Part shown: positions 1 to 64,000 of the stretch, piece after piece
Layout: each line of letters opens with the position of its first letter
Position numbering within the stretch: the stretch's first letter is position 1
Assembly (NCBI GenBank): GCA_000388065.2
Contig: KB932203.1
DNA from: Fonticula alba ATCC 38817
Lineage: Eukaryota; Protista; Nucleariida
Reading direction: 5' to 3' (one strand)
Length of the DNA: 64,000 nt
Translations under genes and position numbers: made by a program
The notes under the pieces: generated by a model
The model's database searches: none
The model's input: only the letters and a program-made list of their open reading frames with translations
What the model was told of the DNA's origin: nothing

Positions 1-390
1 GTTCCCAGTCCCGCCCCCCCCCCTCTCTCTCTCTGTCCCTTCCCCCTTTGCTTCCTTCGGGGCCGCATATTTACATATATATGTGCACATGCGTGTGTCG
101 CGACTGTATGTTGCCCAAAAAATGTCATGCAATTGAATGCAGCGTGACAGACGTGCTGGAGCATGCACGCTCCAAGTGGGGGAACGCATGCACGCGCGGG
201 GTTGGGAGGGAGGAGGGTATCTATTTGGTGCACAATAGGGTGCGAGGCACAAGGGGAGAAAGGAGGAGGAGGGTGTCTGTTGGGCGGCATTCGCGGGTAA
301 GGGAGGGGGGGGGGGAGGGAAGAGAGGAAAGGGGCACGAGTGGGACCGCAAGGGAAGTGCCGAGGGCACAGCGCGGCCGACACGCGCCGC

Positions 391-2900
391 CTAGCAGCGG
401 ACCTGGAAGTTGCCGGACTTGGTGATGTACAGCTGCCCCTTGTACGGCTTGTACTGGACCGCATGCACGTCCAGGCGATCGCCCTTGAGGCCACTGGCGG
501 CAAAGCGATTGATGGTGAAGTCCACGGAGATGACCGGACGGGGGAGCTCCACATCGCGAGCGCTGGATGGGTGCCACGCAAAAAAAGGGGACAGGGGAGG
601 GCGGATGCTGTTAAAAAAAATGGAAAACAGGAAGGTGACAGGATGGGGCAGATGCGGTGGCATTGTTGGCGGGCCATCCGCCAGGAAGAGGCCCACACAC
701 GCACCCAGCATCCAGTCGCAGGGGGACCTGGCAAGTGATGGCACGATTGGTGGGCACGCGGCCGATGTTCCACAGCAGCACCCGAGTCGACGGGTCGAAG
801 CGGATGGTCCCGAAGCCCGCGGAAATGTTGGTGCCCGCGGAAACCTTCTCCGGCAGGGGCACCCGGATGAGGACATCCTCCGGCTGGACATCGGCCCGAT
901 TGCGCGGAACCATGACGCTGATGTTCAATTGGCCTGTGTTCATGCATGTATGTCAGTCGGGGCTGGGCTGTTGGTTTGTTTGGGACTTCTTTCTTTTTCT
1001 TGCCCTTGAACACAAGAGAGTAGGCACGCGCGCGGGGAGGAAGGGATGCATGTCGGCGAGGGGGGGGGGGGGGGGGGGGGGGACAAAAGGGACCATCGCT
1101 CTTGGAATAGGTGCACTGGCCGCGCACGTTGATCGGCAGCATGTACGAGGAGTCCGACGGGACACGGTACGACAGCAGGTCAAAGGCGCCGTCCGGGGGA
1201 ACGAAGGAAATGACACGCTCACGCTCGTAGCGGGCAATCCTGCGGGTCATCCGGAACAAGGAGACAGTGAAAGCGAGCAGGGCCAAAGGGGTGAGTGGCG
1301 ATTGGTTGGCTGGATGGCGGCCATGCGACGCCGGCGCAAGTTGAAGCGCACCGAACACAGGGGTGAAGGCTCACGTCCTCCAGGATGTTGGGGTTGGTGA
1401 AGCGCAGCGTCAAGTCCGGCATGCCTATTTGAGGAGGGGCGTTAGTTTGGTGGGGCTTCGGGCAATTGATGCCCGATGGGCCAGCCCATGCACATTCGAG
1501 TCGGGGAGTCGCGCACCAGACAGACGGCTGAGGGCCTTGATGACACCGACAATGTCGCAGGAAACAATGGCCCCATTCCTTTTGCGAGTGTCGGATGGGT
1601 ATGGAAAAGGGAAGAGGGGGAGGGACACACACACAGAGAGAGAGAGGGAAAGGGAGTCAGCACGGGGGGACAGGCAGCTGGCAGAAGGGCGAGGGAAAGC
1701 GCACGGGTCCACGATGGCATCGATCGTTTCGATGATGTCGAAGAAAATCTCGTTATTAGCATGACGGATGCCCTGCTTGCGCCAGGGGACCGCCGAGATG
1801 TTCTGTGTGGGAACCTTGCTGTGGGAGTGATTGAAGAAGGCATGGGGTCAGCCGCGTGGTCGAGCAACGGACAGGGAGAAGGGGCGAGGCGAAGGAGGGG
1901 AGGGAAAGAGGGAATGAACATAGGGCAAGAGGGACACATACCTGGAGGGACCAGCAACCGAGCGGACAACCTTGTTGAGAACGGACGGGGGGTTGACAGT
2001 CTCCTTGAGCAGGGACGGCTCGGTGGTCAGGGGCAGACCATTATCCATGACCTCCTCGAGGATCTGGTGGGCCGCATGGTTTGGAGGCAGACGTTAGACG
2101 TGATGGGCTTTTTTTTTTTGCTGCGCGAGGGAGAGCGCGGGAGAGAAGGAGAGAGGGGGAGAGCGAGGGCAAGAGAGAGAGAGAGAGAGATGGAGAGAGG
2201 GGGGGGGGGGAAGGAAAACACCCAGGATGATCAGGCAGACCGGGGGAGGGGGAAGAGGAGACGCGAACCTCATGGACGACGATGAAGTTCTCCCGGAGAA
2301 CCTTCTCATCAATGCGCACACCCTCGAAGTAATCCTTGAAAATGTCCACCACACGGTGGAGGAACTCGGTGACAAACAATGGAGCCACTATGGCATGGGA
2401 AGGTTAGAACATTGTGTCAGACGTTGAATTACACCCCCCCCCCCCCCTCGCCCCTCTGCGGCCTGCATGGGGGGGGGGGGGAGGGAGAGAGAGAGAGAGA
2501 GATGGCGAAGAGGAGAAGCAGGGCAAGCAAACACATGCGCCGGGAGGAGGAGAGCGCACCCTCCTCCAAGACGATGGCCATGTAGATGAGGCCGTCGCGC
2601 TGGACGTGAATGAGGTAGCCCTCACTGGAGGGAAGGCCACAGGAGGCCGCCGAGAGGAGGGTCACCGGCGGCAGCTCGGAAATATCCGACAGAGACTGCA
2701 CCTGCTCCAGGAAGAAGGAGATGATCGGTCCGCGCTGGAGGGTTTTCCGGTAGTGCTTCTCAGCGAGGAATACCCTGCGTACGAGGGGTCAGTCGAGGGT
2801 CAGCATCGCGCCAAAGCCCGAGAGGCAGTGGGAGGGCCACGGGAAGGGGGAAGGAGGACACATACCCGCTCGGGGTGACAATGAAGAGACTATTGATCAT
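391..2900 (-). CDS. AP3M1: AP-3 complex subunit mu (multi-exon)
   Basis: Exon translations match the AP-3 mu family: MINSLFIVTPSG (ATG 2900), PLFVTEFLHRVVDIFKDYF, MDNGLPLTTEPSLLKETVNPP, GMPDLTLRFTNPNILEDVSLHPCVR, and C-terminal YKPYKGQLYITKSGNFQVRC* (TAG 391-393). Pieces are separated by GT-AG introns. Confidence 0.95.
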
Positions 2901-3811
2901 GGCACAGAGGCTCTCGGTTGGGGGGGGGGGGGGGGGGGAGGGAAGGGAGGCGGGCGGACGGGCGGGAGAGTAGGGACTGCCCGAAGTTCGAGAGGGGGGT
3001 GGGAAAAACAGGCAAGAGGGGGAGCGAGAGAGGGGAGGAGAACAGGTGGTTGGGGAGGGGGGGAGGAGGGCAGGAAATTGCTCGAGGAGGGGGCTACTTT
3101 TACCCTTCAGAGCAAGGGGACGGCGGCTTCGGACTGGCGGCGGATAAAGCCCCTCCCCGAGATCGCCCGGCGTCCTGGGGATTTCCCCCAGGATAGACGA
3201 GCGGACCAAGGCGATTTTGACCAGCGACGTGGGGGGGGGGGGGGGGGGGGGGGGGTGGATCTCTCCCTCCAAGGAAGGGGCAACTCGCCTGCTCGGCACT
3301 TCGGACGGGGGAGAGGTCCCTGGTGCCGTCTTCGCCGGGCGGGCGGCCGCCGCGGAAGGCCCGCTGGCAGTTGGCCGGCTCGGGTCGCCGGGGGGACCCT
3401 GTATCACTCCCCCACGCCCCCGGCCTCCCCCGGCCATAAAATAACAACGCCACACCGAAAGGTACAGACACAAGAGCCACAAGGCATTCTCCCCTTCGGC
3501 CGGCCTGACCAAGGACCGGACCCCGGTGGCGACCGCCTCTGGCCGCGGAAAATGGGCGAGGGAGATCGCAATCCCGCCACCCCTGCTGCTCCCGGTGTTT
3601 GCGGGCGCGGCCTGCGTCCAAGCAGGCGTCTGTATCATCGCAGCAAGGAAGCCGAGGGACGGGGGGGGGGGGGGGGGGGGGCGCGCGCAGAAGAGGAGCC
3701 CCAACCGCACGCGAAAAACGCCGGCTGGAAGGGAAACAAAGGGGAAACAAATGGGCGTGTTCTATTTGGGTCATGTGTGTCGTCGAGGTCACGTGCGTAT
3801 GCGTGTTTGTC

Positions 3812-4795
3812 CTACCGCCCCCCGCCGGGGGCGCTGCTCCCGGACGCGCTGTTGGACGGGCCCTTCTTCCAGTTCAGCAGCGAAGAGGACATGCTGGAGG
3901 AGGAGGAGCTGGAGAATCCGGAGAAAGTGCTCGAGGGGGCCTGGATCTTGTGAACCTCCTCGAGTACCTGGTTGACGCGGTGCCGGGCCTGGCGCGATAG
4001 TTGCCGGCCCAAGCCGCTGGCCATCAGGCCGGCCAGCTGCTTCGGAGTGTAAACCTGTACAGGTGCATCGCCGCGACATGCGCAAAAAAATAAATAATAA
4101 CACAGGCCAACATTGTAAGCGACAGGCAACAAGCGGCAACAGGAAGGCGCGAAGGAGAGGGACGCAAGGAAAGATGGCACACGCACACGACACTCGCGGA
4201 ACCATCTCTCGGCATCGTCATCCGAGAGATAGAACGCCTTGATGAAGTCCTCGACGTAACGAATGTTGGTCATTCTGGGAGGGAAGGGATGGGGGGGGGG
4301 GGGGAGGTAAATGCAAGTGCCAAGCGAGTGAGTAACCGGGCGAAAGGAAGGGGGGCCACAATCCAAGCAGGATGGAGTCCGAAGCGCGGACAAGCAGGGA
4401 GGGCGTACCGTAGGCCGGTGATCTGCTCCAACGATGTGGCCAAAGTACGGGCATCCAGCTGCATGAGCGCGCGGCCCTGGTTGTTGCAGCGCTTAACACG
4501 TGAATATGCCTCAACCAGGGCCTCGCCGATGACCTGCAGCAAACGGCTGAGGACCAGCTCCACGAGCGGTGACCGGGGAAGTGCCGCCAGCGTGAAGCGC
4601 TTGTCCCCGGCGACTGCCGCCTCGGCCAGTGCCCCGCTCACACCGAACAGGTACCGGAGGGAAGAGGCGTCGGTTGTGAGCCGGCCAATTAGAGCGCTGA
4701 CGTCGTTGGCGACCGCCGACACGTAGGGACTCGAGTCGAAGCCAACCTCGCGCAGCTCCCAGGGGGTGGCCACGATTTGGTTGATGATCGGGGTG

Positions 4796-4842
<47 letters not shown>

Positions 4843-5292
4843 CATCGGGATGCCCCCGAAAGGCAGGGACGATGTGTGGGCAGGGAGAAAGGGCATATTC
4901 ATGCAGGGGGCTGGAGAAGGCACGAATGGCACGAATGGCACGTACCGGCAGGAGGCGCATGGCAAAACAGCGGAACATAAATAGACGCAGCTCCGGCAGG
5001 GCCTCAACCACGCGGTCGAAGAACCCATCCACCAGGGGAGCGCCTCTCCCATCGGAAAGAAGTTTCTGTGGCAGAGAATTAGAGGACAGGGTGGGGGGGG
5101 AGGGAGGCGGACGGTGGACAAGCGGGCATGCGAGCGACAGAAACAAGGGGGACGCACGTCAAGGTGCGACCGAGTGGCAATGAGCACGGTGTACAGGAAC
5201 ATGAGGGATTCCGAGCCGACAATCCGGAAAGGCAAGCCTGGCAAGAACGCGGGCAACATGCGGTGAGATGAAGGGCGAAGAGATGGGGGGGA

Positions 5293-5330
<38 letters not shown>

Positions 5331-8282
5331 CCATGATGGGTGGAAACTTACCATAGAGGTTGGACATGGTCCGCATGGGAACCAGGCTGGAGACCGCCGG
5401 GACCAGGTACTTCCGGTCGAGGATCAGGCCGAGCTCGTGTGCCGAGTCGTTGTGCTGCGGCTTGCGCGCATGCCCGGAGGCTGGCACCGCGGGCAGGGGG
5501 GGCGGCGCTGGCGGGGCCATGCCCGGGGTGACAGGAGGGGCCCCGGACTCCGGCGCCTCGCCATTGACCGGCGTGGTGGGCGAAGCCACCGACCCGGCCG
5601 CCTCGGTGATCGGGAGGTCGGTGCCTGAGGGGGTGCGTGACACGGCGGAGCCGGAATTCCCCGGGGCCCCGCCAGGCGTCAGAGTTGGTGACCCGGCCAC
5701 CGACGAAGTCGCCGACGAGGAAGCCGACGACACACCAGCCGACGAAGAGACCATGGCTGCTTGCGAATTCCCGGTGCCCGAGGCCGGGACCGGGGTTTGG
5801 CTGCCAGAGCCAACCGAGAACCGGGATGCCGTACTCCGGGCCAGAGACACCAGATTGCCGGCAGACCGATTGGGAGTCATACTGCCAGCCGGCGACCCGG
5901 GAACCGAGGAGGAACTGGAGCTGGAGGACACGGCGGCCGACGACGCCTGCGTGCCGGGGTTATTGTCGGAGAAGGAGAAGGTGAAGGTGGCGGTGGCCGG
6001 TAGAGTCATGCCCAAGACCGACACCGTGGCCGGGGTGTGACTGGCGGTATCCTGGTCGAACTTCCGCTGCAGCTGCGAGATGATGGTGCGCAAATTGGAG
6101 GGGAGGTCTGTTGACGGCCATGCAGAAGAGGAGCCGGGGCAGGATGGGGCAGGATGGGGTCAGTGAAAGTCTGCAGAAGCTTAAGCGGCCCATGGAGTGG
6201 GGAGGAAGAGACAAAGAGAGAGAGAGAGAGAGAGAGGAGGGGGGAGGGAGGGGAAAAGGGAAAGGGATGCTTTCGACATACCGGCCAAGATCTCGCTCTG
6301 CGATAGCCCGCAGTCCGAGGTAAAGAACTGGAAGACCGAGTAGATGTAATACTCCACCAGCTGAACAAGGCCGATGAAAACATGCTGCGAGATGGGGGAC
6401 AGAATCTCCGCCAGAGCGATGTACCGACCAACCAGACGAGCCAGGTTGATGGTGGTCGTGGCCAGCATCGGGCCGACGGCTGGGCTGACATCCGGCATGA
6501 GCCCCTCCGGTGAGGCATCCGCCTGGCGTTGGGCCACGCGCTTTGCTGGGGTGACCGGCGGGCTATCCGGGGGGCCGTCCTCATCCTCGCTCTCGGAGCT
6601 GGACAGGGTGAAAACGCCGCTGGCATCGACGCTCTTGGGAGAGAGGACCTCCGTGTCAGAGTCCGCGCGATCAGACTCATCGCCATCGGCGAACTATGTC
6701 CAGAGTACAGGGGGGAGGGGGGGGGGAGCGAGTGAAGGGTTAGGAGGGGGTACAAGGCAGCCAGGAAAGTGAAAAGGGGCAGGGGGGGGGGGGGGGGACG
6801 CACAATTGTCCGCTGCTTGGAAAGCGGGGCCTCCTTGGACACCGTCTTCTTGGAGGTGAGAACATGGTCTACGGACTTGGAGAACGAGAAGGACCCCTCG
6901 CGGAAGGCCGAGAAGGCATCCAGGAAGAGTTGCCCATGGCCAATGCTCTCGCGGCCGAGAACATTGGAGGCATTCCCCTTGGAGGAGGTGGCCATCGACA
7001 CGTTGGCTGAGAAATCGAACTCCTTCATGTCTGCGAGGCACGGAGGTCAGAGGGGGAAGGGGGGGGGGGGGCTGCTGCCTCGACAAGATCATCGTCGAAA
7101 AGGAGGCGAACATACCACGGATGGAGAAGGAGGCCCGCACAGGGCAAGGGAACCATGCCTCATTCTCGAGCATAGCCTTGAGATCCTGTGGGAAGCCATG
7201 GTAGAACACGGAAGGAAAGAAGTGAGGCGGGAGAGAGAGAGAGAGAGACGAAAAGATAGGATGAGGGTATAAGTCCGTCAGGAATCTGGAGGAGGCAAAC
7301 GGCACCATGAGGATGGGCGGGGACAATATTGAAGGCAGCAGAGAGAGGGAGAGGGAGAGGAAAAGGGAGAGGGAGAAACGAACCTCCATGCGCGACTGGT
7401 GGGAGCTGGCGAAGTAGGATGTACTCAGCCGGTAGACGAAGGACCGCAGCAGATCCGACTGAGTGGCGGCAAAGCTGTTGCCCAGGTTGACAAACTGAGC
7501 AGTGGGCATTCGGGTTAGCATGTCAATCGAGAGGGGAAAAGTGACAGACCGACGAGGGGGGAGAAAAAAAGCCAGAGAAGAGGGAGAAAGGGGGGGGGGG
7601 GAGGGGGGGGAGGAAGCCCGAACGGACCTTGTTCAGGCCGTTGAGAATATCCAGGAAATTCTCCAAGCGCGTGGAGTGAGTGAATTTGCGCGACTCGCAG
7701 CACTGAATAATTTTGCGCTGCATCTCGTCCCACAGGACCCGACGGAGCTGGCTCAGCTGGAACTCCACAGACGCAAAGAGATCCACCAAGTCCCTGTGGC
7801 GAAGAGGGACACACAATGTAAGCGGGGGAAAGTGAGTCGCAGTGGTCGCCTGTGGCGTTGACATGGCAAGTGACAAAAGGGGTGGCGACGAAGAGGGGGG
7901 AAGGCAGGGGGAAGAAGAAACGGACGGCTCAGTCTGGCGGTTGTTCGAGTGCCAAGTGATGATCGAGTGGAGCTGGATCATGATGTTGAACAGGCCATCC
8001 ATGACAGCAGTGAGGCAATTGAGGAAGTCCGTGTCATCCTTCAGCATGGCACACAGGTCGGTGAAGGTGGTGCTACGGTTCGGGGGAAGGAGGGGGGCGG
8101 CGGCGGAAGAGGAGAAAGACAGAGGGGGACAGGAGCAGAAGCAGGAGGTTGAATAGACTGTCAGAGAGGGGATTGTGATGTGCTCCTCGAGGGAAGGAAA
8201 AGAAGAGGGAAAGAGCACCTGCTGAGAGCAGGGCAGGCCAGGGCAGATCAGAGCAGAGCAGAGCAGAGAGAGAGAGAGGGGG

Positions 8283-8322
<40 letters not shown>

Positions 8323-9773
8323 CGAACCACTGGAGCCGGGCCACATTGGCAGCCGGGTTCTTCTGGATGGCCACACGAGTGGCATGCTCACGAGCGATCT
8401 CCGACGAAATGTGCCCCACTTGGTAGGCAAGGTGGCTCTCAAAGTTGCTGGCGATTTGGTCCGACTTGCCGACCAAGTGGTAGCTCACCACCACGCTCTG
8501 GTACACCTCCTCCGAGAAGTCCTGGATCACCTCGACCAGGGCCGCACGTAGGCGCTCCTCGATGACGTCCAGCTGGTCATTCAGGCGGATGGCAAAATGC
8601 TCCACACAGTTGAGCGGATAATGCTCCTCGCTGGATGCCGTCGAAACGGGCAGGCTATGCTGAGAGCTCGGCGTGCCGAGCTGGCTACCGGTCATGGCAG
8701 ACAGGGCCCCGCCCGTGGGCGGGCCTTCATCCAGCCCAGGCGACATCAGGTTGTACTGGGACACCAGGTCCGCCTGGATGGCATGGACCATGCGAATGGC
8801 CACCGGGAAGTTCTTTGTCTCGATGTAGATGTCCACCTGCTTGGCATTGCTGAAGAGCCGCTTGATGGCCGTGATCTCGTCGATCAGGCGCTTGAGATTG
8901 GTGCAGCGCAAATCCTTGGACACGATCTGGAAACTGCCCGTGGTCAGGTGGCTCTTGGCCGTGCGGAGTCGACGCCGGGCCGATTCCAGCAGCAACTCCG
9001 TCTCGTGAAGCTCGGTGCTGAACTTGTGCACCTTGTCCATGCCCTCGACTGGTGTGGGTGGAGGGGAGGGGGGGGGGGGCGAGGGTGAGAGGGAGACAGT
9101 TTAGGAACGAAGAAAAGGGGAGATCAGGAAGAGGGGCCAGGGAGGAATGGCCAGACAGGGCGGAGGTGGGGAACAGGAGGGGGGGGGGGCGGGCGAAAGG
9201 GCGATCGCAGCACGAACCAAAGGACTCGTAGTTGTTCATAATCACATCCGACAAGCGGGAATTCATGATGTCCAACGAACGCTCATAATTGTTGACGATC
9301 TTTTCGATGGCCACATCATCGGCGCGAGTGGGCAGGGACTGGAAGGACCAAAGGAGTGTCATAAGGGGGGGGGGGCACTTTTGTGAGTGACGAAGGCGAG
9401 ACCCAGACCGAGGGGGGAACATTCGAACACGCACCTCCAAGGCCAGGAGGGTGGGATCGAGGCCGGTCTTGAAGAAGTCCTGCGGCAGCTCGGCCAAAAG
9501 CTGCTCGTCGTCGATTTCGCTCTGAGTGGGCTTGAAGCTCTCCTGTATGATGTGAGGCGGAGCGAGGCGAACGCCCGAGGGGGGAGGTCAGACGGAGGCC
9601 AGGTCAGAGGGCAATCCATGCTTGCTCGTGACAAGGGCGGACAGGGCACATACCCGGGTCAAGCGTAGGCTATCCGGGGTATCGGATTGCCACTGCTTGG
9701 ACGTGGCTTCCTGCGCGCTCGACGCGCTGGAAGAGCCGAGGATGCCGCGAACGGCGTCCCCAAGAATGTTCAT
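3812..9773 (-). CDS. VPS50: Syndetin / VPS50 (EARP complex subunit, CCDC132), multi-exon
   Basis: N-terminal Vps54_N-like coiled coil (IVNNYERSLDIMNSRLSDVIMNNYESF; MDKVHKFSTELHETE). VPS50 C-terminal signatures EALVEAYSRVKRCNNQGRALMQLD, YVEDFIKAFYL and YTPKQLAGLM. Probable start MNILGD at 9773 (accATG); TAG at 3812-3814. Confidence 0.9.
4799..4840. repeat. (TG)n microsatellite in a VPS50 intron
   Basis: Perfect dinucleotide run read directly from the sequence. Confidence 0.95.
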
Positions 9774-10921
9774 GGTCTCACCCGCAGGAGGGAGGAGGCA
9801 CGGTGAATCGGGTCCCCGGGCACGGCGCGAGGTCGGGCGAGGGGCAAGAAAGAGCAAGGGGGGGGGGGGGGGGGGAAGGGGGGGAACGGGAAAGAAGGGA
9901 GGGGAAGGGCGAGGGAGGGGGAGGGGCCATTGTCCGAGGTGCCTGTCGAGACCCCTGTGTGGCCGTCTGCCGGCACATGAAAGGCATGGGTGAAGCCCAC
10001 CTGCCAGGATGGTGCCCCAGCGGCATCGACACCAAATGGGGGGGGGGCGGGGACTATGCGGCAGGAATTAGACCGCGGACCCTGGAGTGTTTCCTGCCTC
10101 ACCCCGCTGTGTGGGGAGGGGCGCAGGGGGCGGGGGGCGAGCGGGAGCCGGACGGCGGCCCCGGGGGACCGGACCAACAAGGGCAGCCAACTGACCCTAA
10201 TCATGGGCCATTCCCTCGTCTGTGTTGGGGCCCAGCAAAAGGGCGCCCTGGCCGCGGGAGACCGACACTCGCGCGGACGCCAGCCTCAAATTCCGCCATA
10301 ACCAAGGCCCGCCGGGGGAGCAAGTGGAGGGGGACTCTGGGACCCGGACGGGACAGGCCTGGCCCGCCCTAGTTCCACCCCCCCCCCCCCCCCCGCCCCG
10401 CCCCGCCCCCAGGAGCGAGGTCAAGGGACACGCGCGCGGAGCGGAAATGATTGCGATCAGCCAACCGCCAGCCGCCCGGCGCGGGAGCATCTCACACACA
10501 TTCGCTGGGAGGTGCTCCCACGCCTACAAACAGGTGCCCGACTTGGCGGCCTGCCCCCTTGCCGGCGCCCGCCCGCCCCCCCGCCCGCCCACCAAGAAGC
10601 CAAGGTTCCCACATACACGCCCCCCCAGACGCGCGCATATCGCCGCCGGGCCGAGGAAAGAAGATCGCAGTGTATTGGCATGTAAGTGCCAACGCAGCGC
10701 CGAGCGGCGCGCCGACTTGAATGAAACAAGGACAAATGGCAACCGAAGCATACGGAGGCGGACAAGGACTGGAGAGAGAGAGAGAGAGAGAGAAAGAGGG
10801 GCGGGAACCCGGAGAGGAGAGTCGGGAGAGGGGCGCACAGCAGCGCAACCACGCACAGCAGGGCAATCCCCTGGCCCCACCCGTCTTCCCCCCTGCTCGC
10901 CCTCGGCGGCATGTTTCTCTT

Positions 10922-13900
10922 TCAGAAGAAGTCATTGAAACTGAGCGAGAGGCCGATCGAGTCGCGATCGCTGCCGGCTGTTGAGGAAAACGAGGCGTCA
11001 GCCGTCCCGGACCCCGACTTCGAGGCGGCAGCTGATTCACCACCAGGACCGGGGGCCTTCCCCCCGCGGCTCGAAGGCGACGGTGAGGCGGGGTGATGGA
11101 TGACCGAATCGGAGAAGAAGCCGGCCGGCGAGGCGGGGCCCCCCTCCTTCAGGCGGCCGGCCGCGGTGGCCGACACCGGCGGCGACAGGGGCGAGTAGAA
11201 GGAGTCCGATTCCGGGGAGAAGCTGCCATCAGCCCCGGCCAGAGAAAGGCGCGAACGTTTGGGCGACCGGGGCCCGACGCCGGCAGCGACAATGGCCGCG
11301 GCCGAAGCGGCGGCAGGCGAGAAACATGGCAAGGCAGAAGGCGGCCCGGGGGAAGAGGCAGACCCGGCTTCGGAGCCGGGCCCCTCGGTCCCAGGTGGCT
11401 CGTCATGAGGGGCCTTGCGCTTGGGCGAGGAGGTGTTGCTGCTTGGCTCGTGGGGGGGCGCCGGTGCCACGGCCAGGTCGCGCCCACTGTCATTGAGCCC
11501 TGGCGAAGTGACCGGAGGAACGGCCACATTGCCGCCAGGAACAGCGACAGTGGCCGTGGTGGCGAGTGGAGAATCCCCCACCACAGCGGTGGCAGGATCC
11601 TCGGTGACAGTGGCAGCACTGTCGGCAACGGCTGTGAGGGTGGTGGGGGAGGGAAGAGCAGGGCTCGCGGCCGTGACGGCCGCAGTGGCCACCACCCCCG
11701 CCAGCTTGGGCACACTCTCCGGGGCGCGGTCGTCGGGCGGTGGCCGCTGCAGGGCCGAAGCGCGCGACTTCGGGGGGCTAAAAGACATGCTCAGTCCACC
11801 GGTGGGCGGCTTGGCTGACACCAGTGGGCTTTCTGACGGCTGCTTCGGCTCAGGCGGGCAAGGCGGCTGTGACTCCGGCAGGGGGCCAGCCGGGGCGCTG
11901 CTGCTGAGGCTGCTGCGGTCGCTGGCACTGCCGGTGGTGCTGGCGGTGCTGACAGCCGACTCTGTGGAGGAGACCGCGAGCAAAGTGGCAGCTGTCGCGT
12001 CACCCGGCGGCATGCTCGACTTGGCAATCGGGAGGTCGGATTCGGGCACGGCCGGCTCCGGCGAGGAAGACTTGGATGCCATGGGGCCCGGCCGCGGCAG
12101 GCCAATGCTATCACGCGAGGGGCGCTGGTCAAAGACCACATCAAACAGGCAAGGGACATCCTTGGCCGCGCGGGCAATCCGTGTCCCGGCACTTTCGTCG
12201 GCCAGCGATGATGAAGCACCACGCAGCCGGGAGACGGCCGGGGTGAGCGGCGCCAGGGTGGTCAGAATATCAGGGACCGGGGCCGAGGTGGACGATTGGC
12301 CGGGCGCGGCTGGTGGCGGTGGCTGGACCGACACACTTGCAGCTGGCAGCTGGGCAGGAGCTGCCGCCATGGCCGGCACAATGGGCTCAGCGGCCGCGGC
12401 CGGGGCCACAGGCGCCTCGGCCGCGGCTGCCGATGCAGCGGGCTCGGGAGGTGCGGCGAGTTTGCCGGTGACCGAGCCCTGTGACGAGGCAAGCGAGGAG
12501 CCCAGGGAAGTCGCTGACGGGCCGCGGCATGGCACCGGCAAAGACGTGGACAGATCATCCACCGACAGCCCTGGAGAGGGGTCGCGCTGACGGGCACCGG
12601 GCTCGCCGCCGGCCAACGGGCCGGATGCCCCGGCACCGACCAGGGAGAACCTGGCCAGTAGCGGCTCCTCGGGGCCAAGGCTACTGTCAAGTGCGGAGGA
12701 GACCAGCGACGCGGTGGTGCTGGGCGGCGCCGGGGGGATGGGCGGCCGGCTGGCGGAGGCGCCAGGGGCATTGCCGGCCGGAGGGCCGCCAGCCAGTGAG
12801 GCGAAGGAATTCGGATGATCGGGCTTGGTTCCCACCTCGTCGAAGATGCGCGGCCGTGGGGCCATCACGCCAAGGCCACCCGGGCGCCGATCGCTCGCCA
12901 ATGTTGGCTCGGGCACGGCGACGCTCGCGCGATTATGGGGAATAGTCAGCTGCGGCCCGGCCGGGCCGCCATGGCGCCCGGGAATCGGCGGCAGGGAAGC
13001 CGCTTCCGGGTCGACGGCCAGTCGAGCCGGGGCAAGACTGATGCCAAACTGCACGCCGGCTGTGGCCGCGCCACCGGAAGAACCACCGGCAGACCCACCG
13101 GCACCGCGTGAACCCATGGTGGGGGCGGCATTTCGCGGCGCAGTGGAGGCCGCTCCGCCAGCACCGGAGGCCGCATTGCGAGATCCCGAGGTGAAAGAAC
13201 GCGACAGAGGCCGACGAGAGCCATGCTGCGGGGGCACCCCAGTGCCCGGTGTCGGACCGCTGGCCGGCATCGATGAAGACAGTCCCGAGCCCGAGGGAGG
13301 CCGGCCGCCGGTGGCGGCCGGACGACCGGCCGTCGGGCCCGTGCTCGAGGAGAGGGACGCCGACCGTTGACGGTTGACTGTGGCCGGGCCGGTAGTGACT
13401 GTGGTGCTCGATGTGGGGCCCGAGCTGGAGGAGAGGGACGCCAAGCGCTGGCGGCCAGCGGCTGCCGGGGCCCCGGTCGAAGAGGAAGACACACGTCCGC
13501 CTGCGGCAGAGCCTGCGGCGGGAGCTTGGCCGGTGGGTGAGCGCCGAGCGCCGGTGCCGCCAGCCCCACCGGGGGCCAGAACGCTCGGTCGACCACGAGC
13601 ACCAGGGCGCCCGGCCGCCGCGGCGCCCTTGGCTGTTGACGCGCCAGCCTCCGCAGCCAGGACATCAGCATACCGCTTGCCGTCCACCAAAAAAGACTGC
13701 CCACGGTCAGCCTCCCAGCGCTCGATCTCAGCCAGGAGGAAGCGCCGGAGCTCCGGCTTGCGCCGGGCCAGGCGCGTGCGCGTGCGCTCCTCTTCCAGAA
13801 GATTGACGCGCGGTCCACCGCGACGGGTAAGGCGCTGAGGGTCCTGGGTCTTTTCCTATGGGTGTGAAGAGACCCGGGAGGAGGGGACATAGAGAGAGGG

Positions 13901-16266
13901 GAGGATGGAAAGAAGGGAGGCAGGGAAGGGGGGGGGGGGGTGCGTCAGCAACTGGTGACACCTTGCCGGCCATCCAAAGGGCGAGAAGCGACCGGTATGA
14001 CGCACCAAAAACAGGCGCTCCTCCTCCAACAGGGCCATATATTCGTTCTTGGCATTGATCAGACTGGCCATCTGCTGGTGCTGCACGCGGACATTCTCCA
14101 CCATATCCTCATGTGCAGTGAGCACATCCTCGGAGATGGTGTCCGCGAAGGCCGGCGGGAAGAGCGTCCGACGCTCGTCCTCCGGAATGTGCATTTCGTC
14201 CCACAGCGAGGCCAGCTCCTGGCGGGCCAACTCCACGAAGGCCGGCAGTCGCTGCAGGCGAATGGCGCGCAGGCGCTCAAGCTCGCGCTCACACTGACGC
14301 CATATGCCAGAGTACATGGCTGGGGTTAGTGGGGGGGAGGGGCGGAGGGCCGACACCGGTACCAGGCAAGACGAGGGAAGGGCGCGAGGAAAGAAGGGCA
14401 CAGCCGGGCACGAACAATGGCAATCGAAGAGGGAGAGAGGTCGCCGGCCGAGGAGAGGATACCCTCGCGCTCCGGGTCGGCCACGTCCAGGGCGTCCCAC
14501 AGACGACCGATGCCACGCAGGAGGGTGGTCTTCTGCTCGCGCAGACGGTCCCGCTCGAGGGTCAAGCGCTCGTGGGTCTGGTCCAGGTGGGCAATCAACT
14601 TCTCGGAGGGCAGCCCATTGGCCGGGCTGCCGGGCTGCAGCAGCAGCCAGTCGAAGGATCCGGCATCCGGCTGGACACCGAGCTCGGTCCACAGAGCAGC
14701 CACTTGGCCAAGAACCTCTTGGATCCGCTGGCTAGAGGCCGCGCGGCGTCCATTCAGTCGGGCCACCTCAGCCTCGAATTCGGCAACCAGACGCAAGCTG
14801 GAATCCCCGGGGCCACTGGCAGGGGGTGAAGTGGCCGCCAGTACCCGAGCGGTATACGCCTCAATGCTGTCCGCCTGGCTGAGAATGTTGCTGACGGCGG
14901 CCACGGGCATGTCGATTTGCGCGGCCAGGTGAACGGCCTCCTGGAAGAGGGCGGTGATGCGGGCCTGGCGCTCGGCAACGCGCTGTGCAATTCGGGCGGC
15001 GGGAGGAGGCGGGGTGAGATTGGCGGTAGAGGAGACCGAGAGACGGGGAAACGGAGGGAAGGGGAAAGGGGGGGGGGTCCTGCGAACGCACAGCACTGAG
15101 CTTGTTGAGCTTTTCCTGAAGGAAGGACAGGCGCCGCTCGATGTTGCCGATGGCGCCGTCGCTGTAGGATGTGCCAGCCGGGTCCTGAGAAGGCGAGTCC
15201 CCCAGGCGGGCAAGCTGCTCGGCGATGGCACTTTGGCAGTGAGCAATCTCATTGAGCATGGCATCGCGCAGGGAAATCCGATCTTGGAGGAAGGCCTTGC
15301 ACGAATCGGCCAGATGCGAATGCAGGGCCTGGACAATGGAGCAGGCGGGCGGGCGGGGGGGGGGGTCAGCAAGACAGGACACTCAAACACATGGGACCCG
15401 TGGGGACCCGTGGGGAGCCGGGGAGGCCGCACCAGGCAGTCGGTCTGGAGGCCGGAGGCGCTCGAGCCAATTTCACTGTGGATGCAGGCCACCTCCTGCA
15501 AGGTTGCCAGGACATGCTCAGACAATGAGTGCATGATGCTGTCACACTCGGCCTGCATGTCGGGCGACAGAGACAAGGCGGTGGCCGCCTCGCCGGGGCC
15601 GCCATCCGCTGTTAGGGAAAATCGACCAAGCCCGGAGGCTGGCGAGGCCAAGGGCGAGGCCACTGGCGAGGCCAAACCCATGGGAGCCAGTGACCCGGCG
15701 CGACTGGCCGGGAGCGATGCCGGATGCGGGTGCAGAGCCGCACCACCGGATCCCGGGGCATACCCGCCGCCAATCGGGCCAGGAGACATGCTGGCGGTGG
15801 CGGCCGCGGCGGCCGCGGCAGCCGCAGCAGCGGCCGTGCGCCCGAAGGACATGTCTTCCTGGGCACCTGCGAAGTGGCCAGCCTGGATATTGAGTCCCGG
15901 GAGGGGGCCTCGACCGGGGAGATGCTGCCCGGCTGCAGGAGCCGCACCCAGCGAGAAGGCGGTCGGGCGCGAGTTGGCAAATGTGTCCAGGCCAAAGGCA
16001 CCGGTGGGGTTGCTGAATGGCATGCCCTCGCTGGGGCCGCTGGGCAGAACCCCGGCGCCTGGGCCGCTGAAGCCGCTGGTCGGCATGGAGTACCGAAGCA
16101 TGCCGACCGTGGCGGTGGCCGCGGTGGCGATGGTCATCGGGGGGTGGCCGCCGCCCGGGAAGGTGGCTGTGGTGCCCTGCTGCGAGGCGCTCAGTCGGCC
16201 AATGTCAGCAATGCTGCTCATTGCCGAAGATAGCCTGTCACCAGCCAGGTGGGGGCGAGGCTGCAT
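10922..16266 (-). CDS. PRC1: PRC1/Ase1/MAP65 microtubule-bundling protein with very long disordered termini
   Basis: MAP65_ASE1 motifs ELERLRAIRLQRLPAFVELARQELASLWDEM, YMALLEEERLF and DPQRLTRRGGPRVNLLEEERTRTRLARRKPEL...IERWEADRGQSFLVDGKRY. TGA at 10922-10924. Start at 16266 (aacATG) is probable; upstream exons are not excluded. Confidence 0.85.
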
Positions 16267-18424
16267 GTTGATGGGACTCGAGGGGGGTGTGAATGTATGG
16301 GTGGGTGGGTGGGGGGGGGGGGGACTCCCGGGCAGCAGCAAGCCGGCTGAGAGTCGGCGGCCGTGCGGGGCTACGTTGGGCGACGGGCGAGGAGTTCGCT
16401 CGGTAGGCAATGAGAGGGGGAGAGGCGGGGGAGGATACGCGGAAGGATGGATTGGAAACGGGGGCGATGGCACGAGCGGGGGGGGGAGGGGGAGAAGGGA
16501 GGGAGGATACTTCCTGACGGTTTGCCTCCCCGGGTCCGCAGAGGGCCAGGAAAAAAATCCGCCCTCGATCGCGCCCTCCTCCCCGGGAGGGGGGCACCAT
16601 AGCCTTGACCGAGCTGCTTCCGGTCACAGTCGAGGAATGCCCACGGGAGAGGCACCAACGGCCGATCGGACGGTTTTCTCCCCGTCCCCCCCTGCGGCGT
16701 GGTCCGCTTTTCGCCCGTGCCCAGGCAGGCCCGGCCGATCTTGGGCCCTGCGCATGCTTTGGGCGGCCGTTTTGGCCGATTGCGTCCGACGGTGGGACAA
16801 ACCGCCATCGCCCCCCCCCCCCCCCTCGACTACCCCTTTTGCGGCCGACCACACGGAAAGAGCCGCAGGGACAAGGCACAAAGAGGGGGCACTCTCCCAC
16901 GCCCCCCCAGGCGAATCGGCTCTGATCAGATCGTCTGCAGGGCCTCCGGATCCATGGGCGGGCAGGGGACGACGCCTCGACGAGGGGCGCGCCCTGGCGG
17001 CGTATCTCCCGGCGCACCTCCGCTCTGTCCGGCTTCCCCAGCAGCGCACGACTAGAGCCCCCGGCCGTCGCCCAGTTCGGCCCCCCCCCCGCCGCGGGCT
17101 GGAGAGCGTTGGACGGAGGAATTCAAAAGTAACGACTTGAATAATGGCATTCTTCTTCTGCTGAAGGAGTGGCAGTAGACGAGTGCCGATCCAACTGTCG
17201 CGCTCGATCCGCCTGCTGCCGCCGGACTGCGCCCTCTAGCCGGCAAGAAGCCGCGCGAGACGGGCTCCGGGCACATCCTGCCGCTGCCTGACGCTGTGCG
17301 AAAGGGGGACCCGGCGCCCGGAACCCGGGGGGGGGGGGACTTCTCCGCACGCGGAGGGTGCGCTGTGCACGCGCGCATCTGGTCGGCATGCCGAGGCAGT
17401 CCTGTCCCACGCCCGGGGAGGGGCAGGTCGCAATATCACTGCCACTGTGCTGTCGCTCCTTCGCTTGGGGCACCCCCCTCCCCGGGCCGTCTCTAGCGCG
17501 TGGCGCACATCCGCCGGCGGGTGCGAGCCCCCACAAAGGCCCGCAAGGAGTTCCCCCTGCCCCGTGTCGGAGCCAGCGCATCGCTGGAGAAGTCTCCCAC
17601 CCCGGAGAAGGGGAGGGCCCGCTGCATGCTTTGCCGACTGGGCGCCGGGATGGTGCCCTCTCCCCCCCTCCCCCCCCGGAGGCCGCCAACCGTCTGTTCC
17701 CGCAGGAGGCGCGGAGAAGGGTCCCCCTCCCCGGCCTCCTCCCGCGGCTTCCCCCCCCCCCTCCCGCCCCAGCGCATCGGAAAGAACACACCACACCAGA
17801 GAGAAAGGGCACGGCGGGAACAACGAACAAGAAAGGGGGAGGATGTTGTGTGGTAGGCACATTATAGTTGAAAGGGGGCGAGAAGAGAGAGTACTAATGA
17901 ATGGAGTGGGCGGCTACACGTGACGAAGGGCACACACTGAGAGAGGGAGGGGAGAGGAGGAGAGAGGGATGGGGGAGAGGGGGAACACAACGAGAAGGAG
18001 AGAAACACGCGGGCACGCGCGCGCACAGCGGGAGACACACACACACAGACACCGGAGGGGGGGGGAGAGAGAGAATGTGTGTATGTGTGGCGATGGTGGC
18101 GCACACAGGGGAGAAGCCCCATCACCGCGCGGCCTGGGAAAGGGCCGCATCGCGCATGCACGCGCGCGCCTTTGGGGGCGGCACACCTAATACACGCTGT
18201 GTCGACGACACCCCCAAACATCACAGCGACGCCCTGGACACCCCCCCGCAGGCGCACTCGCCATCACGGGGAAGCCACAGAGCCGGACACCCGGAGAGGG
18301 GAGGAGAGGATCCCTGGCGCGCATGTGCGCACGCCAGGGGGGGAGCTCCCCCCCGCCACCTCACCGGCCAACCGGCACGCACAAAGCAACCCTCGCGCGC
18401 GCCGCCGCCGCTGACATCGCCCAT

Positions 18425-20223
18425 TTAGATGTTGTCAGAGGGGACGGGCTCGACGAAGCCAGAGGAGACGGGGGCACCGGTGTCGTCGGCGAGGTTGTCG
18501 GCGTGGAGCTCCATAAGCTTGGAAGCGTCGAACTTGGGCTTGCGGAGGACCTTGACCTTGCGGAGGAAGACGTTGTGCAGGGGGTAGATGACCTTGCACT
18601 CCTTCTCGATGGTCTTGCCGATGGACTCGGCAATGAGCTTGGCAACGAGCTCCTTGAGGTCGACGGTGGAGACCTCCTTGTTGAGGATCTCGAACATCTT
18701 CTTGCGGATGGCAAGGATCTGGGAGGTCTGAGCGTAGGTGGTCTTCTTGACCTGGTTGGAGCGGCGCTGGGTGAAGCCGATGACGAAGACACGGAGGTGG
18801 TAGCCGTCGGTGGTGCGGACATCGACGTGGGCCTCGATCAGGGAGTGCCACTTGCGGACAAGAGAACGGAGCTTGTCGGTGGTGAGGTCCATACCGTGGA
18901 AGTTGGTCAGGCAGTTGCGGCCCTGGACGTCCTCAAGGCTGAGCTTGATCTTGCGGAAAGAGTGCTCAACATCGGAGGTGAGGTCGGCGAGGGAGACCTC
19001 GACGACGCGGCCCTTGAGACCATCGGAGGCGAGCTCTGTTGTCGAGGGGAGAGGGGGAAGGCGGCGCGAACGAGGGAGAGACGGCGGAAGGTGAGCACAC
19101 GCGACGACGGCGGGCGGGGACACGCCGAGGAACAGGCCGATGCGCGAGAGGGTGGCACAGGGGCTCGCGCACAGGCGCGCGCGCGCGCGCCCGGTCCCCG
19201 ATCCCCCTCCCTCGGCGCATGCACACCTGAGGCGGAGACGCGGAATGGCACAGAGGGGAGGCACAGAAAAAGGGAGAGGTCACGTACTGGTACCGGCGGT
19301 ACGGTTGACCAGAGTCTTGCCGATCTCGCGGTTGGAGAAGGTGGAGGGAGCCTTCAGGTCATACCAGTCCTTGCGGGAGAAGGGGTCGACAACGCGCTTG
19401 CCACCACGGCCCTTCTTGCCCTTGGAGAGACGCTTGTTCTTACCGACAGCCTGAGCGAAAGCGCGAACGAGAGGGAGGAAAGGGGCGTCAGTAACGGCAG
19501 GGCGCATCGGATGCAGATCCTCGAATGTGCATCCGACAAGGAGGGGAGACAGAAGGACAACAGCCCTGGCCGGGCCCGAGAGTGAGAGGCCTCGAGAGAC
19601 GACAGAGAGAGAGAGAGAGGGGCAGAAGGAGGGGTGATCTGTAACCGGACGAGAGGCCAATCCCTCACACGCCCGGGTGTACAGCACCTCGCCCCGGGTG
19701 AGTGCACGCCGTAACTAGCACGCGCTCCTCCGACGCAGCGCCGCGCGCGCACACATACACACACGGAGGCGGCGACATGCGAGGAGGAGCGATTAGCCAA
19801 AGTGTGGAAATGCGCGAGTGTGCACACACACACACACTCAAACAGACTGACGGCGTGGGGACAGGGGCCATGCACAGCACGGCGGCTGTCCGTCTGTCGG
19901 GGCCTTCCTCACCTCGCATCCTCTCTCGCTCGCAAGGAGCCCGGTCAACAAGGAGGCGAGGGGCTCCTGGATCCACGAAGGAAAAGGAGGGCGTGGACGT
20001 TGTCTCGAGGAGATGTGCGTGTGCACGCAGCATGCTCACAGGTCTCTCTCGCTGCCCTACTACTCGGGGGTACTCTCAGCGGCAATCGCTCCTCAGGGGG
20101 GGGGGGGCCAGACGCGGCAGGGTGTGTGTGGGGGGGAAGAGGGCAAAGAGCTTTGGTTGAACAGGAACAGGGACAGGGGGAGGCGAGGGAGGAGAGGGGG
20201 GGGCGCGGGAGAAATCGAACCAT
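18425..20223 (-). CDS. RPS3A: 40S ribosomal protein S3a (eS1)
   Basis: Exons 20221-20223 (ATG only), 19288-19450 ([14 protein letters not shown]...[12 protein letters not shown]) and 18425-19035 ([19 protein letters not shown]...PVPSDNI*). Strongly C-ending codons. The ATG micro-exon is the only ATG-GT junction found upstream of the 19451 acceptor. Confidence 0.95.
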
Positions 20224-20619
20224 ATTTGCTCGTTGACAGTGTAAATCAAAGAAAAGAAAACACAATCAAGAGGGTGAGGTCTTACCCTCACGAGGTGGGA
20301 AGCTGCCTGGTCGCCCTTCAGACAGGCCTCCCCTCGGGCCGTCCGCCGCCCACACGCAGGGCTGGGCCCCCCCCCCCCCGCCCCCCGGCTGGCAACAGGC
20401 CCCCAGAGTGTGGGAGACCGGAGCACGCGGGGCTACACACTGTCGTCTGGGTCCCACACCCCGTCTCCAACCCGCCCCCCCCCCCCCCCCGCGACGGGGT
20501 GGAAGGCGGGGCGGGGGGCGGGGGGGCGGTGCACACAAGCATCGTTACCTGCCCCCCGGCCTGGGGAGGACGAGGGGGCCGAGGCGGCGCCCGCGCCCAC
20601 ACGCACACACGCACACACG

Positions 20620-20650
<31 letters not shown>

Positions 20651-21996
20651 GCGCCGCGTCCCCTCGCACACATGGGGCGCATTCGCGCACGCCGTGCCGG
20701 GGGAAACCCGGACCACCCAACTCCGGGGTGGGGGGCAAGGGGGTGCGCACGGGAAAATGAGCCCAACGCCGGCCGGAGTAGCTCGGTCGCAGAGAGCCGC
20801 ACCACCGTCCATCCTTCCTCCCCTCCCGGGGCGGGTGAGAAAAGGCCAGCTCCACATCCCCGCCACACGAGTAGAACATGGGCGATGCAGGGGGGGGGGC
20901 GGTACACCGGCAGCCGCCTGTTGCGCGTGGGGGCTCCTCCCGGCCACCCGGTTGCCTGTTCGCGGGCAGAACACAGCACCATGTCACATGCTCCCCTCCT
21001 CACCGCCCAGGCTCGGCAGACATCCCTTCTTGGGTGCCGACAAGCGGGCCCGAGAGAACCCCAGATGTCCCCCTTCTCCCCGCTGCCAGAGCCCGAGTCA
21101 GGCATGCACACACGCGGCTGAACCAGCCTCCCTGAACGAGGTCGATTGGGAAGACACCTTGTCCGACTCCACCCGCCAGCCACCCCCCTCCGGCGGATAA
21201 CTAACACGGCCTTGTTTCCGTGGTGGCAACAATCAACGTGCGAGCGAGCAAGCACACAGGCGCCACTTCTCAGGTCGCATGCGGGGGGGGGGGGGGTCGA
21301 GCGGGTCCACGGAAAAGGGGGCGTTCATGCCCGTCTTTTTCGAACATCCAAAATTGATGCAATGATATTTGTGTAAAGATAGACACGGAAATCCCAAGTC
21401 ACACCCCAGTCACATGCGCAATGGTGGGTCAGCCGCTCGGCCCTTGTGAAAGTGGTCCTTCTCCCTGTCTCCGTGCCGTTTGTCCAAACATCCAACCCGA
21501 GCCCGATATGGTTAATCCCCCTCGGATCACATCTTCCTGGGGAGCGGGGAGCGGGGAGCAGGGCGCGAGGAGCGGGGGGGAGGGGGGGGGACAGGCATAT
21601 GGGAACCGTCGCAGGTGGAGTATCAGCTCGGCCGGCCACAAAATGGTCCTGGAATGGGCCCGGCGCCGCCCTCCGGTGTATCCCTCTTTCCCGGGGACTC
21701 GGGGCCGGACCTTGGCTGGATTGTTTAGGCCGGCCAGTGGGGCTGCGTCACAGACGGGCATCTTGCCTCGGAGTGAGGGAATCCTCCTCGCCCGGCTCTG
21801 TGTGTGTGGCATGCCGTCCTGATGCACGCGCGATTCCCATGATGGTTTTGGGTGCAAGCATCTGAGCCCTTGAAAAGCCCGGCGATAACCCGCCCCGGTT
21901 GAGCCACCGCGATCTACCTTGATTTTGCTCCGCTGCTCCCCTCCCCCCTCTCCGCCTCCCCCCTCTCGCGTATCTGGCCACTCTCTTGCATTTGCC

Positions 21997-22852
21997 ATGG
22001 CTCCCCCGTCGATTCTCAACGCCTGGAAGTCGCTCTCGCGCTTCCCGCCGTTTATGCGCACCCTGGCCTTCCGCTACATGGTCTCCTCGATCGCCCCCTA
22101 CTCCGGTGCGATCCCCTGTCGCCGTGTTCCCATGCGGCATTGTCACCCTGACCGGCCTCCTCCCCTCTGACATCCCCTCAATGCTCAGGCACCATTTTCC
22201 CCAATGTCCAGCACCTGGACACCCACAAGTGCCTGGTCTCCATCAAGGAGCGCCGGATTCTCAAGAACCCCTTTAACAGCATCCACGCCGTGGCCCTGAC
22301 CAACCTTGGTGAGCTGGCGTCCGGCGTCATGGTCATGTCGGCTCTGCAGGAGAACGGCCTCCGGGGCATTGTCACCAAGCTGGACACCGAGTACCACAAG
22401 AAGGCCAAGGGTACGCACCTTTGCGGATCTTTCCCGCTCAGCCTCCTGCCGGGTTGAGAGGGACCTTCTGCTGATGCTCCCCCCCCCCCCCCCCCACACC
22501 TCGCTCTCTTCTTCTCCCTGTGTCTCGGACACCTCCAGGTGTCGTGACGGCTGAGGCCCTTTCTCCCCCCTATGACATTTCCGGAAACCCCATCACCCCG
22601 AAGGCCCTGGCCGCCGGCGCCCCCCCCGCCGGCACCGATGCCGGCAGCACCGAGGCGGCCCCCCAGGCTTCTGGGCCCTCCTCCGCCAGCAGCGAGACCC
22701 CCTTTCCGGTGAAGGAGCTCCTCCTGCCCGGCGAGTCCGAGAAGCAGGTTCAGTTCAAGACCACCATCCGCGACGAGGCTGGCGATGTGGTGGCCATCAC
22801 CACTGCCCGCTGGATTGTCCGCGCTCTTCCCCAGGGCCAGTCTAAGAACTGA
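21997..22852 (+). CDS. DUF4442/PaaI-like hot-dog fold thioesterase family protein
   Basis: Exons 21997-22105, 22189-22410, 22539-22852 splice in frame: ...IAPYSGTIFPNVQHL...KERRILKNPFNSIHAVALTNLGELASG...VTKLDTEYHKKAKGVVTAEA...KTTIRDEAGDVVAITTARW. This fits the N-x(3)-S/T-I/V-H-A-x-A-L-x-N-L-x-E hot-dog pattern. Confidence 0.8.
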
Positions 22853-22952
22853 GCGCCTGCCCCTTGCTTGACCCCCACCCGCCCTCGCTTGTGGGTGTAT
22901 CAGAATAGTGACATCCACCTGCTTTTATCAATTTGGCACCCACTTCCTTCGT

Positions 22953-22998
<46 letters not shown>

Positions 22999-23443
22999 CC
23001 GCACACATACCCGCCCCAGATCTGGCTCCCTCCCTGTGTGAAGGAAGTTGATTTTAGTTTTACAGGAGAGTGGAGGGGGCACACGGCAAGTTCGATCCCT
23101 CCCACGGGCACACCGCCCTCATTTACACAGGAGAGGGGGAGAGGGGGAAAGAGGAGGACCAGCCCAAAAGGCACGGAGGGAGGGAGGGAGGGATGGGTGT
23201 ATACTCTTCGGGCGTGGGGCTTGTCGCTGATCGCTGATAGGCCCTTTTCTTCTGGCGCAGACTACTGGCCGACTGGGCCCACACACGCGCGTACGCGCAT
23301 GTATATACACAGATATATATATATATATATACACGCGCACACCGCAGGGCTGCCACACATGTGAAGCACATGTCGGATACTCACACAGACAATGGACAGA
23401 CGCCCACCGGAGAGGAGGGCAAGGAGGGATCTTCTTGCATTCC

Positions 23444-24526
23444 TTAGCAAGCACAACCACCAGACGCCTGCCCGCTGGCGGGCTTGTCGTCAATGACAAC
23501 CGTCTCATTGCCCGGAGCAATGGAGCCCTTGCCAGAGGCACCAATGCCATCGGGGTCCTGGGCGGCGGCAGTCCGCTCGCGGTTAGAAACAACGGCGTAG
23601 ATTTCTATCGGCCACCGGGGGAGGGGGGGCGGCGAGCGCAGGGAGGATCACGCGTGGGGGTCAGTAATCGCGAGTGCCTTGGGCCGACGCAAAAGCCGGC
23701 AGAGTGCATGTATCTTCCCGTCGTGAGGTGGGCAAGCTGCTGCACATGCGGAGGACAGGGGGAAAATCGGCAAGTCAAGGGAGGCAGCTCGAGACACACC
23801 TCCGAGAATGCTCTTGAAGGCGTTCTCAACGTTGCTGGAGTCGAGGGCAGAGGTTTCCATGAACATCAGGCCATGCTCGGAGGCGAAGGTGCGGGCCTCC
23901 TCGGTGGGGACAGCGCGCAGGTGGCGGAGATCGCTCTTGTTACCGATCAGCGAGACAACAATGTCCGGGTCGGCATGGTCGCGAAGCTCACGCAGCCAGC
24001 GGGCAGCCGCCTCGAAAGAGGAGCGGCGAGCCAGGTCATAGACGAGGAGGGCACCGACGGCACCGCGGTAGTAGCTGGGGTTTTCCCCCCACAGCAGCAG
24101 CAGGGCACATGTGTTAGGGGGGGGGGGACGGGGCATTTGATGGAGCTGCTACCACTATTGAGAGGAGAGTGCTGCGCGGAAGGAAAAGGGGAAACTGGGT
24201 ACGCACGCGCTGGTGATGGCACGGTAGCGCTCCTGGCCGGCTGTGCGCACATGCCAGGGAGAGGAGGGGGCGAAGTTAGGCTGAGGTGCCACAGAATGTA
24301 CGAGGGGGAAGTGTGCCAAGGGGGGAGGGGATGGGGGGGGGGGGGGGAGATCCTCCAAACGCACCAGTATCCCAGATCTGGGCCTTGATGATCTGGCCCT
24401 GAACCTCAACGTTGCGGGTGTTGAACTCGACACCGATGGTGGCCTTGGAGTCCATGTTAAACTCGTTGGTAGAAAAGCGCGACAGGAGGTTGGACTTGCC
24501 GACTCCGGAATCGCCAATCAGGACAA
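23444..24526 (-). CDS. RAB11: Rab11-family small GTPase (divergent paralog); exon 1 probably lies in the 24595-24809 gap
   Basis: [75 protein letters not shown] and a C-terminal GGCAC* (CXC prenylation motif; TAA 23444-23446). Confidence 0.9.
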
Positions 24527-24594
24527 CTGCGAGGCGTGGGCACGATTGCGGGTGAGTCAAGAGGCGTGCGTCGGGGGAGAGGGGCGGGGAGGGG

Positions 24595-24809
24595 NNNNNN
24601 NNNNNNNNNNNNNNNNNNNNNNNNNNNNNNNNNNNNNNNNNNNNNNNNNNNNNNNNNNNNNNNNNNNNNNNNNNNNNNNNNNNNNNNNNNNNNNNNNNNN
24701 NNNNNNNNNNNNNNNNNNNNNNNNNNNNNNNNNNNNNNNNNNNNNNNNNNNNNNNNNNNNNNNNNNNNNNNNNNNNNNNNNNNNNNNNNNNNNNNNNNNN
24801 NNNNNNNNN
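24595..24809. other. Assembly gap (N run) flanked by poly-G
   Basis: Run of N; it probably hides the first coding exon of the Rab11-like gene. Confidence 1.
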
Positions 24810-25373
24810 GGGGGGGGGGGGCGAGGGCCGCGGTACGCGGGATGCTCGCGGGGCGCGTCGGCTCGCAGGCTCCAGAACACGCCGTCAGCGGGCCTTGGAC
24901 GCCCAGGGCGGAGGGACCCACCCCGGCGAGGGAGCACGGCCGCGCCGCAGGGCAGGGAGCCGTCCTTCCCCGTCCTCTTGGCCCTCCGCTCGGGGGCTTG
25001 GGGCGATTTGTCAACTTCCTGCCGGCCCTTCGCGTCCCCGTTGGGGGATTCGAGGGGAAGGGCGAGTGGCCTGGAGGAGGTCTCGCGGCGGCGGCGGCAG
25101 CGGGGGGGGGGCGGGCGGGGTCGCGCCTCCGAGGGCTCAGAAGTAGGCTCAGGGGCGGCGCGCCCGGCCGAAAAAGGAAGCCCCGGCTGGGCGGGGAGGG
25201 GGGGGGGGGCCGGGAGCCGCGCGCCTTCCATGCCCCCCGGGGCTGAATGAGGGGGTCCGGGGCGGCAGCAGCGTCGCGCTGTGCCCCGCCAAGACGCTGG
25301 GACCTCCCCGGCTGGGGCACCCGCCACGCATGCCGCCGCGCCCTGCGGTGTGTTTGTGTGTTTGTGTTTTCGC

Positions 25374-25404
<31 letters not shown>

Positions 25405-27974
25405 TGGATGCGAATGTGGATGTGTAACACCGCGGCCCAACGACGCGGCCGATGCACCAGGGCTCGTCCACGGCACCCCAACTTGGCGCTGGCGTCCCCC
25501 GGGCCCAAGGCCCTCTCGGGGGGGCCTGCGCCCCCGCGCTACGCCCCTGCACGGAGCGCGGCCTGGAGTTCCCAGGGGCTCTCCTCCGGGAGCCGATGCC
25601 TTTGCGCGGCAACAGCAGTGTGCGCGCGCGCGAGTGCGCGTGCATGAGAGCGACTGCCCCCCCGTTCCGAGGCTGGTGAGCCGGGCCCGGGGAAGGTCCC
25701 CCGGCCGGGATTGTCCGGCCCGTGTAACGGTGGGGAATATCCCGGCCGGGGGGGGGGGGGCGGAGGCGGCACCCAAGTGCACACCCGCGCCTTGGCCAAG
25801 CCGTCTCGCGTTTTCCGACATGTACTCCCTTTGTTTAGGCCGCTTTTCCAGTACAGGCGCCCGGCGGCTGGGGAATTCCTCGGCCCCGCTCAGGCGGCGG
25901 GCTGCCTCCTCACCTGGCACGGGCACACTCGAGAGCCGATCACTTCCTCCCGGCGGTGTGAGTGTGCGTGTGCGTGTGCGTGTGCGTGTGCGTGTGTGCG
26001 TGTGTGCGTGTGCGTGTGCGTGTGCGTGTGGCCAAGAGCTCTGCCTGAGTTCGGTCGGCTGCGATCAGCTTGACATTCACGACACGACCTCTCCAGGACA
26101 GCCAGTCATGGCTGGCGCTGGGCCAGGAGCCTCCCCCCCCAGCCTCCGGCCTTGTCCCCTTCCCCTCCCAGGCCCAGATATCCCGCTCCAGACTTTGGCC
26201 CCCGGCCGCGTGCAATCCGATCGGGGTAGGGTGCGGTTCCTCCCCGACAAGCAGCCACACGGTCGGGGCGCCCATTGGGCGGCCCCCCAGCGCTAGCGCG
26301 GGATTTCGGTCCGATACTTTTGCCCACTGGGTACTGGCCCCCCCCCCCCCCCCCCGGGTCCTCAGACCTGCACGAACGCACACAAGGGATGGAGTCATCT
26401 GTTTTCATCCCCTCCTGGCTGGCTGCCAGGCCGGCCTGGGGGCTGAGCCCTGGGGAATGCCTTCCTTCCTGCTGCTCCTCCTTGTCCCCTGGCGGTGATC
26501 CCCGTGCAAAAAGGGGCCGATTGTGCTCACTGCTTCCGCGGAGGGCGCACCTCGCTTCGCCCGCGCCTCCGAGCCCGGGGGGGGGGTGAGGAATGTCCCG
26601 AGCACGTCCGCGGCGGCGGATATCGGACGACGCACGCCGGCCGCCGGGCTTGTGCTCGGGCCCTCGCCCCTCGGTGGCCGAGGTGCCCATGGCATTCTAA
26701 TAGAGCACCTCCCTGGGGGCCACGGCCAGGAAGCTCCATCGCTGGTCCACTGCGGGATCCGACGAGGGTTGGTTGCTACTGCTGCCTTGGGACAACCCTC
26801 AATGGGTGGCCGTTCAACACGGGCGGAACTCACCCCCACCAGCACGGCAGGCCTGGGCCACCCCGGCCGCCGGTGTGGGGAGCAGTCGACTTCGCGGAAT
26901 TCCCTCCCCGCCCGAGAGACCGCTCCATTCACCCGGCGGCCGCATCCTCCTCCTCCCCCCCGGGCGCGAGGCGCGGGAGAGGGGAGGGGGGGGGGGGGGG
27001 CAGACTTCGGGCCAGACCAAGAAGGTCTTCTCTGCCTCCCCCGGGGCGAGATAAGGCGGGCAGGCAAGTAGATACTGGGCTCTATCTCCCCGACCAAATC
27101 CGAAAGGCCCCATTCTAGAAATGAAGAACATATGAGAGAAGTCACGACATGTATATCACACCGACACTAGGCAACATGATATCCTCTCTTCCGAGCAGCC
27201 GGCCCCACACCCGCCACCTCCCGGAGTGCTATGTGTGTGAAGCTGTCGAGGCTGTTTTTCGCTTTTTTTTTCTTCCCATTCCTCACCCGCACCGACCACC
27301 CACACGTACACGCATGTACACTGGGGCAGGTGCCATGGATAAGGCCCCGCCCCAGAGCCACTGCCACAGGACTGAGGAGGGGGGGACAAGACGTCCGGCT
27401 GCAGACAGGCACCTCGATCGGGCCGCGAGATCATCGCCAGGTGCAAGGACACACACACACACACACACACATACACACCGATTGCGTGCAAATCCCTCGC
27501 AGTGAACAGCACACCTAGCCCAAGGCAAGGGGTTTCGCGCACCCCGGTTTTCACTCCCTGCTCCCCCGCCCCTCGCCACCCTCGGTGGCCTTCTTTCCCA
27601 CGGGCACATGCCTATATTTCCCCGAGACAATCCTTCCAGCCCGGAGCAGCAGCGGCCGAAGGATGTCCATCTCTCGATGGCGGTAGGCGAATCAACCAGA
27701 CACCTGGGCACACGTGCCATCTTCGCGTTTACATGAACGTATTATGTATGTGTACATGTGCGTGCTTGCGTGCGTGCACGCATGTGTATCTGGTTCTGCC
27801 GGGCACGAACTGTGTGCCGGGATCTTGCAAGTCCTCGACCCGCAGGGGAGAATGGACAGCACAGGGTATGTATGTGTGTGTGTGTGTGCGTGTGTGGGAA
27901 TGGGTGTATATGAATATGGGGTGTACTTGGGTGAGGCACAGGACAGGTGTCCGCGCGCACCGGCGTGCGGGCCT

Positions 27975-28340
27975 TTAATCAGACTCGTCGCCAGAGTCAA
28001 CATCGCCATGGTCTGGGGGTGTTGGCCGCATGGGCGAGTGGAGCGTGCGCAGATAGTTAGCGAGGTGGACCGCCGGAAGACGGGAAGAGAGAGGGAGGGA
28101 GAGAGAGAGAGAGAAGGAAGGCACGAGGGGCGCCCCGGGATCACGCACTGAGATGAATGACCTGGAGCAGGGCGGCGGCCTCAGGAGACCGGGACTTGGC
28201 CAGCTGGTATGGCGACTGACCCTCGTTGTTGAGGAGGTCGCGCGCGGCGCCGGCCTCAAGCAGAGTCTTGATGACGGCCGGGTGACCACCCCAGGCAGCC
28301 ATGTGGAGGGGGGTGTCGCCAAGCTTGTTCTACAACGGCA

Positions 28341-28372
<32 letters not shown>

Positions 28373-29181
28373 CGAGCCGGTATGGCGAGTGTCAGACAGG
28401 CTCGGTGGCAAAGTGTACATGGGCAGTGGTGGGCAAAGGGCGGGGGCGTGCCGTGGGCTCGAGCATACCTTGACATCGAGGACCGGCTTGCGCTGGAGGA
28501 GCAGACGGACAGCCTCATCGTGCCCACCGCGAGAGGCCCAGTGAAGAGGAGTGGCACCGGAGTGGTCGAGGGTGTTGACCGACAGGCCGACCTCGAGAGC
28601 CTCCTTCAGGAGCTCGACGTTACCTGGGGTGTGCATATGAATGGATCCCATAGGGAAGCGCGCGCGCGCGCGCGCGCATGTGTGGGTGTGCGTGTGCGTG
28701 TGTCCAGCATCAGTATGCCAGGGCGCGCATTCTCAAGGGGAGAGGGAGGAAAAAGGGGCGCCCAGGGGGCAAGGGGTGTCGCGGAGACGCACCACGCTTC
28801 GCGGCCTCGTGCAGGGGGTGCTCAACAGTCTCGGCATGCTCCTCAACTGCGCGGGTGGTGAGGCGACAGGATGTCAGATATTCGGCGCCTGGCGAGGGGG
28901 GGATGCATTGGGGAGAGACACGTACCGTAGTTGAAGGGGATGAGGCCCTGGCGGCCACCGCTGCGGCAGAGCCACCACTCGCCGGAGGCATCAAGGACAT
29001 ACAGCAGATCGCCCTCGCTGATGGAGAGCTCATCCGAGCGGACAGCCTGGATGCGGTGGGTCAGTGGCCGGGAGGCAGGGGGCGCGATCTGGAAATGGGG
29101 CAGACGTACAGTGTAGTCATACATGGCGCGGACAACGCGGACGCCAGAGCCGCGCTTGGCAACAGGAGGGGGAGGGGCCAT
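27975..29181 (-). CDS. OSTF1: Osteoclast-stimulating factor 1 homolog (SH3 + ankyrin repeats)
   Basis: MAPPPPVAK...VRVVRAMYDY / DELSISEGDLLYV...WW...GLIPFNY (SH3); EHPLHEAAKRGN, GATPLHWASRGGH, NKLGDTPLHMAAWGGH (ankyrins); acidic end DVDSGDESD*. Same domain order as animal OSTF1. Confidence 0.92.
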
Positions 29182-31906
29182 TATGCTGATCGGAAAAGGG
29201 GGGCGGAGAGAGAGAGGGAGAAAGAGGGACAGGGGGAGAGGGAGAGAAGGAAGGAGGAGGCGATGCGCAGGGGGCAATCAGAGGGGGGGGGGCAGGGCGG
29301 GGGATGCGGCGGTGAGGCAGCGGAGAATGCGATGAGGCGCGGGCATGCTGCCCTGGGCAGATTGCTGTGGCCAGGGAAAAGTGTGTTTGTGGCGGCCCCC
29401 CTCCTCGGCGGGCCGTTTCCCCTGAACGGGGGCAGGCCGACCACCAGGCGCGGGGAGTGCGGGGTTTCCTGCACCCTCCCCCCGGCGTATGGGCCTTTCC
29501 CCCGGGGCCTCCCTCCGTCCGCCCCCCGCCCCCCCCCCACCCCCTCCAGTAGGGCGAGTGCATGTAAACACCGGCTCGCACGCCAGTGCGTACGGGTGTC
29601 CCCGCCCCGTTCTCGCCAGCCCCGGGCCCTCCCCCCCCCCCCCCCGGGTCTGTTGGGGACAGGTTATGGGCACTGTTTTCAGTTACCTCCGGTCATCGTC
29701 CCGACTGCCGAGGAGGCGGGAGTTACGGCCTCCCGGCTCCCGGGCCGGGCATGCTCAGTGGGGGGTCCTCTCGGGTCTGCGGGCGCTCCCCCTTAAGTCG
29801 AGGGGGGCAGCGCAGACACCGGGGAAGAGTCCCACCGGTGGATCGTGGGGGTCACCGCCGCCGGTGCAAGGGACGGGAGAGCAAGAGGAGCAACAAAGAC
29901 GCGGGGGGTGAGAGAAGGAGCGACAAGGAAAGCCGGCGAGAGTTGGGACCCCCCTCCCCCCCTCCCAGGGACTTGTCTACCACCGGTCGAGGGAGGAATG
30001 ACAAGAATGCCGCGGGGGCATATATGCTGCGACCGAGGGCGCCTGGTCGTGGGCCCCCTCTGCCTCTGTTCAACTAGCCAGCTCGGCGGGCGTTGCACAG
30101 CGGTCATCTGTGTCCTGGGCTGGGGGGAGCATGTTATGATGAGGGCTTAATCTGCCTTATTGTGACGAGACACCTCCGGAGGTTCAGCGCCTCCGGGCCG
30201 CCGCGGCGGACCGTTTAGGCGCGGGTGGCCGGTTTTTGGGCACTTTATTTCCCACTCCGCCCGTGTTTTTCCCCCAGGACGGGCGAGGCGGGGGGGGGGG
30301 GGGGAAACCAAGGGACGCTCGGCGCGGGGTAATATTATTATTCAGTCAGCTCCGGCCTCATCATGCTTTGGCCGGGGCGCGCGACCTAGGCGAACGGCCG
30401 CCGCCCTCCCCCGAAAAGAGAACGCGGGGCGCGCGGGATAACCCGCCATTCCATTTGTCCCGCCCCTCGCCCGGCCACCGGCAAGGAATGCACCCTAACA
30501 GACCGGGTGCTGCAAAGGCAGATCCTCCTTTTCTGGCGGGTTTCTCCCGGGCCTCTCCCGCACATTTTGTCCAGTCGGCCTGGCGGGATCTGGCCACCAA
30601 CCGTCGCTGCAGGAAGAGCCCCGCCGGGGCCTGTACAGGCCAATCGTCCCCCATCGGAAGGCTGGGCATATCGCTCCGTCGGGAACTAGCTCCGGGCGAA
30701 CGGGAATGGGCAGCCGGAGAGGCACGGTGTGTAATCATGTGCCACTGGTACCACGCGCATAAACACATGACCATGATCCGTTGGTATCCTCCCGGTCTTG
30801 TCGTGAGTGTCGCGTCTTGACCACCCGCGCCCGCGGCACAGCCCTGCTCCCGCCTCATCCGCGGACGCTCATTTGCATCCACTGGCGAGGACCCACGGAA
30901 CAAAGGCGCCAGAGGGGCACCCGCCCCCCCCCCCCCCCCCCCTTTCAGGAAGAAAGTCCGAGACTGAGAGACCCCTTCCGGAGGGGGCGAAAGGTCGCGA
31001 TGCCTCCTTGCCGATTTAGATAATAGCCGCCCCACAGCTTACTCAGCCCCTTGGGACCGTGGCCGTGTGTGGTGGCCGCCACCTGGCCCGGTGTTCGCAG
31101 CATGGCAGCCAGCCCTCCGCGTTGGGCCGGGGTGCTGTGGCGCGCAAGCGGGCGAGGGGGCCGCCACCGACCGCAGTAGACGCCCGGGATTGGGCCCGGC
31201 GCGTTCACACTCTTTCTCTCAGTCCCCCCTCCCTCTGCCTGCTTGCATGCCCCTTGGGGGGGGGGGGGGGGGGCGGGGGGCAGCGACCATGCTTGCCGGG
31301 TCCGTCAGCTACATGCAGCGCCAGGAGAGGCACACCGACGTCTCTCCCGGTCTCAGGGGCCGGGCCGGCGCGGGACGCCTGGCCGCGCGCAAGCGGCTCC
31401 GGCCGCGGCACGCGACGTCGTCCAGCTGCGGTGTGGGGGGGGGGGGGGGGGACGACCCCCCGCCCCCTGGAGCCCGCTGGGCAGTTGTCCCCCCGAGCGG
31501 GAGCGACCCTTTCTCGCTTGCCAACGAACCCCCCCACCTCCCTCCTCCTGGCCCCGATCCGATCGGCGCCTAGTCCCCCAATCGCCTCTCAACAACCGGG
31601 CCCAAGATCGACCTGCACTGCTAACCCTCCCGATGCTCTCGTCCTGCCCCCCCCCCCCCCGTCCCTGGTGCATGGGACGGCATAAGTGCCGCCTCCGGTG
31701 GAAGGACAACACCCCGAGCATCCAACCATCTATTCTCCTCCAGACATCTCTCCCTCACCCCTCTCATCCGATCCCTCCGCACACACATCCCCCTCCCCCT
31801 CCCGACCCCTCCTACCACACAGCCAAACAAGGTTCGTTCCCCTGTCGCCCCTTCCTCCTGCCCGTGTTGGACGGCTTCGCTCACCACCGGACGCGCCTCA
31901 CCAGCG

Positions 31907-33151
31907 ATGATGATGCTGCTGCTGCGCTCGCGGGCCACCGCCCACCGGTGTAGGGGGCTCCTCTCACAGGCGCTTGTGAATCGGCCAAAGTCGGCCACCC
32001 CGCGCCACTTGGCCCTTGGTGTGGCTGCCGTGACCGGGCTCCTTGCCGGCGGGGCCTGGCTGGCCGGCGAGCAGTCTGCCCTTCGGCCAGCCCCCTCCCC
32101 CGGTTGCTGGGGAATGGCGCACCTCCATCGGCCGCTCGCCCTCTCTGCCACGCCTCCTTCTAACCTTCAGCCCCCTGCTGACCCCCGGACACAGTCGAGT
32201 ACTGTGGGAATGTCTGCCTCATCGTCCCAGCCGCACGACCTCGTGCAGGCCGCCACCCTTGGCGAAAGCGCCGCCCTCACCACGGGCATTATCTTCGACT
32301 ACGGGCCCGAGGAACAGGCCGCCGCCGCATCTCCACCACTCCCTGGCATGACTCGGGTCACGGTGCGTGTCCCGATTACCATGTGCTTTTCTCTCTCTCT
32401 CTCTCTCCACACCTCTCCTGCATACACGCACACACGCACACACGCACAAGCACGACATTACTTTGCCGTGCGGTCCCGCTCACCTCATCCGCCTGTGATA
32501 CATAGATCGACCTCGCAGTGGCCATGCGTTGTGGGAGCTGCTCGGGGCTGGCGCGCCGGGCTCTTACATCCATCCTCCAGTCTCCGGAGGCCAGTCGGGT
32601 GGTCTTTACGCCGGTGGCCATCGGCGTGTCACTCCCTGCCCAGCGTGTGCGCGTTGTGCTGGACGTCCTGGCCGATGACAGCAGCTCGGCCGGCCTCCAG
32701 ACGCTTGAGGACCTGATGGTGGCTGCCCTGGCCAAGGAGGAGCTGGAGGTCCGGCCATCCGGCCGGTCAACCTCCCACGCGGATGGCGCCATTGTTGCCG
32801 AGTTCAAGTACGCCGAGTGGCCCGCCATCCCGACAGGCCCCCCTCCTTCCAAGACCGACGCAGCTGGGTCCTACCTCGGGGAGAATGTCCTTGGCTTCGA
32901 CACGCGAGCGGACCTCTGGTGGCCGGCCCTGCCGCCGGCCGGCACGCCGGCCAAGGGCATCTTCCGTGCCACGCAACACACCCCGGATCGGCTGCTGCTG
33001 CATGTCCGGGTGGATGGCCTCGCACCGAACCGCACCTATGGTCTCATGGTGCATGAGACCGGTGACGTGCGCGACTCCGCGGCCCCTCTGCGCGCTGGCG
33101 ACTGTCTGCTCATTGATTCGCAGTATGTGCTCCCCTTAACCTCTGTGCCCT

Positions 33152-33204
<53 letters not shown>

Positions 33205-33694
33205 TCGCCCCCTTCCCCCTGTCCTTTGTGCATGTGCCTGACTTTTGCTCATGGAATCCCCCATCTATCTCTCTTGGTCCCTCTTGCTCGCCATCGGCCT
33301 CTCCCCCACGCAGACCCGTTGGCAAGCTGCTCAATGCCACTTCCGACGCCGAAGGACGCATCCAATTCGATGGTCTATCGCCCCCCTCGACAGCTAGTCT
33401 GTCGATCAATGACTTCATTGGATATGTGGTGGTCTTGCATACGTTGCCGGTATGTGTCCCCCCCTCCCCCCAGAGCATGCTCTCCTGCGCCCCGCCTTTG
33501 CACCCTGCTCGAGTGACCCCTAACCAACCTCGGCATGCGGATCCACACCCTCTCCTGCGCGCCAGAACGACGACGGGCCCACCAATACCTCGCCGGCAGC
33601 CACGTACGCCGTGGTGGCCCGGTCTGCCGGAGCCGGCGAGAATCCGCGCCTCATCTGCGCTTGCGACGGGACGCCCGTCTGGCGTGGCGAGTAG
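31907..33694 (+). CDS. CCS: Copper chaperone for superoxide dismutase with N-terminal extension
   Basis: Exons 31907-32362, 32506-33122, 33314-33449, 33566-33694. HMA motif MRCGSC; SOD-like domain (GLMVHETGDV); domain III VVARSAGAGENPRLICACDGTPVW with the CXC motif. Start codon is ambiguous (31907, 32210 or 32348). Confidence 0.9.
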
Positions 33695-33742
33695 GACAGT
33701 CTTCCTGTGTTCCTCTCTGCACCCTCCGCATAAACAACCAAT

Positions 33743-33775
<33 letters not shown>

Positions 33776-34262
33776 CCATCCAAGTCCGCGGGCCCCTCCC
33801 TCCTTTTTGAAGCGGGCAAAAAAGCACGGGGACAGAGAGGCGGAACAAAAGAAAGACACCAGAGACAGAGGACAAGACGGTCGTGCACACAGCGCAACAC
33901 ACCCGAAGGATGTGCCTGACAGTCTAGGGTGACAGCGATGTACATGACCCACTTCGCCTCCGCCCGCCTCCCCTGGCGCGGCTTGCCACGCTCTTCGAAA
34001 AGGAGGAGGATAAAAAGCAAGCGCCGCCGCGGGCACAGCAGCAAAACGGCACCATGAACCAGGGAGGCTTGTTTATGTGTGTAACGTGCTGATAAGTGTG
34101 CGTGCGCACGCGTAGGGCACGAAAGGCAGGTGTGTAGTGGGGGGGGGGGGGACTCTCGAGGGAGGGCTCTGAACAAGGGGAGGGGGGAAGTGCCACCACG
34201 CGCGCGGCATGCCGCATTGTGGGGGGGAGAGGGCCACGGCGGCGAGGGAACAACACGCGCAT

Positions 34263-35343
<1,081 letters not shown>

Positions 35344-36144
35344 GGTGACAGGTACACGACAAATGCTCGGGAGAATCTGCTGAGGAGGGGGAGAACACAG
35401 GAATGTCAGGATTGGTGAGGGGTGCGAAGCCAAGTGCCAAGAAAGGAGGGAGGGAGAGAGAGAGAGAGATAGGAGGGAGTGCGACATGTCCCTGTGAGGC
35501 GCGGCAGGCGGTCCGGGAAGCGAGGCGTGTATGTGTGCGAGGGTGTACGAGCGCGGGCGCCCGATGGTGGAGGAGAATGGGTCACGCTCCCCACCGACAC
35601 CATATACATGCGCGTGCGCGCGCGCGCACACACACACACACAGACATGCCTCCCGTCAGGCCAGTCACGCGCTAGGGAGGAGAGTCGACTGCGTGGGGGA
35701 GCCGAGAGGAGAGGGGGAGAATCACCGACATGGGGTGATATATACTGCATTGGTGTGAAGCAGGAGATGGGGGAAGAGGAGAGGGAGAGAGAAGAATCCA
35801 GTGTCGCCGCCTGTGGGCACAGGGCGGCTCTCCGACACTCCCGAGGGGGGCTCTCCACGAGAAGCCAGTGACACCGACAGGGCGTCTGTGGAGAGGGGAG
35901 GGAGGGGGGAGCCAGCGGGGAGCGCGCTCGCGCGCAGGCATTCGAGGGCGAATGGAGCAGGAGGGAGAGGGAAGAGGAGGGGGAGGGGGAGGGGGAAGAA
36001 GAGAGCACGAACCTCGACAACTGTGCGTAGGTCTGGCGGTGGGGGAGCTACGTGTGACCTGCCGACATTTCAATTCGCCGGGCGCTGGGGAGGGGCGGGG
36101 GCGCGCGTGGGGCCAAGAGAGAGCCAGCCACGTCGGGTCCGCAC

Positions 36145-36550
36145 GGGGGGGGGGGGGAGCCACGCACACCACCCGTGTGCGTGGTGGTTCCCCCCCTCCC
36201 CCGAGCGGGGGTCGGGGGGCGAGGGCGCTCTCACATTCCCGCCTCTGTCAGACCACATTACACAGGGGCCGGGATATCAGCCCCGGCCCGGGAGGGGGCC
36301 GGGGGCAGCAAGGAGCGGCAGGACAAGCGTGGCTGGGGGCTCCGTCGGGGGGGGGGGGGGGAGCCACGCACACCACCCGTGTGCGTGGTGGTTCCCCCCC
36401 TCCCCCGAGCGGGGGTCGGGGGGCGAGGGCGCTCTCACATTCCCGCCTCTGTCAGACCACATTACACAGGGGCCGGGATATCAGCCCCGGCCCGGGAGGG
36501 GGCCGGGGGCAGCAAGGAGCGGCAGGACAAGCGTGGCTGGGGGCTCCGTC
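36145..36550. repeat. Two-copy 204-bp tandem duplication
   Basis: GAGCCACGCACACCACCCGTG starts at 36157 and 36361 (offset 204). The copies look identical through GGGCTCCGTC except for the length of the leading poly-G. Confidence 0.95.
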
Positions 36551-37358
36551 CCCGGTAGCCGGTCCTCCGCACGCGCGAGCGCGCGCGCGCGAGTGCGCAC
36601 GCTCACGTTCGCCGCCACCCCCCCCTGGGTGTACCAATATGACACCCCGTGGCGGGCGGAGGTGCGCGCGCGCGCCCCCTCTACCGGGCGCGGCAGCCCT
36701 GACCCTCGGCCATCATGGGCAGGTGGCCGCCGTGGGGCCACAGCTGCCAGCGGCCAGGGCGCGCGGCCACATGTACCCGCCCACCGCGCGTCCGCCTGGA
36801 CCCATTGTCGCCCCCCGCCCCCCTCCCCCCCCCCCCGTCCAGTGATGATACCGGCGTCGGTACCTGTCTCCCCGCTCTGGCGTCCAGCCCCCCTCCCTCC
36901 AGGGGGGATGGGGAGAAAGATGGACCGTTGGGAAGGCGTGAGCTGAGAGTGGGTCAGCCCTGCTGGTGGTAGGGTGAAATGCGGGCCATTGTGGACTCTC
37001 AGCCCCGCCCCGGGCACGGAAGGTCAAGGGACAGCGGAGGGGGGGGGGGACGTGGGACCCGCCAAATGCAGGGTGCAATCCTAATCGGAGTTACACGGCC
37101 CTGGCGGGGACCCGGAAGAACACCCAGCAGCCCCGACCCTCGCGCCCTCAGACCGGGCGCCCGCGCCCCCAAACGCAGGGAAAAAAGGAAGCCAGAGGCG
37201 CGCAGGCGGGCACCGCGCCTGGCACACGGGGGGCCAACCGGGGGCGCGGGAACTCTTCGGACCATGTGCGCCTCTCTCCTGCCCCCCCCCCGTCCTTGGA
37301 AAAGAGGGCGGGTAGGCGTCGCTCTTGGGGCTGGCTGGCTCGCTTGTACCGCTCTAGG

Positions 37359-37396
<38 letters not shown>

Positions 37397-39364
37397 GAGG
37401 GACAGAGGACAGGCCCGGGCCGAAAGAGGGACAACACACGTCGCGGTTGCCCCCGCAGGCCCGATGATGCGCGTTCAAAGCTCCTGGGCCCTTCCCCCTC
37501 GGCGCCCCCTGCCCGGGCGCGCGCGCGCGCGCCCACCAGGCTCGGGCGGGGGGAATCAACCGGGGCCTCCCGGGGGGGGGGGGGGGGGGGGGGGGGGCGG
37601 GACAGCAGCCCGGGAGGTTGCGAGCCATTGCCATGGCCACCCGGGCCAGCCCCGCCCTTCCTCCCAAGGCTGGCCAGGCTGTCAAAGGGACCTTGCCCGA
37701 CTGCGCGCCCCTCCCCCCGTAACTCCGGCCGGGAGAATGGAGCTGACAAGGAGACGGGGCGCAGGGGGGGGGGGGGGCGCGTGCCCGCGCGCTGAAAGGA
37801 AAAGGCCTCGAGGGAAAGGAAGACACGACCCAGCGCCCGGGTGAGCCCCCTTCCGAGACTCCAGCCTCGTTACCCCCCGCGGCCTCGGGTAAACAGCGTG
37901 CACATGCGCGCAATCGGCCCTCACGTCGCGGCTGGCCCTCCCTGCCACACGCCCACGCGGTGCACGCACATGCCCTCTGGGGAGAGTTTTCTAGACTGTT
38001 TCAATCAGGGCACGAGAGGGTGCATCCATTCCCCCGGCCGCCCCCCCCCCCCCCCCCCCGGCCCCGCTGGCTCGCCTCGAGTCCTCGCACTCCTGTCCAC
38101 ATCGCCGACACACACACGGCGTCCTTCGCCTGTTCTTCCCCCTCAGGCCCTCCTCATGCTCCCCACCCAACGGGCAGGCCCGAAAATCTGCCCCAGGCGG
38201 AGCAAGACGGAAAGAAAGTGGGGGGGAGGGGGGGCGCGGGGCGATCACCCGCGGGCTGCGTCCCGCCCCCTGCACTCATGGCCGAAAAGATCCACCACCA
38301 GAAGGCTGGCACAAGGAGGACCACCCGCGCACGCCCTTCCCCTCTGGTATTTGGGCATCATCTCCCTGTTTTGCCCCCCCCCCCCCCCGCCAGCCCAACC
38401 AGTCACGACGGCCCGACGCAGGAAAGGCCGCTTTTTAAATGCCCCCTCACATATAAGGTCCAAAATCCCAATGGACCTTTTCGCTCAACCCCCCCCCCCC
38501 CCATCACCCCTGCACCAGAATATCTGAGGCGCATTCTGGTGTGTGTCAACTGAATCTGATCAACTCATCCACATTTACCGCCCCAGAGACCAGTCACCAG
38601 CTTACACATCCAAGTTGGGCATTTCCTCCATGGCCGCGCCACGAAATCGGGGTTTAGCTTCCAAAGGAGTCAGACCCTGTCAGACCAACGGACCACTGAG
38701 GTGCCATCCCATGCGCTGGTATTTGTTCGGCCGCATGCGGTTGCCAATGGATGGGCCAACCTTGTTGGGGTAGAGCCGCGACGCAGCACACCTTTGAACC
38801 GGAAGCCCACTGCGACCGCCCGCGGACCCCTCTCTGTGTTCGGAGATACCCTCCCTCTTTCGGAGGTGCGTCACATGTCAAAACAAAAGCACATGGACGC
38901 CTCCACTGCCCACGGGATGTCTGTTCGTTCCCGGCTGCGGGTTTTCGCGTCCCTTGCCTCGCCTCCCGTGCCTTCGAACGGGGGATATCCCCTTGACGGA
39001 TGCTCGACCATTTGCCTATGCGTAGGTGCGTGTGTGCGTGTATGTATGCGCATGAGTTGGTGTTTTATATTTCACAGCTAGGAATGATGGGTGGCATAAG
39101 TCCGTACACATGCGCGTTTAGCATGGGGGGGAGGGGGGAGATGCAGCGGCGGCAGGGCATGCACATGCGTCGTGGGGGAGGTAGATCTGGAAAGCGGCGT
39201 GTGCGTGTGTGTGTGCACAAGTATGTCTTTTGGGGAGGAGGCCGCGTCTATCGGCATGGGCCTCCTCCGCGAGGGGACACCACACAGATACATGCCATGG
39301 CACGCATGGACACATGCATGTGGTGGTAGTAGTACCGCCCCGCCGGCGGGAGGAGGCCACCTTT

Positions 39365-42204
39365 TTAGTCGGAGTCCATGGCCATGGTCAGGTCATCGGC
39401 CAGCATCGGGTCGCCGCCGTCATCGTCACCAGCCACCATCATACGCTCGCCATCGTCCTCCTCGTCCTCGGGATCATCCTCGGCGTCGGCCGCACGGATG
39501 CGGTCATACGTGAAGGACTCCGACCGCCAAACGGGGAACACGCGCTTGTAAAGGCTCATGCACACCACATCCTGGGTCTTGAGAGGCCCATTGAAGAAGC
39601 ACTTCATGTAGCCATGAGTACCGAGGGACTCCTTGATATGACCGATGCGACCGTTCTTGGTGTAGAGCTGGGCATGCACAGATGTCCATGTGTGTGTGTG
39701 TCGGAGGAGGGGGGGGGGGGCACACAGTGCAAACCCAAAGGGTGGTACTATGGTTAATATGAGGTCACATATGGGACACAATTGGGCACACCGGCGAAAG
39801 CCCCAAGCAGGAGGAGGCGGGAAAAGTCCCCCTCACACACACACACACACACACGCGATTCTGTACAGCATATCCCACCACCACCAGTCAGTACATACCT
39901 GCACGGGCTTGAACCAGCGGACATCCTCCGGGGTGTAGAACATGTACCGCACGGTGGCGGTGTTCCGGTGGACCTTGAACGGCTGACCGGTCAGGACAAT
40001 GCGCTTGACCACCACACGGCGGGGGTTCACCTCGCGCAGGGACCCGGTGGCCAGGAGAATAGGCACACGGCCGGGGCCCTGGTCGTGGAAGAACAGCGCC
40101 GGGGCCGGCAGATAGGTGACCGGAGCAATGACCGAGGCCACCACGCTGCCGGAGAAGGCCGGCTGCAGGAAGCGCCGCATCCGGTGCTTGTCGCCGCCGC
40201 CATCGTCCGAGAAAACCGGCCGGCCGGTGATGCGCCGCGGGCCGCAAACGATCACCACATCGTCCTTGTTGGCGATGTGGTGGTCCCCGGAGGCCGAGTG
40301 GCGGGTCAGGGCGAAGTTCAGCACCGACAGCTTGCGCTCATGGCGGTGCAGACCATACAGCGACAGGACCGGGGTCACGGGCAGGTCGTCCAGGGCACGG
40401 CGCTCCTCCAGGAAGGACAGGGGAACCCCCTCCACGGTGATGGCCACATAATCGAAGGGGGACACCGGGAACTCGGCGGACTCCTGCATGACGCGGCGCT
40501 GGGTGCGGGCGAAGTTCTCGAAGTCGAAAATGCGCGAGTACTCCACCGGCAAGTTCTCGAAGGCGTCCCACGGAGAGTGGCGGAAGCTGCCGAATGGATG
40601 GATGCCCCATGTGTGCGTGCGAAGTGTGGCGAGATGCATGGGGTCAGCACCGGCGCGCGAGCAAAGGCGCAGCATGGCACAGGTGGCATGGCAAGGAGCA
40701 GCCGGCCAGGGAGGATGGGCCACCGTGCGCGCACCTCTTCAGACCGCGGTACTTGCTGAAGCGATCACGCGCGCGGACACCCAGCGGGGTGTCGATCTCG
40801 TCCGGGAAGTGCAGGTCATCCTCGGCCGCCTCGATCTGGGCCGAGCGCTCCTCCTGGCGCTGGGCCAGGAAGAGATCCAGCTGACGCTTCTCCTCCTCCG
40901 GAGAAAGGTCCGTGGCCACGTGGCGGTCCTCGACAACCACATTGTCCAGCTCCTCCTGCTCATGGGGGGTGTAGTCGCCGAGCTCCTCGCCGGGGAGGAC
41001 ATGGTCGCCACCGGTCGGGGCCTTGGCCTGGTACGAGACGAGGTCCTCGTCATCTTCGCTGCCGTCCTCGAAGTCGGAGTCTGTGCGGGGGGGACACACG
41101 CATATGAGTGTGAGTGGTGGTGGCGGTGGGGGGGGGGGGGAGCCGCCCCCTTGCAAGTGGGCGTTGGCCGGCGTGCATCTGCCCACACCACTCGGCATGT
41201 GTGCCCGGAGGTCACGCACCCACAATCCAGGCCGCCTGGTAGGAAGACATGCCCTTGGGCACGCGGCGAGTCCGGCTCTTGCGATAGTCCTCACCATCGA
41301 ACACCTCGTTGGCGGAGAACTGGCTCGAGTCCACGAAGCCACCGAAGTCCTCGTGGTCGCCAAACTGCCGGGATCCCAAGAGGGGAGGAGAAAGAGGGAT
41401 GGGGGAGGCGCGTGTCAGTCAAGACGTCGTCCGAGGGGGAGTGGGGGGGAGGGTGCAGATCGCCCGCGAAGGCCCGTGCGAGCATGGGCGCACCTCGTCC
41501 TCATCACCGAGGTTGTTCTGCTCGTCGAACTCGTCCATCACGGTGTTCACCTCGATCATGTCATCGCGGTCCTCCGGCTTTGAGGCATCCAGCACGTCGA
41601 AGCCCACCTCCTCCGGGACATCGCCAACAATCGGGTCGCTACCGGGCAGTGCGACGGCCAGCCCGTGCGTGGACGCGGCGAGTCAGCAAGGATGGGCAGG
41701 GGGAGGCGTCGGAAAGCGAAAGGAAAGGGGAACAGGCAAGCAAGGACGCACAACTGCGTGGCCGGGCCGTTGGGCTGGGCGGACTCGATGCGGGAGATCT
41801 CAAAGTCACCGGCGTTGGGAATGTGCACCAGCTGGGTGGCGGCCATCGGCCAGCCGCGAAGGTACCCATACATCTTAACCGAGGCGGTGGTCGAATCCGG
41901 CGACTGGATGTACGGGACGAAGCGCTCGACCAGCATGTATGGGCGCATCTCGCGCCAGGTGACCGCGCGCGGCAGGGTCTGCGACAGGGCCCGCAGGAGA
42001 GCATGCACCTCGGCATCGGTGTTGACGCCGAAGACGCGCTGCTCGTCGGCCGGGAAGCGGTTCTCAATGTACTTGACCGTGGCCTTGTGGGCATCGAGGC
42101 ACTGCTTCGGGGTCATCTCGTCGGCATAGGTGTTGGCGACGACGCTGTGTCGGAGGGGGGGAGGGGNNNNNNNNNNGTTGGCGACGACGCTGTGTCGGAG
42201 GGGG

Positions 42205-42264
<60 letters not shown>

Positions 42265-43097
42265 AGGGGGGGGGGAGGGGGGGGAGAGGGGGGGGGGGTG
42301 TCGCACTGGACGGCCGAGGGGAGGCCCATGGCAAAGAGGGTGGAGATGAGGGTCTCGCCAAACTCACTGGAGCTTTCGGTGGAGTCGTGGGCGAAGATGA
42401 CGAAGTCCGCCACATTCAGGGCATCGATGATGCCGTAGATATCGCGCTGGGGGACATGCAGCAGGGTCATGATGGAGTTGGCCAGCTTGTCCACGCTGAA
42501 GGTGACGGGATCGGAGGACTCTGTGTTTTTTTTTCCCCGCAGAGGACGGAGGCAAGTCGAGGGGGGTCAGTGTCGAGGTGAGGGCCGGGGAGAGGTGGCG
42601 CGGAGGGTGGCAGGGCAGGCGCACCGGGATCGCCGCGGTGAACCTTCACCAGCGGGTGGTCCAGGATGGAAGACCAGATGCCACGGGGGTCCAGATTATC
42701 CGACAGGGGGACGATGGCGATGACACGGGGCGCGCCGCCCGGGCCGCCGTGCTTACGGCTGATTGAGGCGATGTGCTGTGGCCGGGGGGGGGGGGCGCGA
42801 GCCGGGGAGAGCAGGTGTGTCAGGGGCAATGGCAAAGCAGGCGACAGGGGGGAGGGGAATCGCGCCGGGAGGGGCGTTCGCCCGGGGGCATGTGCCGCAT
42901 ACCATGCGCTTCTCGCGCTGGGCCAGCCGGGCCATGTTCCGGCGGTTGTTCTTGGAGGCGGTCAGCTTGGCCTTCGGGCCGTTGCCGTCGCGCTCAACGC
43001 GACCACGGTTCTCCGCCTTGATGGAGCCCTTGGTAGCATGGCGAGACTTGAAGGACTTATTGGCCTGCGACAGCCGGCCGGGGCGGTGGCCTGACAT
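39365..43097 (-). CDS. TSR1: Pre-rRNA-processing protein TSR1 (40S biogenesis), multi-exon
   Basis: [21 protein letters not shown]-terminus; [14 protein letters not shown]; [25 protein letters not shown]; [39 protein letters not shown]; [21 protein letters not shown]...LYKRVFP. Confidence 0.95.
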
Positions 43098-43158
43098 CTT
43101 GCTGGGACACACCGCGGGCGGGCTGGTGTCGGGGAGAGGCGAGGGGAAGGGGGGGGGG

Positions 43159-43241
43159 NNNNNNNNNNNNNNNNNNNNNNNNNNNNNNNNNNNNNNNNNN
43201 NNNNNNNNNNNNNNNNNNNNNNNNNNNNNNNNNNNNNNNNN
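43159..43241. other. Assembly gap in the TSR1 5' region
   Basis: N run. Short 10-N gaps also occur at 42167-42176 and 56342-56351, both intronic. Confidence 1.
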
Positions 43242-43824
43242 GAGGGAAAGGGGAAAGAGGGGGCTATGTTCATTGCGCCTGTGCACTTGACCTCCAGGCC
43301 GGGGGTGTTTTTCTCCCTCCCCCGGACAAAAGACGGGATGGGGGGGGGGGGGGGCTGCGCATGGCCTCTCTCGGCTTTTGCCGTCCCCCCGCCCGCATCT
43401 TGGATCGCTGCCGTCTGCGGCAGGGCGACGCGGGGGAGAACCAGCCGGCGGGAGGGGAGGGCATGCGTGGCCAGCAGGCCGGGGCGAGGGCCGGGGCGGG
43501 GGGCGCGCGCGCGCGCGGTGTGGGGCCGGCCGCTCAACGCGCGCCCGGAGCACGCATGGGCTCCATCACGTGTGTCGGGAAAATTGGCACCTCTCGCCGT
43601 GCCGGGAGATCTTGCGACGACGACCGGCCTCGGAGCCAGGGGGGGGGGGAATGGCCGGATGCTGGCCAGCCCATGCAGGCCATTTCACGGTCCCTGGTGT
43701 TGCGTGGCCGAGGTTGCCCGGCCTTTGGTCCTGTCTCTTCCTCTCTCTCTCCACAGTGCCCCCCCCCCTCTCCTCCCCTGTTGTTCGCTTTACCCCTTCC
43801 TCCCCCTCCCTTCATCGCGGTGCC

Positions 43825-45723
43825 ATGTCGATGGACCTTTCTTCTTCGCGCCTCCTGCCGGTCGTTGCCGCAGCACTTGTTGGCTTGTCGGTGGGCCTGG
43901 TGAGCGCGTCGGCTCTGGTGGCGGCGCGTGCGCCTGCCGCGCCCGTGCCTGCGCCCGGCACCGCCACCACCAAGCCCACTTCCTGCGGTGACCTCGCGGC
44001 CGACGGGCCTGCCACCGAGGATGACGAGGAGCTGATCCGCGAGCAGCTGGCCCGGAATTATGCCTTCTACACGGAGGAGCAGATGTCTCGCATCCGTGCG
44101 GCCTTCGTGGTGGTGATTGGTGTCGGCGGCGTGGGCAGTCACGCGGCCATGATGCTGGCGCGCAGCGGTGTGCAGCGCCTGCGCCTGGTGGACTTCGATC
44201 AGGTAACCCTGTCCTCGCTGAACCGCCATGCGGTGGCCGAGCGGGCGGACGTTGGCCAGGCCAAGGTGGCCGTGCTGAAGGCGCACCTGGGCCGGTCGGC
44301 CCCCTTCGTCCAGGTGGAGGCCGTGCAGCAGATGTACACCCCGGAGTCCATGGATGAGATCCTGTCCGGCGGGCCGTCCTTCGTGCTGGACTGCATCGAC
44401 AACACCTCGACCAAGGTGCACCTGCTGAAGTCCTGCCATGAGCGGGGTATCCCGGTGATCAGTGGCATGGGTGCCGGGGCCAAGGGCGACCCGAGCTCCA
44501 TCCAGGTGGCGGACATCTCCCAGACGACGTGTGCGTCCCCTCCCCCCCCCCCCCCTCTTCCGTGTCTCTCCTTGCGCCGGGCGGGGCGACGGTGTGGTGG
44601 CCCCTCCTTGTTATCTTATTGATGGGGGCCTGGCGCAGCTGACCTTTCCCCTGTCTCCACCCTCCGCATCGGTCACTGTCGAATCCTTCAGATGACCCGC
44701 TCAGCCGCACGACGCGGCGTCTCCTCCGCAAGGAGGGCATCACCGAGGGCATCCCGGTGGTCTTTTCCACGGAGATCACCGACCGCAACCTCCTGCCGCT
44801 GGATGAAAAGCTGATGGCGCCGGAGGCCCCGGTAAGCCGGCTGTCGGCCAGCGATGCGCCGGCCCCGGGCAGTGAGGTCAAGGCTGCCGCGCAGGAGTAC
44901 CAGATGATCCCGGACTTCCGTGTGCGCATCCTGCCGGTGTTGGGTGCGTCTCCCCTTCCCTCTCGCGATCTGCGCCTTTCCCTTGATCGCGCTCTCTCTC
45001 TCTCTCTCTCTCTCTGTATCTCACACGCATATTGGGCCTCCCTCTCTTCAACCAGGCACTCTGCCGGCGATGTTCGGCAATGCAATGGCCACTTTCGTGC
45101 TGCAGTGTCTGTCTGGTGTGGCCCCCCCGCGACAGATCGCCGTGCGTGGCCGGCAGGAGCTCAATGAGAAGATCCATCAGAAGCTGAAGATGCGCGACCG
45201 GAATGTCTACAATGATGAGTACGTTGTCATGAGGGGGGGGGCTGGCAACGGGCGATCGCCAGGATGTCCACCAACATGTCCCATGAGAGCGTGCCCGGTC
45301 TAATGCTCTGCTGTTTGTCATGGCCTCCCGGGGCTTCGTCTCTTGGCTTATCGGATGCCGGCACTTGGCAGCCCCCGCCACATGCCACTTGTCCACTCGG
45401 ACACCGGGTACCTGGTGGATGAGGTGTGGTGTTGCCGGTCGGCGGTCAGCGGGTCGCCCGTCCGGCCGACGCTGGTCCGCTGGCGTCGGGAGCTCCGAAG
45501 CAGCGTGGACAACCTGGTGATCATGACCCAGGAGGAGGCGGACGCGCATGATCGATACTTTGCGGAGGATGCGCCGGCGGCCGAGGCAGCGGCCCTGGCG
45601 GCCGGGCAGTCGGTCCCCGAGGCGGCGGTGGCCCGTTTCGGTGGCCTCTACTCCGAGGAGGTGATTCGCCGGGTGGAGCGCCGTTTGGCCGAGGAGCGTC
45701 TGATCTCCGAGTTGCGCGTGTAA
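43825..45723 (+). CDS. TCD1: tRNA threonylcarbamoyladenosine dehydratase (ThiF/E1-like, TcdA/Tcd1/Tcd2 family)
   Basis: N-terminal hydrophobic anchor; ELIREQLARNYAF; VVVIGVGGVGSHAA; LVDFDQVTLSSLNRHAVA; DCIDN; ISGMGAGAKGDP; DPLSRTTRRLL; DFRVRILPVLGTLPAMFG; GYLVDEVW. TAA at 45721-45723. Confidence 0.92.
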
Positions 45724-45885
45724 CGCGGGCGAGCTGCATGTCTGCACGGTCCCCTGTCTTTTTTCAAACAAGTGTTTTTCCCCGCCCGGTTCTTCGTTTG
45801 CCAGTCGTCCCTTTCTTCTTCATCTTCGTTATCATCATCTCCTTCTTCTTCTTCTTCTTCTTCTTCTTTGCGCGCGCGCGTGCGC

Positions 45886-45929
<44 letters not shown>

Positions 45930-46004
45930 CTGGGCATGCTCGATGCTCAAGAAATCCCGACCTTTCTTGGCCTTCAAGAGCCAATGGCGCTCCCTGTGGA
46001 CCAA

Positions 46005-46092
46005 CCAACCATAGCTCAATTGGTAGAGCATCAGACTGTAGTGGTAAAAAGCAATTATCTGAGGGTCGCTGGTTCGATTCCGGCTGGTTGGA
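46005..46092 (+). tRNA. tRNA-Tyr-GTA: tRNA-Tyr(GTA), copy 1, 15-nt intron TGGTAAAAAGCAATT
   Basis: CCAACCA/TGGTTGG acceptor stem, C1:G72 and A73, GCTC/GAGC D stem, TCAGA/TCTGA anticodon stem, CT-GTA-G loop, intron at 37/38, GGTTCGATTCC B box; 73+15 nt. Confidence 0.97.
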
Positions 46093-46099
46093 TCCAACC

Positions 46100-46504
46100 N
46101 NNNNNNNNNNNNNNNNNNNNNNNNNNNNNNNNNNNNNNNNNNNNNNNNNNNNNNNNNNNNNNNNNNNNNNNNNNNNNNNNNNNNNNNNNNNNNNNNNNNN
46201 NNNNNNNNNNNNNNNNNNNNNNNNNNNNNNNNNNNNNNNNNNNNNNNNNNNNNNNNNNNNNNNNNNNNNNNNNNNNNNNNNNNNNNNNNNNNNNNNNNNN
46301 NNNNNNNNNNNNNNNNNNNNNNNNNNNNNNNNNNNNNNNNNNNNNNNNNNNNNNNNNNNNNNNNNNNNNNNNNNNNNNNNNNNNNNNNNNNNNNNNNNNN
46401 NNNNNNNNNNNNNNNNNNNNNNNNNNNNNNNNNNNNNNNNNNNNNNNNNNNNNNNNNNNNNNNNNNNNNNNNNNNNNNNNNNNNNNNNNNNNNNNNNNNN
46501 NNNN
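46100..46504. other. Assembly gap inside the tRNA cluster
   Basis: N run immediately preceded by CCAACC, which is the first six bases of the tRNA. Confidence 1.
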
Positions 46505-46511
46505 CTGCCAG

Positions 46512-46599
46512 CCAACCATAGCTCAATTGGTAGAGCATCAGACTGTAGCGGTTGTAAGCAATTATCTGAGGGTCGCTGGTTCGATTCCGGCTGGTTGGA
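46512..46599 (+). tRNA. tRNA-Tyr-GTA: tRNA-Tyr(GTA), copy 2, intron CGGTTGTAAGCAATT
   Basis: Exons identical to copy 1; followed by CACTACTCTTTT (Pol III terminator-like T4). Confidence 0.97.
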
Positions 46600-46680
46600 C
46601 ACTACTCTTTTGCCCCCGGCGCCGTTTGCGGGCCCGCCTTTCTCTTTTCTCGTCACCTTGCATGTGGACCACATCCATAT

Positions 46681-46715
<35 letters not shown>

Positions 46716-46890
46716 GCAACACAGTCACACGTAACCTCCGATTGGTGGCGGTGCGTGTGCGCGTGCGTGTGCGTGCGCGCGTCCACGACGGCTTCCGTTT
46801 CGCAGTCCCTGCCACCTGGAGATATTTCTCCTGTCTGCGCCGTAAGCTCCAGGAGTCCTTTATGTTCTGAGAAATCAAGTGCCGGTTCAA

Positions 46891-46978
46891 CCAACCATAG
46901 CTCAATTGGTAGAGCATCAGACTGTAGCGGTTGTAAGCAATTATCTGAGGGTCGCTGGTTCGATTCCGGCTGGTTGGA
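46891..46978 (+). tRNA. tRNA-Tyr-GTA: tRNA-Tyr(GTA), copy 3, intron CGGTTGTAAGCAATT
   Basis: Identical exons; followed by TCCTTCCTTTT. Confidence 0.97.
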
Positions 46979-47269
46979 TCCTTCCTTTTGATCGTTTGGC
47001 CTGACGCATCTTTTGCACGAGGAGTCATCAAGGGGGCTGGGGGGAGGGGGTGTGAGGGAGAGGACCAGGGGGAGAGAGAGAGAGAGAGAGAGGGAGAGAG
47101 ACGCGTGCTCCTGGGGTGTGGTGTCGGGATAGAGCGTCTGTCCGACATGATATGTCTCTTTGATCTCCCCCGGGGTGTCCGCCCACCCATTTCTCTCTCC
47201 TTGCTAAAAAAAAGTTCCCCCCATCCCCTCCTACCTAGAGGCGCACCTGTTGTCGGCAAAAGGGTAGTG

Positions 47270-47357
47270 TCCAACCAGCCGGAATCGAACCAGCGACCCT
47301 CAGATAATTGCTTGTAACCGCTACAGTCTGATGCTCTACCAATTGAGCTATGGTTGG
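47270..47357 (-). tRNA. tRNA-Tyr-GTA: tRNA-Tyr(GTA), copy 4, intron CGGTTACAAGCAATT
   Basis: Reverse-complement copy with identical exons; followed on the minus strand by CACTACCCTTTT. Confidence 0.97.
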
Positions 47358-47798
47358 TTGGGAGGTCAGACACCCAAAACGTCTTAAATAGATTCAGGTG
47401 CTTGCCCAGCCGCTGGCGCGCCTCGCCTTTTTCCCTCAGGCACCTGCCAGCCTCCCCCGGCTTGGGGGCGGCGCGCCTGTCCACCCTGTTACTGAGAGCC
47501 TGACCCCTCTGCCACTCGGCGCCGGGCGAAATGAGACGCAGCGGCCACACTGTGGGGCGGGGGGGAATGGGCCGCACGGCTTCTCAGCATGGCCCCCGGG
47601 AAACCGTGGCAGCTGGCCAGACGTGAAAGCAGTGCCAAAGAGTGCCTGTCTTCCACCCTCCACTGCTGCCATCCTGAAGCACATATCCGCGGCCCTTGCG
47701 GGACTCAGGCAAGGGATGGAGGAAGGTAAGAAGGTGTCTCGTGAGGTGACTTCGAAATTCCGAAGCGACTTGAGCACCAGATGCTGGCGCTCTGCCAG

Positions 47799-47886
47799 CC
47801 AACCATAGCTCAATTGGTAGAGCATCAGACTGTAGCGGTTACAAGCAATTATCTGAGGGTCGCTGGTTCGATTCCGGCTGGTTGGA
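47799..47886 (+). tRNA. tRNA-Tyr-GTA: tRNA-Tyr(GTA), copy 5, intron CGGTTACAAGCAATT
   Basis: Identical exons; followed by CACTACCCTTTT. Confidence 0.97.
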
Positions 47887-48808
47887 CACTACCCTTTTGC
47901 GGCTCAGGGCGCCTGCAGTCGGTTTTCTGCCGCTCATCGTTGCCAGACGGTGAGGAGGAGGGGGGGACTGCGCGACAAACAGCCGGGGTTCCTCCGAGAA
48001 CCCGGAGGGAGGAGGAGGAGGACAGGAAGCCACGAGGAGAGAGAGGGGCGACTTGGACCGCGGGGAAGGAGAGGGGGGGGGGGGGGGAAAGGCCGGTGGC
48101 GGCACACCAGAGGGACCGATGGCTGAGTCTCGAACACCCGGGGGCGGGGGGGGCCGGGTGATGTGCCTGCATTGCGCATCCGTGGATGTGCATTTTCCCG
48201 TGTCCCTTCCTTCTCCCCTCGGGGGCCCCTCGTGGCGGGTGGGTGGGCTCCCCAGACCGCGGAGATCCTAACCGCACGAGGGAGGGACAGTCTGCAGTCG
48301 TAGACTGTATACTGTGCTCTCGCTGAGTTTTCTAGAAAAGGGACGTGATACAGGAATAACATTCCACAGGTACTCGGAGGCACCCCCCTTTGCCCCCCCC
48401 CCCCGGAAACCACTTTCCCTCCGCTCGGTCTTTTCTTCCCAGCCCTTCCTCAGTCTCGCCCAGGGAAAGCGCCGGCGAGAAGGGACGGGGCACTTGGGCC
48501 TGGGCGAGATTTGCATGCCGGGCCTCCCCCCCCCCCCTCTCTCTCTGTCCCGGGGAACTGGCCCCTCGTCCCTGTTCCGCAGGCGCGGCCACCAGGGAGG
48601 GGGGGGCGGGGACAGGGTGGGCAGGGGACCCCAGACCCGGACACACGCGCTCACACGCGCACACCTGCTCCCCATTGTGGGTTTATGCTCTGCGCACGCG
48701 GCCGCGCGCGCGCGCGCGCGCGCGCATGCCCCGAACAACCTCCCCGGGGCGGACTCCGGCCGGCGGCCGCGGCCCTCTCAGAGCGCCTTCTTTCTACACA
48801 AGCACACC

Positions 48809-50053
48809 ATGGACGACTGGGGTGCGTGGCCTGCCCATTCCTTGCGGCCTGGGCCGATGCCGGCACTCGGCAAAAGACCGAGGCCACCGTGACTGACCGT
48901 GCGAACCCCGGCTTCCTCTCCCCAGATAACGACGACTTCGAGGTGAAGCTCAACGATGCTGCCCCCGCCTTCGATGACCAGCGCGAGCTGGAGGAGGCCG
49001 CTGAGCAGCGTCGCCTCGAGGAGGAGCAGAAGGCCAAGCTCGAGGTACGCACCCCGGTCCCCGACCGAGGGCGGGTTTAGCCCTGGGCCCCGGCCGCCAC
49101 CCCTGCTGGCGCCCCCGTCGTGGCAATGGGGCGAGCGGAGGCCATGGCCATGCGATGGGCACATTCATTGACCGGAGCCCGCTTCTTATCCACCTCCCCT
49201 TCCCTGTTGGCCCAAATTGGATCGATGCAGGCCGAGGCCGCTGCCGCCCGCGCCGCCGCCCGTGCCGCCAAGGCCAACAAGCAGACCGCCAGTGCCCCGG
49301 CCCCTGCGGCCGAGCGTCGCGCTGCCCAGGTCCAGGAGCAGATTGACGCCGACTGGAACGCCGCGTCCGACCTGTTCGGTGGTGCGCCCTTCTTCTCTTG
49401 CTTGCCGCACCGACAGCATTTCCAGGCAGTCCCCTCTCCCTCTCTTCCCCCCCCCCCCCCCCGCGGAGGCCCTGTAGCTGATCCATGTCCCCCCCCCCTC
49501 TTCCCCCCCCCCCCCCCCCCGTGCATCTAGACATGAAGACCACCATCTCTGATCGGACCAAGGCCGGCATGGAGGAGCTCGCCTCCAACATTGATCGCCA
49601 GATCGCCCCGATCAAGGTCCGTCTTGCGACACACTGCCCGCCCTTCTTCGAGCGCATGTACACACCGCGGGGGGCCCCCCTCACACTGCCTGTGACATAT
49701 GTGCACGCATATGCCACCCACGCACACCCGCTCACCTGCAACTGCAGAAGCTTCGCTTCATGTATCCCGAGTTCCTTGAGCGTCTCTTCCGCAAGACCGC
49801 CTCCGAGGCCTCTGAGCACGACCTGCGCCAGCTGTCTTCCATGCTCGCGCGCATGGCCAACCAGAAGAAGGTTGACGTCCGGGCCAAGACCGCCGCCCCG
49901 AAGGCCGCCACCGCGGCCTCCAAGCTGCCGGATGTCGCCCGCCAGGACGACCGCATCGGCTCGCAGCTGATGGACTACTACGGCGGCGAGGAGGACGCCT
50001 TCGACAGCCACGACGATGAGGACGAGGCCGGCGACGACTATGACTTCATGTAA
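48809..50053 (+). CDS. EIF3J: Eukaryotic translation initiation factor 3 subunit J (Hcr1)
   Basis: Spliced product MDDWDNDDFEVKL...QEQIDADWNAASDLFG...YPEFLERLFRK...LRQLSSMLARMANQKK...DDYDFM*. The acidic N-terminal WD motif and C-terminal DFM are characteristic of eIF3j. Confidence 0.88.
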
Positions 50054-53000
50054 GTGTCTGTGCACGCCCGCCCCCTCCCCTCGGCGCGGGGCCGGTCCGC
50101 CCCAGGCCGCCCCCTTCCTCTCTCTCTCTCCCTTGTCCCTTGGAGCAGCAATTGCTCTCTTCTCTCCCTCCCCCACCCCTTTTCCTCCACCCCTTCCCTG
50201 CGTTTGGGATGCGTGTGTATGCGGAGAAGGTGCCACCCTTTTCTTGATACATTAATATACGAAATCCCCCCCTCTCTCCCCCCCCCCACGCCCCAATGAG
50301 CAAGCAGCTGGCCTCAGCTCTGCCCCCTCTCCTCCTCGAGTGGTTGGGACGTGGAAAAAGACCGCGACTCTGGCAAAAGGAGCGGGGCCAGGGAGCAGGG
50401 CGCGAGTGGTTCTCGCGGGTGGATTCCCTTGGCGAGAGGCGGGGGGTGGGGGTGGGCAGGGCCGGGCGGAGTATCTTCCTCACAGGGGGGGGAGCTCAGG
50501 AGGAGGGGGAAGGCAGAGAAGGAGAACTGGAGCGCCGCACAGCCCGCCCGGTGGATGGACAGTATGTGCCATGGGGGATCATGTGCCACATCATCTGAGA
50601 AGGAATGCAAATCACACGCCCAGGCACTCCAAGCGAGTTAAGGGCCGCGGGCTGGGGCGATTACGGCTACGGCCGGCGTTATGAGCATGCTTCACCGCGG
50701 CCCGGTGGTGGGTTGTTCTCCCTGCTCCGGAGGGAGGTCCGCCCTTCCCGGGGGGCCAAGCGACACGGTTGGGCCCGCGGCCTCGGGGGGGGGGGGGGGG
50801 GCGTCCGGCCAGGAAAAAAAAGAAAGAAAGAAAAAAGGCGCCACATGCCCCCGTCCCCGGGCTGAGGGAGGGTGTGGTCGCCTCCGGGTTCTGCACCATT
50901 GGCCTTCCTGAGAATGTACGGTCCTCCGCGGTGGGGGGAGGGGACACCGGCGGCGGGGCCGCGGCGTGGTGGAGTATTCCTCCGGCGTAACGTGCTCTCT
51001 CCCCGCCCCCGCCCCCGCTCCCTCTCTCCCGGCCGGCCGGCGTGGTGCAGTGGCAGGGGCTGCACCTTTCCTGGCAACCGGTGTCCCTGGTGTTTGCCTC
51101 CGCCCGGGGGCAGGAGCCAGGCATACTGGCGACAGCGCGGGGACTTTTCTTTTTGGACCGCGGGTCTCGAGCATTTTGCGCCTCCCGCCCGGGGGGGGGG
51201 GGGGAGCGGGAGAGCCGCGCCCGGATGCCCTTTGCTGTGCCGCAATTCGGTCCAAAGGGCGCGCGCACCGGGAACGCTGCGTCCCCCCCCCCCCCCCGGT
51301 GTCCACCCCGCCTCCGGGGGTCCATTGACACTAGCAGGGCGCTCATGCATGGGAGGCCTGAAAAATACAGGTCTCCAGGCTGCATGCCAACGAATCTCGC
51401 GGCGCTTGAGGGTGCGGTCTTCCAACCGTGCGCCACCTGGCTCGGGGAGGGCCGCGAGCCGAGGCGGGGGGGGGGGGGGGATATATTATTATCCCTGGCC
51501 CTTCGCCGGAAGGGGGTGTCGGTTGCCATCCGACCGGTCCCCGGGCTCCGGGCCCACTCGGCGCATGATGTGCGGCGACCCGAGGGCCCGGCGTTGGCTG
51601 GGCCGACAGGGTGGGGCGGGGCCGGGCGGATGGACGTGGGCATGAAGTCTGGCCTTCAGCTGACCGTGTCCGTCCTGCGTGTGTCCGTGCGTGCGCCCGT
51701 GCGAGAGGCGCGGGGGGCATTCGCGTGCGTTCGGCTGCGCTCGGGCGGCCGCACCTTTTCGGCGTGCGTGCCGCTCTGCCGCTATTCGGCGTGTGTGTCT
51801 GCTGGCTGTGCTCGGAGTGTGGTGTTTCATTTGGAGTTGGTATTTTCAAGCTCCCCATTGATCTGGCATCGGGTGAGAGGGTAATTTTGAGCGACTGCTG
51901 GGGCATTGGTTAGCCCGTCCTTCGGGCTCTTCTCGGCCCGCCCGCTGGCCTCGCTCTGCTTCTCCCTGCGGCAGGCTTTGGCTGCGCGTGTGTGTGGGGG
52001 GGGGATCTTTGACGGGGCTTCGCCACGTTATGGGGGCGGGGGGGCAGTCGCTCCGGCTCCTCCGCGCCCCGTCTGGATGGTCGGGTGGTGGCGCTCCCCC
52101 CCTCTCCCCGACCCCGCGCCTACCCCAGGACAGGTGCCCCCCGCTCCGTGGAGTGGCGTGGGGGCGGGGGGAGGCGGACGGCAAACATACGCACGCACGC
52201 ACGCGCGCGCCCCGCCCCCCTCCCCCCCCCCCCCCCGGTCCCCTTCCCCTCGAGGAATTGGCCCACGGGAGGTGTAGGGTGTTCAGGAAAAGCACGATGA
52301 CGGTGGGGCCTACCCTCTTTGTAGTTGGGCCTGCTTTGCGGGAGAAGGGGGCATTCTTGTGGCGCAAGCACGGCCCGGTGCCACTTTTGGGGCCAAGTCC
52401 TCTGTGTGCTGGCCGAGCTCGTCCCGGGCGAGCCGAGTCGGGGTGTGGCTGTTTGCTGGTGTGTCCCTGTGCTCTCCGAGAACACCCAGGCCATGGGCAC
52501 CTCTCTGCCTGGGCCTCTTTCTCCCCCTCGGCGCCCCTGGCTCCCCGGCCCCGATAGGCCTTGCTGTGTGTATGTGTGTACGTGGGGGGGGGGGGGGGGA
52601 CACGTGCAAGACGGCGCGTTCAGCAGTCGAAGGCATGCTACTCATCCGTGAAGGCCTCGGCCCGGGCCCCCCCCCCCCTCCCCCGCCGCTCCTCTTGTCC
52701 CCCACTTCCCCGCGGCATGCTCCTGACGTCGTGTCGAGTGCCCGAGGGGAGATGGAGCGGGGGGGCGGGGGGGCGGGGGGCGCATCCCTTTGGAGGTACC
52801 TATCGCGACGCCGGACCCCAGCGGGTCGCCCGAAACAGGTGGATGCTAGCGCACATGAATGCTGTGAGTGGCTGCCGGACGGCGAGTGGCCGGCCTTTTT
52901 TTCAATCCAGCAGGCAGCCATACCGGCCAGTGGTAGCACGTACTCCGGCCAATGGGCGGTTCGTCTTCCTTTCCGCCGTCTGTCTTCCCCCCGCCCGGTC

Positions 53001-53257
53001 CTTTTTGAGCCGTGGCCACCCGGGCAGGAGCCTCTGTCTCTCTCTCTCTCTCTCACACACCGTGCGTGTGTGGCGGGCAGTGGGTCTTGGATGTTGGGTC
53101 CTATGGCGGTTGCCCAGCCCCCCTCCCCTCTCCTGAGGATCTCCATATTGACAACTGAGCAACCCATTAGCAATGTCCCCTTGGCAGTCGCGCCTTTCGG
53201 GCCCGCTATCCCCCCCCACACACGCCCGCCCGAGTGGCGCCGGGCGTGTTGGCCGCC

Positions 53258-53293
53258 GGGGGGGGGGGGCGGGGGGGGGGGGGGGGGGGGGGT

Positions 53294-53337
<44 letters not shown>
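53258..53337. repeat. Near-pure poly-G tract of about 80 nt
   Basis: Read directly; comparable tracts at about 42193-42298 and 62255-62336. Confidence 0.9.
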
Positions 53338-55585
53338 CTCTCCCTCGGCCGGAGGCATGCGGCCGGGGTGCGGTTGGTGGTCTTTTTCCGTCTTTCCCTC
53401 ACGGCGCAGACCCGTCCGCACGGCCGCCCCCTCCTGCCGGGTGTCTCCCGTCCGGTCTGTTTCATATCTGCCAATCGAGAGCAAAGGCACCACGGGCGTC
53501 CGGAGGAGCCCCAGCCTCGCCGCCGGGCCGGGTCGCGCGAAGCCTTTTGGTCCTTCGGCCGAGAGCCGACCCGCCGCACGTCCAGAGCCCTGGACGGGTG
53601 CCCCCCCTCACGCTCGCGCCCCCCTCGCCGTGGCGGGCGTCCTGCCAAGCGGACATGGCACTTCCCGACTACCCTCCCTGGGGTGGACACGCCGGGCGGC
53701 CAGCTCCGGCCCGTTCGGGCCCGACCGTGCGCACCCTACCCGGGAACCGGCTTCCACGGCCGGGGCCGGGCTGAGCGGGGGTTCATTTTGGCGCCAGCGC
53801 CGCCGTCGCCGCCACAGAGAGGGGTGTGTATCGGGGCCCCGTGTGCCACCAGCCGCCCCCGCTCGGCGCACGGCCGAGAGGGCTGGGGCGCGTTTCCTGC
53901 GAAGTGCCGCCTGACAGCGACGGTTCTAGGCCCAGCCGGCGGGAGAGCGAGACGGGGGAGGGCTGTGATCTGGGCCGCGCCCTGGTCCTGCTGGGGGTCC
54001 TGCTCGGGGGTCCTGGTGTCCTGGTTCCTGGCGGTGCCGGGGGCGACTTGGGGCGGGGTGCCTCGTGCAGAGGCTCCCGCGCAAGCGCGCGCGGGCGCCC
54101 ATCCTCCCGGCGGTCGGGCCGGGGAGATGGCACACCCACCCCTCGTGCGAGTCTGGGCGTCCAGGCCCCCCGCTCTCGCCCCCGCGCCGCCCTCCCGCGA
54201 GGCGCCTCGCGGGCGATTGCCTGTCTCGCGCATCCCGGGCCAGCCCCCCCCGGTTGTCCCCCCCCCCCCCCCGCGCCGTACTGGGGGACGGTCAAGGTGC
54301 CCGGGGGTGCGCGAGACACGCGGCGTGGCGCGCCCCGGCGCCCGGATAGACCCCCCTTTTCCCCTCCCTCGGTCGGCCCTCGGCGGCCTGTTTACTAGTC
54401 ACCATTTTTGCCTCCCATGCCCCCCGGGCCGGGCATCCCCCCGCCCGGGCCCAGTGTGAGCCATTGAGTTTTCTGGGCATGCCGGGGGGGGGGCGGGGAC
54501 GCCCGGGACCGAGTTGTCGACCGGAGGCCGGACGTTCGGGCGGGCGGGCGGACGGGCGCGTGTCGCCCCGTAGTTCCGCCCCGAGCCCCGCTCGGTGGAG
54601 GGGTGGCCGGGCTGGCGGCGGGGCGAGGGGACACATCCTCCGGGCTGGGAATTTCCCCCGCCCCTCCTTGCTGTGCCGGCTCTCGCTGGCTGGCCACCTG
54701 CCGGCGCCCCTGCCGCCGTTGCCCGACGAGCCCGGCCCCTCCGTGCCCTCCTCGGCCGGTGCCCCAGTCCCACCATCGTCCGGAGGCGGAGTTGCGCGAG
54801 CCGGGCCCGTGCGGGAGATGAAACGAGTCTGTCGGGCGAGCACTCCCCCTTTTGCAGCCTTCTCAGGCCCCCCCCCCCCCCCCCCATGGGTGCACAGCAT
54901 CCGACCGCACGCCGGCCGGCGGGCGACAGAGAGAACCCCGGCACCCGCGCATGTGCCGCCCTGGGGGGGGGGGGGGGGGCGGCCTGCAAATTATGCACCC
55001 GGCACGCGGCATGCACCTCCCCAGCACACGCGCGCACACGAACACATGGCGACCGATTCACATTCACGCTCGCGCCCGGGCCCGCCCGCGGGAGGCCGCC
55101 GCAGGTGGCCTGCGTTGCCCGGCGGGGGACACTCGGCCTGGAGGCAGGCCCAGCATGGCGCGCGATCGGGAAACCCCCCCCCCCCCCCCCCCCCGGCACC
55201 CGCCTCCAGACCGGCCCCCCTGCACCGGGGATCTCGCGCCGGACCCGATCGCGTGTGGAGACCGATCTTCCCTCCGCCGCCGCGCCCCCACGCCTGGCGG
55301 CGAGGCGAGGGGCGTGTCTCACTGTCGGGGCTTTTTTTGTCGCACCCGACCACTACAGGGCCCCGCGCTGTGTCAGTTGCCTCTCTGCCGTCACTCGATC
55401 CGCGATCGGACTCCCTCCCCTGCCCTTCTACCCGCGCTTTCTACTTCCGCTTTTCTCCCCTCCCCCCCCCTTTCCGCTCTCGGGTCTGCTGCCTCTGCGA
55501 TAGCTTTCCCCAAGCTATTCCCTGCCCTCTGCCGCTCCATATGCAACGCAGCTCCCCCCTGCAATAGCAGATCTGCCCTGATACC

Positions 55586-55586
<1 letters not shown>

Positions 55587-55667
<81 letters not shown>

Positions 55668-55672
55668 CGCGC
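55587..55672. repeat. (GT)n then (GC)n microsatellite in a probable 5' intron of the LRR-paracaspase gene
   Basis: Begins with a GTGCGT donor-like hexamer, then a long GT run and a GC run. Confidence 0.9.
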
Positions 55673-55770
55673 CTCAATCCTCCTTCTCTCCTACACGCCT
55701 CAGTCAGCTGACCTATTGTCCCGTCCCCCGCTGCCCTGCTCCGCGCGCTTGTAGTTCTGAGCCTTTCTTC

Positions 55771-58700
55771 ATGGGTCATGGCGACAGCCCACACGTCCCC
55801 AAGTCGCCTCCTGGCGAGGCGGGGGAGTCGACAGCGCCTGACCGGCGGAGCCCCTCGCCGGTGGCCGTCCTCTCCAACTTCCTGGGGGATCTGGTCAACT
55901 TGACGGTCCTTGACCTGAGTGGTGCGTGTGCTTGTTCTGCATCGCATGGGCACACGCACGCGCGCACGCGCGCACGCAGGCCCATCCCATCCCGCCCATC
56001 CTCTTTCCTCCCTCGCCCTGTTCCTTTCTTCCTCTTTCCTCCCGCCTCCCTTTCTTTTCTCCCTCTCCTTTTGGCCCTCCCTTCTTCGGCCCTTCTTCTC
56101 CCTCTATCTATCTATCTGTCTGTCTGTCTGTCTCTCTCTCCCCCGCTCACTCATGACCACCGCATCCTCCGGCCATCTGCTTGTCTCGCCATCTTGTTGC
56201 AGGCGATTCTCTCGATGATTCGGCTTTCCTCCTGTTGATGGCCTCCCTTGCCGCACTCGATGGCCCGCCCCTGAAGGAGCTCTACCTCGCCGGTACGAGC
56301 ACGTGCTGCCCCCTTCCCTCCTCGTTCCCCTCCCCCCTCCCNNNNNNNNNNCCCGCCCCCACTCACCCGTGCTGCTTCCTCCTCGCCCTGTATCGCTGCC
56401 CAGATCTTGGCCTCAGTCCTCAGGGCTTTTCCAACGGCCTTCAACTTGTGTCTCGACAGTTGACCTGCCCGCCGAAATTGAGCGGCGTCCATTCCCTTTC
56501 ACTTTCTTGTGCGCATGCACCTGCCACTCTCTTCGCCTTGACGTTGGACCCCCTTGCCTCCGGCTCGCGTACTCACTCGGCCGAGATGCCACCTCCACAC
56601 CAGACAACTCCGTCGCCAGCATCCCCGCCTCACGGGCCCTTTGTTCCTTCATCGCCATGCTCCCGGAGCTGCAGCTTCTATTCCTCGAACGTGCGTCCAC
56701 ACTCTCCCTTCGCCGTCTCCTTCCGCTCTCCCCCCCGCTCCTCCTCCCCCTCCTCCTCGGACCGATGTGGCTCCCCTACCCACTGACGCCCTGTCGTCCT
56801 CGCTTGGCACTTTTAGATATGGACCTCTTCCCGTGGGCCACGGAGTTCCTGCCTCTGGTGTTGCCCCACCTGCCTCAATTGCAGGAGCTCCGTCTCGATG
56901 GTATGCACCATGCTTCCGTTCACACACGCACACGCGCCCCCCCCCCCCTCCTCCCCCCTTTTCGTCCCCCTGAATATGTTGTCCCTTCTTGATCTTGCTG
57001 ACCAGTCGATGAAATCCCCCCTCCCCCCCCCCCCGAACAAACACATCGTCATCTCCGCTCAGGCAACACCTGCACAGACATCGAGGTTGCCAGCATAGCC
57101 TACCAGCTCCATGGCAAGCCTCTCAGCCTCCTCTCTCTCCGAGGTAGTTCCCCTCCCATTTTGCCCCTTCCCTCCCCCCCTCCCCTTTCGCGTCTCCCCC
57201 TCTCTTTTCTCCTCTCTCCAGCCTCTCTAGTGCCGAGCCGACAGGGCACTTTCTTCTCTTTCCTCACTCTCCCCCCTCCTGCGCAGGCAATCCAATCTCC
57301 CTGAACCCCGATCTTGCTCCCTCCACTCCCCTGCTTGTCCAGTACCTGGACCTTTCAGGTACGTACTGTGGCAGACTACCAGGCTATGTCCCTCCCCCCT
57401 TCCCTCCCCGCCATTTCCGCTCGCTTCCATTGACCATGCTCCACGGTTTCTGCTTCCTCGCCCGCCCTCGGCATTCAGAGTCAGGTCCTCTCTCCATTGG
57501 CCACCTATCGAGCTACTTCTTCCCAGGCACCTTGGTCCACCTGAGGCTCGTCTGTGCGTCGCCATCCGATGGTCCTGGCCCCCCGCTTGTCTTTCCCACC
57601 CTGCGCAGGATCTCACCGTTTTTTTTCTTCCCTTGGATCAGCTTCGAGCCTTGTCGAGATGCCGCCTGGACTTCGGTCGCCTGGCTTCCCTGCGCTTCGG
57701 ATCCTGGAACTGTCCCATGGTGCGCTCTCTTTTCGCGTTCCCCCTCTGCTGTCTTGCGTGCGCACATATAGGCGCAGACGCAGATACACACACGCACACG
57801 CACACGCACACGCACACACACACGCACACGCACACGCACACGCACACGCACACGCACACACACACATACTCACCTCTGGAACTATCTCCAGTGCCTTTGC
57901 CCTCGATTACCACATCCCTCACGCATCTGCTCGGTCCAAATCTCCTTGTTCTGGATTTGTCATGTTCGTGGCCGATCACTCGCTTATGCCCGCTTTTTCA
58001 TGCCCGCTCCCTTGTGTTAGTATCCTGACACACACACACACACTTATCCAACAATCAGTCTGCAACCTGATCCCCGATGACCTGGCCCGATTGGCTCTCG
58101 AAAGTCGTCAACTCGGCAATCTGGCCTACCTGGACCTCTCCTGTGCGATCACCCTTTCGGTCAGCTTTCTTCCCACAGCGTGCCAGCGCCGCCTGATGCT
58201 GCCCCGTATCTGACCCTTCCCCCCTTGTTCTCAAACTACGTAACATGGCCGATGCAGCCAATCCCCTGGTCACCCTCGATGCGCTGACGACCTTCTTCCA
58301 GCTGTCCTTCACTCACCTGCGCCACTTGCTGGTGTTGTTTGTTGATGGTATGGCCCCGATGCCCATCTCCTCTTCTCTCCCTCTTCCCGCCCCTCCACCG
58401 CCATCACTCACCCGAATAACCGGTTGTCCCCCCCCCCTCCTCCCCTCTTCCTCCCCAACCAGCGCTGTCCATCCCTGCGCCGGCTGTTGTACAGGCACTC
58501 CTCTCTTCAGTCCTTCCGCCCCTGCTCTGGATTTCCTTCCAATCCGAGAGCCCCCTTTGTGCATTCCCCTCAACCGATGCGGCCGAGCCCCACATCACCT
58601 CTCTCCTTCAAACTCTCATGCTCCCGGCACACTTTGGTCGGAACCTGGCCGGCCTACTGGGCTCCGCTCTGGAAAGTCCGCTGGCCGGCCTCGCCCCATG

Positions 58701-60928
58701 GGCCACCCGCCTCGGGGCCTTCCTGGCCGATTTGCCCAGGCAGGCATCCGCCCTGGTGGGCTTCTCAATGGCAAACGAGCCCGGCAGGCTGCCCCACATC
58801 CGGCACCTGGAGATCTCCCATCCAGGCCAATTGCGTCCGATGGATCCCGGGGGGGCACCCATCATCCCCCCCAAGGCCCTTCCGGGCGCCGGGCAGCCGA
58901 CTGTCACTTCGACAACTGCCACTTCCGACAACGGCGTCAGTGGCATCACCGATGAGGTCTGCACGGGCAGCTGCAGCCGTTCCGACGAAGCACCCCCTGT
59001 CGACCTGTATGTGCCTCGATTATTTTGTTCTTCGCTCTTCCTTTTCTGCCCCCCTTCCCCCCCCCCTGTCTTTCAATTGCTCGGGTTGCCCCTGCCCCGA
59101 TCGCGCATCTCTTTCGGTTTCTTTCCCTCCCGGCGACTTACACCCCGCACACATGCGCAGGACACACAATCGCACCTCCAGCCCCCTGGCGCCGGCGCCA
59201 AGTCCAGCGCGATTCCAGCCCTGCCACCGCATGGCACAGTCGCCCTTCTCTCATCCCGGGCCGGGAGGGGGATCCCTGCGCAGCCGCAGCGTCTCGCCCT
59301 CCCCCTCGTTGTCCTTTTCTTCGTCGTCCTCCTCCTCCTCCTCCCCCAGGTCGACCCCCCCGCCGGTGGGGTCCTCCCCGGAGCCGGCGTCCGTGGAGGA
59401 GGAGGGCGATGAAGTGGGCTTCCCCTCGCCGGTGTGCATGTGGCCGGCCCTTTCGGAGACGCCCCTTCCGGCACAGGTGCCGGCCCTCTGCGCGTTGGAT
59501 GCCCAAGTCCCGGCAGCCGGCTGTGCCAAGGCCCCGGCCGCCAGGTGTGGCAGGACCCCGACTGCCGGTGATGACAGGCCTCCTTCCCCGACGACGGCGG
59601 CCATGGCCACCAGCCGATCGCCCTCGATGTTTTGCCTCCCCCCCTCGTTGGAGGAGGGGCCACCGGCGGTGCCGCCCCCCCTGCCGGGCTGTCCTCCAGC
59701 GGCGATGGGCCTGGCCCCGCGGTCGGGCCACCGAAAGCTGGGCCTCTGCATTGGCATCAATGAGTACCAGCACTTCCCGCCACTTGGCTCGGCGGCCAAT
59801 GACGCCTACCGCATTGGTCGGCGCTTTGAGGAGCTCGGCTGGTCCATCCGATATGTGATTGGCCTGGCCGGGTCATCGGGGCCCGGGGCCGGGGCCGGGG
59901 CCGGGGCCGCCAGCACCGGGGGGGCCGATGGTCCTCTGCCTCCTCGGCCGAATGCCGACTCGGGCTCTGCCACCCCGGCGGATGGTGGCTGGTCCGACAC
60001 CACCGAGCCGATCTTCGACTATTTGCCCCCGGCGGCCGAGCTGCCGGTCGATGAGTTTGGCCGGATTCGCGGCGGCCCGGTCTCCACGCGACGCCTGCGC
60101 GCGGCGCTGTCCTGCCTGAGCCGGACCATTGCCACTTCGCCCGAGCCGTGCATTGTCTTTGTCTTCATCGCGGCGCATGGCTGCATGAACAGCAATGTCA
60201 CCTATGTCCTGGGCTCGGAATGCCAATTCGACCGAGCATACCGTCTGGACCCGGCTGGCCTGATGCCGGTGGGGTTTGTGATGGGCTGCTTCCGTCACGA
60301 TGCCAGCCAGTTGACCTTTGGCTTGTCGATTCTGGACATCTGCCAGACCCCGGCCCCGGTGAGCTGGCCACCGACCGAAAGGGGGCTCAGTGGTGGGCTG
60401 CTGCAGGGGCCCGGGGCCGGCCGGGCGCGCCTCATGCGAGCCTCATGGCCACCGACGGCGCCCTCGTCCGCGGGCCGGGGGGAGGCAGCCCGGCGGCACT
60501 TTGTCCGTGAGGAGGGGAGTGTGCGCTTGGCGGCCGGGGGCCGGCCCGCCTCGCCGCCCCTGCCGGCCCAATCGTCGCCGGGTCCCTTGTCTGCCGGTAC
60601 TCGAGCCGAGGGGCTTCGCCTGTCGCAGAGCCTGGCGGCCTACTTCCAGCGCCGTTGGCCGGAGGCCGTGGCCCTGCCCCCGCAGAATATGGTTCTCTTT
60701 TACAGCTGCCTGCCGAAGGCCTTCTCGTACGAGCTATCCAAGCAAGAGCACAGCATCTTCACGGTGGTCCTGCTTGAATACCTGTTCCAGCGTCGACGGT
60801 GCATCTTCTTCGTTTTGCAGCAGGTTGCCCAGCGCGTATCATATCACTCCCGGCGTTTGTGTCACCGCCGCGCGCAAAAGCCATGCATCGTACACGCATG
60901 CTCCAACTCCTTCGAGCTGTTCCCCTAG
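55771..60928 (+). CDS. Leucine-rich-repeat protein fused to a C-terminal caspase-family (C14, paracaspase/MALT1-like) protease; about 1126 aa, 14 exons, 5' end uncertain
   Basis: Hand-spliced exons 55771-55921, 56203-56292, 56404-56508, 56604-56690, 56817-56900, 57063-57143, 57287-57358, 57479-57553, 57642-57719, 57892-57963, 58059-58142, 58258-58347, 58463-59006, 59161-60928 total 3381 nt. All introns are GT-AG and there is no internal stop. Splicing creates LRR motifs across junctions (SLSLSYNSV, ELRLDGNTC, LLSLRGNPI, LDLSFCNL, LDLSSNPL). The last exon carries LCIGINEY...NDA, FIAAHG, ILDICQ. Confidence 0.8.
59735..60925 (+). other. Peptidase C14 (caspase-hemoglobinase fold) domain
   Basis: KLGLCIGINEYQHFPPLGSAANDAYRIGRRFEELGW; catalytic His in AAHG (CAT 60176-60178); catalytic Cys in LDICQ (TGC 60341-60343); small-subunit strand NMVLFYSCLPKAFSYE...HSIFTVVLLEYL. 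Confidence 0.88.
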
Positions 60929-61739
60929 ATCAAGCGCGTGCGAGGGAGGGCCAGGCACAGGCAGCGAGGGCGAAAGGGCGAAAGAAGGCCCGACGAAGAG
61001 ATCAGCCACGCGCCAGGCCCCCTGGGGGGGCGGCTGAAGCAACCCCTGCTTCATCTGTGTGTGTCTCTTTCCTCCTCTCCCTTTCGCTCTTTCGCCCTCG
61101 CTGCCTCCCTCCCTCTCTCCCTCCCTTTTCCTTGCTCCCCCTTGTGTTTCCTTCTGTTGTGTCCTTGTCCCTTCGCCTCTTCCCTTGCCACCCTCCCCAC
61201 ACATGTGTATAGACAATCCTTTCTTCCCGCTGGCGCGTTTCTTTTCATGGTGTGATGGTGCGCAGCGTCCACAAGCACGGGGGAGGGGAGGGAGCGCAAG
61301 CAGCCAGAGCAATGGTGTTGTTGTATGTATACAGGTGTATTTAGAAGAGAGGGGGAGGGAGAGAGAAAAAAAGGCAGGTGCAGCAGAGCACTTGCAGGCC
61401 TTAGATCATCGCAACATATGCATGCGTGTGTGTACGTGTGTGTGTGTGTGTGCGCGAGCGTGGGTGGGTGCATTTGCGTGTGCGCGTGCTTGCTCCAGCA
61501 GAGGCGCGAAGGTCGCACACGGCCGCGCGCGGCGCGGACTCAGCGAGGGAGAGTATGGTAGAAGTCCAGTGCTGGCGCATGGCCGACGCACGCACACGCA
61601 CGCGCACACCGGGATGGCGCGGCGGGGAGAGGCAGCAAAGCCGGAGGGCGGAGGGACTGTCTAGGTGTGTGTCCCCCCTGCGCGCTCCTCTTTCCGGACA
61701 GGTGGCGGACAGCAGCCCGACACGGCCGGGCCCGAGCCC

Positions 61740-62253
61740 TTACTTGTTCGCGCGCCAGGTCTGGCGCTGGCCCTGCTGCGCCTCGTGGTCGCGCAGGATC
61801 GTGTCAATCATGTCCGGGGTGAGGGTGAGCTGGCCATCGGCCGCGCTCTGGGCCAGGACCTTGGCCTGGATGGAAATGCACAGCTTCGACAAGGACCGGC
61901 CGGAGAAGCCCTCCGTCTCGCGGGCAATGCGCTCCAGGTGCTCCTTGGTGATGGCGCTGTGATCGATGCGCTGGCCCTTCGGCGAGACATAGTCCGCGAT
62001 GTACTTGTGGAAGTACTGGTTGACCAGCTTCACGCGGGAGTCCAGCTCCGGCAGCAGGAAGGGCACCATCTCGTCCATGCGGTCGTGCACCGCGCTATCC
62101 AGGTGGTCCGGCTGGTTGGAGGCCAGCACAACCATGTGCTTGTCCGACGCCTCACCGGTCAGGTAGAGGAAGGAGTTCAGACTGGCGCGCAGCTCCTCGG
62201 AGATATGGGACTTGTCGCGCTTCTTCAGGAAGGCTGGGCATGACAGCATGGCA

Positions 62254-62336
<83 letters not shown>

Positions 62337-63973
62337 CAGTCCATCATGCGCGGATCCCCGCCTTGCGGAGGGCGAAGAAGCCGGCTGGGGCAGGCGCGGC
62401 CGAGCGACCGGGCGACCGAGCAGCAAGAGCATCGTGGCGCACCCTCAGCCTCGTCAATGAAAATGAGAGTCCCATTGCGCGAGGTCTTGGCCCAGTTGAA
62501 GAGGTTGTGGAGCTCCGTCACACCGGACGTCCCGAGAGGGACAATATCACCGCCCGTGATGAGGGCATACTCGAGGCCACTCTTCTGGGCCAGGCTCTTG
62601 GCGAACATGGTCTTACCGGTACCCGGGGGGCCATAGAGCAGGAGGTTACGCAGGGGGGCATTGTTGCGCTTGGCATTCATGGTCGACACGACGATGGACT
62701 CGAGGCGGGCCTGCTCCGACTGGTTGAGGACCATGTCACGCAGAACGGCCGAGGACTCCGGGCGCTTGGAAATCAACTTCCGCGCGAAGACCAGCGGCTT
62801 CTTCAGGGCATTGGTGCGAGAGGTCTCGCGCACCAGCACCGGCGCATTGATGCGCAGCATGACATACTCGCGCAGGACCTTGGCACCGAAGTAGGAGGCA
62901 AAGCCACCGGCAAACAGGAGCGACGTGGTGACAACCGCCGCGCGGATGCGGTTCGGGTCCGACAGGAAGTCGCTCAGCTCATCGGAAATGAGGGCAATCC
63001 GCTCGCGCGTCAGCAGCAGCGCCGTCTTGCGTTCCTCCTCGTGGCGCAGTCGCGCATGGGCGGCGCGGATGTCATGGTTCACGCGCTCCTGCTCGATGCG
63101 CCCCTGGGTCTCGTGCTGGATTTTGGACATCTCGGTCTCGCGGCGCATTTGCTGCTCCATCTGGGCCGTTTCGCGGCGGGCCTGCTCCTGGCGCTCGATC
63201 GAAGCCTCCTGCATTTGGAGGGTCTCCTGCTGGAGCTGCTTGCGGGCGGCGATCTCGCGCTCCTGGCGCTCGTGCGCCGCGCGGTCCTTCGTCTGCTGCC
63301 GGTGGTTGATGTGGGAGGTTTCCATCTCGATGGTCTTGCGCCGCTCCTCGTGCTCGATCTGAATGCGACGAGCCTCCAGGTCCCGCAGGCTTGCCATGGC
63401 ATCGGCGCGCTCGGCCTCAAACTGAGCCCGGCGACTGCGCTCGCGCTCCAGCGACAGGGTGATGGCATCGCGCCCGTGGGGGCTATTGTCGAGTTCCCTG
63501 TGTGTGTGAGGGGGGAGAAGGGGGGGGGGGAGGGAGGGAGGGGCAGCATGGCCGGAGGGACAAGAGTTGGGGCAGCGAGGAGGGGAATGGGGGGCGGGCA
63601 GATCAAGGTCAAGGGAGGTTAGGCAAGATGTTCTACAGCCACCGAGGGCGCATGTGGTCATTGTGGATGGGCATGCATGCATATGTGTGTGTGTGTGTAT
63701 GTATGCATGTCGATGGGTGTGCGAAACAGCCATACACCCGAGAGCGAGACGGGGGGAGGGGGTGTGTGTGGGGGGGGGGGGGAGAACGCACTTGGCAGCC
63801 TCGGCGGCACGCACGAAGGCCTGCGAATCGAACAGCTGGGTGGGGCTAATGTTGGTATTGGTGCTGGAGTTGGTCGCGGTCTCGGCCGGAGCGGCAGCCG
63901 GGGCGGCAGCCGGAGCGCTGCTGGCGTTGTTGCCGGAGGGCTTGGAGCCGCCGCCACCGAAAGCAGAAAACAT
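61740..63973 (-). CDS. ATAD3: ATPase family AAA domain-containing protein 3 (mitochondrial)
   Basis: FDSQAFVRAAEAAK/ELDNSPHGRDAITL N-terminal motif, coiled coil, TM segment, PVLVRETSR, Walker A YGPPGTGKTMFAK, ITGGDIVPLG, Walker B IFIDEAE/AFLKKR, LASNQP, HDRMDEMV, EGFSGRSLSKL. TAA at 61740-61742. Confidence 0.95.
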
Positions 63974-64000
63974 GGTTGCTGAGAGGGGGGAAAGGGATCA

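What the first reader, a model, noticed from the sequence alone, without database searches (positions are those of the whole stretch)
55771..60928. LRR-paracaspase fusion: candidate single-chain sensor-protease
Seen in sequence: fragmentary LRR-like ORFs and a separate-looking caspase ORF join into one 3381-nt stop-free reading frame. The key link is a phase-2 GTATGT...CAG intron (59007-59160, pyrimidine-rich) that puts the LRR frame (ORF 58618) exactly into the protease frame (ORF 58424). Architecture: about 12 RNI-like LRRs, a Ser/Pro-rich linker, then a C14 protease. Established: animals connect LRR sensors to caspases or MALT1 through separate adaptors (NLR inflammasomes, PIDD1, CARD11-BCL10-MALT1); yeasts use metacaspases without LRRs. 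Inference: the LRR solenoid could directly gate the protease in immune sensing or cell-death/development signalling. I do not know a characterised eukaryotic protein with this architecture.
Basis: partly seen in the sequence, partly recalled or inferred. Interest (0 to 1): 0.92.

Follow-up and report, generated by a model that had tools for sequence, protein, structure and literature searches.

The report
LRR-paracaspase-like protease gene, Fonticula alba
This is a real 14-exon gene of the slime-mould-like protist Fonticula alba that joins a leucine-rich-repeat binding domain to a very diverged but catalytically intact caspase-family protease; it is already in public databases as an uncharacterised protein, and similar repeat-plus-caspase fusions are known in bacteria, so it is unusual for a eukaryote but not a new principle.

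Summary
Fourteen GT..AG exons (55771-60928) give a stop-free 3381-nt CDS of 1126 aa. It encodes about 13 exon-sized LRR units, a Pro/Ser-rich linker and a C-terminal Peptidase_C14 domain (Pfam E 8e-13) with an intact His/Cys dyad. The N gap lies inside intron 2 between two phase-1 exons, so it cannot shift the frame.

The window is Fonticula alba. The gene is already public as H696_02311 (XP_009494482.1, UniProt A0A058ZAG1), with LRR_4 and Peptidase_C14 precomputed. The public model uses a different intron-13 acceptor (59350); the RNA supports 59161.

The protease has no ortholog among 1.84 billion representative proteins. Its nearest relatives are bacterial p20-only caspase homologues. Its model matches MALT1 and Dictyostelium paracaspase best.

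No RNA was seen on LRR exons 1-12, so their link to the protease rests on frame, splice logic and the public model. The sensor-protease function is inference. Bacterial LRR/WD40/TPR-fused caspase-like proteases are a published precedent. No paper found describes a eukaryotic case.

Overlapping notes of this scan cover the same stretch, and one untested note reports a possible paralogue elsewhere in the genome.

The parts
55771..55921 (+). Exon 1: start codon, Pro/Ser-rich N-terminus, first LRR unit; ends in phase 1
   Evidence: model; identical to the public protein P0001
56203..56292 (+). Exon 2, one LRR unit, phase 1/1
56342..56351 (.). Assembly gap (10 N) inside intron 2 (56293-56403)
   Evidence: flanking exons are both phase 1
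56404..56508 (+). Exon 3, one long LRR unit
   Evidence: the exon 2/3 junction aligns without a break to a solved RI-like LRR protein
56604..56690 (+). Exon 4, LRR unit
56817..56900 (+). Exon 5, LRR unit
57063..57143 (+). Exon 6, LRR unit
57287..57358 (+). Exon 7, LRR unit
57479..57553 (+). Exon 8, LRR unit
57642..57719 (+). Exon 9, LRR unit
57892..57963 (+). Exon 10, LRR unit (start of the Pfam LRR_4 match)
58059..58142 (+). Exon 11, LRR unit (Pfam LRR_4 match)
58258..58347 (+). Exon 12, LRR unit
58463..59006 (+). Exon 13: last LRR-like units, a helical/unknown segment, and the start of the Pro/Ser linker (from about 58834)
   Evidence: RNA contigs cover 58542-58724 (X2) and 58840-59004 (X1)
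59007..59160 (+). Intron 13, phase 2, GTATGT..CAG, 74% pyrimidine; seen spliced out in RNA
   Evidence: X2 record 10 joins 59006 to 59161
59161..60928 (+). Exon 14: rest of the linker (to 59701), C14 protease domain, stop codon
59161..59349 (+). 63 codons that the public model H696_02311 treats as intron (its acceptor is at 59350); exonic in the RNA contigs
   Evidence: the models differ only here; X2 record 10 runs 59161-59360, X1 record 2 runs 59219-59413
59735..60895 (+). Peptidase_C14 (caspase-fold) domain
   Evidence: PF00656, profile positions 2-225 of 233
59855..60071 (+). Insert 1 in the protease domain (about 72 aa, Gly/Ala/Pro-rich, GGGGCC repeats); no RNA contig over 59795-60065
   Evidence: no plausible in-frame intron; pLDDT under 50
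60176..60178 (+). Catalytic His codon (H877 of the 1126-aa model; H814 of P0001), motif AAHG
60341..60343 (+). Catalytic Cys codon (C932; C869 of P0001), motif LDICQ with Asp at Cys-2
60350..60682 (+). Insert 2 (about 110 aa, Arg/Gly/Pro-rich) straight after the catalytic Cys, where caspases have the inter-subunit linker; present in RNA
   Evidence: X1 contigs 60066-60619 and 60598-60965
60929..61227 (+). 3' untranslated region, as far as RNA contigs extend
   Evidence: X1 record 7 covers 60940-61227

Best explanation
Window 55771-60928 is one protein-coding gene of Fonticula alba (public locus H696_02311). It encodes a cytosolic 1126-aa chain with three parts: an N-terminal solenoid of about 13 leucine-rich repeats (mostly one per exon, of RI-like/Skp2-like intracellular type), a disordered Pro/Ser-rich linker of about 240 aa, and a C-terminal clan-CD, family-C14 protease domain. 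The protease is of the p20-only paracaspase/orthocaspase type. The shown facts are the reading frame, the exon 13/14 splice in RNA, the two domain identities, the intact His/Cys dyad, and conserved Asp residues in the NDA motif and at Cys-2. The rest is inferred. The Asp pair predicts cleavage after Arg/Lys, as in paracaspases, metacaspases and orthocaspases, and not after Asp. The LRR domain is taken to be the binding and regulatory module: it either holds the protease inactive or brings chains together on a ligand or partner, so that the protease domains dimerise and become active, as MALT1 and initiator caspases do. The Arg-rich insert after the catalytic Cys is a candidate site of self-processing. 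I put about 0.85 on the single-gene architecture, about 0.6 on an active protease specific for basic residues, and about 0.3-0.35 on the specific ligand-gated immune or cell-death reading.
For: Gene model: one search gives 14 exons, all GT..AG, 3381 nt. One search shows the public protein is identical except at one acceptor. One search shows the annotated gene range equals 55771-60928. Splice: one search shows a contig joining 59006 to 59161. Coding signal in the LRR exons. LRR identity: E 3e-20 to solved LRR proteins; LRR_4, E 1e-7; RI and NLRP1 LRR, weak; NLRC4, Skp2, NLRP9, RI; low-confidence model. Protease: PF00656, E 8e-13; G, Y, L, NDA, HG, Y.L and D.C are invariant with bacterial homologues. 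One search gives hhalign 98.3%. In some searches the profile hits MALT1 at 1e-20, against 1e-6 for caspases and metacaspases. In one search the top 34 PDB fold matches are all MALT1. In one search the best Swiss-Prot model is Dictyostelium paracaspase. [quoted passage not shown]
Against: No RNA was seen on exons 1-12, so one transcript spanning LRR and protease is not directly shown. No ortholog exists to show that the architecture is conserved. The MALT1 affinity comes from the bacterial sequences in the profile and in the alignment behind the model, not from the Fonticula sequence alone. The model's mean pLDDT is 52.6; only the core reaches 70-90. The Cys motif is DxCQ, neither DxCR nor DxCH. 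Two long low-complexity inserts could impair folding. No ligand, substrate, adjacent effector gene or expression pattern is known.
Confidence: 0.6

Rival explanations
1. The protein is real and fused, but the LRR domain is only a targeting or scaffolding module. It would bring a housekeeping or developmental protease to a fixed partner, much as LRRs do in F-box proteins, with no role in sensing non-self or in cell death.
For: The best structural neighbours of the poor LRR model include Skp2/FBXL substrate-adaptor LRRs as well as NLR LRRs. No STAND NTPase, death-fold or TIR domain is present. No effector gene such as a gasdermin was recognised next to it. The gene is single-copy and has no orthologs, and no expanded, diversifying family was seen.
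Against: Nothing distinguishes this reading from the sensor reading with the present data. The bacterial precedents for repeat-fused caspase homologues sit in defence contexts.
Confidence: 0.25
2. There are two transcription units. One would be an LRR-only gene (exons 1-12). The other would be a protease gene whose transcript starts in intron 12 or exon 13 and is translated from the first in-frame ATG at 58618. The fusion would then be an artefact of gene prediction.
For: RNA contigs cover only 58542-61227. None was listed for 55771-58462 (share of words 0.00-0.01). There is no in-frame ATG between the stop at about 58417 and 58618, so a 5' UTR starting near 58500 is formally possible.
Against: Contig depth falls steadily from 3' to 5' in these tiny runs (11-12 million letters), as expected for a long mRNA of low abundance. 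Exon 13 opens with an AG acceptor in exactly the phase left by exon 12, and it continues the LRR pattern. Intron 12 is only 115 nt. Exons 1-12 would have no terminal exon of their own. The public annotation makes one gene.
Confidence: 0.1
3. It is a decaying or non-catalytic lineage-specific protein. The caspase fold would be kept only as a scaffold, a pseudo-protease in function despite the dyad, and loaded with low-complexity insertions.
For: The domain is extremely diverged: only six hits at E about 1e-4 in 1.84 billion proteins. About 180 of its 409 residues are low-complexity inserts modelled as disordered. The position after the Cys is Q rather than R or H.
Against: Every column that is invariant among the nearest bacterial homologues, including His, Gly, Asp-x-Cys and NDA, is kept. 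The frame is open over 1126 codons. The gene is transcribed and spliced.
Confidence: 0.05

Closest known systems
Bacterial repeat-fused caspase homologues (orthocaspases; gasdermin-associated Peptidase_C14/CHAT proteases fused to LRR, TPR, WD40 or NACHT; Bacteroidota LRR_5 + Peptidase_C14 proteins)
   Same: A p20-type C14 protease and a repeat-type binding domain sit in one chain. The nearest sequence and fold relatives of the Fonticula protease are in this group. The proposed logic is the same: recognition coupled directly to proteolysis.
   Different: The Fonticula protein is eukaryotic, intron-rich and has no detectable ortholog. Its LRRs are N-terminal and of RI/Skp2-like type, not BspA-type LRR_5. 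A linker of about 240 aa separates the domains, and two long inserts lie in the protease. No gasdermin or other effector gene was recognised beside it.
Paracaspases (human MALT1; Dictyostelium paracaspase; 'type 2' p20-only paracaspases)
   Same: They are the best solved-structure and Swiss-Prot fold matches. The His/Cys dyad, the Asp at Cys-2 and the Asp of the N-terminal motif, which line the Arg-binding pocket in MALT1, are shared (alignment read together). No metacaspase-type p10 region was recognised.
   Different: There is no death domain and no Ig domain. The Cys motif is DxCQ, not DxCR. The sequence alone does not match MALT1 significantly. MALT1 is recruited through separate adaptors (CARD-CC and BCL10), whereas here a binding domain is built into the chain.
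NLR inflammasomes and other STAND sensors that activate caspases
   Same: An intracellular-type LRR domain is functionally linked to a caspase-fold protease. The LRR model resembles the NLRC4 and NLRP LRRs (weak).
   Different: There is no NACHT or NB-ARC NTPase, and no CARD or PYD adaptor domain. The LRR and the protease are on one chain instead of being assembled from several proteins.
Metacaspases of fungi, plants and protists
   Same: Same Pfam family and fold, and basic P1 specificity is predicted.
   Different: The DxCH(S)G motif is absent. The metacaspase matches are about 14 orders of magnitude weaker than MALT1 for the profile and about 4 orders weaker for the fold. Metacaspases carry no LRRs.

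Membership tests
Peptidase family C14 (clan CD, caspase fold) | Significant match to the family profile | tested here: met
   PF00656, E 8e-13 to 2e-13, 49-51 bits against a cut-off of 21.4, profile positions 2-225 of 233
Peptidase family C14 (clan CD, caspase fold) | Catalytic His-Gly and Cys in the conserved positions | tested here: met
   H877-G878 and C932 (1126-aa numbering) fall in the invariant HG and DxC columns shared with six bacterial homologues
Peptidase family C14 (clan CD, caspase fold) | Caspase/hemoglobinase alpha/beta fold | tested here: met
   The AF2 model has core pLDDT of 70-90. Foldseek hits to MALT1, caspase-9 and metacaspases all have probability 1.00. Caveat: the alignment is shallow and the inserts are disordered.
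Paracaspase (MALT1-like) | Closer to paracaspases than to caspases or metacaspases | tested here: inconclusive
   The profile including Fonticula hits MALT1 at 3.5e-20, against 1.5e-6 for caspase-1 and 4e-6 for metacaspase. The bacterial-only profile does the same, and the Fonticula domain alone hits nothing. Fold matches rank MALT1 and Dictyostelium paracaspase first.
Paracaspase (MALT1-like) | DxCR motif at the catalytic Cys | tested here: not met
   The motif is L-D-I-C-Q. The motif definition is from PMC5756287.
Paracaspase (MALT1-like) | Type 1 architecture: death domain plus Ig domains | tested here: not met
   Pfam finds only LRR_4 and Peptidase_C14 in the whole protein
Paracaspase (MALT1-like) | Arg-specific proteolysis activated by dimerisation | not testable with these tools
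   Needs enzymology. Only the pocket Asp residues can be read from the sequence.
Metacaspase | DxCH motif and a p10 region with Ca-binding loop | tested here: not met
   The motif is DxCQ. The metacaspase matches cover only the p20 N-terminal part and are weak.
Caspase (animal, Asp-specific) | QACxG motif and an Arg/Gln/Arg pocket for Asp | tested here: not met
   Asp, not Gln, stands at Cys-2. Caspases are weaker matches than MALT1.
Leucine-rich repeat proteins | Tandem units ending in LxxLxL(x) | tested here: met
   The 13 exon-sized units align with a shared LxxLxL end. Their profile hits solved LRR proteins at E 3e-20. Pfam LRR_4 hits at E 1e-7.
Leucine-rich repeat proteins | Curved solenoid structure | tested here: inconclusive
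   The single-sequence AF2 model has mean pLDDT 48.5. Only residues 150-350 reach 60-77, with alternating strand and helix. Foldseek hits to NLRC4, Skp2, NLRP9 and RI have E about 1e-3.
NLR / STAND sensors | Central NACHT or NB-ARC NTPase | tested here: not met
   No NTPase family appears in Pfam for P0001 or for residues 345-660. There are no PADLOC or NCBIfam hits.
Gasdermin-associated repeat-fused caspase-like proteases | Protease and repeat domain in one chain | tested here: met
Gasdermin-associated repeat-fused caspase-like proteases | Adjacent gasdermin (substrate) gene | tested here: inconclusive
   The annotated neighbours are an eIF3 subunit and ATAD3. Long ORFs in the 5.7 kb upstream have no Pfam hit and no codon-position GC signal. 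Multi-exon genes there were not modelled, and gene clustering is not expected in a eukaryote.

The most novel reading that the evidence does not exclude
Fonticula alba, an aggregatively multicellular relative of fungi, uses a one-chain pattern-recognition protease. The LRR solenoid binds a microbial, damage or non-self ligand and directly switches on the built-in paracaspase-like domain. No NTPase or death-fold adaptor is involved. The output is cell death or signalling during feeding or sorocarp formation. This would be a eukaryotic counterpart of the bacterial repeat-fused caspase-like defence proteases, and a minimal alternative to inflammasome and CBM complexes.
Probability: 0.15. Interest if true: 0.8.

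Novelty: new variant of a known kind. Interest (0 to 1): 0.45.

Why it matters
A 2017 review states that eukaryotic p20-only caspase homologues consist of the protease domain alone, and that only prokaryotic orthocaspases carry extra domains (PMC5756287). This gene is a counter-example, and it comes from a lineage that invented aggregative multicellularity on its own. If the LRR really controls the protease, it would show that direct coupling of recognition to caspase-fold proteolysis, proposed for bacteria, also exists in a eukaryote. It would also give a simple system for studying how caspase-family enzymes are switched on without adaptors. On the practical side, the public gene model probably lacks 63 residues because of a misplaced acceptor. 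The weight of the finding is limited: it is one orphan gene, in a rarely studied organism, with no functional data.

Tried and rejected
1. Sequence searches for relatives.
- The word-indexed search with the C-terminal piece found nothing.
- With the 834-aa ORF and with the whole public protein it found only the protein itself.
- Exhaustive phmmer of the protease domain against 1.84 billion representatives gave the protein itself plus six bacterial hits at E about 1e-4.
- The metagenome scan gave no confirmed relative.

2. Direct sequence matches to solved structures. The whole protease domain and two insert-free pieces gave none.

3. PADLOC and NCBIfam gave no hits.

4. RNA support for the LRR exons.
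- The only read-laying run showed none.
- The second run search listed no holder.
- The two 2026 raw-read runs of 'organism B' matched only poly-C tracts.
- Depth at 56879-57272 in X1 and X2 comes from contigs that continue into sequence absent from the window. I treated it as low-complexity cross-matching.

5. A hidden intron in protease insert 1, where RNA contigs are missing (59795-60065). I rejected it. The only five in-frame GT..AG pairs have non-consensus donors and no pyrimidine tract, and the stretch is 52% pyrimidine against 71% for real introns.

6. A transmembrane receptor-like topology. The most hydrophobic 19-mer (Kyte-Doolittle 1.87, residues 350-372) lies within LRR-pattern sequence, contains Asp and Pro, and there is no N-terminal signal peptide. 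I rejected it, weakly. An unannotated upstream exon cannot be excluded.

7. N-myristoylation of the MGHGDS start. His at position 3 and Pro at position 7 do not fit the usual consensus as I remember it, so I make no claim.

8. Recent exon duplication. The LRR exons share no DNA-level repeats; only intronic microsatellites repeat.

9. Literature. No paper was found on Fonticula caspase homologues or on LRR-caspase fusions in eukaryotes.

Full report
**What is in the sequence.** The region is GC-rich (about 65%) eukaryotic DNA with short pyrimidine-rich introns. I picked exon ends by frame and GT..AG and obtained 14 exons:
- 55771-55921, 56203-56292, 56404-56508, 56604-56690, 56817-56900, 57063-57143, 57287-57358
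- 57479-57553, 57642-57719, 57892-57963, 58059-58142, 58258-58347, 58463-59006, 59161-60928

Exons 2-12 are all symmetric phase 1 and measure 72-105 nt. Twelve of the thirteen acceptors are CAG, and the donors read GT[AG][CT]G-like. The introns measure 88-281 nt and average 71% pyrimidine, against 58% in the exons.

**The assembly gap.** The ten N at 56342-56351 lie inside intron 2 (56293-56403), 49 nt after the donor and 52 nt before the acceptor.
- Both flanking exons are phase 1, so the frame does not depend on the true gap length.
- The exon 2/3 junction aligns without a break to a solved RI-like LRR protein.
- A hidden additional phase-1 exon cannot be ruled out from the sequence. No read evidence crosses the gap.

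**Is it more than chance?** In DNA this GC-rich, ORFs of 200-400 codons occur in all six frames, so openness alone is weak evidence. The stronger evidence is the following.
- The LRR exons have coding-type codon-position GC of 0.65/0.42/0.71. The ATAD3 ORF downstream has 0.65/0.51/0.79. The long ORFs upstream are flat at about 0.7/0.7/0.7.
- The other two frames of the LRR exons hold 11 and 5 stops.
- The 13 exon-sized units align with a common LxxLxL end. A profile built from them hits solved LRR proteins at E 3e-20.
- Pfam finds LRR_4 (E 1e-7) and Peptidase_C14 (E 4e-12) in the protein. The protease piece alone scores E 8e-13.

**RNA evidence.** Four small 2012 runs of 'organism A' hold 36-47% of the sampled words of 58200-60950. 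I laid two of them.
- X2 contains a 237-nt contig that joins 58970-59006 to 59161-59360, skipping 154 nt with GT..AG ends.
- Contigs cover 58542-58724, 58840-59004, 59161-59413, 59610-59794 and 60066-61227.
- Depth falls from 3' to 5'.
- Nothing usable lies on exons 1-12. A second run search with 55771-58462 listed no holder.
- The apparent depth at 56879-57272 comes from contigs that run on into sequence absent from the window.
- No contig covers 59795-60065, the GGGGCC-rich insert 1. I found no credible in-frame intron there.

So the exon 13/14 join is shown. The join of exons 1-12 to exon 13 rests on phase, splice consensus, continuation of the LRR pattern into exon 13, the short 115-nt intron 12, and the public annotation.

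**Identity.** The word-indexed search with the 834-aa ORF returned one protein: hypothetical protein H696_02311 of Fonticula alba, 1063 aa (KCV71359.1, XP_009494482.1, UniProt A0A058ZAG1, named 'Peptidase C14 caspase domain-containing protein'). Pfam PF00656 and PF12799 are precomputed for it. Its annotated gene range on KB932203.1 corresponds exactly to window 55771-60928.

The public protein equals my model except that it lacks 63 residues. It places the intron-13 acceptor at 59350 instead of 59161. Alternative use of both in-frame acceptors is possible.

**The protease domain.** It is very diverged.
- Exhaustive phmmer against 1.84 billion representatives gave only the protein itself below E 1e-10, plus six hits at E about 1e-4. 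All six carry Peptidase_C14; the named ones are bacterial, and two are fused to FGE-sulfatase or WD40 domains.
- Alone, the domain matches no solved structure by sequence.
- hhalign links it to the bacterial set at 98.3% probability, E 2e-14.
- In the joint alignment, the columns G, Y, L, N-D-A, H-G, Y.L and D.C are invariant. This places the catalytic His at 60176-60178 and the Cys at 60341-60343.
- The Asp of the NDA motif and the Asp at Cys-2 align with the two MALT1 Asp residues in VDV and LDMC. From my knowledge of MALT1 structures these are D365 and D462 of the Arg-binding pocket, so I infer basic P1 specificity.
- The profile hits MALT1 at 3.5e-20, caspase-1 at 1.5e-6 and metacaspase at 4e-6. 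A control profile without Fonticula does the same, so this affinity belongs to the bacterial group.
- An AF2 model from the seven-sequence alignment has a confident core (pLDDT 70-90) and disordered inserts.
- Its 34 best PDB matches are all MALT1 (E 6e-8 to 2e-5), followed by caspase-9 and metacaspases at about 1e-4 to 1e-3.
- The best Swiss-Prot model is Dictyostelium paracaspase, then the Nostoc WD-repeat protein all2124.
- The AFDB-cluster and Atlas neighbours are overwhelmingly caspase-family p20 proteins, and all listed Atlas clusters are bacterial; many carry TPR, Sel1, WD40, FGE-sulfatase or GUN4 domains.
- The Cys motif is DxCQ, which is neither the DxCR nor the DxCH used to separate paracaspases from metacaspases.

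I therefore call it a p20-only paracaspase/orthocaspase-like C14 domain, not a MALT1 ortholog.

**The LRR part and the linker.** The first units are long (28-35 aa) and weakly resemble ribonuclease inhibitor and the NLRP1 LRR. Later units are 24-26 aa. The single-sequence model is poor (mean pLDDT 48.5), and its matches (NLRC4, Skp2, NLRP9, FBXL, RI) are only suggestive of an intracellular LRR class. Residues 481-718 are 20% Pro and 16% Ser. I found no NTPase, death-fold or other domain.

**How it likely works.** The architecture puts a protein-binding solenoid and a caspase-fold protease with an intact active site on one chain, joined by a long flexible tether. By analogy with MALT1 and initiator caspases (established knowledge), the protease would need dimerisation or release of an inhibitory contact to become active. 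The LRR is the obvious module to provide either. The Arg-rich insert after the Cys sits where caspases are cut between their subunits. All of this is inference.

**Comparison with what is known.** The same logic has been proposed in print for bacterial gasdermin-associated caspase-like proteases fused to LRR, TPR, WD40 or NACHT domains. Bacteroidota have sizeable clusters of LRR_5 + Peptidase_C14 proteins. In contrast, a 2017 review says that eukaryotic p20-only homologues carry no additional domains. None of my ten literature searches found a described eukaryotic LRR-C14 protein or any paper on this Fonticula gene.

**Verdict.** The gene is already public but uncharacterised, and I class it as a new eukaryotic variant of a known kind, the repeat-fused caspase homologues. 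It is of moderate interest. Overlapping notes of this scan describe the same stretch (s1-065433, s1-065594, s1-066214, s1-065977). One note (s1-066366) reports a possible LRR plus dead-caspase paralogue elsewhere in the genome, which I could not retrieve or test.

Noticed in passing
window 46005-47886: An array of five 88-nt tRNA genes with identical Rfam scores (46005, 46512, 46891 and 47799 on +, 47270 on -), interrupted by a 404-N assembly gap (46101-46504). ARAGORN, in bacterial mode, calls two of them Thr(TGT). Read by eye, the anticodon loop looks like GTA followed by a short intron, which would make them intron-containing tRNA-Tyr genes.
   Followed up: partly
window 59161-59349: The public gene model H696_02311 treats these 189 nt (63 codons) as part of intron 13, but the RNA contigs of runs X1 and X2 are continuous through them. 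This is a probable annotation error or an alternative in-frame acceptor.
   Followed up: yes
window 50053-55770: A stretch of about 5.7 kb at 68-72% GC, between the eIF3-subunit gene and the LRR-protease gene, has no annotated gene. Long ORFs occur on both strands, but they show no codon-position GC periodicity and no Pfam hits. It may be non-coding, or it may hold unmodelled exons, including a possible upstream exon of this gene.
   Followed up: partly
window 55587-55660 and 57763-57874: A long (GT)n microsatellite lies about 110 nt upstream of the start codon, and a (CA/CACG)n microsatellite fills much of intron 9. Poly-C and C/T tracts in introns 5, 6 and 13 attract unrelated reads and contigs.
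   Followed up: no
window 59794-60066: Contigs of both RNA runs stop at exactly 59794 and resume only at 60066 or later. The hole coincides with the GGGGCC-repeat-rich insert 1 of the protease domain. The likely cause is a sequencing or assembly drop-out, but it is not proven.
   Followed up: partly
window 61740-63973 (- strand): A convergent neighbour gene encodes an ATAD3-like AAA ATPase (ATAD3_N at E 1e-39). RNA contigs at 61321-61400 are much deeper (15-64) than those of the LRR-protease gene and probably belong to its 3' end.
   Followed up: no
another piece of the same genome (scan note s1-066366): An earlier first-stage note reports a second LRR + caspase-like fusion with a dead active site in Fonticula alba. 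Neither the exhaustive phmmer search nor the word-indexed search with this protein recovered it, so if it is real it is very diverged.
   Followed up: no

What the first reader, a model, noticed from the sequence alone, without database searches (positions are those of the whole stretch)
56203..58347. Eleven consecutive symmetric phase-1/1 exons, roughly one LRR per exon
Exon lengths are 90, 105, 87, 84, 81, 72, 75, 78, 72, 84 and 90 nt, all multiples of 3. Every flanking intron is phase 1 and falls at the same repeat position, just after LxxLxL and before the conserved Asn. Any exon or block of exons can be skipped or duplicated without frameshift. Established: vertebrate NOD1/NOD2 have similar phase-1, about 84-nt single-LRR exons. 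Inference: the array grew by exon duplication and could support combinatorial splicing or rapid shuffling of a ligand-binding surface. The repeats are highly diverged, so the array is old or fast-evolving.
Basis: partly seen in the sequence, partly recalled or inferred. Interest (0 to 1): 0.78.

Follow-up and report, generated by a model that had tools for sequence, protein, structure and literature searches.

The report
LRR gene with one repeat per exon
In the amoeba Fonticula alba, the leucine-rich-repeat part of one gene is cut into twelve small exons, each coding one turn of the coil and all split at the same spot; this is real, but it is a known way for repeat proteins to grow, and at least ten other loci in this genome look the same.

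Summary
The eleven exons exist at the stated coordinates with the stated lengths, and every border is GT-AG. Spliced together with the upstream start exon, they reproduce residues 1-356 of NCBI protein H696_02311 (Fonticula alba) exactly. The pattern is slightly larger than reported. Twelve consecutive introns are phase 1. Eleven split the same codon, position 8 of LxxLxLx[x]N, and one lies a codon later. An AlphaFold model shows twelve beta strands, one per exon. The N gap lies inside intron 2 and touches no coding base, but a hidden symmetric exon there cannot be excluded.

Growth by tandem exon duplication is well supported. The repeats are old: there is no nucleotide or intron similarity.

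The NOD comparison holds for design but not for position. Human NOD exons break inside the beta strand, three residues earlier.

Combinatorial splicing is untested, and the short introns argue against it.

My own genome scan found the same single-LRR, phase-1 exon design at eleven other loci. Five first-reader notes of this scan also report such arrays on other DNA of this genome. This gene is therefore one member of a genome-wide class, here joined to a caspase-like domain. I rate it a new member of a known kind, of moderate interest.

The parts
55771..55921 (+). Exon 1: start codon, 29 N-terminal residues and the first LRR. It ends in phase 1 after the first h-x-x-h-x-h-x motif.
   Evidence: identical to the start of P0001. 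Beta strand at residues 46-48 in the model.
56203..56292 (+). Exon 2, 90 nt, symmetric phase 1-1, LRR 2.
56293..56403 (+). Intron 2 (phase 1). It contains the assembly gap N 56342-56351, so its length is only an estimate.
   Evidence: The gap lies 49 nt after the donor and 52 nt before the acceptor.
56404..56508 (+). Exon 3, 105 nt, phase 1-1, LRR 3 (the longest unit, 35 residues).
56604..56690 (+). Exon 4, 87 nt, phase 1-1, LRR 4.
56817..56900 (+). Exon 5, 84 nt, phase 1-1, LRR 5.
57063..57143 (+). Exon 6, 81 nt, phase 1-1, LRR 6.
57287..57358 (+). Exon 7, 72 nt, phase 1-1, LRR 7.
57479..57553 (+). Exon 8, 75 nt, phase 1-1, LRR 8.
57642..57719 (+). Exon 9, 78 nt, phase 1-1, LRR 9. Its 3' intron lies one codon later in the repeat than all the others.
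   Evidence: In the model the split codon is 4 rather than 3 residues after the strand.
57892..57963 (+). Exon 10, 72 nt, phase 1-1, LRR 10.
58059..58142 (+). Exon 11, 84 nt, phase 1-1, LRR 11. Together with exon 10 it carries the only Pfam LRR_4 hit of the protein.
58258..58347 (+). Exon 12, 90 nt, phase 1-1, LRR 12 (the last repeat).
58463..59006 (+). Exon 13, 544 nt. It enters in phase 1 and leaves in phase 2. It encodes a helical cap followed by a low-complexity linker with no family match.
59350..60928 (+). Exon 14, ending in stop TAG at 60926-60928. It encodes the rest of the linker and a divergent Peptidase_C14 (caspase-fold) domain with long insertions, at residues 667-1053.
   Evidence: Pfam PF00656: E 4e-12, 46.7 bits against a cut-off of 21.4. 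29 of 30 ESM-Atlas neighbours carry PF00656.

Best explanation
This is the LRR domain of a single-copy Fonticula alba gene, H696_02311. The gene has 14 exons and encodes 1063 residues: 12 LRRs, a linker, and a caspase-fold C14 domain.

The LRR domain was built by tandem duplication of an ancestral cassette of one LRR per exon flanked by phase-1 introns. Only a symmetric exon can be copied in tandem and keep the frame. The uniform phase and repeat position are therefore a historical signature of how the array grew, not evidence of a present-day function.

The duplications are old, because the units have diverged to 19-37 % identity and the introns are unrelated. The same cassette design occurs at no fewer than eleven other loci in the genome, so it is a trait of a whole class of ribonuclease-inhibitor-type LRR genes in this lineage. 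In this gene it is joined to a protease-like domain.

The gene is most likely spliced constitutively into one mRNA. The product is a curved twelve-turn LRR solenoid, a binding or regulatory surface, tethered by a flexible linker to the C14 domain.

Shown: the exon structure, the phases, one strand per exon, the ribonuclease-inhibitor-like fold, the absence of recent duplication, and the presence of the design at other loci. Inferred: duplication as the origin, constitutive splicing, and a sensor-plus-protease role.
For: - Exons, phases and splice signals.
- The spliced product is identical to an independently annotated protein.
- The AlphaFold model built from a 21-row alignment has pLDDT 87-96 over residues 30-370 and 12 regularly spaced beta strands, one per exon. 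Each split codon lies 3 residues after a strand end (4 for intron 9).
- Foldseek's best matches are ribonuclease inhibitors and NLRP LRR domains, E 6e-8 and weaker.
- The units are true repeats: mean pair score 3.07 against -8.33 +/- 1.07 after residue shuffling.
- The units are not recently copied: exon nucleotide similarity is 8.3 against 7.8 for shuffles, and the best intron pair scores 24, equal to the highest score seen in shuffles.
- The same module occurs elsewhere in the genome. Best-chain scores are 13-43 at eleven loci (L036, L038, L039, L041, L042, L044, L045, L047, L050, L051, plus the non-LRR L046), against at most 7 in 13 control tiles and at most 8 on the opposite strands of these loci.
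- A strict donor pattern occurs 70 times in the genome against 34 for the reversed control, and the hits cluster at these loci.
Against: - No transcript data were available. The splice sites rest on sequence logic and on the public gene model, which may itself be a prediction.
- No orthologue or paralogue exists to date the duplications or to show variation in exon number.
- The units give no tree, so duplication is inferred from shared intron position alone.
- The gap in intron 2 could hide an exon.
- My scanner looks only for phase-1 exons with the motif at this position. It cannot say how many LRR arrays in the genome use other designs.
Confidence: 0.8

Rival explanations
1. The symmetric exons are used as cassettes. 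Regulated or stochastic exon skipping, or somatic or germline reshuffling, produces many LRR variants from one gene and so diversifies a ligand-binding surface.
For: - All 11 internal exons are symmetric, so every skip is in frame.
- The residue made at a new junction falls at the variable position 8.
- There is precedent in human NLRP3 (PMC6642158) and in brown-algal ROCO genes (PMC11378527).
- The design recurs at many loci of this genome.
Against: - No isoform data exist.
- Introns 2-12 are 88-172 nt, with uniformly good GT and YAG signals. That regime favours intron retention over exon skipping (general knowledge).
- Unit lengths vary from 24 to 35 residues, so the units are not interchangeable blocks like the 171-nt NLRP or 72-nt ROCO exons.
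- There are no near-identical exons that would mark recent shuffling.
- The gene is single-copy with no relatives.
Confidence: 0.1
2. The repeats first arose in an intron-free gene. The introns were inserted later and independently at the same site of each repeat, because that site resembles a preferred insertion site or because a spreading intron element targeted it.
For: - In 7 of the 12 junctions the last exon base is G, which loosely resembles a proto-splice site.
- Other LRR genes of the genome that Pfam models detect are not split this way.
Against: - The bases around the junctions share no common sequence.
- The introns are not related to one another: the best pair scores 24, equal to the highest shuffled score. 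There is therefore no spreading element.
- Twelve independent hits on the same codon position and phase in units of 24-35 codons are wildly improbable.
- The same position is used at many other loci.
Confidence: 0.06
3. The exon-intron model is an artefact of gene prediction, and the locus is not expressed as modelled or is a decaying gene.
For: - No RNA evidence was reachable.
- The protein has no orthologue anywhere: 23 weak hits among 1.84 billion representatives.
- The C/T-rich introns contain few stop codons, and 9 of the 13 introns could be read through without meeting a stop.
Against: - Only splicing at exactly these sites restores a 12-fold LRR periodicity.
- That spliced product folds with high confidence into a regular solenoid.
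- All 13 introns carry canonical signals.
- Third-position GC of 0.76 against 0.54 at the second position is a coding signature.
- There are no frameshifts or stops in 3192 nt of spliced CDS.
Confidence: 0.04

Closest known systems
Vertebrate NOD/NLRC-type LRR domains (NOD1, NOD2): one 28-residue ribonuclease-inhibitor-type LRR per 84-nt exon
   Same: - One LRR per short frame-preserving exon.
- The exon border falls at a fixed place in every repeat.
- The LRRs are of the ribonuclease-inhibitor type. Foldseek's best hits are RI and NLRP, and the best sequence hits are LRR_6 arrays.
- Literature: PMC2747839 and PMC6642158.
   Different: - The human exon unit is X-L-a-a-N...L-a-a-L, so its border lies inside the beta strand. 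Here the border is three residues later, after L-x-x-L-x-L-x.
- Unit length here varies from 24 to 35 residues instead of a strict 28.
- There is no NACHT domain in this protein, and none lies next to any of the other arrays.
- The partner domain is a C14 peptidase.
- The phase of the NOD introns was not verified here.
NLRP and ribonuclease inhibitor (RNH1) genes: 171-nt exons encoding two alternating LRRs (28 + 29 residues)
   Same: - Exon modularity, frame preservation and the same LRR class.
- There is a weak two-unit periodicity here as well: same-parity units are more alike (p about 0.01).
   Different: - One repeat per exon here, not two.
- The units here are far more diverged.
- Alternative splicing is shown for human NLRP3 (PMC6642158) and is untested here.
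Brown-algal LRR-ROCO genes (Ectocarpus, Saccharina): 72-nt LRR exons with exon shuffling and alternative splicing (Zambounis 2012; PMC11378527)
   Same: - A protist lineage with many genes in which each LRR is a separate symmetric exon.
- These genes have been proposed as a source of receptor diversity.
   Different: - Phase 2 and a fixed 72 nt there; phase 1 and 72-105 nt here.
- Recent shuffling and multiple isoforms are documented there. Here there is no similarity between exons beyond the motif and there are no isoform data.
- The partner is ROC-COR there and a C14 peptidase here.
Gonadotropin receptor LRR exons (LH and FSH receptors), the classic case of LRR growth by exon duplication
   Same: Similar-sized in-phase exons, one LRR each, interpreted as duplication of a prototype exon (as cited in PMC11378527).
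   Different: Phase 2 there. Those are extracellular typical-type LRRs, and the lineage is animal.
Caspase-fold C14 peptidases (metacaspases, paracaspases, orthocaspases) fused to sensor repeats
   Same: The C-terminal domain passes the Pfam PF00656 cut-off and has C14 neighbours in the ESM Atlas.
   Different: - It is very divergent. Only one C14 match appeared among 1.84 billion representatives (E 5e-4), and no PDB sequence match at E <= 10.
- It carries long insertions: 387 residues against a 233-position model.
- Its subtype and catalytic residues were not tested here.
- No other protein combining LRRs with a C14 domain was found.

Membership tests
Exon-per-repeat LRR arrays built by tandem exon duplication (general class) | Each exon encodes a whole number of LRRs (here one). 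| tested here: met
   There are 12 h-x-x-h-x-h-x motifs, one at the end of each of exons 1-12. The model shows 12 beta strands, one per exon.
Exon-per-repeat LRR arrays built by tandem exon duplication (general class) | Exons are symmetric: the same intron phase on both sides and a length divisible by 3. | tested here: met
   The 11 internal exons measure 72-105 nt, all are multiples of 3, and introns 1-12 are all phase 1.
Exon-per-repeat LRR arrays built by tandem exon duplication (general class) | Introns lie at the same position of every repeat. | tested here: met
   11 of 12 introns split position 8 of the motif, and 1 lies a codon later. In the model the split codon is 3 residues after the strand end in 11 cases and 4 in 1.
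Exon-per-repeat LRR arrays built by tandem exon duplication (general class) | The repeat units are demonstrably homologous to one another. | tested here: met
   The mean pairwise score is 3.07 against -8.33 +/- 1.07 for residue-shuffled units. At nucleotide level the signal is near noise.
Vertebrate NOD/NLR LRR exon module (shared ancestry of the module) | The exon border lies inside the beta strand (unit X-L-a-a-N ... L-a-a-L). | tested here: not met
   The border here comes after L-x-x-L-x-L-x, three residues downstream, compared with PMC2747839.
Vertebrate NOD/NLR LRR exon module (shared ancestry of the module) | Ribonuclease-inhibitor-type LRR with a strict 28- or 29-residue period. | tested here: inconclusive
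   The fold is closest to RI and NLRP and the sequence is closest to LRR_6 arrays. However, units range from 24 to 35 residues and Pfam itself reports only LRR_4.
Vertebrate NOD/NLR LRR exon module (shared ancestry of the module) | A NACHT or NB-ARC nucleotide-binding domain lies upstream of the LRRs. | tested here: not met
   P0001 has no such domain. The only NACHT hit above cut-off in the genome is at C3:2137019, away from every array.
Brown-algal ROCO-type shuffling LRR exons | Uniform 72-nt phase-2 exons with evidence of recent shuffling. | tested here: not met
   The exons here are phase 1, 72-105 nt, and show no exon-exon nucleotide similarity beyond shuffles, compared with PMC11378527.
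Alternatively spliced LRR cassettes | Transcript isoforms that skip or repeat LRR exons. | not testable with these tools
   No RNA data were reachable. The protein's cluster holds one sequence from one contig.
Peptidase C14 (caspase fold) | A match to the family profile above the curated cut-off. | tested here: met
   PF00656 scores 46.7 bits against a cut-off of 21.4, at residues 667-1053. The ESM Atlas agrees.
Peptidase C14 (caspase fold) | A catalytic His-Cys dyad in place, and assignment to a subtype (meta-, para- or orthocaspase). | not tested
   This domain is modelled at low confidence (pLDDT below 50) and has no PDB sequence match. It is the subject of other findings of the scan.

The most novel reading that the evidence does not exclude
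Fonticula alba, in the sister lineage of fungi, independently evolved a genome-wide set of single-LRR phase-1 exon cassettes. There are at least eleven LRR loci counting this one, and their intron position differs from that of animal NLRs. On this reading the cell uses the cassettes, by exon skipping or recombination, to vary intracellular binding surfaces. In H696_02311 such a variable sensor is wired directly to a caspase-like protease. That would amount to an NLR-free, splice-diversified innate-immune or self/non-self system in an aggregative amoeba.
Probability: 0.07. Interest if true: 0.8.

Novelty: new member of a known kind. Interest (0 to 1): 0.35.

Why it matters
Symmetric one-repeat exons are the textbook trace of domain growth by exon duplication. 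They are also the precondition for splice-based variation of LRR receptors, as shown for human NLRP3 and proposed for brown algae.

Finding the design in a holomycotan amoeba, at many loci and with an intron position different from animals and brown algae, adds an independent instance and points to convergence rather than inheritance. It also supplies a simple, specific sequence signature for finding LRR genes that profile searches miss. This gene and its look-alikes escaped the Pfam LRR scans of the genome because each exon is too short to score.

The practical gain is modest. The result gives a clean gene model, a caveat about the gap, and a defined RNA-seq test of the splicing idea.

Tried and rejected
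1. Paralogue search with P0001 in its own genome found only self hits.
2. Profiles built from the exon peptides, each given by reference (A1 and A2), were searched against the genome. The tool's first-look filter passed only 8 and 15 candidates, mostly the training exons, so this does not work as a census.
3. A search of the genome with Pfam PF00656 missed even this gene, so the count of caspase genes is unknown.
4. The AlphaFold run without an alignment was useless, with mean pLDDT 37, and was replaced.
5. A PDB sequence search with the C14 part gave nothing.
6. Long open frames next to four other arrays gave no credible Pfam domain.
I therefore could not fetch gene structures of the NACHT-LRR and kinase-LRR hits from other eukaryotes to compare intron positions directly.
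8. Literature searches for the intron phase of NOD exons found no explicit statement.
The analysis was redone from coordinates in /data.
10. No self-joined spliced sequence was handed to any search tool. Exons went in one by one by reference, and whole-protein searches used the database record P0001 that a tool had returned.
11. Chance was rejected as an explanation, and so was a spreading intron element.
Full report
OBSERVATION

I read 55800-58800 and rebuilt the exons by script. Every intron begins with GT, mostly GTGCG or GTACG. Every intron ends in YAG after a pyrimidine-rich tract.

A word search with the downstream open frame returned one database protein, P0001. It is NCBI hypothetical protein H696_02311 of Fonticula alba, 1063 residues, on a contig of 3,619,281 bases. 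That is the length of contig C3, which holds this window.

The eleven exons joined to a start exon at 55771-55921 translate to a peptide identical to residues 1-356 of P0001. The remainder of P0001 maps to two more exons, 58463-59006 and 59350-60928. The gene therefore has 14 exons and 13 introns.

Introns 1-12 are all phase 1 and intron 13 is phase 2. In 11 of the 12 phase-1 introns the split codon follows h-x-x-h-x-h-x directly. Intron 9 lies one codon later. The residue after the split codon is Asn in only 4 of the 11 exons and Cys in 1, so the 'conserved Asn' is only partly conserved.

THE GAP

N 56342-56351 lies within intron 2 (56293-56403), 49 nt after the donor and 52 nt before the acceptor. 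No coding base touches it. The frame across it is set by the two splice sites, and both are phase 1. The 101 known bases already make an intron of ordinary size for this gene, whose introns 3-12 measure 88-172 nt.

One point cannot be settled. Because all exons here are symmetric, an extra exon inside a larger-than-estimated gap would leave the frame intact. The exon count is therefore a lower bound.

NOT CHANCE

I wrote a scanner for AG|exon|GT units with three requirements: length divisible by 3, no stop codon in the phase-1 frame, and an ending of the hydrophobic motif plus one base. It finds 13 units in the 6 kb around the array. Elsewhere it finds 7 on the + strand and 14 on the whole - strand.

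A chain version scores 50 for this tile and 2-7 for the 13 other tiles of the window.

If about one intron in three is phase 1, twelve in a row has a probability of about 2e-6. This is a general figure; I had no phase table for this genome. Coincidence of position within the repeat is rarer still.

WHAT THE EXONS ENCODE

- Pfam finds LRR_4 at residues 290-336 and Peptidase_C14 at 667-1053 (46.7 bits, cut-off 21.4).
- Without an alignment AlphaFold failed, with pLDDT 37.
- With a 21-row alignment of the hits from the large search, residues 30-370 reach pLDDT 87-96. The model shows twelve evenly spaced beta strands, one per exon.
- The split codons are residues 51, 81, 116, 145, 173, 200, 224, 249, 275, 299, 327 and 357. 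Each lies 3 residues after the end of a strand, except 275, which lies 4 after. This matches the sequence analysis.
- Foldseek places the domain nearest to ribonuclease inhibitors and NLRP LRR domains (E 6e-8 and weaker).
- The best sequence relatives are LRR_6-type arrays attached to unrelated domains, including kinase, NACHT and MIB_HERC2.
- The C14 domain is divergent. It is modelled poorly and has no PDB sequence match, but 29 of its 30 ESM-Atlas neighbours carry PF00656.
- I did not test its catalytic residues or subtype. Other findings of the scan address that.

AGE AND ORIGIN OF THE ARRAY

The units are true repeats: the mean pair score is 3.07 against -8.33 +/- 1.07 after residue shuffling.

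At nucleotide level the exons are barely more alike than shuffles (8.3 against 7.8). The introns are not related to each other: the best pair scores 24, which equals the highest score seen among shuffles. There is thus no sign of recent duplication and no sign of a spreading intron element.

Same-parity units are somewhat more alike than opposite-parity ones (p about 0.01, a single post-hoc test). This hints at duplication of two-exon blocks, as in ribonuclease inhibitor.

The gene has no paralogue in its genome. In a full HMMER pass over 1.84 billion representatives it has only 23 hits at E <= 0.001, one of them the protein itself. The 22 others are weak, and none combines LRRs with C14. Exon number across species or paralogues therefore cannot be compared.

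THE SAME DESIGN ELSEWHERE IN THE GENOME

Five first-reader notes of this scan describe one-LRR-per-exon, phase-1 arrays on other pieces of this genome. I treated them as a lead and looked for such arrays myself.

A degenerate donor pattern gave same-strand clusters on contig C1. A stricter pattern gave 70 genome hits against 34 for the reversed control, again in clusters.

I fetched 17 regions. Eleven have best chains scoring 13-43, against at most 7 in the 13 control tiles and at most 8 on the opposite strands of these loci. The clearest are:
- L036 (C1:983000-992000, 10 strong exons)
- L047 (C31:13500-22500, 10 strong exons)
- L038 (6 strong exons)
- L044 (5 strong exons)
- L041 (5 strong exons)

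Most of their exons are 81-87 nt and begin, after the split codon, with Asn or Cys. That is the canonical ribonuclease-inhibitor-type unit.

The units of this gene align colinearly with those of the other arrays. They are no closer to each other than to the others (p = 0.2).

L038 and L039 share a downstream region (E 5e-7 and 6e-4) that has no Pfam domain. No NACHT domain lies near any array.

In contrast, the LRR genes that Pfam profiles detect in the genome carry several LRRs per open frame. One of them, an SDS22-like gene, has two LRRs per exon. They score at background in the scanner.

H696_02311 is therefore one member of a genome-wide class and not a singular structure.

COMPARISON WITH WHAT IS KNOWN

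Exon modularity of LRR domains is established in several systems:
- Human NODs encode one 28-residue LRR per exon and NALPs two (PMC2747839).
- Short LRR exons of human genes are overwhelmingly frame-preserving. In most NLRs the border lies at the same place in the beta sheet. NLRP3 exon 5 is alternatively spliced with functional effect (PMC6642158).
- Brown-algal ROCO genes have 72-nt phase-2 LRR exons with shuffling and isoforms, and gonadotropin receptors have phase-2 LRR exons (PMC11378527).

The Fonticula module differs from each. The border lies after the strand rather than inside it, the phase is 1 rather than 2, and the lengths vary. The resemblance to NOD1/NOD2 is thus one of design.

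I found no paper in the held library on LRR gene structure or on caspase homologues of Fonticula.

HOW IT MOST LIKELY WORKS

The symmetric structure is best read as a historical mark of tandem exon duplication. An exon can be copied in tandem and stay in frame only if the phases on its two sides match.

I expect constitutive splicing into one mRNA. The product would be a twelve-turn LRR solenoid linked by about 300 poorly ordered residues to a caspase-fold domain. A binding or autoinhibitory module joined to a protease is a plausible role, but that is inference.

The splice-diversification idea remains possible because every skip is in frame. Nothing here supports it, however. Introns 2-12 are short and have uniformly good signals, a regime that in other eukaryotes gives intron retention rather than exon skipping. 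The units are also of unequal length.

LIMITS

- No RNA evidence was available.
- The public gene model is not independent proof of splicing.
- The scanner sees only this one design.
- The genome census is a lower bound built from a sample of pattern hits.
- No self-joined spliced sequence was sent to a search tool. Exons were given singly by reference, and whole-protein work used P0001 as returned.

Noticed in passing
L046 = G000:C17:11000-20000, minus strand (reverse-complement coordinates 4562-7604): This is a run of about ten symmetric phase-1 exons, mostly 129 nt, each encoding one 42-43-residue repeat that ends in a-L-x-x-L-A-x-N. It shows the exon-per-repeat design for a second repeat type, possibly Armadillo-like. 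Only 1 of 10 units hits PF00514, at E 0.015.
   Followed up: partly
L036 (C1:983000-992000 +), L047 (C31:13500-22500 -), L038, L039, L041, L042, L044, L045, L050, L051: These are other loci of the same genome with chains of single-LRR phase-1 exons of about 84 nt. Their partner domains are unknown, and the adjacent long open frames gave no credible Pfam hit.
   Followed up: partly
L038:3-2720 (-) and L039:1105-3270 (-): The long open frames downstream of two of these arrays share two colinear similar blocks (BLASTP E 5e-7 and 6e-4). They appear to form a small family of LRR array plus an unnamed C-terminal region.
   Followed up: partly
window 47269-47357 (-) and 47799-47887 (+): Two 89-nt tRNA-Thr(TGT) genes lie in inverted orientation about 440 nt apart. 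They sit in the only AT-richer stretch of the window (GC 0.46 at 46-48 kb), next to the N gap at 46100-46504.
   Followed up: no
window 57770-57870 and 55590-55660: A CA/CACGCA microsatellite fills most of intron 9 of the LRR gene. A TG microsatellite lies just upstream of the start codon at 55771.
   Followed up: no
window 56203-58347: LRR units of the same parity (1, 3, 5... or 2, 4, 6...) are more alike than neighbouring units (p about 0.01). This hints at an older two-exon duplication unit.
   Followed up: partly
window 55835-55921: The last 87 nt of exon 1 are preceded by AG and would by themselves form a symmetric phase-1 LRR exon. An alternative, longer 5' structure of the gene cannot be excluded without RNA data.
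   Followed up: no
window 4273-9100 (-), 10925-16623 (-), 62339-63997 (-): The neighbouring genes are ordinary housekeeping genes: Vps54/syndetin-like, MAP65/ASE1-like, and an ATAD3-like AAA ATPase.
   Followed up: no
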